Origin: Crocosphaera subtropica ATCC 51142 | GTDB lineage: Bacteria; Cyanobacteriota; Cyanobacteriia; Cyanobacteriales; Microcystaceae | NCBI RefSeq assembly: GCF_000017845.1 | Contig: NC_010546.1 | Coordinates: 4,680,001-4,712,000, forward strand | Length of the DNA: 32,000 bases | Reading direction: 5' to 3' | Notes under the pieces: generated by a model | What the model saw: only the letters and a program-made list of their open reading frames with translations | Told to the model about the DNA's origin: nothing | Database searches by the model: none | Program-made: the position numbers and the translations under genes | Part shown: positions 1-32,000 of the stretch, piece by piece | Layout of the letters: each line of letters starts with the position of its first letter | Numbering within the stretch: position 1 is the stretch's first letter

Positions 1-509
1 GGAAACGGATCACCGCTTTTCTTGATCCCTGGGCCGACCCGTTAGGTAATGGTTATCAGTTAGTACAAAGTTTAATGGCGGTGGGATCAGGGGGAACCTT
101 TGGGGTAGGATATGGCCAGTCTGTGCAGAAATTATTTTATCTTCCTATTCAATACACCGATTTTATTTTTTCGGTATATGCCGAAGAATTTGGCTTTGTG
201 GGTAGCATTCTCTTACTTTTACTATTATTTACTTATACAACCTTTGCCTTAAGAGTTGCCCTTAACTGTCTTCATCGGGTGAAACGTTTAATTGCTATTG
301 GTGTGATGGTGATGATGGTGGGCCAAGCATTATTAAATATTGGGGTTGCTACCGGGGCTTTACCGACGACCGGTTTACCCTTTCCTTTATGGAGTTATGG
401 GGGAAGTTCTACCCTAGCAAGTCTAACCCTAGCAGCTTTATTAATTCGTGTGGCTAGGGAAAGTAACGAAGCAGAAATTCTCCCCTGGAAGAAAACAGTT
501 AATAGTTAA
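1..509 (+). CDS. ftsW: SEDS-family cell division/elongation protein (FtsW/RodA type), C-terminal part. The 5' end is upstream of the window and the reading frame starts at nt 3.
   Basis: Frame 3 is open from nt 3 and reads KRITAFLDPWADPLGNGYQLVQSLMAVGSGG...QKLFYLPIQYTDFIFSVYAEEFGFVGS. This is the conserved SEDS loop signature (GYQ..QS, YLP..HTDFIF-like). Hydrophobic helices follow, and the stop is at 507-509. Confidence 0.8.
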   Translation, partial: KRITAFLDPWADPLGNGYQLVQSLMAVGSGGTFGVGYGQSVQKLFYLPIQYTDFIFSVYAEEFGFVGSILLLLLLFTYTTFALRVALNCLHRVKRLIAIGVMVMMVGQALLNIGVATGALPTTGLPFPLWSYGGSSTLASLTLAALLIRVARESNEAEILPWKKTVNS

Positions 510-518
510 CAGTTACCA

Positions 519-746
519 TTAAGGGGCATTTTCTGCTTGTTTTAGGATTAAACGATTGGTTTGATCCATATGGGTTTTTATACCACTATTTTCTTTATTA
601 TTGATAATGTAGGTGAGGCTAAAACTAAGTAATCCTACTATAATCAAATAGAATAAATAATGACATAAAATTGTCAAATAATCACTAGGATGGTCTAACA
701 TTGTCAATTCCCTCCTCAACGAAGTTAGGAAGATACGATTGCTCAA
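519..746 (-). CDS. Hypothetical small membrane protein (75 aa; may start at an internal Met)
   Basis: The ORF has one clear hydrophobic helix (YLFYLIIVGLLSFSLTYII) and lies between two real genes. I recognise no motif and see no obvious RBS. Confidence 0.3.
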   Translation of the reverse strand: MSNRIFLTSLRRELTMLDHPSDYLTILCHYLFYLIIVGLLSFSLTYIINNKENSGIKTHMDQTNRLILKQAENAP

Positions 747-854
747 TACTATTATAATTCCTTCACTTCTCCAAGTTCAGGGATAGGTTACGATTTTTAA
801 TCAATTTCTCTGATGATTCAACCCATTAGAGCATTCTCGACTTCATTTTTTTTC

Positions 855-3371
855 TTACATTACATAGTCAATCACCTCTTGATTCGATAATTTAACTAAG
901 CGATCGCCTTGACCATCTTTACCCCAAATTTTCACATCTTTGGCTACTATATTCAGGGTTTTCTTTTGGTTGGTTAGCAAGGTAATATCTTTTGAGTCTG
1001 AAGCCCGAATCATCCCCAATAAACTATCATTTTTATGGGTAAATTGTAAGGCTTGTGTACCAATATCCCCTAATTTTGTCATCCGTAACCCTGTCACGTT
1101 TAGCCGTTTACCATAGCCCAATTTTGACACTAATAAAACTATCTTATTATCATCAAGGGTCACACAACCAATAATGGTTTCTCCATAGCGTAATTTTAGG
1201 GCTTGATTTCCTTGAGCATTACGACCCATAATAGGAATCACTTCATCAACCACAGGGAAGCGTAACACTCGGCCACTGGACATGGCGATCGCGACTTCTT
1301 CCCCTTCTTTTGTGATAGAAACCGACTCTAAACCATCTTGATCTTTGAGTTTAATTAACACTAATCCTCGATTGGTTAACCCTGCTAATTCTGATAATTG
1401 AATTCGTTTGATTTTTCCTTGATTTGTTAGTAATAATAAATCCTTATTTTCTGTGTTATCTGATAAGAAGAAAAGAGAAACAACTTTTTTACTATCCCGT
1501 TGTGCGCTTTTGGGTAATAAACTCAGCAATGGAATGGGTTGAATTTCAATGGGGGGAACATCCGCAACATTTACAGGGTAAGCCTTGCCGATATCGGTAA
1601 TAACAATAAATTGCTCCCTTTCTTGAATCGGTTCGCTGTAAATCGGGACATGATTATCAGGAACCTTAGTATCAGGCGATCGCCAGCAAATCGTCCCTTG
1701 ATAAGTCATTTCTAAGATGGCATTTTTTGGCGGAGTTTGAGGGGTAAACAGACTAAAGGGTTGACTTGTTGTATCTGGTTCTCTGTTTGATATTGAGGTG
1801 GTTTTATTTTGATCACTACTTTGTTTTTTAGCGGTTTGTGTTGCTTTAGATTGGCTTTTTTGGGCAGTGGGTTGCACGATACGAGTCCGTCTTTCATCGC
1901 CGTATTTCCGTTTCAGCGATCGCAGTTCTTTCTTTAAGACTTTTAAGAATTCAGGACGATTATTTAACAGGTTTTCTAACTCGTTGATTCTCCCTTGTAA
2001 CTCATCGTATTCTGCCTGTAATTTTTGTCGTTCTAACCCCGTTAAACGACGCATGGGCATGGCTAAAATCCCATTGGCTTGCGCCTCACTCAAATTTAAT
2101 TCTTGTTGGAATTGCGTCTTAGCTGTGGTTCCATCGGCAGCATTCCGTAAAATATCAATGATGCGATCTAAATTATTAAGGGCAATCAATAACCCTTCCA
2201 AAAGATGTAAACGATTACGACATTCTTCTAGCTCATAATTATATTGACGGGTTAGGGTGTGTTCTCGGAATTTAAGGAATTCTTCTAACAATTGACGCAG
2301 GGATAACTGACGAGGTTGATTATCCACTAAAGCCAACATAATCGCCCCAAAATTCTGTTGTAGGGCTGTTTTTTTATACAATTCCCTAAGAACCGTTTTC
2401 GCCACAGCATCCCGTTTTAACTCGATCACCACCCGCATTCCACTGCGATCGCTTTCATCCCGAATATCGGCAATGCCTTCTAATCTACCACCGTTGACCA
2501 AATCGGCAATTTTTTCGATCCAAGTGGATTTAGTGACCTGATAGGGCAATTCTGTGACAATAATGGCTGTTCTTTCTTTACGGCGTTTTTTGCCCACATC
2601 CATGCGTTCAATACGAACCACCCCACGCACCGAAATAATGCCTTTTCCGTGGCGATAAGCGTCTTCAATGCCCTGAGTTGGGATAATTTCTCCTCCTGTG
2701 GGAAAATCGGGCCCAGGGATAATCTTCCATAACTTTTCGTCCGATAACTCAGGATTATCGATTAAAGCAATTAACCCATCCACCAGTTCCCCTAAATTGT
2801 GGGGAGGAATATTAGTGGCCATTCCCACGGCGATCCCAGTACAACCATTGAGGAGTAAATTAGGGAGTTGCGCTGGTAAAACGACCGGTTCTTGTTGAGA
2901 ATTATCAAAATTGCTACTAAAATCAACGATCGCCTCACTGATCTCCGTCAACATGGCTTGATCGGCGATGGGAGACAGTCGGGTTTCGGTGTAACGCATG
3001 GCTGCCGGGGGATCGTTATCCACCGATCCAAAATTACCGTGTCCCGCTAACAGGGGATAACGACTCGAAAAATCCTGAACCATCCGAACTAAGGCATCAT
3101 ACACCGCCTGATCTCCGTGGGGATGGTATTTACCCAACACATCCCCCACCACACGGGCGCATTTACGAAACGGGCGATCGGGGGTTAACCCCAATTCGTG
3201 CATGGCGTAGAGAATACGACGGTGAACGGGTTTGAGTCCATCTCTAACATCCGGCAAAGCCCGTCCCACAATCACACTCATGGCATACTCAAGATAGGAA
3301 CGCTGCATCTCTGCGTGTAACGCTGTGGGAGTAATTTCACCAGTTCCTACGAGTTTTAACTGTTTTGCCAT
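855..3371 (-). CDS. gyrA: Type IIA topoisomerase subunit A, GyrA/ParC family (annotatable as DNA gyrase subunit A; see finding on the missing GyrA box)
   Basis: Contains [40 protein letters not shown] and the active-site AAMRYTE. A C-terminal beta-pinwheel-like repeat region is present. I prefer the start at ATG 3371 (MAKQLK...) because GGAAAGGAAA sits 4-13 nt upstream. The ORF track starts 8 codons earlier, at 3395. Confidence 0.9.
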
Positions 3372-3893
3372 AAGTTTCCTTTCCTGTTGAATCAATCATA
3401 TTGGGGGATGTCCCTTTAATTACCATACATCCCTTGTGTTTTTTGACAACTATTTTTAGGGTACATCCTCAATAGTATATTTGTAGCAGAACTTTTGTGG
3501 AGAGTGGGGTGAAGGGGGGCAGGGGTGATGTTTATCAATTGTTCGTGATAATCTCCCTCACAGAACCGATGATTTATTAAAGTTAAGATGAAGTTGATAA
3601 TCTTATTTAAAGAAATATAAAACAATGTCAGTAGAACCACCGAAGTTTTTATCAAGCAAACAGAGTAAAATTAGGATATAAGCTTAATTCGGTATATTTG
3701 ATTTTTATCGAAAAAATATTCAATGAATTAATAGGAAGATTATCAATCCTATAAAATTCAGCTAAAAATATATTGAGAGATAAAAATATTTCTTCAATAT
3801 CGTTTGATTACCTAACCATTAAAATGTCCTGTTAAAATAACTTCGATTTAATCAAAAACTTACTCATTTTTTTGTTGAATCCTCAATCGTATT

Positions 3894-5144
3894 ATGAATG
3901 TTAAAAACTACCAAGTAATTTCCTCAGCTTCAGTCGAAGAGTTACCTAAATTTTCCCCAATGAAGGTCTTAGATAAACTTGGCTATGCCAAAAGCACTGG
4001 GTGTTTAGTGGTTTCTTCTCAATCAATAATCTGGCGAATTTATGTGAATCAAGGAAGATTGATTTATGCCAACCATTCTCTTGATTGTTTTGAACGCTTA
4101 GAAAGACATTTACGCCGTTTAAGTTACACCGTTTCTTCCTTAACAGCAGGAGTTCGGAATCAAGCAAGATTAAACTTTGAAAATGAAAATCAAAGCCCTG
4201 ATGATGTCCCCCTCGAATATCAAGCGATTGCTTGGTTACTCGAAGAAAACTATTTAGAAGATTATCAAGCAGCCAACTTGATCAAATCGTTAAATAAAGA
4301 GGTTTGTGAATTATTTTTATTATTAACTGATGGTGACTCTCAATTCATGGAAAATGTTGGCGTTTTACCTCAGTTAGTTAGCATGGAGCTTAACGATTTA
4401 ATCATTGAATGTCAACAAAGTTTGAAGAGTTGGCAAACCTTAGCTCCTTTAATTACCTCTCCTGAACAAAGACCTTATTTTTTTACTAATAATCAAAAAT
4501 CAAGTCAATTATCCAGTGAACAAATTCAAAAATTCAGTAAACTTTTGAGAGGATTTAATTTTAGACAATTAGCGGTTTTAACCAATAAAGATGAAATCCA
4601 AATTGCTCAATATATTTATAAATTTATACAAACTAAAAACGTTATTATTCGCCCGCCTCAAGCTCCTTTTGATAAACTACCGCACATCGCAGTTGAGACA
4701 GAATCTCATCAAATAATTAATCATAATGCTATTAAAAAAGATCACTTCACTGATATCCCGATCAATACCAATACAAGCAAACAATATAAATTAGTGTGTG
4801 TCGATGATAGCCCAACTATTTTAAGTGAAATTAATCGTTTTCTTGAGCAACAAGATTTAACGGTTCATGCAATTAATGATTCTAAAAAAGCTTTACTAGA
4901 AATCATCCGATTTAAGCCCGATATTGTCTTATTAGATGTAGGGATGCCTGGAATTGACGGTTATCGACTTTGCCAACTCATTAGGAATCACCACTTATTT
5001 AAAACAACCCCAATTATTATGGTAACGGGTAATCGTAGTTTAATTAATCGGGCAAAAGCTAGAGTTGCAGGGGCTTCAGATTATCTAACCAAACCCTTTA
5101 CTCAATCAGACTTATTAAAGATGGTATTTCGTTATCTCAGCTAA
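3894..5144 (+). CDS. PatA-type response regulator (N-terminal PATAN/DUF4388-like domain plus C-terminal receiver), PixG/PilG-like
   Basis: The C-terminal receiver reads KLVCVDDSPT...DIVLLDVGMPGIDGY...IIMVTG...DYLTKPF. A long non-receiver N-terminal domain of about 290 aa matches the PatA subfamily architecture. The next genes downstream are CheY-like and CheW-like. Confidence 0.8.
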   Translation: MNVKNYQVISSASVEELPKFSPMKVLDKLGYAKSTGCLVVSSQSIIWRIYVNQGRLIYANHSLDCFERLERHLRRLSYTVSSLTAGVRNQARLNFENENQSPDDVPLEYQAIAWLLEENYLEDYQAANLIKSLNKEVCELFLLLTDGDSQFMENVGVLPQLVSMELNDLIIECQQSLKSWQTLAPLITSPEQRPYFFTNNQKSSQLSSEQIQKFSKLLRGFNFRQLAVLTNKDEIQIAQYIYKFIQTKNVIIRPPQAPFDKLPHIAVETESHQIINHNAIKKDHFTDIPINTNTSKQYKLVCVDDSPTILSEINRFLEQQDLTVHAINDSKKALLEIIRFKPDIVLLDVGMPGIDGYRLCQLIRNHHLFKTTPIIMVTGNRSLINRAKARVAGASDYLTKPFTQSDLLKMVFRYLS

Positions 5145-5264
5145 ATTAAAACAACGCTCTTTTTAAGACAATCATGTCACTTTTTTGGGGAATTATGGGA
5201 ACTCTAGGAATAAGAAACTTTTTCAACCCACAAATGTACACGGTTTTTTTGAGGATAGTTACCA

Positions 5265-5624
5265 ATGCCTAAAGTTTTAGTTATAGAAGATACAGCATCT
5301 GAAATGGAATTAATCAGTGATTATCTGCGAGATAGTGGTTACACAGTAATAGGAACTACTGATGCTAAAGATGCCCTAGGAAAAATCAATCAACACAAAC
5401 CTAATATCATTATCACTGATTTAGTCATGCCTGGTATGAATGGCTTAGAATTATGTCGTAGTATTCGCAAAAACCCTGAAACTCAAAATTTACCCATTGT
5501 GGTGTGTACCTCAAAAGATCAAGACTTAGATCGGATGTGGGCGATGAAACAAGGGGCTGATGTTTATGTGACAAAACCCTTTAGTAAAGAACAATTGGTT
5601 CGTGCCATTAGATCCGTTGAATAA
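5265..5624 (+). CDS. Single-domain CheY-like response regulator (PixH/PilH-like)
   Basis: A 119-aa receiver: KVLVIEDT, IIITDLVMPGMNG, VCTSK, VTKPF. GAGGA lies about 10 nt upstream of the ATG. Confidence 0.9.
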   Translation: MPKVLVIEDTASEMELISDYLRDSGYTVIGTTDAKDALGKINQHKPNIIITDLVMPGMNGLELCRSIRKNPETQNLPIVVCTSKDQDLDRMWAMKQGADVYVTKPFSKEQLVRAIRSVE

Positions 5625-5728
5625 TTGATCACTAATAATGAATAATTAATAATTATTTTTACTTGAAAATTGTTAATTATTCATTTTACTGTTTTATACC
5701 ATTTATTCAAAATTATCTAACTATTCTT

Positions 5729-6211
5729 ATGATAGAAACTCAGTCTTTATCTAAACAAAAGGCAGTTGGTGATCCCTATCTTCAGTTACAGATTGATAGT
5801 CAAACACAGATTTTGTTGCCGATGGTAATGACAAAAGAAGTATTAAATATCCCTTCTAGTCGTTTAACGGTTATGCCTAATATGCCTCCCTTTTTTTTAG
5901 GATTATTAAATCAACGGAGTCGGATTTTTTGGGCAGTAGATCTGGGACACTTTCTTAACTTATCGTCACTTAAATTAGACTGTCCACATTATTCTATTGC
6001 TATTATTCACTCTAGAAAAAAAGCCTTAGCTTTAGCAGTTGAAAAAGTGATGGGAGTGACTCGGTTTCCTCAAGAGAAAATAGAATCTCCTTTTAGTACC
6101 GTTGAAGCAGGTTTAATTCCTTATTTACAAGGTTGTATTCCTCAAGAAAGACAGCTTTTTCTAATTTTAGACCCTGAAGCCATTTTAGAGGCAGCTATTT
6201 TAAATATTTGA
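5729..6211 (+). CDS. CheW-like coupling protein (PixI/PilI-like)
   Basis: CheW-domain pattern: ...LTVMPNMPPFFLGLLNQRSRIFWAVDLGHFLNL...ALAVEKVMGV. I prefer ATG 5729 (MIETQSL) to the TTG at 5663 used by the ORF track. Confidence 0.75.
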   Translation: MIETQSLSKQKAVGDPYLQLQIDSQTQILLPMVMTKEVLNIPSSRLTVMPNMPPFFLGLLNQRSRIFWAVDLGHFLNLSSLKLDCPHYSIAIIHSRKKALALAVEKVMGVTRFPQEKIESPFSTVEAGLIPYLQGCIPQERQLFLILDPEAILEAAILNI

Positions 6212-6218
6212 ATTAACT

Positions 6219-6241
6219 AAGGTGCGCTATTAACGCACCTT
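6219..6241. terminator. Hairpin between the convergent cheW-like gene and ileS; possible bidirectional terminator
   Basis: AAGGTGCG-ctattaa-CGCACCTT gives an 8-bp perfect stem. It sits 8 nt after the cheW-like stop and 9 nt after the ileS stop, flanked by A/T runs. Confidence 0.45.
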
Positions 6242-6249
6242 AAAAGCTT

Positions 6250-9129
6250 CTAAAAATCTCCAACTAAAGCAGCGTTACACCGTTCACAAATAGTAGGATC
6301 ATCTTTAAATTCTCCAACTTTTGTTGAATAGTTCCAACAGCGATCACATTTCTCTCCTTCTGCTTTAATAACCCCCACAGAAACTAAGTCAGACTCGCTG
6401 TGATAGTCGGCATTTTTAATACTGTCTAAACTATCAACTAATTCCACTTGAGAGGCTAAAACAAAATAACGTAATTCATCTACATGATTTCCTGTTAAAC
6501 TATCAGCAGGATTGAATTTTTCGAGTTGTTGTCTTAAGTTTTGCTCCGGGACATAGAGTAACACTTTTGCATCTAAAGAAGAACCGATCGCTTTCTCTTT
6601 TCTGGCTAATTCTAGGGCGTTATTTACTTCATTTCTGATTCCCCTGATTTTCGCCCAGGAAGCAGATAATTCTGAATTTTCCCACTGTTTTGATGTTTTT
6701 ACCCATCCTGCTGTGAAAACGGATTTATAAGGGGTTTCGTAGGGTAAAAATTGCCAAATGTCTTCGGCCATGTGACATAATACAGGAGCGATGGCTTTGG
6801 CTAAATTTTCAATAGCAATAGCTAGTACCGTTTGACAACTACGACGACGTATCGACTCAGGATGAGAAATATACAGTCTATCTTTGGCAATATCGAGATA
6901 GAAATTAGATAAATCTACCACACAGAAATTTTGTACCGTTTGGAAGAAACGGAAGAATTGATAGGTTTCAAACGCATCAGTTACTTCTGTAAAAACTTCG
7001 GTGATGCGATGTAACATATAACGATCTAATTCGGGTAATTCTTCGTAGCTTACCGTATCTTTCTTGGGATCAAAATCGTGTAAGTTACCGAGTAAAAATC
7101 TAGCAGTGTTGCGAATCTTGCGATAAATATCAGATAACTGTTTCAGGATAGTTTTACCAATAGGCACATCTGAAGAATAATCTACCGATGACACCCACAA
7201 TCTTAGCACATCTGCCCCATAAGGAGGTTCTTGTTTTTGATTCTTACCACCATTGATAATAACATTAGGATCAACAATATTGCCTAATGATTTACTCATC
7301 TTATGTCCTTTTTCATCTAAGACGAAACCATGAGTCAATACTGTCTTATAAGGAGCAATTTCATTAACGGCTACACTGGTTAATAAACTTGACTGAAACC
7401 ATCCCCGATGCTGATCACTTCCTTCCAAATAAATATCAGCAGGATACTTTAATTCTGGTCTTTGTTTTGCTACTGAAGCCCAAGAAGATCCAGAGTCAAA
7501 CCATACATCCATTGTATCAGTTCCTTTACGATATTTGTGAGCATCTGCTTTATATTGATCAGGTAATAACGCTTCAATAGACATCTCCCACCAAGCATCT
7601 GAGCCTTTTTCGGCAAAAATTGTCTGAATGTGTTTGATGGTTTCTTCTGTCAGTAATGGTTCGTTAGTTTCTTCATCATAAAATACAGGAATCGGTAAAC
7701 CCCAACTCCGTTGACGAGAAATACACCAATCTGAGCGATCGCTAACCATTGGCGTGATTCTATTTTCTCCTTGTGCCGGAATCCATTGCACTGTTTTAAT
7801 AGCCGTCAAAGCAGCATCACGGAACCCTTTTACAGAGGCAAACCATTGTTCGGTGGCTCGAAAGATTGTCGGTTTTTTAGTGCGCCAATCATAAGGATAT
7901 TTATGTTGATAGGCTTCTTCTTTCAATAATGAGCCTTTTTCTTTTAACTCATTAATAATGACTTCATTGGCATCTTTGAGAACATTTAAACCGGCAAATT
8001 GTCTAGCTTCTTCGGTAAAATTGCCTTTAGCATCGACAGGAGACAAAATCCCTAAACCGTACCGTTGTCCTACCATATAATCTTCTTGTCCATGACCCGG
8101 TGCAGTATGAACTAAACCCGTACCAGATTCGGTGGTAACATAGTCACCGCCGATAAGAATTTCACTCTCTCTATCATACAAAGGATGACGATAAATAGTA
8201 TGTTCTAAAGCTTTTCCTGGGAGAGTTGCTTTTACCGTTAACTCGGTTTCAAAGGTAGTTGATAATCTTTCTACCAAATCAGCAGCTACAATTAAATACT
8301 GATAGTTACAAACATCAGAATTCTGTTCTACCACAGCATAATTAAGATCAGGATTAAGAGCAACGGCTAAGTTTCCTGGGAGGGTCCAAGGGGTTGTTGT
8401 CCAGATAGCAACCCCTAACTTATTTAAGAAAGGTTGTAAAATTTCTTCTGTATCTTTTGAGGCTTTAATGATAGGAAAAGCAGCAAAAATACTTCTTGAC
8501 GTATGACCTTCAGGATATTCTAATTCTGCCTCAGCTAATGCAGTTTGAGAACTTGGACTCCAATGAACCGGTTTAAGTCCCCGATAAATGTACCCTTTCA
8601 AGGCCATTTCCCCAAATACGCCAATTTGCGCTGCTTCATATTCAGGGGTTAGGGTTAAATAGGGGTTTTCCCAGTCTCCCCACACGCCGAACCGTTTGAA
8701 ACCTTTTGCCTGTTCTTCTTGGGTTTTCAGGGCAAAATCACGGGCTTTATGGCGTAATTTGAGAGGGGTTAACCCTTCCCTCTCTTTTGACTTCATACTT
8801 TGTAAGACTTTGAGTTCGATGGGGAGTCCGTGACAGTCCCAACCGGGAACATACCGAACTTTATAACCTCGCAGTAGTTTATATTTATTGATAATGTCTT
8901 TGAGGGTTTTGTTTAACGCATGGCCCATGTGCAGAGAACCATTGGCATAGGGCGGGCCATCGTGCAGAACAAAGACCTCTTCGGGATTTTCTTGGGACAA
9001 TTTCTCGTAAATTTGATTATCTGCCCAAAATTTCTGTAATTCGGGTTCTCGCTTTACAGCATTGGCCCGCATACTAAAATTAGTCTTGGGTAGGTTTACC
9101 GTATCTTTGTAGCTTTTGGGGTCTGTCAC
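6250..9129 (-). CDS. ileS: Isoleucine--tRNA ligase
   Basis: 959 aa with class I signatures: PPYANGSLHMGHALNK (HIGH-type) and KMSKSLGN. Also has the editing-domain region and a C-terminal CxxC...CxxC zinc motif (CDRCWNY...CERCN). The start codon is GTG at 9129. Confidence 0.97.
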   Translation of the reverse strand: MTDPKSYKDTVNLPKTNFSMRANAVKREPELQKFWADNQIYEKLSQENPEEVFVLHDGPPYANGSLHMGHALNKTLKDIINKYKLLRGYKVRYVPGWDCHGLPIELKVLQSMKSKEREGLTPLKLRHKARDFALKTQEEQAKGFKRFGVWGDWENPYLTLTPEYEAAQIGVFGEMALKGYIYRGLKPVHWSPSSQTALAEAELEYPEGHTSRSIFAAFPIIKASKDTEEILQPFLNKLGVAIWTTTPWTLPGNLAVALNPDLNYAVVEQNSDVCNYQYLIVAADLVERLSTTFETELTVKATLPGKALEHTIYRHPLYDRESEILIGGDYVTTESGTGLVHTAPGHGQEDYMVGQRYGLGILSPVDAKGNFTEEARQFAGLNVLKDANEVIINELKEKGSLLKEEAYQHKYPYDWRTKKPTIFRATEQWFASVKGFRDAALTAIKTVQWIPAQGENRITPMVSDRSDWCISRQRSWGLPIPVFYDEETNEPLLTEETIKHIQTIFAEKGSDAWWEMSIEALLPDQYKADAHKYRKGTDTMDVWFDSGSSWASVAKQRPELKYPADIYLEGSDQHRGWFQSSLLTSVAVNEIAPYKTVLTHGFVLDEKGHKMSKSLGNIVDPNVIINGGKNQKQEPPYGADVLRLWVSSVDYSSDVPIGKTILKQLSDIYRKIRNTARFLLGNLHDFDPKKDTVSYEELPELDRYMLHRITEVFTEVTDAFETYQFFRFFQTVQNFCVVDLSNFYLDIAKDRLYISHPESIRRRSCQTVLAIAIENLAKAIAPVLCHMAEDIWQFLPYETPYKSVFTAGWVKTSKQWENSELSASWAKIRGIRNEVNNALELARKEKAIGSSLDAKVLLYVPEQNLRQQLEKFNPADSLTGNHVDELRYFVLASQVELVDSLDSIKNADYHSESDLVSVGVIKAEGEKCDRCWNYSTKVGEFKDDPTICERCNAALVGDF

Positions 9130-9265
9130 AGTAGTAATTAGAAATTATTGTATTGTTTTACTCCTTTTCATGATATTACATTGGAATTACTTATAGAAAT
9201 CTAAAAAGTCTTTTCTAGAAACACAGAAATTAGATTTTTATTATTATTTTGAAATTTTTAGACGG

Positions 9266-10105
9266 TTAAAATTCTGCTTCAGGTAAATTATCAATCAGTG
9301 TAACCGAGCGAAAATAACGCCCTAGTTGATATTGGGCATAATTTCTTAATAGATGTTCTACTTCTAGCCAAGGAACCGTAAAATGACTATCAAGAATTGT
9401 AGCTGGTAAAATTTTACCTGGATGGGGTAAAGAAGATTGATTAAGGTGTTGTAATAAAGTTAATTCTGAAGCTTTGAGTTTATGATTGATTATTGGTAAA
9501 ACAACAGAATGAGAATTATTTTTTCCTCTATCTTTAATCTCTAAATTAATCAGTCCACCGGCATCAAAACTAAAGCCAACACACCAGTTGGGATCGTTAA
9601 AATTAGGGGTTAATTCTTCTTGTGTTAGACAACAACAATGAACTTGAGGACCAATACCAGCGATCGCCAACAAATGAAACACAGCTTGAGCTAAATATCC
9701 ATATAAACTTTCAGCCACGGACATCTTTTCTAACCGTCGTAAATGCTCGTTTAACAGTTCATATAGTTCGAGTTGAGGTTGATCGTCTAACGCCAAATTT
9801 AATGCCAATTCCGCTAAATATTGGGCGGCTGCCAACTTTCCTAAATCTTTGCTTAACCCTGGATAAGATTCTAAGGTTTCAGCCTGAGTAATTTTATCAA
9901 GCGATCGCCCTTTGGCAATAAGTAACTCATTGATAACAAATAATTCACAACGTCCCCTAAGTTTTGATTTTTGCTTTCTTGCGCCAGGAACAATAGCCCG
10001 AATTAAGCCATACTCAGGAGACAAAAGGGTCACTAAGCGATCGGCTTCTTGAAAAGGCATTCCTTTCAATACGATGCCTGTGGTTTGATAGGTGCGACTC
10101 ACCAT
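9266..10105 (-). CDS. recO: DNA repair protein RecO
   Basis: The N-terminal OB-fold reads [49 protein letters not shown], as is typical of RecO, and the length fits. I prefer ATG 10105 (MVSRTY) to the TTG at 10114 used by the ORF track. Confidence 0.88.
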
Positions 10106-10173
10106 TACATTCAACTCTAACTGGATCTATTTTCCTTCATTATCTCCTGTTCAACACGACCAATGCAGTCAGT

Positions 10174-10213
10174 TCAATTTTTCACTTTTTTCCACTTTTT
10201 TCTACTTTTTTCC
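10174..10213. promoter_or_regulatory. Four phased T5-6 tracts (TCAATTTTT CACTTTTTT CCACTTTTTT CTACTTTTTT) in the recO / PEP-CTERM divergent intergenic region
   Basis: Read directly. T-tracts start at 10178, 10186, 10196 and 10206, spaced 8, 10 and 10 bp. This is the classic helically phased A/T-tract arrangement associated with intrinsic DNA bending. Confidence 0.6.
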
Positions 10214-10320
10214 CTATACATCGGTAGGATGTCTTAAGAAATTACTTGATTTCTGCTCTTGACATCTCAAACTTAGTTAACTTAGATTAAGTGGAGGAAA
10301 AATCATGATTTTCCGAAAGA

Positions 10321-11169
10321 ATGCTTAGTTTCCACTGCGGAGTGAATATAGTGAATAGGTTGATTATGCCCCATCTGTTGATCCTTTTATGCAATTTAAG
10401 AAACCAACTCAAACAAAATCGTTTCTTTATTTATTTAACTTTTTTCATGGTGTTGGGACTTGGGGGTACGCAACATCCATCTCTGGCTGCACCCAATGAA
10501 AGTCTTGAAGATTTCTTTGAGCAAACCACCGTCTCTGGGACAATCGATTCATCAAACGCTATCAATGAGGTTTTTATTAATGTTCCCACTGTCGGTATGT
10601 TGGATATTAATTTTTCCTTAATGCTCGAAGAAGCAGGATTTGCTTCTAGGAATACTTTTGGGCTTTATGATACTGTCAGTAAGAACTACTTTCAAATTTT
10701 TGGGGGAGAAGCAACCCCAGGAAGTCGACTTTCTGCAACCGTCACATCACATAGTCAGCTTTTAATTGGCGATCTCACTTATGATTTAGAAGGCCCCCTT
10801 AGTTTTTACTTAAGTCGTAACCTTAAGCAGCAGTCCCAGACTTTCTTTAGCAATGATATTCGCAATGGAGTTCCTCAAGCTTTAATGTATCAAGGACAAG
10901 GAGAAGGACTACTCTTTAATGATATTGATACTTTCTTTACAGAAGATGACTATATCATAGGGTTTGAGGATAAGGATGCCCGACAGAGTGACAAAGACTA
11001 CAATGATATGGTTATTCTGGCTCAAACTGTTTTAAGAATACCAGAACCGGCCGAACCAGAGGACTTTGCTCCCAATAATAATGTGACAATTCCCGAACCC
11101 TCTCTCTTATCAGGTTTAGGAATGATGGCCATGTTAGCCCTAATTAGAAAACGAGCTTCACAGAGCTAA
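10321..11169 (+). CDS. Secreted DUF4114-like protein with a C-terminal PEP-CTERM sorting signal
   Basis: The C-terminus IPEPSLLSGLGMMAMLALIRKRASQS is a PEP motif, a hydrophobic helix and a basic tail. FEDKDARQSDKDYNDMVIL resembles the DUF4114 signature (from memory). The signal-peptide-like stretch FFIYLTFFMVLGLGGTQHPSLAAP suggests the true start may be an internal Met (10366 or 10447). Confidence 0.75.
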   Translation: MLSFHCGVNIVNRLIMPHLLILLCNLRNQLKQNRFFIYLTFFMVLGLGGTQHPSLAAPNESLEDFFEQTTVSGTIDSSNAINEVFINVPTVGMLDINFSLMLEEAGFASRNTFGLYDTVSKNYFQIFGGEATPGSRLSATVTSHSQLLIGDLTYDLEGPLSFYLSRNLKQQSQTFFSNDIRNGVPQALMYQGQGEGLLFNDIDTFFTEDDYIIGFEDKDARQSDKDYNDMVILAQTVLRIPEPAEPEDFAPNNNVTIPEPSLLSGLGMMAMLALIRKRASQS

Positions 11170-11186
11170 ATTTTCTTCTCTTTATA

Positions 11187-11225
11187 AAAGGGTGAAGGCC
11201 AACTCAGGTTGACCTGATCACCTTT
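11187..11225. terminator. Imperfect long hairpin between convergent genes
   Basis: AAAGGGTGAAGGCCAAC-tca-GGTTGACCTGATCACCTTT. Arms pair as AAAGG/CCTTT, TGA/TCA, AGG/CCT and CAAC/GTTG, with bulges. Confidence 0.35.
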
Positions 11226-11229
11226 CCTT

Positions 11230-11433
11230 CTAAACTGTAGATAATCCTAACATTGCCCGTAACGTAAAATAAAGCAGAGAAAAGACTCCTAAGCCAATCC
11301 CTCCAACGGCGATCGCACTAACAGGATTTTTAAATAGGGGTTTAATCCAGTCAAAAAACACTAAAAACACCCCCAATGTAAAGCTAATCAGATAACGGGG
11401 ATAACGTGATACATTTTCAAAAAATTCTCCCAT
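11230..11433 (-). CDS. Small two-helix membrane protein, DUF751/Ycf33-like (family recalled from memory)
   Basis: 67 aa: MGEFFENVSRYPRYLISFTLGVFLVFFDW...AIAVGGIGLGVFSLLYF. It has two hydrophobic helices and contains a HIP1 site, consistent with a native core gene. Confidence 0.55.
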   Translation of the reverse strand: MGEFFENVSRYPRYLISFTLGVFLVFFDWIKPLFKNPVSAIAVGGIGLGVFSLLYFTLRAMLGLSTV

Positions 11434-11710
11434 GGCTCAACCTCTGTGATTTACAATCATTTCTTATAATATCAATACCTTTGATAACTGGAGTTTACGA
11501 ATGTGTGGCATTTTCCATGAGGACTCTTGATCCTAATAGAAGTTATTCAACAATTATTTACCCATTTTGCTAAGTTTGTGATATTTTGTTAAAGAAGACA
11601 AGGTGAGTCTTGTGTCTCAACCCTAATATAGTTTAGTAAAATGACCAATTTAAAATAAACAGACCTATATTTTTGAATCCGACAATTATTAATAAGGAGA
11701 TTAGTATTAT

Positions 11711-12904
11711 ATGGCTGATGAAGTCCTAGTTAAAGTTGACCATGTGTCCAAAAAATTTTGTCGTGATCTCAAACAGTCTCTCTGGTATGGTGTACAGGAT
11801 ATCATGTCAGAAGTAACGGCTCGAAAGTATGAACATGAACTCAGAAAGGGCGAGTTTTGGTCTGTGAATGATATATCTTTTGAGTTACGCCGAGGAGAAT
11901 GTTTAGGACTAATTGGCCCGAATGGAGCCGGCAAAAGTACCCTTTTAAAAATTCTCAATGGGCTAATAAAACCCGATAAAGGCAGAATCGAACTTCGAGG
12001 AAGAATCGGGGCATTAATTGAATTAAGTGCTGGTTTTAATGGAATTCTAACAGGTAGAGAAAATATTTATAGTCGAGGAGCAGTTTTAGGATTTACTAAA
12101 GAAGAAATTGATAAAAAACTGGATGCTATTATTGATTTTTCTGAGTTAGAAGAGTTTATTGATACCCCAGTCGTTAACTATAGTTCCGGAATGAAAGTCC
12201 GTCTAGGGTTTGCCGTTGCTGCTCAAATGGAACCCGATGTTCTTCTCTTAGATGAAGTTTTAGCAGTAGGAGATGTGGGTTTTAGAGCTAAGTGTTTTAA
12301 TAGTATCTATAAGATGATGAAAAATGCTGCGGTTATTTTGGTTTCTCATAGTATGCCCCAAATTAACCGTGTTTGTTCTGACATTTTAGTTATGAATCAT
12401 GGACAGCCCGTCTTTCAAGGAAAAGATGTTCCTAAAGGAATTGATAAATTTTATTCTTATTTTCAGGGAGAAGAAGGAGGAATTATTCTAGGAAATGGTC
12501 AAGCGACAATTCATCATATTTCTTTAAATGGCAACGATAGTAATGATATTGTTGATATTGCTTATGCAGAAAAATTATGGCTTGATTTCCGAATAACAGT
12601 TAATTCAGCAATTTCAAAATTTGATATAATTATTGGATTTCTAAATCAAGAACTGCAGATTATTGCACAATCTTGTTCAAACTATCAAGAAGTAACTTTT
12701 GTGAATAAAAATAAAGCGATGGATATTAAGTTTGAACTTGATAATATTATTTTAAACCCAGGTACTTATTCGTTATTTATTAATATTTTAACTGAAAATA
12801 ATGGAGAAGTTTTATGCAAGCATTATAATATTAGAAAGTTTAATATCGTAGGGCATTTTTATGGTTACGCTCCAGTTCAATTTCAAGGAAATTGGACGTT
12901 TTAG
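11711..12904 (+). CDS. wzt: Polysaccharide-export ABC transporter ATP-binding protein (Wzt/TagH/KpsT type) with a C-terminal extension (Wzt_C-like binding domain)
   Basis: Walker A GPNGAGKST, LTGRENIY, signature YSSGMKVRLGFAVAA and Walker B LLLDEVLAVGD. A non-ATPase C-terminal domain of about 150 aa, rich in beta-strand-like segments, follows. AGGAG lies upstream of the ATG. Confidence 0.88.
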   Translation: MADEVLVKVDHVSKKFCRDLKQSLWYGVQDIMSEVTARKYEHELRKGEFWSVNDISFELRRGECLGLIGPNGAGKSTLLKILNGLIKPDKGRIELRGRIGALIELSAGFNGILTGRENIYSRGAVLGFTKEEIDKKLDAIIDFSELEEFIDTPVVNYSSGMKVRLGFAVAAQMEPDVLLLDEVLAVGDVGFRAKCFNSIYKMMKNAAVILVSHSMPQINRVCSDILVMNHGQPVFQGKDVPKGIDKFYSYFQGEEGGIILGNGQATIHHISLNGNDSNDIVDIAYAEKLWLDFRITVNSAISKFDIIIGFLNQELQIIAQSCSNYQEVTFVNKNKAMDIKFELDNIILNPGTYSLFINILTENNGEVLCKHYNIRKFNIVGHFYGYAPVQFQGNWTF

Positions 12905-13011
12905 ATTTAGACGGTAGTTCTCTACATCAAGAGACTATTACCTTACTCAATATTAAGACTGAAGTGAAATCAATTCTGCTATTGATCCGAAATAAACTAT
13001 TGAGATTAACT

Positions 13012-13785
13012 ATGGCCACCATCTGTCGTGATTACAAACTGCTTTTTATAATGGTTCCTGGAACAGGATGCTCTTCGGTAGGTCAAGTTTTAATAGAAAA
13101 GTTTGGAGGAGAGTTTATTCCTAAAGAACATTTGTATAAAAATAACAAAAAAATTCTTGGTAGAAAACATAACAAACTCAGAGATTTAGTTCAATTTAAT
13201 TTGATAAGTAGGTTTGAAATAGCCATATATCTTAAGTTTGGAACAGTGCGAAATCCTTTTGATTCCTTTGCTACTCAATACGCAAGAAACATCTCGGATA
13301 AATGGATAGAAAAAGAGATGAGTTGGAAAAGTGAAGATATTCTGTTCAACTCTAAGGAACAAAAGCAGTTGTTTGTTGAAAAGCTGAGAGCTAAACTTCA
13401 AGAAAGAAAAGAAAAGTTACTAAATATAGGCTTTGAAACCTGGCTAGAACAAAGAATTTATGCCTATCTTAAAAAAGACACTCTATCTTCTCCCTTATTA
13501 AAACCACTCAAGTCTTTTATTTATTCTGAAAATTATGTTCCTAGTATTTATTCTCCTTTGCTTCGTGGGGTTGATAAAGTGATGAGATTTGAGCATTTAG
13601 AAGAAGACTTTAATAAGATTTTAAAAGAAGGGGGAATTATTCAGCATAATGAATGGGTTATAATTCCTCATACCAATCCTACTAAAGATAAAAAACCATA
13701 CCAAGAATATTACACAAAAAAAGCAAGAAAGTTAGTAGAAAAGAATTTTGCGAGAGAATTAGCAGTATTTGATTATAAGTTTTGA
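13012..13785 (+). CDS. Sulfotransferase (Sulfotransfer_2 / carbohydrate sulfotransferase-like)
   Basis: LLFIMVPGTGCSSVGQVL is a 5'-PSB-like loop at the N-terminus, and VRNPFDSFATQY is a 3'-PB-like motif. I chose ATG 13012. The ORF track start at 12892 overlaps wzt and adds 40 residues with no recognisable motif. Confidence 0.7.
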   Translation: MATICRDYKLLFIMVPGTGCSSVGQVLIEKFGGEFIPKEHLYKNNKKILGRKHNKLRDLVQFNLISRFEIAIYLKFGTVRNPFDSFATQYARNISDKWIEKEMSWKSEDILFNSKEQKQLFVEKLRAKLQERKEKLLNIGFETWLEQRIYAYLKKDTLSSPLLKPLKSFIYSENYVPSIYSPLLRGVDKVMRFEHLEEDFNKILKEGGIIQHNEWVIIPHTNPTKDKKPYQEYYTKKARKLVEKNFARELAVFDYKF

Positions 13786-13850
13786 ACTCTGAAACCTATA
13801 GACTTAAAATTTATATCAATAAAATCAAATGTTAGGGAGCAAAGATACTA

Positions 13851-15794
13851 ATGAAATTTTTAAACAAAAGGTTTGTATCGACTAAACTTATATTAATCGT
13901 TTGTATTATTGTCCTAACTGTTTCAACTATTATTTCTCTGACTCCAGATATCAAAACTAATGGGAAATTTACAAGTCAGTCTTTTCCTACAGCAAACTAT
14001 AATTTATTTGATATTGGCGTTGTTGAGATTAATAACGATGGTGTACTTGATATATTTACAAGCGCTCATAACAGTCCACAAAGTTTACTAATTAGTGATA
14101 GCTCAGGTAGTTATACAAATGAGTTAACTAAAAGGGGACTGGATCAGGATAAGGAATTTCCTGGACTAGAAGAGTCAAATAAAGAACCGACTATCGATCA
14201 ACAGGGAGTTTACATTTATCGTCAAGCACATGAGGGAATGAATACACTTAATATCCGCTCTTCTGAAGTTTCTATTAGTGGAGAAATTAAACTTTATTCA
14301 ACAATAACAATTAAGAAGTCAGATTTAGCTAAAGTTAAAATTGAAGAAAAGAAATTTTCTTCTGGGGCAATTCAAACAATGGTTCAATTCACCTTAGACA
14401 AAAATGGTTTTTTGTCATTTGAGAGTTATCATACCAGTTTATCTCACTCATTTATATTAGATAAAAAATTTCCTTTATCACAAATATTTGTTGGTTCTAA
14501 TCCCGTATCTCCTAATTCCCATGACTTTATTTTGAACTGGAGAGATCGTCATGGCATGGCTTGGGCTGATTATAACGGAGATCAACAAATTGATGTGTTT
14601 ATTGCCCGTGGTGGTTTACAAGGTAAGATGCAAGAACTTTTAGATTTAGAAGTATTCAGAGATGAATTATTAGTTCGTACAGGGTCTAAATTTGAAGATA
14701 AAATAGAAAATTCTAATATACTGAAAAAAGGTTGTGCTGCTTACCATGCTGCATGGATTGACTTTAATAATGATGACCAACTTGATCTTTATATTACTTG
14801 TCCTCGTGGTTTACCAAATCAACTTTACCAGCAAGATACAAATGGTGATTTTATAGATGTTGCTCCTCAACTGGGTTTGGATATAAAAGAAAATAGTTTC
14901 CATACTCCCTTTGTTTGGCTAGATGCCGACAATGATGGAGATATGGATCTATTAATTGAGCAGAATAAAAGTTTATGGCTCTATAGAAATAGTAGTGATG
15001 AATTTCAACCTCAAATGATTACTTCTAACATACCCAGCGTAAGAAAATTTGCCATTGCTGATTATGATTTAGATGGGGATACTGATGTTTTTGCTTTATC
15101 AAAAGTAAAAAATTCTTTATTGGTGAATGATAAAGGCAAATATGTTGCTCATAATCCAAAAAAATTAGGTTTACCTATGCTGGGACATACAGCTAATTGG
15201 GTTGACTATGATAATGATGGCCTTCCAGACTTACATATTATTCCAGACGGATTATACCATCAAGATTCTGATCATACTTTTACAAAAACAGGTTTATTAG
15301 AGTATCGATATCCTTCATCTCTTGCTGATGCTCGCAGTGCTTGGTTTGATATTAACAATGATGGTTATAGAGATGTATTGATAGCAGTACAATATCATCA
15401 ACCTTTTTGGAAAAGAACCTTTCAAAGTATATGGCAAAGTAATATCCCAGAATGGAAACTTGAAAATAAGGAATGGAACGTGACCAAGTATGAAACTGCT
15501 CAGACAAAAAATCATTGGCTGCAAATTGATTTAGTAGGAAAGCCAGGAAATACTCAAGCTATAGGGGGAAAAGTAGTGATTGTAACCTCAGATGGTCAAC
15601 AAATGCAGTCAGTGGGTAGTGCTGAAGGTTCCCATTATTCTCAAGGTCATTATCGTCTTTACTTCGGATTAGGAAAACAGAAAAAAATTGATTCTTTGCA
15701 AGTGATTTGGCCGAATGGACAAATGCAGGAAATAAAAAACGTTTCAGCTGATCAAAGATTAACCATTAAACAAGAAAATAACGGAAAAATTTGA
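13851..15794 (+). CDS. Membrane-anchored FG-GAP/VCBS repeat beta-propeller protein with a C-terminal ASPIC/UnbV domain (CRTAC1 family-like)
   Basis: N-terminal TM helix LILIVCIIVLTVSTIISL. Seven Ca-binding-type repeats: INNDGVLDIF, DYNGDQQIDVF, DFNNDDQLDLY, DADNDGDMDLL, DYDLDGDTDVF, DYDNDGLPDLH and DINNDGYRDVL. The C-terminus HWLQIDLVGKPGNTQAIGGKVVI...GSHYSQGHYRLYFGLG...LQVIWPNGQ is typical of ASPIC/UnbV. GGAG RBS present. Confidence 0.85.
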   Translation: MKFLNKRFVSTKLILIVCIIVLTVSTIISLTPDIKTNGKFTSQSFPTANYNLFDIGVVEINNDGVLDIFTSAHNSPQSLLISDSSGSYTNELTKRGLDQDKEFPGLEESNKEPTIDQQGVYIYRQAHEGMNTLNIRSSEVSISGEIKLYSTITIKKSDLAKVKIEEKKFSSGAIQTMVQFTLDKNGFLSFESYHTSLSHSFILDKKFPLSQIFVGSNPVSPNSHDFILNWRDRHGMAWADYNGDQQIDVFIARGGLQGKMQELLDLEVFRDELLVRTGSKFEDKIENSNILKKGCAAYHAAWIDFNNDDQLDLYITCPRGLPNQLYQQDTNGDFIDVAPQLGLDIKENSFHTPFVWLDADNDGDMDLLIEQNKSLWLYRNSSDEFQPQMITSNIPSVRKFAIADYDLDGDTDVFALSKVKNSLLVNDKGKYVAHNPKKLGLPMLGHTANWVDYDNDGLPDLHIIPDGLYHQDSDHTFTKTGLLEYRYPSSLADARSAWFDINNDGYRDVLIAVQYHQPFWKRTFQSIWQSNIPEWKLENKEWNVTKYETAQTKNHWLQIDLVGKPGNTQAIGGKVVIVTSDGQQMQSVGSAEGSHYSQGHYRLYFGLGKQKKIDSLQVIWPNGQMQEIKNVSADQRLTIKQENNGKI

Positions 15795-15914
15795 GATAAG
15801 TGGTTGGATGAATATTTAATTTGTTAATCAATTACTATGAATAAAAATACTATGATATAATTAACAGGCTATCTTAATAAAGATTTTTGATATTTTTGAT
15901 ATAAAGAATAATTT

Positions 15915-16862
15915 ATGCTAACAAATGAGCCTAATTTAAAAATAAAAGAACCCGCTCAACCCATCTATTTATCAAATCTTCCTTATTGGATTTATAAAAC
16001 AATTATATGGGATCAAAAAAAATACCAGACAAAAAAGCGTAATTGGTCACCTAAACGCTTGTTTGGTTTAATCTCTCCTAATCTCAAAGAACCCATTTTT
16101 ATTGTGGGTTCTGGTCGTTCGGGGACAACCTTTTTAGGGTCTTGCATTGGAGAAATTCCAGAAATTTCTTATCATTTTGAACCCGATATCATCAAAGCAA
16201 CCGCTAGATATGTTTACACAGGAGAATGGAGCCAAAAAAAAGCACAATGGTATTATCGCAATATCTATAGTTTATTAATGCGAATTCATGGGGATGGTGA
16301 TTTACGTCTCGCTGATAAAACCCCCCGTAATAGCTTCATTATTCCTTTTCTCTACGAAACCTTTCCTGACGCTAAATTTGTTCATATTATTCGAGATGGT
16401 CGAGATGTCGCCCTTTCTCTCTCAAAACAACCCTGGTATCGAGGAGATCAAGTTAATTCAGGAATTATAGAACGGGGAGGATATCCTTACGGTCCTTATG
16501 CTCGTTTTTGGGTAGAACCAGACAGAGTAAACGAATTTGAAACCACTAGCGATATTCATCGTTGTATTTGGTTATGGCGAAGATATCTAGAAACTATTTT
16601 AGAGGCTAAGGCTCAATTACCAGAGAATCAATATTACGAATTACGGTATGAAACCTTAGTCACTCATCCCAAAGAAGAAGCCAAACGTCTGCTAGATTTT
16701 TTAGAGATCACCTCAACTCTATCTCGTCGTCTCTTTCATCAGGCGACTGCCAAAGCAAAACCTGATTCTGTGGGACTAGGGAAAAAACAACTTTCAAAGG
16801 CTCAACTTCAAGAAATTGAGCAAGAAGCAGGGAATATGCTTGACCGCTTAGGGTATGATTAA
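15915..16862 (+). CDS. Sulfotransferase (Sulfotransfer_1/3-type PAPS-binding motifs)
   Basis: IFIVGSGRSGTTFLGS is the 5'-PSB P-loop-like motif and VHIIRDGRDVALSLS is the 3'-PB motif. Length is 315 aa. Confidence 0.85.
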   Translation: MLTNEPNLKIKEPAQPIYLSNLPYWIYKTIIWDQKKYQTKKRNWSPKRLFGLISPNLKEPIFIVGSGRSGTTFLGSCIGEIPEISYHFEPDIIKATARYVYTGEWSQKKAQWYYRNIYSLLMRIHGDGDLRLADKTPRNSFIIPFLYETFPDAKFVHIIRDGRDVALSLSKQPWYRGDQVNSGIIERGGYPYGPYARFWVEPDRVNEFETTSDIHRCIWLWRRYLETILEAKAQLPENQYYELRYETLVTHPKEEAKRLLDFLEITSTLSRRLFHQATAKAKPDSVGLGKKQLSKAQLQEIEQEAGNMLDRLGYD

Positions 16863-16938
16863 GTAAAGTTTGTAAATATTGGTTTAATTGACTTTACACC
16901 TTTAGTTTATTAATCGTCTCCTCTCCTAAGAAACATTT

Positions 16939-17784
16939 ATGTCTGAAATATATCAAGAAAGAGATTGGGAAGTTATCGATTACCAAATCTATCATTTTCA
17001 AGAAGCCGACGTATTTTTTCGCGGGCCGCAACCTGAATTTCTTAAGCCCTACAATTATGCAATTTGTATAGGAGCCGCACAAACCTTTGGTTGTTATTGT
17101 GAAAAGCCCTTTCCTTATTTACTCCAAGAAAAATTAAACATTCCAATTTTAAACTGGGGAAGAGGTGGAGCTGGCCCTTATTTCTTCCTAAAAAGAGCAA
17201 AACTTCTCGATTATATTAATGAAGCAAAATTTGTCATCATACAAGTTATGTCAGGTCGCTCTCAAGGCAATTCCTTGTATCAAAGTGAAGGCATAGGAAG
17301 CTATACCAGAGCTTCGGATGGAATCAGAATTTCTTGTAAAAAAGCTTATCAAGAACTTTTAGAAAGGTATGATGAAACTTATGTCAAAAAAATTGTTGCT
17401 GAAACTCGTGTAAATTGGGTCAAAACTTACCAAGAATTTTTGAGTAAAATCACTATTCCTAAAATTCTATTTTGGTTTTCTTCTCGTTATTCTAATTATG
17501 AAGAAAGATATAAAAACACATCTAGTTTGTTTGGTAAATATCCTCAATTGATCAATCAAAAAATGGTTGAGCAGATCAAGCAATTTAGTGACGATTATAT
17601 AGAATGTATCTATCCTACAAATTCACCTAAATTACTAATTAATCGATTTACAGGAAAGCCAGCTAATATAGAAGATGAAAAAGGCAAAAAAACAATAACT
17701 CATGATTACTATTATCCAACACCAGAGTCCCATATAATGGCAGCCAATGTTCTAGAAAAAGTTTGTTGGAAATATTTGAATTAA
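16939..17784 (+). CDS. Conserved hypothetical protein of unknown function (possibly DUF6473-like; recalled, not verified)
   Basis: A 281-aa ORF in operon context with coding-like composition. The N-terminal pattern FRGP..(x)..YAICIGAAQTFGCYCEKPFPYLL...NWGRGGAGPYFF...IIQVMSGRSQGNSLY has no catalytic motif I can name. Confidence 0.55.
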   Translation: MSEIYQERDWEVIDYQIYHFQEADVFFRGPQPEFLKPYNYAICIGAAQTFGCYCEKPFPYLLQEKLNIPILNWGRGGAGPYFFLKRAKLLDYINEAKFVIIQVMSGRSQGNSLYQSEGIGSYTRASDGIRISCKKAYQELLERYDETYVKKIVAETRVNWVKTYQEFLSKITIPKILFWFSSRYSNYEERYKNTSSLFGKYPQLINQKMVEQIKQFSDDYIECIYPTNSPKLLINRFTGKPANIEDEKGKKTITHDYYYPTPESHIMAANVLEKVCWKYLN

Positions 17785-17826
17785 AATTATTTATTAAATT
17801 TTTAACTTTATCACTCACTTTTTATT

Positions 17827-18975
17827 ATGAACAATTATCAATCCAGATCTAATTATCATCATCCCTTGTGGTTAAGACTTAGTCCTAATCAAATGCTGAA
17901 AATTGCTAAATCAATTTTATCAAAAACCTTACCGTCCCATCTTAAAAAGAAATATTATCAGTGGCAAGCAAAAAATAAGCCTAAACCCCCTTTAGTTAAA
18001 GAAAGATTATTAGAAAACTATACCTATGATTTTGAGCGATTTTATAAATTTTCAACAGCTAAAAAAGGGTCTAATTTATCCTCAAATTTATTCCCAAAAT
18101 ACTCCCATTTGACTCAAACTAATCTAAAAGCTCTCATTACTAAAGATTATCACCGTATTGAAAAGGGTTTAGCCCTTAAAGAACCCAGAATAGGATTTGG
18201 GAAAAATACAGTCAACAATCTTATGGCGGCCATAGAACAATATCAAACCCTTTATGGATCTGATGAATTAGTTCAAATTTCAATTAATACGCTTTTAGCT
18301 TATTATCAATTTAATTATCAGCAAGGTCACGATAATAAACAACTATATGAACAAATCAACTCTGTAAAAGATAAGATAATCGAGGATCAAAAAATATCAG
18401 AAGGTGGAACTAAAACAATTACTAAAAAAGACATTTGGAAAAATGCTAAACAGGATCTAAAAAACTTTTTTGCCACTAGACACAGTATTAGACATTTTTC
18501 TAATGAAGAAGTTGACTTAAGTTTAATTAAACAAGCTGTAGAAATGGCGCAAAAAACTCCCTCTGTCTGTAACCGTCAAACCAGTCAAGTTTATGTATTT
18601 AGTGAGTTTCAGGATAAACAGAAAGTTCTCAGTTTTCAAAATGGCAATCGAGGATTTGGGGAACAAGCTAGCAAAGTTTTAATTGTTACTTCCAATCTAC
18701 AAAATTTTACCTCCGTGGGAGAAAGAAACCAATGTTGGATTGATGGGGGAATGTATGCCATGTCCCTCGTTTATGCCCTACATTCCCTGGGTTTAGGAAC
18801 CTGTTGCTTAAACTGGAGCGTTGAACATACCGTCGATCAACAACTTCGAGAAGCTGTAGGAATTAATGATTCACAAGCTGTCATCATGATGATTGCTGTG
18901 GGACATCTTCCTGATGAATTAAAGGTTGCTCAGTCTCCTCGAAAAAAAATTGAAGAAGTTTTAATTATCAAATAA
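17827..18975 (+). CDS. Nitroreductase-family flavoprotein with an N-terminal extension of about 200 aa
   Basis: The C-terminal 180 aa read RHSIRHFSNEEVDLSLIKQAVEMAQKTPSVCNRQ...GGMYAMSLVYALHSLGLGTC...IAVGH, the nitroreductase fold pattern. I do not recognise the N-terminal half. Confidence 0.78.
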   Translation: MNNYQSRSNYHHPLWLRLSPNQMLKIAKSILSKTLPSHLKKKYYQWQAKNKPKPPLVKERLLENYTYDFERFYKFSTAKKGSNLSSNLFPKYSHLTQTNLKALITKDYHRIEKGLALKEPRIGFGKNTVNNLMAAIEQYQTLYGSDELVQISINTLLAYYQFNYQQGHDNKQLYEQINSVKDKIIEDQKISEGGTKTITKKDIWKNAKQDLKNFFATRHSIRHFSNEEVDLSLIKQAVEMAQKTPSVCNRQTSQVYVFSEFQDKQKVLSFQNGNRGFGEQASKVLIVTSNLQNFTSVGERNQCWIDGGMYAMSLVYALHSLGLGTCCLNWSVEHTVDQQLREAVGINDSQAVIMMIAVGHLPDELKVAQSPRKKIEEVLIIK

Positions 18976-19018
18976 TACTGTAAGATATTTGTAACTTAAA
19001 TATAGGAGGCATAGAGAT

Positions 19019-20260
19019 TTGAAAGTCGTAATCACTGGCATAACAGGAATGCGGAACCGAGGAGTGGAAGCCATTGTTATTCCAACTATTGAGGGGTTGC
19101 GTACATATAATCCTAGTATTGATATTAATCTACTCACTAGAAGTCCAGATTATGATGAAATCCGTCTCCAACCTTATGAAGTTAACCTTCATCTCGAAAG
19201 TAAAAATCTAACAACAAAAACCCCATCAATAAGCCGTAAAAAACGGTTACTTTCTCAAGTTTTTCCCCTCTATAAATTACCCAAACCTCAACCAATACCT
19301 ACCTCTCGTATCATTCGTAAAGCTTCTGCTATTATTGCCTCTGGGGGTGATATTTTTAGTCCTGAATATCCCATCACGCCTCATCTAAAACCCCTCAAAC
19401 TCGCTTTGGATTTAGGAAAGTCGATCATATTTTTAGCTCAATCTATCAGTCCCTACAGAACTGATGAAGAAGCTGAATCATGGCTTGAAGTTGCTCGACA
19501 AGCTAAACTAATCACGGTACGGGAATTGGCAACCTATAAATATGTCACAGAAATCCTGGGACTGTCGACTGATTTGGTAAAATTAACGGCTGATCCGGCT
19601 TTTTTGCTGAAACCTTCCCCAGACACAACCATTAATAACCTTTTAGAAAGTTATGGTATTCCTAAACACCGTCCTCTTGTTGCTATTGCTACGAGTCAAG
19701 GGATTTGTAGTTATGCTTCGATTTGGGATCAACGTAAACACTTAACTGCTTGGCAAAAAGTCGTTACAACAATTCTAGAAGACCTAGATGCAGACGTGAT
19801 GATTATTCCCCATGTTCAAGAAGTTAGAGCAGGTAATGATGACCGACTTATTGCCACATCATTACTTCGCGCCTTAGACTATAATCCACGGGTTCATGTC
19901 GCAGGTGCAGATCATAGTGCCTCAGAATTTAAAGGACTAATTGGGAGATGTGAGTTAGTAATTGCTGAGCGAATGCACGCTGCGATCGCGGGTTTATCGA
20001 GTGGAGTTTGTACGTTAGCAGTTGGTTATTCTATTAAAGCACAAGGCATTATGGCTGATTTGGTAGGAGAAGATAATCTACAAGGGGGATTATTAATTAG
20101 CATCGATGACTTTCTAAATCCAGATTTGGCTTCTCAAGCTGTACACAATGCTTGGAAACAAAGGGATGAAATTAAGACCAAAATTCAAGATAAGTTACCC
20201 TATATTCAGAAAAAGGCTTTAAGTAATTTTGAGATTATTTTTAATACTCTTAAACACTAA
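19019..20260 (+). CDS. Polysaccharide pyruvyl transferase (CsaB/WcaK-like)
   Basis: GNRGVEAI near the N-terminus, GGDIFS, and ERMHAAIAGLSSGVCTLAVGYSIKAQG near the C-terminus, matching the PS_pyruv_trans pattern. TTG start with AGGAGG 8 nt upstream. Confidence 0.82.
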   Translation: MKVVITGITGMRNRGVEAIVIPTIEGLRTYNPSIDINLLTRSPDYDEIRLQPYEVNLHLESKNLTTKTPSISRKKRLLSQVFPLYKLPKPQPIPTSRIIRKASAIIASGGDIFSPEYPITPHLKPLKLALDLGKSIIFLAQSISPYRTDEEAESWLEVARQAKLITVRELATYKYVTEILGLSTDLVKLTADPAFLLKPSPDTTINNLLESYGIPKHRPLVAIATSQGICSYASIWDQRKHLTAWQKVVTTILEDLDADVMIIPHVQEVRAGNDDRLIATSLLRALDYNPRVHVAGADHSASEFKGLIGRCELVIAERMHAAIAGLSSGVCTLAVGYSIKAQGIMADLVGEDNLQGGLLISIDDFLNPDLASQAVHNAWKQRDEIKTKIQDKLPYIQKKALSNFEIIFNTLKH

Positions 20261-20306
20261 TAACTAAGTGAATCGAAAGCTTTATAAAATTTGAGATTTG
20301 GGAAGA

Positions 20307-21122
20307 ATGAATTATCAATTACAGAAACCTAATTTAGAACAAACTGTTATCTTTCTCCATATTCATAAAACAGGTGGAAGAACATTGGAGGATATACTTA
20401 AGAAGCAATATGACCCACAAAAAATTTTATCAACAGATAATTTGAAATGGAGACAATCTCACGAAACTTTAAGTCAATACAGTCCAGCAGAATTAGAAAA
20501 CATTAAACTAATTAAAGGACATATGTATTTTGGAATTCATAACATATTATTACAACCTTTTACTTATATTACTATTTTAAGAGATCCCATCGAAAGAGTT
20601 CTTTCGCTCTATTGCTATATTCGAGATGAACCCAAAAATCCGCAGCACAAAGAATTAATAGAAAAAGGGATGAATTTAGAACAATTTCTATGCAGTGGTA
20701 TTGCAAAAACAGCCGAAAACGGTCAGACAAGAATTTTATCAGGCATTCAAGCAGAAAATAAACCTTGTTCTGATGAAATGTTTAAGTTAGCGAAGGAAAA
20801 TTTATCTAAATATTTTTCGGTTGTTGGTCTGACAGAACAATTTGATGAAACTTTAATTCTATTAAAACGTCTATTAGGATACAATATACCCATTTATTCT
20901 ACAAAAAACAAAAACAAAAGGCGTTTATCTATTGATGACATATCAGCAAAGGAAAGAAAAATGATAGAACAATATAATAGTTTTGATCTTCAATTATATG
21001 AATACGCTTATCAGCTTTTTGAAGAACAAAAGAAACAACAAGGATACTTATTTAATCTGGAATATACTTATTTTAAATCAAAATCGTTAGTTAAAAAATA
21101 TTTTATCAATTCAGGTAAATAA
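20307..21122 (+). CDS. Sulfotransferase family 2 (HS6ST/CHST-like motifs)
   Basis: VIFLHIHKTGGRTLEDIL is the 5'-PSB motif and ILRDPIERVLSLYCYI is the 3'-PB motif. I prefer ATG 20307 to the TTG at 20298 used by the ORF track. Confidence 0.8.
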   Translation: MNYQLQKPNLEQTVIFLHIHKTGGRTLEDILKKQYDPQKILSTDNLKWRQSHETLSQYSPAELENIKLIKGHMYFGIHNILLQPFTYITILRDPIERVLSLYCYIRDEPKNPQHKELIEKGMNLEQFLCSGIAKTAENGQTRILSGIQAENKPCSDEMFKLAKENLSKYFSVVGLTEQFDETLILLKRLLGYNIPIYSTKNKNKRRLSIDDISAKERKMIEQYNSFDLQLYEYAYQLFEEQKKQQGYLFNLEYTYFKSKSLVKKYFINSGK

Positions 21123-21190
21123 TAGCATTTTAAGTGAATTTTAAACCAGACTCTTTTTCCATAAATTAAATTTTATTAAAAAGACAACAC

Positions 21191-22276
21191 ATGAACCACA
21201 AAATTCTCTGGCTAAGACGGCGTTTTGATTGGATGGGTAAGCATAGTGGTTATGACCAACTATGCGAATCTATGTCTACACTTCTTCCTCACGATACTTA
21301 TAAAAGTGTATGGCAACATCCAGGACAACCCCAAAAAAAAATTTTGCGTTCAATGGTAGAACGAGTGGGAAAAAAAGCCAAAGGTAGTCCTATGTATGCT
21401 CTTGATAGTACCACAGCAGAAATTAAGACTATCCTAAAAAGTTTACAATGGCATCCTGATTTAATTCATGTCACTTATGTGGAAAATCAATTAGGAATAT
21501 TACCAAACTGGAAAGAGCGTTTATCTTGTAAAATAATTGGCACATCCCATCAACCTGCAGGATGGTGGCGTTTGGTTCATAAACATCCTAAGAAAATTGC
21601 TAATTTAGATGCACTAATTGTTCTTGGGAGTCGAGAAGTTTCTTACTTTGAACAGTATCTACCTGGACGAGTTTTTTTTATTCCTCACGGAGTTGATACT
21701 GATTTTTTCTGTCCTCCATTGGAAAAAGAAAAGAGACAAGTAAGGTGTGTTTTTTCAGGAAAACATCTTCGAGATTTATCCACTTTAGCAATAGTAATTG
21801 ATCAAGTTCTTAGTAAAAATCCAGAAATTCAATTTGACATCATCATGCCTCGAAATCCTGGGGATCGTACAAATCCGACTCTTATTCGTATTGCTCGCCA
21901 TTCACAGGTTCACTGGTATCAAGGTGTTTCAGATAACCGCTTAAGGAAACTCTATCAACAAGCAAATATGTTAGTTTTACCAATTATCGACTGTACTGCT
22001 AATAATGCTTTATTGGAGTCTATATCCTGCGGTTTGCCGGTAATTTCTAATGATGTAGGGGGTTTACTTGACTATACAAGAGATACCTTTGCTGAACTTT
22101 TACCTATTGGTGATGTGGATGGATTTGTTAATGCTATATTGAAACTGACACAGGATTCAGAGGAACAGCAAACAAGAAGTCAAGCTGCGAGGAAATTTGC
22201 CGAGGAAGAGCTTGATTGGATTAAAATAACTAAAAAAACTATTGAGATTTATCAAAAAATCTTAACTAATAATTAA
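21191..22276 (+). CDS. Glycosyltransferase, GT4-like (GT-B fold)
   Basis: C-terminal Glycos_transf_1-type region: VFSGKHLRDL..., NNALLESISCGLPVISNDVGGLLDY. Confidence 0.78.
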   Translation: MNHKILWLRRRFDWMGKHSGYDQLCESMSTLLPHDTYKSVWQHPGQPQKKILRSMVERVGKKAKGSPMYALDSTTAEIKTILKSLQWHPDLIHVTYVENQLGILPNWKERLSCKIIGTSHQPAGWWRLVHKHPKKIANLDALIVLGSREVSYFEQYLPGRVFFIPHGVDTDFFCPPLEKEKRQVRCVFSGKHLRDLSTLAIVIDQVLSKNPEIQFDIIMPRNPGDRTNPTLIRIARHSQVHWYQGVSDNRLRKLYQQANMLVLPIIDCTANNALLESISCGLPVISNDVGGLLDYTRDTFAELLPIGDVDGFVNAILKLTQDSEEQQTRSQAARKFAEEELDWIKITKKTIEIYQKILTNN

Positions 22277-22320
22277 GGATAATAAAACTTTAAAAATTTC
22301 AGATTTCAAAGGATTAAGTA

Positions 22321-23523
22321 ATGATATTTTTCGTATCAAAAACCCTCACTCATAACAGTGGATTGCCCCAAGCAGGAAAAGATATATTAATTGCTTTGTT
22401 AACCACTGGCGAGCCGATAATAGTTGTTACTAAAACAAAATGTTTACTTCCTCAAAAAATTGAGAATCAACTTGTTCCTTTACCTCAGTGGGTATTCCCA
22501 ATTGAAAAAATTGCTTCTGCCAAATCAATTCAAAGAAAGCGACAACTTTTAAGTTTTCTAATCCAATGGATTCAAAAAAAAATTTTAGAAATAATTAAAA
22601 ATCAAAGAGATAAACAATTAAAAGCTTACAATCCTCATAGGATTGTAGTTAATGGATTAAGCAACCATACATTTTGGCAAAATATTAGTCCCGAAGTGAC
22701 GGAACAAATGGTCTTAATCGTTCATGTTTCCCCTAGACATTTCGTTCCACCAAAGTCTGAGACGTTAGACTGGGCAATCAAAATAATGAATCAATATAAA
22801 GCTTTGATATTTGTTTCATCTCGATGCCGAGACGAATGGTCATCATTAATTGATGTTAGTAATAAAAGAATTTCTTATATTCCTAATTGCTGCAAAGAAG
22901 ATGAAATTAAGAAAATAACCTCAGTTACCAAAGAAAAAACCAAAGAAAAATTAAGTTTATCTCTAAAAGATTTTGTAGCGGTTTGTGTCGCAAGTTTGCA
23001 ACCTCGGAAGAATCAAACGTTGTTATTAGATGTTTTTCCAAAATTAATACAAATTGTTCCAAATTTAAAACTTTATTTGATTGGTCCAATCAGTTTAAAT
23101 CCTTCCTGGGCAAAATCTCTGTTAAAAACAATTAAAGTTAAGGGTTTCAGTAATCAAATACAATATTTGGGGAGTAAAGAGAATGCAAAAGAGTTTATTT
23201 ATGCTGCCGATGTTTTATTATTACCTTCTTTGGCAGAAGCAATGCCATGTGTCATATTAGAAGCAATGGCTTTAAAAACACCAATAATTGCTTCTGAAGT
23301 TGATGGTATTCCAGAGTTAATTGAGAATGAATCAACAGGCTTTTTGTTTTCTCCAAAAGATCCGCAAACTTTAGTTGAAGCTTTCAAAAAGATGGCTAAT
23401 AATTTAGAGGAAACTCAAAAATATACAGATAATGCTTATCATAAGTATTGGCAAGAGTTTTCGCAGAGTAAGCAAATAGAAAGATATCATCGATTTTTGG
23501 CAAACTTGAATAATGGTAACTAA
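22321..23523 (+). CDS. Glycosyltransferase, GT4-like (GT-B fold)
   Basis: SLQPRKNQ..., LLLPSLAEAMPCVILEAMALKTPIIASEVDGIPELIENESTGFLF is the classic EX7E region. AAGGA RBS present. Confidence 0.85.
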   Translation: MIFFVSKTLTHNSGLPQAGKDILIALLTTGEPIIVVTKTKCLLPQKIENQLVPLPQWVFPIEKIASAKSIQRKRQLLSFLIQWIQKKILEIIKNQRDKQLKAYNPHRIVVNGLSNHTFWQNISPEVTEQMVLIVHVSPRHFVPPKSETLDWAIKIMNQYKALIFVSSRCRDEWSSLIDVSNKRISYIPNCCKEDEIKKITSVTKEKTKEKLSLSLKDFVAVCVASLQPRKNQTLLLDVFPKLIQIVPNLKLYLIGPISLNPSWAKSLLKTIKVKGFSNQIQYLGSKENAKEFIYAADVLLLPSLAEAMPCVILEAMALKTPIIASEVDGIPELIENESTGFLFSPKDPQTLVEAFKKMANNLEETQKYTDNAYHKYWQEFSQSKQIERYHRFLANLNNGN

Positions 23524-23580
23524 AACATTAATGTGTTATAGTTTAATCAATATCATAGTATAAAATGAAGTTTAAAAAAA

Positions 23581-24588
23581 ATGACTAAACCAACTGTTTT
23601 TGTTCATACAAGCTGCCATGAAATAATGTCAGGAAAGATTGCTGCTTACAGTCTTAAACGGATGTCTAAAAATACTGATAAGTTTGATGTTAAAATCATT
23701 GAATTAGAACATTATCCCCATTTAATGAAGTATCATGGTTACCGATGTATTCGTAATAAACGGGAAGCCGCTTGGTATAATAATGTTCCTCAATCTTTCT
23801 TGCCATTGCGCTTTATTGTCCCTCAATTGATGGGTTATGAAGGAAAAGCCGTTGTCATAGACCCTGATATTTTTGCAGTGGCAGATATCTATGAATTACT
23901 AACAAAAGACATGGGAAATAAAGCTGTTTTAGCTAGACCCATTTATTCAAAAAATAGAGTTATTGGTCATAATTCTAGTGTCATGCTTCTTGACTGTTCT
24001 AAATTACAACATTGGCAATGGGAAAAAGAAATTGATGAAGTTTTTAATAAAAAAAGAGATTTACAAGAATGGATATCTATACAAACAGAGTCAAGAGAAA
24101 ATATAGGGGAACTAGAAGAAGAATGGAATCATTATGACATTCTCAATGAACACACTAAGTTGTTACATAATACAACTCAAATTACACAACCTTGGAAAAC
24201 AGGTTTGCTTTATGATACATCCCGTTTAAATAATAATGTACAAGGATTTGCTCGTTTTGGAATTGAGTTAGTTTCTAGTTATCAAAAAATAGCTAAAGCT
24301 CCTTCCAAAAGGAAAGCATTGAAATCTATGATGCAGGAACTTTTATTACAAAAGGAAAGAAAATTATATCGTCAACATCCTGACCCAAATCAAGAAAATC
24401 TTTTCTTTTCATATCTGAAAGAAGCGTTATTAGAAGGAATTATTAGTGAAGACTTTATTAAACAACAAATCAATTACAAACATATTAGAAAAGATATTTT
24501 TGAAATTTTAAACAAGGTCAACTATTCTACTGAAAATGTATTACAAAGAATCACTAAAAAAACAGCTAAACTACACTTACAAAAATAA
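23581..24588 (+). CDS. Hypothetical protein, possibly a GT-A-fold (GT8-like) nucleotide-sugar transferase
   Basis: A 335-aa ORF, last gene of the same-strand cluster. KAVVIDPDIFAVADIYEL resembles a DxD motif context and SSVMLLDCSKL resembles GT8-like cores. Assignment is weak. Confidence 0.45.
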   Translation: MTKPTVFVHTSCHEIMSGKIAAYSLKRMSKNTDKFDVKIIELEHYPHLMKYHGYRCIRNKREAAWYNNVPQSFLPLRFIVPQLMGYEGKAVVIDPDIFAVADIYELLTKDMGNKAVLARPIYSKNRVIGHNSSVMLLDCSKLQHWQWEKEIDEVFNKKRDLQEWISIQTESRENIGELEEEWNHYDILNEHTKLLHNTTQITQPWKTGLLYDTSRLNNNVQGFARFGIELVSSYQKIAKAPSKRKALKSMMQELLLQKERKLYRQHPDPNQENLFFSYLKEALLEGIISEDFIKQQINYKHIRKDIFEILNKVNYSTENVLQRITKKTAKLHLQK

Positions 24589-24735
24589 ATACTATAAATT
24601 GTAAGTAATATAATTTCAATCTCCTGAACTTGATGGGTATATAGTCATCCATAATCTCTTTCCTTATCCCTGATCATAAAATATATAGACTCAGGAAAAC
24701 TATCACCAATTATTTTCTTAGTAAAGGTTTTCTGT

Positions 24736-24765
24736 CTGCATTGGGTTTAACATAACCCAATGCAG
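24736..24765. other. Perfect 12-bp-stem hairpin (CTGCATTGGGTT-taacat-AACCCAATGCAG) in the intergenic region after the polysaccharide cluster
   Basis: Read directly. There is no U-tract on either strand, so it is not a canonical intrinsic terminator. Confidence 0.5.
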
Positions 24766-24912
24766 CTACTCAAGTTCCTGATGTTATCTATAGTTTTTAT
24801 CATCTTAAATTCTTAGCAATTATATCTAAATTCTTAAAATAACAATGAATAAATTTGGTGAATATAATATTCTGTTAACAGAAGAATATTTTAATAAGCT
24901 GATTAGTTAAAA

Positions 24913-25047
24913 ATGAAAATAAATGAAAAATATTTACATCCCACATCTCTAGACGAAGCAAAAATAATTCAACAACAGTTGAAAAAACAAGTAATAACTA
25001 AAGATCAACTACAAACAGTTAAGTATGTAGCAGGGGTCGATGTCGGT
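24913..25047 (+). pseudogene. nfi: Endonuclease V (nfi) 5' fragment, about 45 codons, truncated by insertion of the downstream element
   Basis: MKINEKYLHPTSLDEAKIIQQQLKKQVITKDQLQTVKYVAGVDVG matches the Nfi N-terminus up to the conserved G(A/V)DVG Asp motif. After nt 25047 the frame runs into AT-rich low-complexity sequence and stops at 25161, whereas full-length Nfi is about 220 aa. Confidence 0.7.
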
Positions 25048-25151
25048 AATCTAATACAAAGAATATATAATAAACAACAACAACAAAGACCCCCTTTTTT
25101 ATACACTGTTATACTATATCTTAATACTTTTTTATATTTATATGGTGTTAA

Positions 25152-26234
25152 ATGTCTTTAAGTCTTCAGAAGGGCATCGACCCTCATACCCAGGAGATCA
25201 TTTGGTTAGTGCTTGATGAGGATTACCAAGTGGTAGAACCAATTCAACGTTACCTAACCTTCCTATCAGGGACAAAATCCCCCAATACTGTCGAATCCTA
25301 CGGTTACGGGCTAAAAGCTTGGTGGGAGTTCCTACAAAGTAAAACCCTCAACTGGAAAGAAGTTCAGTTAACGGATTTAGAAGACTTTGTTCATTGGTTA
25401 AGAGTAGGAGATACCAGTAACATCGTGTCCATGCAACCAGTTAAAGCAAAACGTAGCGAACGTAGCATCAATTTGGCACTAACGGCTGTTACCACCTTTT
25501 ATGAGTACCACGACGCTCATAAAAACGTTGACCCCAAAAAGTTTGACCGTCTCATTACTACCAGGGGAAATACTCGTAGAGGGTTATTAGATGGCATTAG
25601 TAAGTCCAAACCAACCCGACAGAAATTAGTCAAACTTAAAGAACCTAAAAAGTTTCCTGGTTGTTTAACAGATGAACAACTGGAAACCTTAGTTAATAGC
25701 TGTCACCGACTTAGAGATAAATTCCTAATCCTGTTACTCAATGGAACAGGAATTAGAGTAGGAGAATTACTCGGATTACAGCACGAAGACATAGGAGACG
25801 GTAGCGATTACTTTATCCATGTCAGAAAGCGTCGTCACAATAATGAAGCTAGGGCAAAAGGACAAGAAAGAACCATTCCTGTTATTCCTGAACTTCTGCA
25901 AATGTACAACGATTATCTCATTTATGAGTACCCAGAAGTGGAATCAAACTATGTTTTCGTAAATATCTGGGAGGGTGCAATAGGGATGCCCATGAAAGCC
26001 CCTGTCATTAATACCATGTTTACTCGGTTGAGTAAAAAGACAGGAATTAAAGTCTATCCTCACCTCTTTCGTCATACCTATGCTACTCGTTTATTGAAAG
26101 CAGGTTACTCACCAGAACGGGTCAAGTATCTATTAGGACATACCAGTATTCAAACCACATTAGATATTTACTCTCATGTTATCAGTGAAGCAGATTTAAT
26201 GACCGTTATTGAGGAGGAGGACAATAATGAGTAG
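25152..26234 (+). CDS. Tyrosine recombinase/integrase, first of trio (Tn554 TnpA-like in size; RIT-like arrangement)
   Basis: Catalytic set present: GIRVGELLGL (Arg), HLFRHTYATRLL (HxxR) and LLGHTSIQTTLDIYSHV (His...Tyr). The N-terminal SAM-like core-binding region contains T..SY...LK.WW.F. Confidence 0.9.
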   Translation: MSLSLQKGIDPHTQEIIWLVLDEDYQVVEPIQRYLTFLSGTKSPNTVESYGYGLKAWWEFLQSKTLNWKEVQLTDLEDFVHWLRVGDTSNIVSMQPVKAKRSERSINLALTAVTTFYEYHDAHKNVDPKKFDRLITTRGNTRRGLLDGISKSKPTRQKLVKLKEPKKFPGCLTDEQLETLVNSCHRLRDKFLILLLNGTGIRVGELLGLQHEDIGDGSDYFIHVRKRRHNNEARAKGQERTIPVIPELLQMYNDYLIYEYPEVESNYVFVNIWEGAIGMPMKAPVINTMFTRLSKKTGIKVYPHLFRHTYATRLLKAGYSPERVKYLLGHTSIQTTLDIYSHVISEADLMTVIEEEDNNE

Positions 26235-27687
26235 TATTCCTGATTGGATTTTAGAACCTGAAAGTTGGTTGAGGGAACAGAATAGTAAAGCTCAACAACT
26301 CTTACTCAATCCTTTACTAAAAAAGGATATTTGGAAAACCAGAGAGGATTTAGGATTAGACATTAATCAGCATGGAAAAGTATTAACTATTCCCTTTCAA
26401 GGTATTGAACAAGATTGGTTGAAGTTACTGGCTATGCTGTATGTTTTAGTGAGAAGTCAACGCAAGTTATCTGCTAGATATATTAGACATGATGTTCATT
26501 ACTTAAGTCGATTTTCACGATTCCTAACTCAGCAATCAATCTTAACCCCTGAACAAATTAATGACCAACTGTTTGAGGAGTTTGATTACTATTTACGGTC
26601 ATCTAAATTATCACAAAGATCCATCTCACTTCATTACATGACCCTAATTAACTTTTTCAATCTCTGTCGTCAAGAAGAATGGTTAGATGTTAACACTTAC
26701 TGGTTCAAGGGAAAATATAAAAACTCAACTCCTAAAAATGATGACATTGAGTACATTCCTGAAGAAGTTTGGCAACAATTAGATGAGCATCTCCATCATT
26801 TGCCTGACCCTATTCAAAGGATGGTATTAATCATTAGAGGGACAGGGTTACGCATTGGAGAACTGCTTAATTTACCCTTAGATTGTTTACGAAGACGAGA
26901 TAAACAATGGCGTTTAAGATTTCTAACTGAAAAGTACAAAACCGAAGATGAAATACCCATTTGTAGTGAATTAGCTGCGGTTGTTCAAGAACAGCAAGAC
27001 TATATCAGGGAGCATTTTGGGAATAATTATAACAATTTATTTGGAAGTAATGATGGAAGTCATCACTACAAACCAGCCCCTAGAATTATGAAATTAGACA
27101 CCTTTAGTCGCTACCTGAATAAATTAGCTCAAAACCATAATATCAGCACAAAAGAAGGTGAAGTTTGGCATTTTCGGTCACATCAATTTAGAAGAACATT
27201 GGCTACTGTGATGACCAATGCAGGAGTCAGAGACTTAATTATTCAAAAGTACCTGAGACACCGTTCTCCTGATATGCAGAACCATTATAAACACTTACTC
27301 AAAGAGGTATTAGGGGAAGAATATCAGGAGTTAATGAAAGAGACAAAATATGTTGACAGTACAGGTTCTTTAGTCGCTACTCATAAACCCAAAAACCCCA
27401 TCACTGAGATGGTACGACGAAAAATGTATGAGATTACCACTCAGTATGGGGAATGTCATCGACCTATTTTAAAATCTCCCTGTCAAACAGTTAATGCTTG
27501 TTTACGGTGTGAACATTGGCGAACTTCTACAGAGGATTTGGATTATCTAAAAGAGGATCTCAACCGAATAGAAACTGAGATAAATATTGCTAATAAGTTA
27601 GGAATGGTTAGGCAAGAAAAAGGTTTAATCAGTGACCAGCAACGTTTAAGTGTTCGTGTTCAAGGATTGGAGAAAGTCAATGATTGA
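26227..27687 (+). CDS. Tyrosine recombinase, second of trio, with a C-terminal Cys cluster
   Basis: GLRIGELLNL, HQFRRTLATVM and YLRHRSPDMQNHYKHL supply R, HxxR, H and Y. I chose ATG 26227, which has GAGGAGGAGG 6 nt upstream and overlaps the previous stop by 8 nt (ATGAGTAG). C-x8-C-x5-C-x2-C lies at nt 27454-27510. Confidence 0.85.
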   Translation: MSSIPDWILEPESWLREQNSKAQQLLLNPLLKKDIWKTREDLGLDINQHGKVLTIPFQGIEQDWLKLLAMLYVLVRSQRKLSARYIRHDVHYLSRFSRFLTQQSILTPEQINDQLFEEFDYYLRSSKLSQRSISLHYMTLINFFNLCRQEEWLDVNTYWFKGKYKNSTPKNDDIEYIPEEVWQQLDEHLHHLPDPIQRMVLIIRGTGLRIGELLNLPLDCLRRRDKQWRLRFLTEKYKTEDEIPICSELAAVVQEQQDYIREHFGNNYNNLFGSNDGSHHYKPAPRIMKLDTFSRYLNKLAQNHNISTKEGEVWHFRSHQFRRTLATVMTNAGVRDLIIQKYLRHRSPDMQNHYKHLLKEVLGEEYQELMKETKYVDSTGSLVATHKPKNPITEMVRRKMYEITTQYGECHRPILKSPCQTVNACLRCEHWRTSTEDLDYLKEDLNRIETEINIANKLGMVRQEKGLISDQQRLSVRVQGLEKVND

Positions 27688-29470
27688 AATTGATTGGAAG
27701 AAAGACTATAAAGGCGAATTCGTCTGTCCTGAGTGTAATACTTTAGGAATGGTACATAGAGGTTTTCATAAACTTAACAATAAGAGACAATTTTTTTGTC
27801 GTAGTTGTAGAAAACTTCTTTCAGAATCTTTTTCTATAAACATTAAAGCGGTAGAAGATCCAGTTAATCTTGGAGTTGTTTGGTATACAAACCATAGATA
27901 CAAAGATTTTAGCTGTCAAAAATGTGAAGATAACAATATTTTCTTCACCGGAATTCAGAGCAGCAAAAAGCGTTTTCAATGTAAAAGCTGTAAAAAGTAT
28001 CACTTCGATTTCTGTACATTAAATGTCAATGTAATAAGTCGCTTTAGAGGAAGCTTGTTACCCTCTACTATTTTTAACTTTAGTGATGATAACTGGGATT
28101 TAAGAGCAATAAACCCTAACTTTGACCAACGAGACATAGCCCATTCCACTGCTAACTTTAGCTCAATTAAACCAGACTGGTTTAAACAAGAAGCCAAAAA
28201 ACATATTTATCATTTATGTAAAGCTGGTCAATCTAACACCTTTGGGACAATTAAACATCATTTATCAGCCTTAAGAATTTTCTCTCGTTATCTCAGTCAA
28301 ACTAATATAACTGGTTTTGACCAAATTAATCGCAGTATAATCTTAGATTACTTAGCTAAAGAACAGAAAGTAACTAAAGATAAACTCGGAGGATTACGCA
28401 GTTTTTTTACCGCAGGAACAATTCGAGGTTGGTTTACCATTGACCAGGATATTATTCGAGATGAAGACTATCCTAAACGGCGTAGAGGCAACCCAGATCC
28501 CTTATCTGATGTGGTTCGAGAACAAATTGAACAGAACCTACATATGTTACCAGATCCCATTGTCAGAATGTGGTTGGTTTGTTTCTTTGCAGCCATGCGT
28601 CCCTCAGAATTAGCCTTACTAAAAAAAGACTGTTTAGTTCAAGAAGGACAACATTGGAAATTAGTCTGGCAAAGAAAAAAGACAAAGGATTATCACGAAA
28701 TTCCTATTAGTAGAACCATTGCTAAAGTGGTTCAAGAACAACAAGAATACATTAATAATTTGTGGGGTGATGAATGGGACTATCTGTTTTGTCATTATCA
28801 TGGCTTGTCTGAAGTCCATCTATCACAACCTAAGTTAAAACCTATCAGAAAAGTTATTCCTCAATCGAGAAATCCGCTAGTAACTGTTATCAACTGTCTA
28901 ATTAAATCTGAAAACATCTTAGATGAAAATGGTCAATTAGCTGAATTCACACCAAAGCTTTTAAGACCGACTCGTTTAACTCAACTCTTTGAACAAGGAC
29001 ATGATTTAGCGGTTGTTAGTGCATGGGCAGGACATAAACATTTCGCCACAACCAGCACTTATTATACCGAAGTAAGTTGTGACTTAATGGAACGAGAAGC
29101 AGGTCATATTCAACAAGCATTAGTTAATAGTGATGGACACCGTTTACCCTACGAATCTTTACCTAAATCCTTCTGGGAAAAGCCTCAAGCTCATAAATTA
29201 GAACTGTCTGGCACTCATATCAATACCCCCATTTATGGGTATTGTGGACTCGATTTAGACCAAGATTGTGACAAGTTTAGAGCCTGTTATACTTGTCAAT
29301 CTTTTGTCGCTGTTCCTGAAAAGCTTCCCCAATATCTCAAAGTTCGAGATGAGTTAAGAGGCAAAGAAGCCAAAGCCTTAGCCAGTGGTCAAGACGTATT
29401 AGTTGAACAATTTAGTAGACAAGCTGACCAACTGGACAAAATCATCGCTAGTTTACAGGAGGCAGCATGA
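27680..29470 (+). CDS. Tyrosine recombinase, third of trio (Tn554 TnpB-like in size), with an N-terminal double zinc ribbon and a C-terminal Cys cluster
   Basis: AMRPSELALL, LLRPTRLTQL and WAGHKHFATTSTYYTEV supply R, xxR, H and Y. N-terminus: CPECN-x19-CRSCRK and CQKCED-x18-CKSCKK. I chose ATG 27680, which has a GGAG RBS and overlaps the previous stop by 8 nt (ATGATTGA). Confidence 0.8.
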   Translation: MIEIDWKKDYKGEFVCPECNTLGMVHRGFHKLNNKRQFFCRSCRKLLSESFSINIKAVEDPVNLGVVWYTNHRYKDFSCQKCEDNNIFFTGIQSSKKRFQCKSCKKYHFDFCTLNVNVISRFRGSLLPSTIFNFSDDNWDLRAINPNFDQRDIAHSTANFSSIKPDWFKQEAKKHIYHLCKAGQSNTFGTIKHHLSALRIFSRYLSQTNITGFDQINRSIILDYLAKEQKVTKDKLGGLRSFFTAGTIRGWFTIDQDIIRDEDYPKRRRGNPDPLSDVVREQIEQNLHMLPDPIVRMWLVCFFAAMRPSELALLKKDCLVQEGQHWKLVWQRKKTKDYHEIPISRTIAKVVQEQQEYINNLWGDEWDYLFCHYHGLSEVHLSQPKLKPIRKVIPQSRNPLVTVINCLIKSENILDENGQLAEFTPKLLRPTRLTQLFEQGHDLAVVSAWAGHKHFATTSTYYTEVSCDLMEREAGHIQQALVNSDGHRLPYESLPKSFWEKPQAHKLELSGTHINTPIYGYCGLDLDQDCDKFRACYTCQSFVAVPEKLPQYLKVRDELRGKEAKALASGQDVLVEQFSRQADQLDKIIASLQEAA

Positions 29471-30288
29471 GTAAAAAAACCAAAGAGGAAAGAATTAAGA
29501 CCCTCAAAGCCACACAAGAAGCCCGAAAGCAAGAAACCTTAGATAAGGTCAATAAAGCCATAGAAAGGTTACTGAAAACAGGGGCAAAAATCAGCTTCCA
29601 AGCTATTGCTAGAGAAGCCAATGTTAGTGTTCCTTATCTATATAAATATCCTGAACTAAAAGAACGCATCCAACAGCTACGTTCACAGCAAAGGAAGATG
29701 CCAAGTCATCAGGTTAACCAACCTCCTATAAATGCGAAAACTCATTCTCAAATGGTAGGTCGTTTGAAGAAACGGATTCAACAATTAGAAGAAGAAAATA
29801 AGGAACTGAAACGGAAAAATGAAGCCTTAGCAGGACAAGTTTATCGGGTTCATACCTTACAAGAACAAGTTGAGAGGCAAAAAGACTTAATCATGACCCT
29901 TGAATCTCGACTTAAAGAACCACCCAAAGCTGAAGTAATACCTATTACCAGTAAAGCAAAGCCTCAAGTTAATGAGCAGATTAAAACTCAATTAGATGAG
30001 TTAGGAATCCCTCTTAATACTACCCTAACTAAAACTATTAAAGGAGCTTCTGAAGATACTGTCTTAGCTGCTATAGAAGCGGTTAAGTATCAATTAGAAA
30101 CGAGAGAAGTTGATAACCCTGGCGGACTATTAAATAAGGCTATCCAAGAAGGATGGACTAAACCTGAACCTAATTCTGTTCCCTCTCCTCCCAAACCTAA
30201 AATCTACCATCCTACTGATGATGAAGAGAAGAAAAAGCTCTCATCAAAAGACTTAGCTAAACTCAGTAACTTATTCAAGGATAAATAA
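29467..30288 (+). CDS. HTH plus coiled-coil protein (N-terminal part TnpC/DUF6262-like by recollection) with an extra C-terminal domain
   Basis: The ATGA overlap with the third recombinase indicates coupling. ISFQAIAREANVSVPYLYKY is HTH-like. RLKKRIQQLEEENKELKRKNEALAGQ is heptad-like. The C-terminal motif is VDNPGGLLNKAIQEGWTKPE. Confidence 0.6.
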   Translation: MSKKTKEERIKTLKATQEARKQETLDKVNKAIERLLKTGAKISFQAIAREANVSVPYLYKYPELKERIQQLRSQQRKMPSHQVNQPPINAKTHSQMVGRLKKRIQQLEEENKELKRKNEALAGQVYRVHTLQEQVERQKDLIMTLESRLKEPPKAEVIPITSKAKPQVNEQIKTQLDELGIPLNTTLTKTIKGASEDTVLAAIEAVKYQLETREVDNPGGLLNKAIQEGWTKPEPNSVPSPPKPKIYHPTDDEEKKKLSSKDLAKLSNLFKDK

Positions 30289-30290
30289 CT

Positions 30291-31595
30291 ATGACTAATA
30301 ATATTACCCCTCAGAACATTGAAGCAGAAGAAAGCATTTTAGGAGGTATTCTCTTAGATCCTAATGCTATTAGTAGAGTAGCAGACATCTTACCTCCTGA
30401 AGCTTTTTATGTCATGGCTCATCAACAAATTTATCAAGCAGCTTTAGACCTTTACCATAAAGACCAACCTTGTGATTTTATGACGGTCAAGACTTGGTTA
30501 AAAGACTATAAACTTTTTACTAAAGTAGGGGGAGAGAATAAGTTAACCCAATTACTTGATAGGACAGTTTCTGCGGTTAATATAGACCGTTACGCTGCTT
30601 TAGTAGTTGATAAGTATCAGCGTCGTTTATTGATTAATGCAGCTCGTGAGATTGAAGAATTGGGTTATGATACGGTCACGGAATTACCCTCTGTTTTGGA
30701 ACTCTCAGAAGAAAAGTTATTTAAAGTTACAGTTGATGAAAAAGATCCCTTTCAACCTCAACCCATTCATGACTGTCTGAGGGATGTTTTTAATGAATTA
30801 GAAGAAGGGAAAAGTCCTGCTTATTCGACTGGGTTAACTGACTTAGATAAGTTAACAGGAGGATTGACAAGAAAAGACTTAATTATTATTGCTGGTCGTG
30901 CCTCAATGGGTAAGACTTGGTTCTCTATTTATCTAGCTAATCATGTAGCTATGACTTATCAAGTTCCTGTGGTCTTCTTCTCAGCAGAGATGTCTAAAAC
31001 TCAGTTAACTAAACGGTTTCTAGCCATACACTCAGGGATAGATTCGTCAAGATTAATGCGGAATGAAATTTATCAAGATGAATATGATTCCTTAGTTAAA
31101 GGATTAGGAATACTGACTGAGTTACCCATTATTATTGATGACACTCCTGCTAATACCTTAACTCCTTCAAGAATGCGCTCTGTGTTACGCAGAATTAAAG
31201 CAGAAAAGGGAAGCATTGGGTTAGTGGTAATGGATTATATTCAAAAGTTAGGAGACAGAGCAGCAGGGAATAGAGCGCAAGCTGTAGGGAAGTTTTCAGG
31301 GGCATTTAAGGACATAGCGAAAGAGTTTGATTGTCCTTTTATTGCCTTAGCACAGATTAACCGAGGGGTAGAAGGACAAGCTAACAAACGTCCTTTTATG
31401 AGTGATATAAAAGACTCTGGGGATATTGAACAGGATATGGATCTCGGACTGCTATTATATCGGGATGAATATTATAATCCTGACACTCAAGATAAGGGGA
31501 TTATGGAGATTAATGTGGCTAAAAATAGAAATGGACAAACGGGAGTTTGTCAGGTGCAGTTTAATCCTGTAGTTGGAGTATTCTTCAATAGTTAA
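30291..31595 (+). CDS. dnaB: Replicative DNA helicase, DnaB family (element-borne copy)
   Basis: The N-terminal domain PQNIEAEESILGGILLDPNAI...HQQIYQAALDLY is present. Also Walker A GRASMGKT, Walker B VVMDYIQKL, LAQINRGVE and DIEQDMD. The ATG is 2 nt after the previous stop. Confidence 0.9.
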   Translation: MTNNITPQNIEAEESILGGILLDPNAISRVADILPPEAFYVMAHQQIYQAALDLYHKDQPCDFMTVKTWLKDYKLFTKVGGENKLTQLLDRTVSAVNIDRYAALVVDKYQRRLLINAAREIEELGYDTVTELPSVLELSEEKLFKVTVDEKDPFQPQPIHDCLRDVFNELEEGKSPAYSTGLTDLDKLTGGLTRKDLIIIAGRASMGKTWFSIYLANHVAMTYQVPVVFFSAEMSKTQLTKRFLAIHSGIDSSRLMRNEIYQDEYDSLVKGLGILTELPIIIDDTPANTLTPSRMRSVLRRIKAEKGSIGLVVMDYIQKLGDRAAGNRAQAVGKFSGAFKDIAKEFDCPFIALAQINRGVEGQANKRPFMSDIKDSGDIEQDMDLGLLLYRDEYYNPDTQDKGIMEINVAKNRNGQTGVCQVQFNPVVGVFFNS

Positions 31596-31654
31596 GTTCA
31601 GTCAATATCTCACTATCTCTTTTGAATATTCTCTATTTTTTGTCTATTTTCTAT

Positions 31655-32000
31655 TTATAAATTGAGAAATGACCATAACTTTTGAAGATTAAAATCATTC
31701 CAATTTAAAGTCACAGAACTCTCTATCATTAAATCCCCTTGTCTCAGTGTAGTTATCAATGCTGAATCATGTTCTAAACTCGAAAAAAGAGCTTCTATAA
31801 CCTGTAATTGATTTCGAGGAAAGGTATAGTAAACTTTATCCTCTTCGACTCTAACCCCTTCTGGTAACTTATCATTTGGGATTTTACCACCTAAAAAAGT
31901 TTTCCACCCTGCGATTAGATAACGGTAAATAATCGAGTCAGTTTGAAATTCAGGGGAGGTTAATAAACGAAGTTGTCCTTCAATAGAATCTTCATGAAGA
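31655..32000 (-). CDS. Hypothetical protein, C-terminal 114 codons; the 5' end lies beyond the window. Not in the supplied ORF track because no start codon is inside the window.
   Basis: My own translation of the minus strand from nt 31999 is open throughout: LHEDSIEGQLRLLTSPEFQTDSIIYRYLIAGWKTFLGGKIPNDKLPEGVRVEEDKVYYTFPRNQLQVIEALFSSLEHDSALITTLRQGDLMIESSVTLNWNDFNLQKLWSFLNL. The TAA stop is at 31655-31657. I recognise no motif. Confidence 0.45.
   Translation of the reverse strand, partial: LHEDSIEGQLRLLTSPEFQTDSIIYRYLIAGWKTFLGGKIPNDKLPEGVRVEEDKVYYTFPRNQLQVIEALFSSLEHDSALITTLRQGDLMIESSVTLNWNDFNLQKLWSFLNL

What the first reader, a model, noticed from the sequence alone, without database searches (positions are those of the whole stretch)
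11711..24588. ABC-transporter-type locus predicted to make a multiply sulfated, pyruvylated polysaccharide
Eleven same-strand, closely spaced genes combine several functions.
- A Wzt-type ABC ATPase.
- Three sulfotransferases carrying two different PAPS-binding motif styles: LLFIMVPGTGCSS/VRNPFDSF, IVGSGRSGTTFLG/IIRDGRDVALS and FLHIHKTGGRT/LRDPIERVLSLY.
- A polysaccharide pyruvyl transferase and two GT4 enzymes.
- A possible GT-A enzyme, a nitroreductase-family protein, an FG-GAP/ASPIC protein and an unknown.

Three distinct sulfotransferases in one locus imply several sulfation positions. Adding ketal-pyruvate would make a highly anionic polymer.

The genetically defined cyanobacterial sulfated EPS system I know of (Synechocystis xss/synechan) is of the Wzx/Wzy type. 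Here the only export component visible is of the ABC (Wzt) type. No Wzx, Wzy, Wza, Wzc or initiating phosphoglycosyl transferase is in the window. That architecture would be a different, uncharacterised route to a sulfated EPS.
Basis: partly seen in the sequence, partly recalled or inferred. Interest (0 to 1): 0.72.

Follow-up and report, generated by a model that had tools for sequence, protein, structure and literature searches.

The report
Wzt-linked sulfation and pyruvylation glycan cassette
This stretch of the marine cyanobacterium Crocosphaera subtropica ATCC 51142 is a strain-variable gene cassette, attached to a sugar-chain exporter gene, that most likely adds sulfate and pyruvate to a cell-surface polysaccharide; it is real and untested, but it is an incomplete pathway of a kind already predicted in the literature.

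Summary
Eleven same-strand genes at 11711-24588 (inferred cce_4549-4559) encode:
- a Wzt ATPase with a C-terminal carbohydrate-binding domain;
- three unrelated PAPS-type sulfotransferases;
- a pyruvyl transferase;
- two GT4 enzymes and a GT8-like enzyme;
- a nitroreductase-fusion protein, a membrane-anchored FG-GAP/ASPIC protein and a DUF6473 protein.

The locus is not self-contained. A candidate wzm is a solitary gene elsewhere in the genome, and the window holds no initiating or polymerising enzyme.

Comparison with nine relatives shows a hypervariable cassette. It starts inside wzt at codon ~255 and ends at nfi. Wzt ATPase domains are 84-97% identical across strains. Their C-terminal domains fall into serotype-like groups (32-47% identity between groups) that track cassette content. 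Cassettes carry small-group transferases: sulfotransferases in 7 of 10 genomes, methyltransferases in 4, pyruvyl transferases in 4. Glycosyltransferases occur in only 3.

The best model is a modification or capping cassette for a glycan exported by Wzm/Wzt, like capped O-antigen systems.

ABC-type sulfotransferase clusters were already noted in cyanobacteria (Maeda 2021). A KpsMT-type sulfated capsule cluster that also carries a pyruvyltransferase gene is described in Cobetia.

Verdict: new variant of a known kind, moderate interest.

The parts
11711..12904 (+). wzt (inferred cce_4549). ABC ATPase domain at about aa 1-255 (11711-12475). C-terminal Wzt_C carbohydrate-binding domain at aa 256-397 (12476-12904).
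   Evidence: Pfam ABC_tran plus Wzt_C. Best PDB sequence match is the A. aeolicus O-antigen Wzt, E 2.7e-58. AlphaFold model has pLDDT 87, and the top Foldseek hits are full-length WzmWzt chains 8dne and 7k2t. 100% identical to ACB53897.
12476..24860 (+). Hypervariable cassette. It runs from the middle of wzt (start of the carbohydrate-binding domain) to just before nfi. GC is 32.8%, against 37.7% in the left flank.
   Evidence: blastn homology to CCY0110, PCC 8801 and A. sacrum ends at 12475-12477, and to BG0011 at 12526. With BG0011 and A. sacrum it resumes only at 24864/24912. GC values.
12892..13785 (+). Sulfotransferase 1 (Sulfotransfer_2). The real start is probably the ATG at 13012.
   Evidence: Pfam 40.5 bits against a cut-off of 22. 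RefSeq lists a 257-aa form. Absent from the otherwise syntenic Crocosphaera MAG.
13851..15794 (+). FG-GAP/ASPIC protein with an N-terminal membrane anchor. It is the only predicted extracytoplasmic product of the cassette.
   Evidence: Pfam FG-GAP_3 and UnbV_ASPIC. Hydrophobic segment at the N-terminus. It is the first gene after wzt in PCC 8801, BG0011 and two MAGs.
15915..16862 (+). Sulfotransferase 2 (Sulfotransfer_3/_1, TPST-like).
   Evidence: Pfam 101 bits. PDB tyrosylprotein sulfotransferase, E 1e-8. Orthologues in the MAG and CCY0110.
16939..17784 (+). DUF6473 protein, function unknown.
   Evidence: Pfam DUF6473, 106 bits. Single-sequence AlphaFold model unusable, pLDDT 44. No paper in the library mentions the family.
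17827..18975 (+). Nitroreductase-family flavoprotein with an uncharacterised 200-aa N-terminal domain. Conserved partner of the pyruvyl transferase.
   Evidence: Pfam Nitroreductase at aa 216-380. The N-domain has no Pfam hit. It is adjacent to the pyruvyl transferase in the MAG, CCY0110, L020 and a distant Wzx-type cluster, L024.
19019..20260 (+). Polysaccharide pyruvyl transferase.
   Evidence: Pfam PS_pyruv_trans, 128 bits. NCBIfam CsaB and WcaK matches lie below the equivalog cut-offs. Relatives follow Wzm-Wzt directly in L021 and L027.
20298..21122 (+). Sulfotransferase 3 (Gal-3-O-sulfotransferase / Sulfotransfer_2 type), cce_4556.
   Evidence: Pfam. PDB heparan sulfate 6-O- and 2-O-sulfotransferases, E 2e-6. 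Locus tag.
21191..22276 (+). GT4 glycosyltransferase a.
   Evidence: Pfam Glycos_transf_1 and Glyco_trans_1_4. 51% identical homologue near Wzm-Wzt-PyrT in L021.
22321..23523 (+). GT4 glycosyltransferase b.
   Evidence: Pfam Glycos_transf_1, 118 bits.
23581..24588 (+). GT8-like (GT-A) glycosyltransferase candidate.
   Evidence: Family of 752 representative clusters. 14 of 32 homologues hit PF01501. Profile hits PDB 5gvv, a GT8. Invariant DxD.
24663..24836 (+). Remnant of a PhyH-family dioxygenase gene. This is the last cassette gene in relatives.
   Evidence: tblastn: 43% identity to BG0011 PhyH aa 23-80, E 1e-10.
24907..25047 (+). 5' fragment of nfi (endonuclease V). It is the conserved right border of the cassette, cut here by a mobile element.
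   Evidence: tblastn: 64% identity to BG0011 Nfi aa 16-62. nfi follows the cassette in PCC 8801, BG0011, A. sacrum and two MAGs.

Best explanation
This is a strain-variable modification cassette fused to the substrate-reading end of an ABC glycan exporter.

**Proposed mechanism (inferred).**
- A glycan is built on a lipid carrier at the cytoplasmic face of the membrane. The enzymes that build it are largely encoded elsewhere.
- The cassette's soluble enzymes act on it there, where PAPS and PEP are available. There are three different PAPS-type sulfotransferases. There is also a PEP-dependent pyruvyl transferase that works with a flavoprotein partner.
- Two GT4 enzymes and a GT8-like enzyme add a few residues, as a cap or as side branches.
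- The finished chain is exported by Wzt together with an unlinked candidate Wzm.
- The Wzt C-terminal carbohydrate-binding domain is exchanged together with the cassette. It most likely recognises the cassette-specified anionic epitope as the export signal, as in capped O-antigen systems.

**Shown:** domain identities, cassette boundaries, co-variation of the C-terminal domain with cassette content, and a solitary wzm candidate elsewhere in the genome.

**Inferred:** the substrate, the sulfated and pyruvylated product, recognition by the binding domain, and the final destination (LPS O-antigen or capsule-like polymer).
For: **Domain assignments.** All are above curated cut-offs.

**Wzt identity.**
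- It matches the CBM-bearing O-antigen Wzt of A. aeolicus in sequence and in predicted fold over its full length.
- KpsT matches the ATPase domain only.

**Cassette boundaries.**
- DNA homology to four relatives breaks at codon ~255-272 of wzt.
- In the two relatives that match on the right side (BG0011 and A. sacrum), it resumes at nfi.

**Domain divergence.**
- ATPase domains are 84-97% identical among 16 orthologues.
- C-terminal domains form groups with 52-85% identity within a group and 32-47% between groups.

**Group membership matches cassette content in every case examined.**
- Group A: ST3, DUF6473, NTR, PyrT, ST2, GT4, GT4.
- Group B: FG-GAP, sulfotransferases and/or methyltransferases, PhyH.
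- Group C: sulfotransferase first, no FG-GAP.
- Two look-ups made as predictions fitted.

**Core transporter conservation.** The candidate Wzm is 93% identical and the ATPase domain 95-96% identical to CCY0110. The C-terminal domain is only 39% identical.

**Cassette content across 10 genomes.**
- Small-group transferases dominate: sulfotransferases in 7, methyltransferases in 4, pyruvyl transferases in 4.
- Glycosyltransferases occur in only 3.

**Relic of an exchange.** XPORK-15E keeps a split, relic wzt with its own Wzt_C upstream of the intact gene.

**Recurrent linkage elsewhere.**
- PyrT relatives directly follow Wzm-Wzt(Wzt_C) in two unrelated lineages.
- One of these has GT4, ST3 and GT4 next.

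**Cellular location.** All enzymes lack hydrophobic anchors. Only the FG-GAP protein has one.

**Literature.**
- Wzt CBMs bind terminal caps, and only capped chains are exported (PMC11231755).
- A pyruvyl transferase caps an ABC-pathway O-antigen (PMC10629545).
Against: - No Wzm, initiating transferase or polymerase is in the window, so the substrate is unknown.
- The Wzm-Wzt pairing is inferred from one best hit.
- No terminator with an evident coiled-coil ruler was seen. This was not formally tested.
- The C-terminal domain lies next to the cassette. Their co-variation could be simple linkage rather than function.
- A. sacrum has a Wzt_C domain but an empty cassette.
- UHCC 0190 and XPORK-15E show no sulfotransferase in what was read.
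- In K. pneumoniae O1 the terminal pyruvate is not required for export.
- In Synechocystis, wzm and wzt mutants changed EPS but not O-antigen. The destination in cyanobacteria is therefore unsettled.
Confidence: 0.6

Rival explanations
1. The eleven genes are the essentially complete biosynthetic locus for a released, multiply sulfated and pyruvylated exopolysaccharide. The polymer leaves the cell by an ABC route that replaces the Wzx/Wzy route of synechan.
For: - Three glycosyltransferases, three sulfotransferases and a pyruvyl transferase lie in one apparent operon with wzt.
- In Synechocystis, wzm and wzt mutants alter EPS rather than O-antigen.
- Related Crocosphaera and Aphanothece strains make sulfated EPS (cited).
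Against: - No Wzm, initiating transferase, polymerase, PCP or OPX gene is in the window.
- Three transferases are few for a heteropolymer backbone.
- The equivalent cassettes of BG0011, PCC 8801 and MAG2 have no glycosyltransferase between wzt and nfi. That of A. sacrum (the sacran producer) is empty.
- Released EPS are generally ascribed to the Wzx/Wzy or synthase routes, not the ABC route (Maeda 2021).
Confidence: 0.15
2. The cassette decorates a glycan, but the Wzt C-terminal domain does not read that decoration. It is exchanged with the cassette only because it lies next to it and the conserved ATPase domain offers the nearest homology for recombination.
For: - The variable region begins exactly where strong sequence conservation ends.
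- A. sacrum keeps a Wzt_C domain without any cassette genes.
- The K. pneumoniae O1/O2 transporter exports chains with or without terminal pyruvate.
Against: - Divergence between the C-terminal domain groups is deep (32-47% identity) beside ATPase domains that are 84-97% identical. This is the pattern of serotype-specific Wzt CBMs described in the literature.
- All four measured left breakpoints fall inside wzt at codons ~255-272. None falls in the wzt-to-next-gene spacer.
Confidence: 0.15
3. The target is not a polysaccharide chain. It is a glycolipid, a secreted glycoprotein (for example the neighbouring PEP-CTERM-type protein) or a small natural product that is sulfated and exported.
For: - Sulfotransferase 2 is closest to protein-tyrosine sulfotransferases among solved structures.
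- A PEP-CTERM/DUF4114 protein is encoded just upstream in three strains.
- Wzm/Wzt systems also serve S-layer protein glycans.
Against: - Wzt_C, PS_pyruv_trans, GT4 and GT8-like enzymes, and a carbohydrate-type sulfotransferase 3 all point to glycan substrates.
- The PEP-CTERM gene belongs to the conserved flank and is absent next to wzt in PCC 8801, the MAGs and A. sacrum.
- No natural-product enzymes (PKS, NRPS) are in the window.
Confidence: 0.07

Closest known systems
Capped O-antigen systems exported by Wzm/Wzt with a carbohydrate-binding module (E. coli O8/O9a, K. pneumoniae O3/O5/O12/O4; structures of A. aeolicus WzmWzt)
   Same: - Two-domain Wzt (ATPase plus C-terminal beta-rich domain).
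- Conserved ATPase domain with type-specific C-terminal domains.
- Small-group transferases (methyl in the prototypes) encoded beside the transporter.
- Cytoplasmic completion of the chain before export.
   Different: - The candidate wzm is unlinked.
- No polymerase or coiled-coil terminator is evident.
- The modifying enzymes are sulfotransferases and a pyruvyl transferase rather than methyltransferase/kinase or Kdo transferase.
- The destination is not known to be LPS.
Synechocystis PCC 6803 xss cluster (synechan)
   Same: A cyanobacterial cluster that combines glycosyltransferases with two or more sulfotransferases of different subfamilies. The predicted product is a sulfated extracellular glycan.
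   Different: - xss is of the Wzx/Wzy type and nearly complete: priming transferase, 8 glycosyltransferases, polymerase, PCP and regulators.
- This cassette has Wzt only, no priming enzyme, and adds pyruvylation.
- No Synechocystis record appeared among the listed plasmid hits for sulfotransferases 2 and 3.
ABC-type sulfotransferase-containing clusters predicted in cyanobacteria by Maeda et al. 2021 (for example for the Arthrospira sulfated capsule)
   Same: It is the same class of prediction: partial clusters with an ABC transporter gene plus sulfotransferases. This strain was counted with 14 sulfotransferase genes.
   Different: - That paper gives no analysis of this locus in the text read here.
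- It does not describe the wzt-to-nfi cassette structure or the co-variation of the binding domain.
Cobetia marina KMM 1449 sulfated capsule gene cluster
   Same: A marine bacterium with a chemically solved sulfated polysaccharide carrying minor pyruvate. Its gene cluster has ABC transporter, sulfotransferase and pyruvyltransferase genes.
   Different: - Group III capsule type (kpsETMD, kpsSC, Kdo-lipid primer), about 70 genes, with PAPS synthesis genes included.
- None of these features is present here.
- The exporter here is Wzt with Wzt_C, not KpsT.
K. pneumoniae O1 WbbZ terminal pyruvyl transferase
   Same: A PS_pyruv_trans-type enzyme that caps a glycan made by the ABC pathway. It is encoded at a separate, mobile locus from the backbone genes.
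   Different: - That transporter lacks a binding module and exports unpyruvylated chains too.
- There is no sulfation and no flavoprotein partner.
Synechocystis slr0977/slr0982 (Wzm/Wzt) with methyltransferase slr1610
   Same: A cyanobacterial Wzm/Wzt system with a small-group transferase. Mutants change the cell-surface polysaccharide.
   Different: - There, wzm and wzt lie in one cluster.
- The modification is methylation.
- Orthology to the Wzt studied here was not tested.

Membership tests
Wzm/Wzt ABC-transporter-dependent glycan export, CBM-bearing ('capped glycan') type | Wzt nucleotide-binding domain of the O-antigen/teichoic-acid exporter clade | tested here: met
   Pfam ABC_tran. Best PDB matches are A. 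aeolicus Wzt (E 2.7e-58), then TagH/TarH and mycobacterial Wzt. Foldseek agrees.
Wzm/Wzt ABC-transporter-dependent glycan export, CBM-bearing ('capped glycan') type | C-terminal carbohydrate-binding domain on Wzt | tested here: met
   Wzt_C at 38.6 bits against a cut-off of 30.4. The model shows an all-beta domain at aa 258-380. It aligns over its full length to CBM-bearing Wzt 7k2t and 8dne.
Wzm/Wzt ABC-transporter-dependent glycan export, CBM-bearing ('capped glycan') type | Wzm permease partner | tested here: inconclusive
   None is in the window. A 294-aa Wzm homologue exists as a solitary gene elsewhere in the same genome. That it pairs with this Wzt is inferred.
Wzm/Wzt ABC-transporter-dependent glycan export, CBM-bearing ('capped glycan') type | Chain-terminating enzyme with a coiled-coil molecular ruler | not tested
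   No long coiled coil is obvious in the translations. No coiled-coil predictor was run.
Wzm/Wzt ABC-transporter-dependent glycan export, CBM-bearing ('capped glycan') type | The CBM binds the non-reducing terminal cap, and export depends on it | not testable with these tools
   Only indirect evidence: the C-terminal domain groups follow cassette content.
Wzm/Wzt ABC-transporter-dependent glycan export, CBM-bearing ('capped glycan') type | Initiating phosphoglycosyl transferase and polymerising glycosyltransferases in the locus | tested here: not met
   Only two GT4 enzymes and one GT8-like enzyme are present. No WecA/WbaP-type or WecG-type enzyme is in the window.
Wzx/Wzy-type sulfated EPS cluster (xss/synechan) | Wzx flippase, Wzy polymerase, PCP/OPX proteins and a priming glycosyltransferase | tested here: not met
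   No such Pfam family was found on any scanned ORF of the window.
Wzx/Wzy-type sulfated EPS cluster (xss/synechan) | Sulfotransferases of different subfamilies within the glycan cluster | tested here: met
   Sulfotransfer_2, Sulfotransfer_3/_1 and Gal-3-O_sulfotr/Sulfotransfer_2 are present. They do not cross-match each other.
Group 2/3 capsule system (KpsMT-KpsED, KpsSC) | KpsT without a CBM, KpsE/KpsD, and KpsS/KpsC Kdo-linker enzymes | tested here: not met
   Wzt_C is present. No Poly_export, Wzz/GNVR or Capsule_synth families were found. KpsT structures match only the ATPase domain and rank far lower.
PAPS-dependent sulfotransferases | Sulfotransferase fold with 5'-phosphosulfate and 3'-phosphate binding motifs | tested here: met
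   All three are above the Pfam cut-offs. Motifs are visible in the translations: PGTGCSS / RNPFDSF; GSGRSGTT / RDGRDVALS; HKTGGRT / RDPIERVLS. Catalytic activity and acceptor were not tested.
Polysaccharide pyruvyl transferases (PS_pyruv_trans; CsaB/WcaK/WbbZ kind) | PS_pyruv_trans domain over the full length | tested here: met
   127.9 bits against a cut-off of 25.3, covering aa 17-338. It is below the NCBIfam equivalog cut-offs for CsaB and WcaK, so it is not an orthologue of either.
Glycosyltransferase family 8 (for the protein at 23581-24588) | GT8 domain with a DxD motif | tested here: inconclusive
   The protein itself has no Pfam hit. 14 of 32 homologues hit PF01501. The profile hits GT8 structure 5gvv at E 2.9e-4 over the DxD region. 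D94 and D96 are invariant.

The most novel reading that the evidence does not exclude
The Wzt carbohydrate-binding domain of Crocosphaera and its relatives reads a sulfated and/or pyruvylated chain end. That would make sulfate a new kind of chain-terminating cap that licenses ABC export. Exchange of a 'binding domain plus cap-enzyme' cassette between the conserved wzt ATPase domain and nfi would then generate serotype-like surface diversity in these ocean nitrogen fixers. A side possibility concerns the conserved pairing of the pyruvyl transferase with a flavoprotein (nitroreductase-type here, FrhB/FdhB-type in UHCC 0190). That pair might make a reduced pyruvate derivative, such as a carboxyethyl (lactyl) ether, rather than a ketal.
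Probability: 0.3. Interest if true: 0.7.

Novelty: new variant of a known kind. Interest (0 to 1): 0.45.

Why it matters
Sulfated polysaccharides of cyanobacteria are of ecological and industrial interest. They affect metal binding, aggregation, grazing and phage resistance, and they are candidate biomaterials. Only the Wzx/Wzy-type synechan pathway has been defined genetically.

This locus lies in a well-studied model strain. It offers a compact set of three different sulfotransferases and a pyruvyl transferase tied to an ABC exporter. The comparative data turn it into a testable hypothesis: the exporter's binding domain and the modifying enzymes are swapped as one unit, giving strain-specific anionic surface glycans.

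If confirmed, it would extend the 'cap and export' quality-control principle of O-antigen assembly to sulfate and pyruvate chemistry. It would also explain a recombination hot spot in Crocosphaera genomes.

If not confirmed, it remains an ordinary, incomplete, variable surface-polysaccharide island.

Tried and rejected
**Searches and computations that led nowhere**
- Homologue search with the Wzt C-terminal domain alone returned one fragment, because the word filter found only 27 candidates.
- Metagenome scan with the same domain found nothing.
- The single genome-contig scan used a nitroreductase alignment. The tool picked patterns in the variable N-terminus and recovered only the already known MAG.
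- The single-sequence AlphaFold model of DUF6473 had pLDDT 44, so no fold search was made.
- Permissive Pfam scans of DUF6473 and of the nitroreductase N-domain gave nothing further.
- The promoter and terminator scan found fewer promoter-like sites than shuffles and no more terminator-like sites than expected. It says nothing about operon structure.
- tblastn of sulfotransferases 2 and 3 against plasmids was meant to measure similarity to the xss enzymes on pSYSM. No Synechocystis record appeared in the listed hits. I did not confirm that pSYSM is in that collection.
- Literature searches for cce_4549-4557 and for DUF6473 found no paper.
- Mann, Kimber and Whitfield 2019 (census of chain-termination chemistries) and the 2020 O-antigen review are not held. 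I could not check whether sulfotransferase terminators were already predicted there.

**Readings considered and rejected**
- A KpsMT-type capsule locus: rejected because Wzt_C is present and KpsE, KpsD, KpsC and KpsS are absent.
- A degraded wzm upstream of wzt: rejected because the 540-nt spacer holds a DUF751 gene on the other strand and no Wzm similarity.

Full report
**What is there**

The window comes from Crocosphaera subtropica (formerly Cyanothece sp.) ATCC 51142. The Wzt protein is 100% identical to ACB53897, and eight cluster proteins have exact database entries from that genome. One of them carries the tag cce_4556. Consecutive accession numbers imply that the cluster is cce_4549 to cce_4559.

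Eleven + strand ORFs lie between 11711 and 24588, separated by 37-120 nt. All Pfam assignments exceed the curated cut-offs:
- Wzt (ABC_tran plus Wzt_C).
- Sulfotransferase 1 (Sulfotransfer_2).
- An FG-GAP/ASPIC protein.
- Sulfotransferase 2 (Sulfotransfer_3/_1).
- A DUF6473 protein.
- A nitroreductase domain fused to an unassigned 200-residue N-terminal domain.
- A PS_pyruv_trans protein.
- Sulfotransferase 3 (Gal-3-O-sulfotransferase / Sulfotransfer_2).
- Two GT4 enzymes.

Further points on the gene products:
- The last gene has no direct family hit. It belongs to a family of 752 representative clusters. In that family, 14 of 32 members hit GT8, the profile matches a solved GT8 structure, and a DxD motif is invariant.
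- The three sulfotransferases are not detectably similar to one another.
- Among solved structures, sulfotransferase 2 is nearest to tyrosylprotein sulfotransferases. Sulfotransferase 3 is nearest to heparan sulfate 6-O- and 2-O-sulfotransferases. Sulfotransferase 1 has no match.
- Only the FG-GAP protein has a membrane anchor. The enzymes look cytoplasmic.

**What is missing**

No Wzm, Wzx, Wzy, PCP, OPX or initiating transferase is in the window. The 540-nt spacer upstream of wzt holds a DUF751 gene on the opposite strand, and no Wzm remnant is detectable.

A Wzm does exist in the genome:
- I took the permease found directly upstream of a Wzt orthologue in a Microcystaceae MAG as the query.
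- This recovered a 294-aa 'putative polysialic acid transport protein' of ATCC 51142.
- That gene is solitary, lying between a Na/Ca exchanger gene and gltX.

Scattered EPS genes are described as normal for cyanobacteria (PMC4594306). That this Wzm is the partner of this Wzt is an inference.

**The comparative picture**

I read the neighbourhoods of nine Wzt orthologues. In all of them wzt heads a same-strand block. None has wzm beside it. In five, the block is followed by nfi (endonuclease V).

Block contents differ sharply:

| Genome | Genes between wzt and the right border |
|---|---|
| Crocosphaera MAG (L010/L017) | The window's set minus sulfotransferase 1, with PhyH in place of the GT8-like gene |
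| CCY0110 | Two Sulfotransfer_3 genes, a split nitroreductase, a pyruvyl transferase, then the contig ends |
| BG0011 | FG-GAP, two sulfotransferases, methyltransferase, PhyH |
| PCC 8801 | FG-GAP, one sulfotransferase, two methyltransferases, PhyH |
| Second MAG (MAG2) | FG-GAP, three sulfotransferases, PhyH |
| P01_G01 bin | Sulfotransferase, unknown, sulfotransferase, then the contig ends |
| UHCC 0190 | Methyltransferase, FrhB/FdhB-like flavoprotein, pyruvyl transferase, two GT4, PhyH |
| XPORK-15E | Two methyltransferases and more; a split relic wzt lies upstream |
| Aphanothece sacrum | Nothing: wzt is followed directly by nfi |

Evidence on the cassette borders:
- At DNA level, homology between the window and four of these genomes stops at 12475-12526, that is at codons ~255-272 of wzt. 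In the two that match on the right side (BG0011 and A. sacrum), it resumes only at 24864/24912, the start of nfi.
- The window also holds a 58-codon PhyH remnant at 24663-24836.
- The cassette has 32.8% GC, against 37.7% in the left flank.

**Co-variation of the Wzt C-terminal domain**

- The ATPase domains of 16 orthologues are 84-97% identical.
- The C-terminal domains fall into groups with 52-85% identity within a group and 32-47% between groups.
- Group A is ATCC 51142, the first MAG and one short ENA contig. It goes with the sulfotransferase / DUF6473 / nitroreductase / pyruvyl transferase / GT4 cassette.
- Group B goes with the FG-GAP / sulfotransferase-or-methyltransferase / PhyH cassette.
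- Group C goes with cassettes that start with a sulfotransferase and lack FG-GAP.
- I made two look-ups after defining the groups, as predictions. Both fitted.
- Between ATCC 51142 and CCY0110, the candidate Wzm is 93% identical and the ATPase domain 95-96% identical. The C-terminal domain is only 39% identical.

This is the pattern reported for serotype-specific Wzt proteins. There, a carbohydrate-binding module reads a terminal cap, and only capped chains are exported (PMC11231755).

The Wzt studied here matches the CBM-bearing A. aeolicus O-antigen Wzt over its full length, in both sequence and predicted fold. KpsT matches only the ATPase domain.

**Independent support for the ABC link**

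A metagenome scan with the pyruvyl transferase found eight loci:
- A 47% GC contig (L021) has a GT4 51% identical to the window's first GT4, a WecG/TagA-type transferase, then Wzm, Wzt(Wzt_C) and the pyruvyl transferase in a row.
- A 62% GC contig (L027, identical to L022) has Wzm, Wzt(Wzt_C), pyruvyl transferase, GT4, Sulfotransfer_3, GT4, an epimerase and a sulfatase.
- A third contig (L024) has the nitroreductase-fusion protein (48% identity, N-terminal domain included). It is translationally coupled to a pyruvyl transferase, but beside a Wzx-type flippase.

Three conclusions follow:
- The combination of an exporter with a binding domain, a pyruvyl transferase, a sulfotransferase and GT4 enzymes recurs outside cyanobacteria.
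- The flavoprotein-pyruvyl transferase pair is a conserved module whatever the export route.
- In UHCC 0190 a different flavoprotein occupies the same position.

**Most likely mechanism**

The cassette modifies a lipid-linked glycan whose backbone genes lie elsewhere.
- Modification takes place in the cytoplasm, where PAPS and PEP are available.
- It adds sulfate at up to three kinds of position, pyruvate (possibly further processed by the flavoprotein) and a few sugars.
- Wzt and the unlinked candidate Wzm then export the chain.
- The swapped C-terminal domain probably recognises the cassette-specified epitope.

Steps that are shown: domain identities, cassette borders, co-variation, and a solitary wzm candidate elsewhere in the genome.

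Steps that are inferred: the substrate, the product chemistry, recognition by the binding domain, and the destination.

The destination is open:
- A Wzm/Wzt model has been proposed for the O-antigen of Synechococcus elongatus (review PMC4390846).
- In Synechocystis, wzm and wzt mutants changed EPS and not O-antigen (PMC3769361).

The main caveat is that co-variation of adjacent sequences can be mere linkage.

**Comparison with what is known**

- The idea of ABC-type, sulfotransferase-containing, partial clusters in cyanobacteria is already stated by Maeda et al. 2021. They also list 14 sulfotransferase genes for this strain.
- A sulfated capsule carrying minor pyruvate in Cobetia marina has been tied to a KpsMT-type ABC cluster with sulfotransferase and pyruvyltransferase genes. 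Sulfated, pyruvylated O-polysaccharides are known from Cobetia (PMC11766843).
- A sulfotransferase-domain gene sits right after wzt in the Aeromonas salmonicida O-antigen cluster, with no sulfate seen in the bulk structure (PMC4483657).
- A pyruvyl transferase caps the K. pneumoniae O1 antigen of the ABC pathway (PMC10629545).
- No paper in the library mentions these cce genes.

The locus is therefore an uncharacterised variant of known kinds. The added value lies in the cassette structure and the exchange of the binding domain.

**Verdict**

- Observation: confirmed.
- Interpretation: partly supported.
- Novelty: new variant of a known kind.
- Interest: 0.45.

Noticed in passing
window 25047-29470 (and on to at least 30288): Three tandem, overlapping tyrosine-recombinase genes (25152-26234, 26209-27687, 27650-29470) are followed by a DUF6262 gene. 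They resemble a 'recombinase in trio' element, a name I recall from memory. The insertion cuts nfi after about codon 45. The rest of nfi is not in the window.
   Followed up: partly
window 30291-31595: A complete DnaB-type helicase gene (434 aa) lies directly after the DUF6262 gene. It is unclear whether it belongs to the inserted element or is the host's replicative helicase.
   Followed up: no
window 24663-24836: A remnant of a PhyH-family dioxygenase gene (43% identity to BG0011 PhyH aa 23-80). PhyH is the last cassette gene before nfi in BG0011, PCC 8801 and two MAGs. It is also the last cassette gene in UHCC 0190, where nfi is missing.
   Followed up: yes
window 24736-24765: A perfect 12-bp-stem hairpin (CTGCATTGGGTT-TAACAT-AACCCAATGCAG) lies about 150 nt after the last cassette gene and inside the PhyH remnant. 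It could be a terminator or a small repeat element.
   Followed up: no
window 12892-13012: The start of sulfotransferase 1 is ambiguous. The longest ORF starts at a TTG that overlaps the end of wzt by 13 nt. RefSeq uses the ATG at 13012 (257 aa). This gene is the only one absent from the otherwise syntenic Crocosphaera MAG.
   Followed up: partly
window 10321-11169: A PEP-CTERM-like secreted protein with a weak DUF4114 match. It is conserved in the same place upstream of wzt in CCY0110 and BG0011, but not in PCC 8801, A. sacrum or the MAGs.
   Followed up: partly
L008 7856-9782, L010 7871-9785, L012 7905-9855, L028 7861-9787, L029 6261-8184; L019 6037-7278 (unassigned protein only): In genomes where wzt is not next to recO, two genes lie divergently upstream of it. 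One is a CTP_transf_3 cytidylyltransferase (CMP-Kdo/CMP-sialic-acid synthetase family). The other is a 411-415 aa unassigned protein with faint GT-B-like matches. In L019 only the unassigned protein was called. This hints that an ulosonic acid is part of the exported glycan.
   Followed up: partly
L006 13339-14589: In C. chwakensis CCY0110 the nitroreductase-fusion gene is split into two ORFs (N-domain and nitroreductase domain). This is either a pseudogene, a draft-sequence error or a natural split.
   Followed up: no
L029 8389-9582: Crocosphaera sp. XPORK-15E carries a fragmented second wzt (a 116-aa ABC_tran piece and a 237-aa Wzt_C piece) just upstream of the intact wzt. It looks like a relic of a cassette exchange.
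   Followed up: no
L028 12280-15042; L024 4114-6521; window 17827-20260: The pyruvyl transferase is always preceded by a flavoprotein. This is a nitroreductase-fusion protein here and in a distant Wzx-type cluster, and an FrhB/FdhB-like protein in UHCC 0190. The pattern suggests a redox step coupled to pyruvylation.
   Followed up: partly
window 3894-6211: A PatA-type response regulator (DUF4388 plus receiver domain), a CheY-like gene and a CheW gene lie in a row. This is a taxis-type signalling cluster unrelated to the finding.
   Followed up: no
plasmid hits H13-H24: Sulfotransferase 3 is 34-39% identical to sulfotransferase family 2 proteins encoded on many Priestia megaterium plasmids.
   Followed up: no

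Follow-up and report, generated by a model that had tools for sequence, protein, structure and literature searches.

The window, a stretch of 32,000 nucleotides from Crocosphaera subtropica (Cyanothece) ATCC 51142, contains at positions 25152-31595 five open reading frames, genes cce_4561 to cce_4565, all on the + strand. The first three, A (cce_4561, 25152..26234, 360 aa), B (cce_4562, 26227..27687, 486 aa) and C (cce_4563, 27680..29470, 596 aa), encode tyrosine recombinases. They are followed by D (cce_4564, 29467..30288, 273 aa), which is TnpC-like, and by the gene of an element-borne replicative helicase, DnaB (cce_4565, 30291..31595, 434 aa). The original prediction described five coupled genes, and the stop and start codons indeed overlap or abut at the four junctions it had given, ATGAGTAG at 26227-26234, ATGATTGA at 27680-27687, ATGA at 29467-29470 and TAActATG at 30286-30293. 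B, C and D are each preceded by a purine-rich stretch resembling a Shine-Dalgarno sequence. Alternative starts exist for B (TTG at 26209, giving 492 aa instead of 486 aa from ATG) and for C (GTG at 27650, giving 606 aa instead of 596 aa). The synteny search proposed earlier found the same five-gene order in dozens of independent cyanobacterial loci, far beyond chance, and the unit was correctly taken for the part of an integrative mobile element that carries out its movement.

All three recombinases matched Phage_integrase in Pfam, with E-values of 1.5e-29 for A, 1.3e-19 for B and 4.6e-13 for C; A also matched SAM_1. When compared with Tn554 (OL539428, locus L066), A was 36.8% identical to TnpA over 337 aa (E 1.7e-73), and B and C were 29.7% identical over 435 aa (E 4e-46) and 25.2% identical over 480 aa (E 2.7e-28), respectively, to TnpB, with 27% identity between B and C. 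Judged from these identities, A is the TnpA orthologue, and B and C represent a pair of diverged TnpB paralogues (1 and 2, respectively). The catalytic set RKHRHY is complete in A (R202 K236 H304 R307 H330 Y340) and in B (R209 K236 H319 R322 H345 Y354). In C (R307 K334 K426 R429 H452 Y462) a KxxR motif, with K426 in place of the first His, stands against the HxxR of A and B. C still has the two Arg, the second His and the Tyr, and R307, R429, H452 and Y462 were invariant in 20 homologues. From their conserved residues, A, B and C all look catalytically competent, as anticipated in the statement that none is an obvious pseudo-enzyme. The N-terminus of C contains two Cys4 zinc-ribbon-like motifs, for which profile matches were weak; among the same 20 homologues, C40, C43, C82, C101 and C104 were invariant and C16, C19 and C79 at least 90% conserved.

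Gene D matched DUF6262 in Pfam (E 2.6e-14), a domain equated with TnpC in PMC11947258, and its residues 15-126 were 36.6% identical to Tn554 TnpC (E 1.5e-20). On this similarity, D starts with a TnpC (DUF6262) domain, beyond which it has an extra 150 aa. An AlphaFold model (mean pLDDT 80.8) predicts an HTH domain (1-77), a coiled coil (90-150) and a small four-helix domain (170-228), then a disordered linker and a C-terminal helix at 260-268 (LAKLSNLF). A C-terminal tail of the form '..L..LSNIF' was found in D proteins with DnaB downstream (n=16) and in none without DnaB (n=8), in a comparison of 24 aligned sequences without phylogenetic independence. A Foldseek search with D gave no informative match, and the match to the VPA1267 family (NCBIfam NF040697) was weak, at 21.6 bits versus a cut-off of 90. 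The annotators of 2008 had already called cce_4564 'Tn554-related, transposase C'.

The product of cce_4565 contains the N-terminal and C-terminal DnaB domains of Pfam (PF00772, E 9e-32, and PF03796, E 1.2e-77), scored 472.7 bits against TIGR00665, above the cut-off of 385, and matched Geobacillus DnaB 2r6a (solved hexamer chains) from end to end. Its best 120 homologues were 66-93% identical, and all three sampled at 67-80% identity stand behind three integrases and a DUF6262 gene. The DnaBs of these elements form a clade with at least 59% identity within and at most 56% to other DnaBs, the closest representative outside showing 56%. Cyanobacterial plasmid DnaBs were 43-46% identical to the element DnaB, and the dN/dS versus close relatives was 0.05-0.06. 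We regard this helicase lineage, as it appears in the sequences compared, as confined to these elements and under strong purifying selection. It is very unlikely that cce_4565 is the sole dnaB of the ATCC 51142 genome, because it lies inside a transposon that has a 95%-identical relative at another locus in another species. C. chwakensis holds at least three such copies, which are paralogues. Since DnaB is found in these transposons, many genes annotated as 'replicative DNA helicase' in the genomes and MAGs of cyanobacteria would belong to transposons and would not be housekeeping dnaB. Intein-bearing cyanobacterial DnaBs form a separate group, with about 50% identity to the element DnaB; this group was also counted against cce_4565 as the housekeeping dnaB.

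Upstream of A, the insertion has truncated the host gene for endonuclease V, nfi, of which a 5' fragment of about 45 codons was recognized at 24913..25047 on the + strand. This fragment matched the NCBIfam deoxyribonuclease V profile NF008629 over profile positions 2-36 of 218 (E 1.1e-5) and, weakly, Pfam Endonuclease_5 over positions 1-26 (E 0.14). The nfi frame runs on into the element, across the ATG of A, to a stop at 25159-25161. We place the element in nfi, with an apparent left end at about 25047 (25046-25048), the start codon of A lying 105 bp from this end. The window and a collinear relative, L016, are alike from T25047 on and before it read GTCGGT versus GAAAAT. The left junction or crossover core was assigned to GTCGGT at 25042..25047 (+ strand), a boundary uncertain by about 3 nt. 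NTNGGT ends the left flanks of many relatives and reflects a short target preference only.

The original prediction saw no terminal inverted repeats at the left end. Short imperfect GTTATCTNATACAAA repeats do exist there; they are visible only because the right ends of relatives became known. The left terminal motif GTAATCTAATACAAAG (25046..25061, + strand) agreed with the reverse complement of the L016 right end, GTTATCTAGTACACAG, at 13/16 positions by our own count and at 11/14 in the scan. It is conserved in a left-end alignment of 31 loci, and the TTATCNNATACAAA motif was present at both termini of L015, L018, L011 and L010. GTAATCTAATACAAAG is probably the core-binding site of the recombinases. 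A second conserved motif, AAACAACAACAACAA (25072..25087, + strand), lies about 25-30 nt inside the left end; nearly all related elements have it at this position, and it occurs, inverted, at the right end of elements of the L027, L028, L061 and L022 type. Long terminal inverted repeats were not found, just the imperfect 14-16 bp motif. As aligned, the element ends in imperfect inverted repeats (about 14-16 bp) that flank a crossover core, itself about 6 bp long.

In L016, a 10.9-kb insertion divides bchE between profile positions 248 and 250, with the junctions attL GAAAAT and attR TGGAAT beside inverted end motifs. The similarity between the two junctions was only about 3-6 nt, and several target genes are used. 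Judged from these junctions, insertion appears clean, without evident target duplication, and occurs in different genes of different hosts. In both the window and L016, cargo follows DnaB. The 3' part of a 202-aa cargo gene occupies 31655..32000 on the - strand and reaches about 32263 in Logan contig L002, which extends the window. Past the window end the element continues there with a TerB/dynamin-like GTPase gene. In L016 this 668-bp cargo segment is missing, yet the dynamin-like gene is there (91% identity).

Among 55 related cyanobacterial modules, 41 had DnaB 2-33 bp downstream of D, and 14 were without DnaB. A Stanieria variant with two recombinases (the three-gene tnp set) likewise bears DnaB. 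In Calothrix PCC 7716, loci L039 and L040 are 100% identical over 6,715 bp and contain only the five genes; L034 and L035 have a common sequence of 6,753 bp. These comparisons delimit a minimal element of 6.7 kb that consists of A, B, C, D and DnaB only, with DnaB as a core gene. The original prediction of a helicase hard-wired to the trio is supported, the helicase being no chance neighbour in view of its presence in 41 of the 55 modules and in the 6.7-kb minimal elements. Pairwise identities gave Spearman coefficients of 0.69 for D-DnaB, 0.68 for A-D, 0.56 for A-DnaB and 0.67 for B-C, and of -0.18 to 0.11 for B or C versus D or DnaB. In these correlations DnaB co-varies with A and D, and the B/C pair is swapped as a separate cassette.

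This distribution bears on a reading in which DnaB is simply a very successful cargo without a role in movement; it might be a backup helicase or a decoy against phages or plasmids, or might serve addiction. The 14 modules without DnaB would agree with it, and so would the defence-related look of the other cargo in the window's element (dynamin/LeoA-like) and the place of cargo in GInts, normally right after the fourth gene (PMC5385486). Cargo is variable by nature, yet the position of DnaB is fixed, with a gap of 2-33 bp to D or an overlap with it. Minimal elements without other cargo still contain DnaB, and it occurs in lineages with three recombinases as well as in those with two. Its sequence varies together with those of D and A, a specific tail on D goes with it, and PADLOC gave no matches. 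We consider a passenger role improbable.

We favour instead the reading that the operon is a transposition module in which the element's own helicase is brought in by D, so that transposition is coupled to replication ('copy-out'); on balance this is probably correct, the helicase step being inferred. D would sit at the attL x attR synapse via its TnpC-like HTH and coiled coil, and its C-terminal helix would tether or load the element's own DnaB. A replication fork would then pass through the element, either copied out from the donor site or replicated as a circle before re-integration, so that the donor copy would be retained and the copy number would go up. A replication-needing copy-out is the proposed route of SEs, and GInts and Tn554 are suspected to use it too (PMC10214605). 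Some genomes contain multiple element copies that are 99.9-100% identical; same-genome copies have unrelated flanks, and copies were found on plasmids and chromosomes. Such identical multi-copies could alternatively arise by cut-and-paste between the chromosome copies of polyploid cyanobacteria. Tn554, GInts, SEs and the 14 of 55 modules move without a DnaB of their own, and the helicase is therefore not mechanistically indispensable. The element holds no recognisable initiator, primase or loader, and its non-coding DNA amounts to only about 250 bp. The full version of the proposal is that this is the first known tyrosine-recombinase transposon with its own replicative helicase as a core component, that the D tail loads DnaB at the synapse and that a dedicated fork drives copy-out; this we put forward tentatively, as somewhat more likely to fail than to hold as a whole.

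The original prediction suggested that the element may replicate after excision. In the corresponding model, a circle formed by conservative excision is kept as a small plasmid-like replicon, with D as an origin-binding initiator that acts at AACAAC repeats and loads DnaB, and the helicase serves the upkeep or amplification of the excised form and not the transposition step. D does have two DNA-binding-like helical domains and a tail seen only in elements with DnaB, and near the element ends there is a conserved AACAACAACAA repeat. Copies reside on plasmids as well as on chromosomes; integrative elements with replication modules of their own are also known. We nevertheless find this model unlikely, as primase, partition and copy-control genes are absent and the AACAAC motif and the D core also occur in DnaB-less elements. 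In addition, element-sized short contigs were without the terminal overlap of a circular assembly, and no related locus was found in viral or episome-like collections.

The junction sequences bring in a further reading, namely that DnaB acts on the recombination intermediate without any fork, for example by branch migration through non-identical 6-bp cores or by stripping off recombinases that are bound covalently or tightly. The attL and attR cores of L016 differ (see above), and heterology must therefore be crossed. Kaplan and O'Donnell reportedly found in 2002 that DnaB is able to drive branch migration in vitro. The SE model, for its part, requires that the covalently linked integrase be taken off (PMC10214605). 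Against this, the protein retains the whole replicative-helicase architecture, including the primase-binding N-terminal domain, and heterologous cores are no obstacle to Tn554, SEs and GInts, which have no helicase of their own; this leaves a role limited to recombination with little probability.

In summary, the five-gene unit forms the core of a Tn554-related cyanobacterial transposon with its own replicative helicase, unlike any described relative, which suggests replicative copying when it moves. Tn554, GInts and SEs disseminate genes for antibiotic resistance and virulence, and copy-out has been proposed for them without a genetic handle. A subfamily with a helicase fixed beside the TnpC-like gene, an adaptor tail and sister elements without both offers a comparative and experimental system in culturable cyanobacteria. 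If the proposed coupling is true, replication-coupled transposition would be an intrinsic, genetically separable step, and the first direct handle would be gained on the way in which elements of the Tn554, SE and GInt kinds move and yet leave no empty site behind. Tn554-type elements now extend to the Cyanobacteriota, where they are abundant, multi-copy and apparently active.

With respect to known systems, the literature searched contained no description of a linkage between a recombinase trio and a helicase, as the original prediction had supposed, and among the described Tn554 and RIT families none was found to be linked to a helicase in this way. PICIs/SaPIs, replicating ICEs and Prochlorococcus tycheposons are integrative elements with their own replication modules, and resemble the present element in being integrase-based and encoding replication proteins. 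Those elements are much larger, and each relies on just one integrase, together with an origin and either a primase-helicase or a Rep initiator. The present one is a transposon with several recombinases that encodes a bona fide DnaB but no initiator. RIT elements share three adjacent, overlapping tyrosine recombinase genes but have RitA/B/C proteins of 315-410 aa, no fourth gene and longer terminal inverted repeats. Assignment to RIT was rejected on the protein lengths of 360, 486 and 596 aa, best matches to TnpA/TnpB, the TnpC-like fourth gene and the lack of long terminal repeats. For the recombinases, the comparison with Tn554 that had been suggested thus returned TnpA/TnpB-type and not RIT-type proteins.

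SEs (strand-biased circularizing integrative elements) resemble the element in having a tyrosine-recombinase machinery of four proteins, the fourth of them TnpC-like, in the logic of a 6-bp footprint and in the proposed replication-needing copy-out route. They differ in gene order (intA-tfp-intB-srap) and in the middle protein, Tfp being non-catalytic whereas B has the full RKHRHY set; they occur only in Gammaproteobacteria and encode no helicase. A scored 41.7 bits against NCBIfam GmtY, under the cut-off of 340. GInts share the gene layout, a co-transcribed four-gene operon at the 5' end with three recombinase-like genes and a small TnpC-related fourth, followed by cargo; their direct repeats are imperfect (10-17 nt), and some members have no empty site (PMC5385486). 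Unlike C, which keeps R, K, R, H and Y, GinC has no catalytic residues, the first Arg or RHRY being missing. GInts are also large (median 35 kb), site-specific islands, found in Proteobacteria and usually single-copy, whereas the present elements can be as small as 6.7 kb, can be multi-copy and can carry DnaB.

In protein terms the element is related to the Tn554 family (Tn554, Tn558, Tn6188 and Tn6674 of Staphylococcus, Enterococcus and Listeria, with actinobacterial relatives), through orthologous TnpA (37%), TnpB (25-30%) and TnpC/DUF6262 (37%). The view that the protein sizes fit neither the RIT nor the Tn554 scheme gives way here, A, B/C and D being homologues of TnpA, a duplicated TnpB and TnpC. 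Both have overlapping genes at the left end that read inward and only short imperfect inverted repeats at the ends, and the L016 junctions are consistent with a Tn554-like clean insertion around a core of about 6 bp, with attL differing from attR. In contrast to the exactly three genes tnpA, tnpB and tnpC, the present element has four recombination genes plus DnaB: TnpB is doubled (B of 486 aa; C of 596 aa with zinc ribbons), TnpC is lengthened from 125 to 273 aa, and the replicative DnaB is an added core gene. Tn554 highly prefers one chromosomal site, att554 in radC, whereas nfi, bchE and other genes serve here in place of a single att site, and the host phylum is Cyanobacteriota. On the sequence evidence, we class the element as a compact, cyanobacteria-wide tyrosine-recombinase transposon of the Tn554/GInt type.

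The five consecutive same-strand genes of the original prediction were confirmed, and the junction strings quoted for them are exact in the window sequence. On the plus strand, the open reading frames A (25152-26234), B (26227-27687) and C (27680-29470) each encode a protein with the Pfam Phage_integrase catalytic domain. D (29467-30288) has DUF6262 in its N-terminal 120 residues, and the fifth open reading frame, DnaB (30291-31595), has both Pfam DnaB domains, scores above the NCBIfam cut-off for the DnaB equivalog and matches chains of solved DnaB hexamers over its full length. Exact-match protein look-ups identified the genes as cce_4561 to cce_4565 of C. subtropica (Cyanothece sp.) ATCC 51142, on its 4.93-Mb chromosome. 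UniRef names cce_4564 'Tn554-related, transposase C'; kinship to Tn554 is already loosely annotated for the gene family as of 2008.

With the canonical Tn554 of plasmid record L066 as reference, A matched TnpA (37% identity, E 1.7e-73), B matched TnpB (30%, E 4e-46) and C also matched TnpB (25%, E 2.7e-28), B and C being 27% identical to each other. Residues 15-126 of D matched TnpC (37% identity, E 1.5e-20). Since the TnpC family is DUF6262 (PMC11947258), these homologies make the module a set of TnpA, TnpB, TnpB' and a long TnpC. Catalytic residues were read from an alignment of A, B and C with E. coli XerD and the TnpA and TnpB of Tn554. The R-K-H-R-H-Y set is complete in A and in B. In C the corresponding positions are R307, K334, K426, R429, H452 and Y462, and R307, K334, R429, H452 and Y462 are invariant in 20 homologues. 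The Arg/xxR/His/Tyr set claimed earlier is present in all three recombinases; C keeps both Arg, the second His and the Tyr, with the first His alone replaced. The element is a cyanobacterial branch of the Tn554/GInt superfamily in which TnpB is duplicated and catalytically intact, TnpC is extended and DnaB belongs to the core. A RIT-type trio, as originally considered, was ruled out, since the recombinases belong to another protein family and differ in size, a fourth gene is present and the ends are unlike those of RIT elements. The Tn554-type superfamily is architecturally plastic; a Bacillus plasmid has the layout of two recombinases plus DUF6262 and a Pseudarthrobacter plasmid that of three recombinases plus DUF6262.

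Upstream of A, an open reading frame of 82 codons matches the deoxyribonuclease V profile (NCBIfam, positions 2-36, E 1.1e-5) with its first 45 residues and is divergent thereafter. A phmmer search of this nfi fragment against the PDB gave no match, the fragment being too short, and its assignment was resolved by NCBIfam instead. Sequence shared with a related element, L016 of C. chwakensis CCY0110, starts at window 25047. The insertion in L016 (7367-18239, 10.9 kb) interrupts bchE between profile positions 248 and 250, and because it splits this gene, A through DnaB together with two or three cargo genes form one inserted unit. Two copies in Calothrix PCC 7716, of 6,715 bp, are 100% identical; same-genome copies measure 6,753 bp in one Waterburya MAG and about 8.9 kb in other Waterburya MAGs. 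The 6.7-kb elements consist of A, B, C, D and DnaB only, with about 110 bp and 140 bp of sequence at the ends.

No long terminal inverted or direct repeats were found: when the ends of four elements with exactly known limits were aligned locally, the scores did not leave the range of shuffled sequences. The ends of collapsed-repeat contigs, which start and stop exactly at the element ends, revealed a short imperfect terminal inverted repeat, (G)TTATCNNATACAAA, seen at the left end at window 25046-25061. The absence of terminal inverted repeats at the left end, as first stated, thus holds for long repeats and not for this short motif. Further in, 25-30 nt from the left end, stands a conserved AAACAACAACAACAA motif. 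The junction hexamers of L016 are unlike at the two ends (GAAAAT and TGGAAT), in the style of Tn554 and SE, whose footprint rule may hold here too; NTNGGT closes many left flanks of relatives. A regular expression for the right end matched the expected end in 4 of 23 relatives and one unrelated site, which made it unusable as a motif. The right end of the window copy lies beyond the window, and Logan contigs reach about window-equivalent 34.9 kb without it. Judged from L016, it is expected some 11.5 kb from 25047, closing in ...CTGTGTACTAGATAAC plus 6 nt, with nfi resuming at codon 37 behind it. Related loci were absent from IMG/VR, which was searched for a phage association. Two different A-B-C-D-DnaB elements stand in tandem in locus L014 (7475-21513), the second beginning about 1.6 kb after the first ends, and in L052, L060, L017 and L064 two modules lie close together, some head to head; such arrangements hint at insertion hot spots or nesting.

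The promoter and terminator scan gave fewer promoter-like sites than shuffled sequences, and the left end itself contained none. The two best, which are also the only good sigma-70-like matches near the operon (window 24813-25161), lie upstream of the nfi fragment. The truncated nfi frame is open through the left end of the element up to a stop 7 nt past the ATG of A, and L016 has the same open-frame arrangement with bchE. From this layout, tnpA of the window/L016 subfamily may be expressed from the disrupted host gene. Read-through from a host gene into A was rejected as a family-wide expression strategy, since the frame is open only in this subfamily and interrupted by stop codons in the others. 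The intergenic sequence before the nfi fragment contains, at window 24736-24765, a perfect 12-bp stem with a 6-nt loop (CTGCATTGGGTT TAACAT AACCCAATGCAG), with no T-run behind it and absent from the terminator scan output.

A one-genome-per-species scan with an alignment of C homologues yielded 62 loci, all cyanobacterial by record titles and often multi-copy. Among the 55 modules whose sequence continues for at least 1.5 kb past D, DnaB starts 2-33 bp after D in 41 and is missing in 14, so that the five-gene synteny does recur in other genomes. The best 120 homologues of DnaB in a collection of 5.8 billion proteins were 66-93% identical and 431-453 aa long, and for all three that were sampled (67-80% identity) the gene is preceded by three integrase genes and one for DUF6262 and overlaps D by 8-11 bp. 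The best outside match among 50%-identity cluster representatives reached 56%. The next matches, at 44-51%, included several intein-containing DnaBs of 640-1,477 aa, one of them from the cyanobacterium Baaleninema; chromosomal dnaB of cyanobacteria typically contains inteins. The DnaBs of cyanobacterial plasmids were 43-46% identical to the element DnaB, and the 90% cluster to which the latter belongs has at least three members in C. chwakensis. Against three close relatives, dN/dS was 0.05-0.06 for DnaB and higher, 0.09-0.12, for A and D.

A Stanieria plasmid encodes TnpA, one large recombinase, DUF6262 and a DnaB at 67% identity, and second, divergent modules in L017 and L060 resemble this two-recombinase version, so the helicase accompanies versions with two recombinases as well as those with three. 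The Stanieria module (L079; S. cyanosphaera PCC 7437 plasmid pSTA7437.01, 4395-9305; TnpA-like, one 557-aa recombinase, DUF6262, DnaB) is surrounded by plasmid-borne dnaX, holA and dnaN, and the accession numbers of its proteins point to identical copies at other places in that genome. In a decayed copy (L067; Chondrocystis sp. NIES-4102 plasmid1, 5159-13005), inserted IS transposase genes separate B from C and the annotation splits dnaB into dnaB2_2 and dnaB2_1, from which it follows that element DnaBs are routinely annotated as ordinary replicative helicases.

Two classes of D were distinguished, differing only after a conserved four-helix domain. When DnaB is present, this domain is followed by a low-complexity linker and a conserved '..L..LSN(I/L)F..' C-terminus; when it is absent, by a different, conserved domain of about 55 aa (FNEWFPLAKKKGLV...GEW..FEEML..YPL), which might serve to bind a host factor instead of an element-borne helicase. 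Pfam gave no match for the C-terminal region of either class. In the DnaB-less sister type, D measures 295-311 aa (L023-L026, L033, L042, L045, L046, L053, L011, L021, L056, L062). In one of these, L062 of Rivularia (2659-4890), D is followed at 0.9 kb by the gene of a RecD2-type SF1B helicase, with another Tn554-like module immediately after, possibly an alternative helicase association in this single case. The AlphaFold model of D (mean pLDDT 80.8) shows an N-terminal HTH, a 60-residue coiled coil, the four-helix domain (170-228), a disordered linker and a terminal helix (260-268); as modelled, linker and terminal helix would have the layout typical of a tethering peptide. Foldseek of D against the PDB returned nothing below E = 2.

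Pairwise identities across 24 complete modules showed that DnaB co-varies with D (rho 0.69) and A (rho 0.56), and B with C (rho 0.67). Those of B/C were uncorrelated with those of D/DnaB (rho -0.18 to 0.11) and weakly correlated with those of A (rho 0.22-0.28). Between window 25152-31595 and L016 7472-13913, A, D and DnaB are 92-95% identical, and B and C 61-64%. The element is a mosaic: A, D and DnaB form its backbone, and the B/C pair behaves as an exchangeable cassette that may set target specificity.

In summary, the element has a Tn554-type recombinase set, short inverted ends and a short core, appears to insert cleanly and can be present in identical multiple copies, and its helicase is element-specific, under selection and matched to its neighbour D. 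We propose that D would recruit the element DnaB to the recombination intermediate and that the element would then be replicated, by copy-out or by replication of a circle. This replication-coupled reading, which overall we judge fairly probable, is in line with the suspicion in print that no empty sites are left and replication is needed in SEs, some GInts and perhaps Tn554 (PMC10214605, PMC5385486). Against it speak the 14 of 55 modules and all described relatives that manage without their own DnaB, and the element's lack of an encoded initiator or primase; polyploidy, too, could be the source of copy gain. Less probably, DnaB might instead act in branch migration or protein stripping, or in episome maintenance, or be pure cargo; a check of 24 contigs for circular assemblies, element-sized ones included, gave no terminal overlap. 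What the element is, and that DnaB is an integral part of it, stands on much firmer ground than the replication-coupled step.

The cargo behind DnaB covers window 31655-32000 on the minus strand and continues past the window (L002 2986-6239; L016 13977-17982). Its first gene encodes a 202-aa protein without family match and, in L002, the contig extending the window, is followed by the gene for a single 859-aa protein, a TerB plus dynamin-family GTPase. The GTPase matches the PADLOC LeoA and LeoBC models (E 6e-22 and 2e-10) and, from these matches, may be an anti-phage module of the Eleos-like kind; L016 has the gene of a 420-aa partner behind it. A 668-bp segment with the 202-aa gene is missing from the otherwise collinear L016 element. 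The remaining window is ordinary chromosome, with ftsW/rodA, gyrA, a PatA-like regulator, ileS, recO and a low-GC polysaccharide cluster. This cluster (11500-24600, GC 0.27-0.35) encodes a Wzt-like ABC ATPase, an FG-GAP/ASPIC protein, a sulfotransferase, a pyruvyl transferase and several glycosyltransferases, the sign of the GC skew flips near 11.5 kb, and the cluster may be a horizontally acquired island adjoining the transposon. Scans of the window gave no tRNA gene and no Rfam match, which ruled out a tRNA-targeting island.

Tn554 relatives have been given only for Staphylococcus and Enterococcus, and GInts and SEs only for Proteobacteria (PMC10214605); an older survey added Actinobacteria to the Tn554 hosts, and Bardaji et al. 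found gin operons in other phyla too (PMC5385486). In the literature searched, neither a helicase nor cyanobacteria were connected in any paper with elements of the Tn554, GInt or SE type; the papers checked for the term mention no helicase, and full-text search returned none tying Tn554-type elements to a replicative helicase. What was known before is the loose Tn554-related annotation; the cyanobacterial Tn554/GInt branch with a core DnaB appears to be new. Three recombinase-like genes and a TnpC-related fourth gene are the defining architecture of GInts, which A-D share, but the extra GInt protein, GinC, is non-catalytic (PMC5385486), whereas C has kept its catalytic residues apart from the first His. 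The four-gene machinery of SEs likewise resembles A-D, and its extra protein, Tfp, is non-catalytic (PMC10214605), unlike C.
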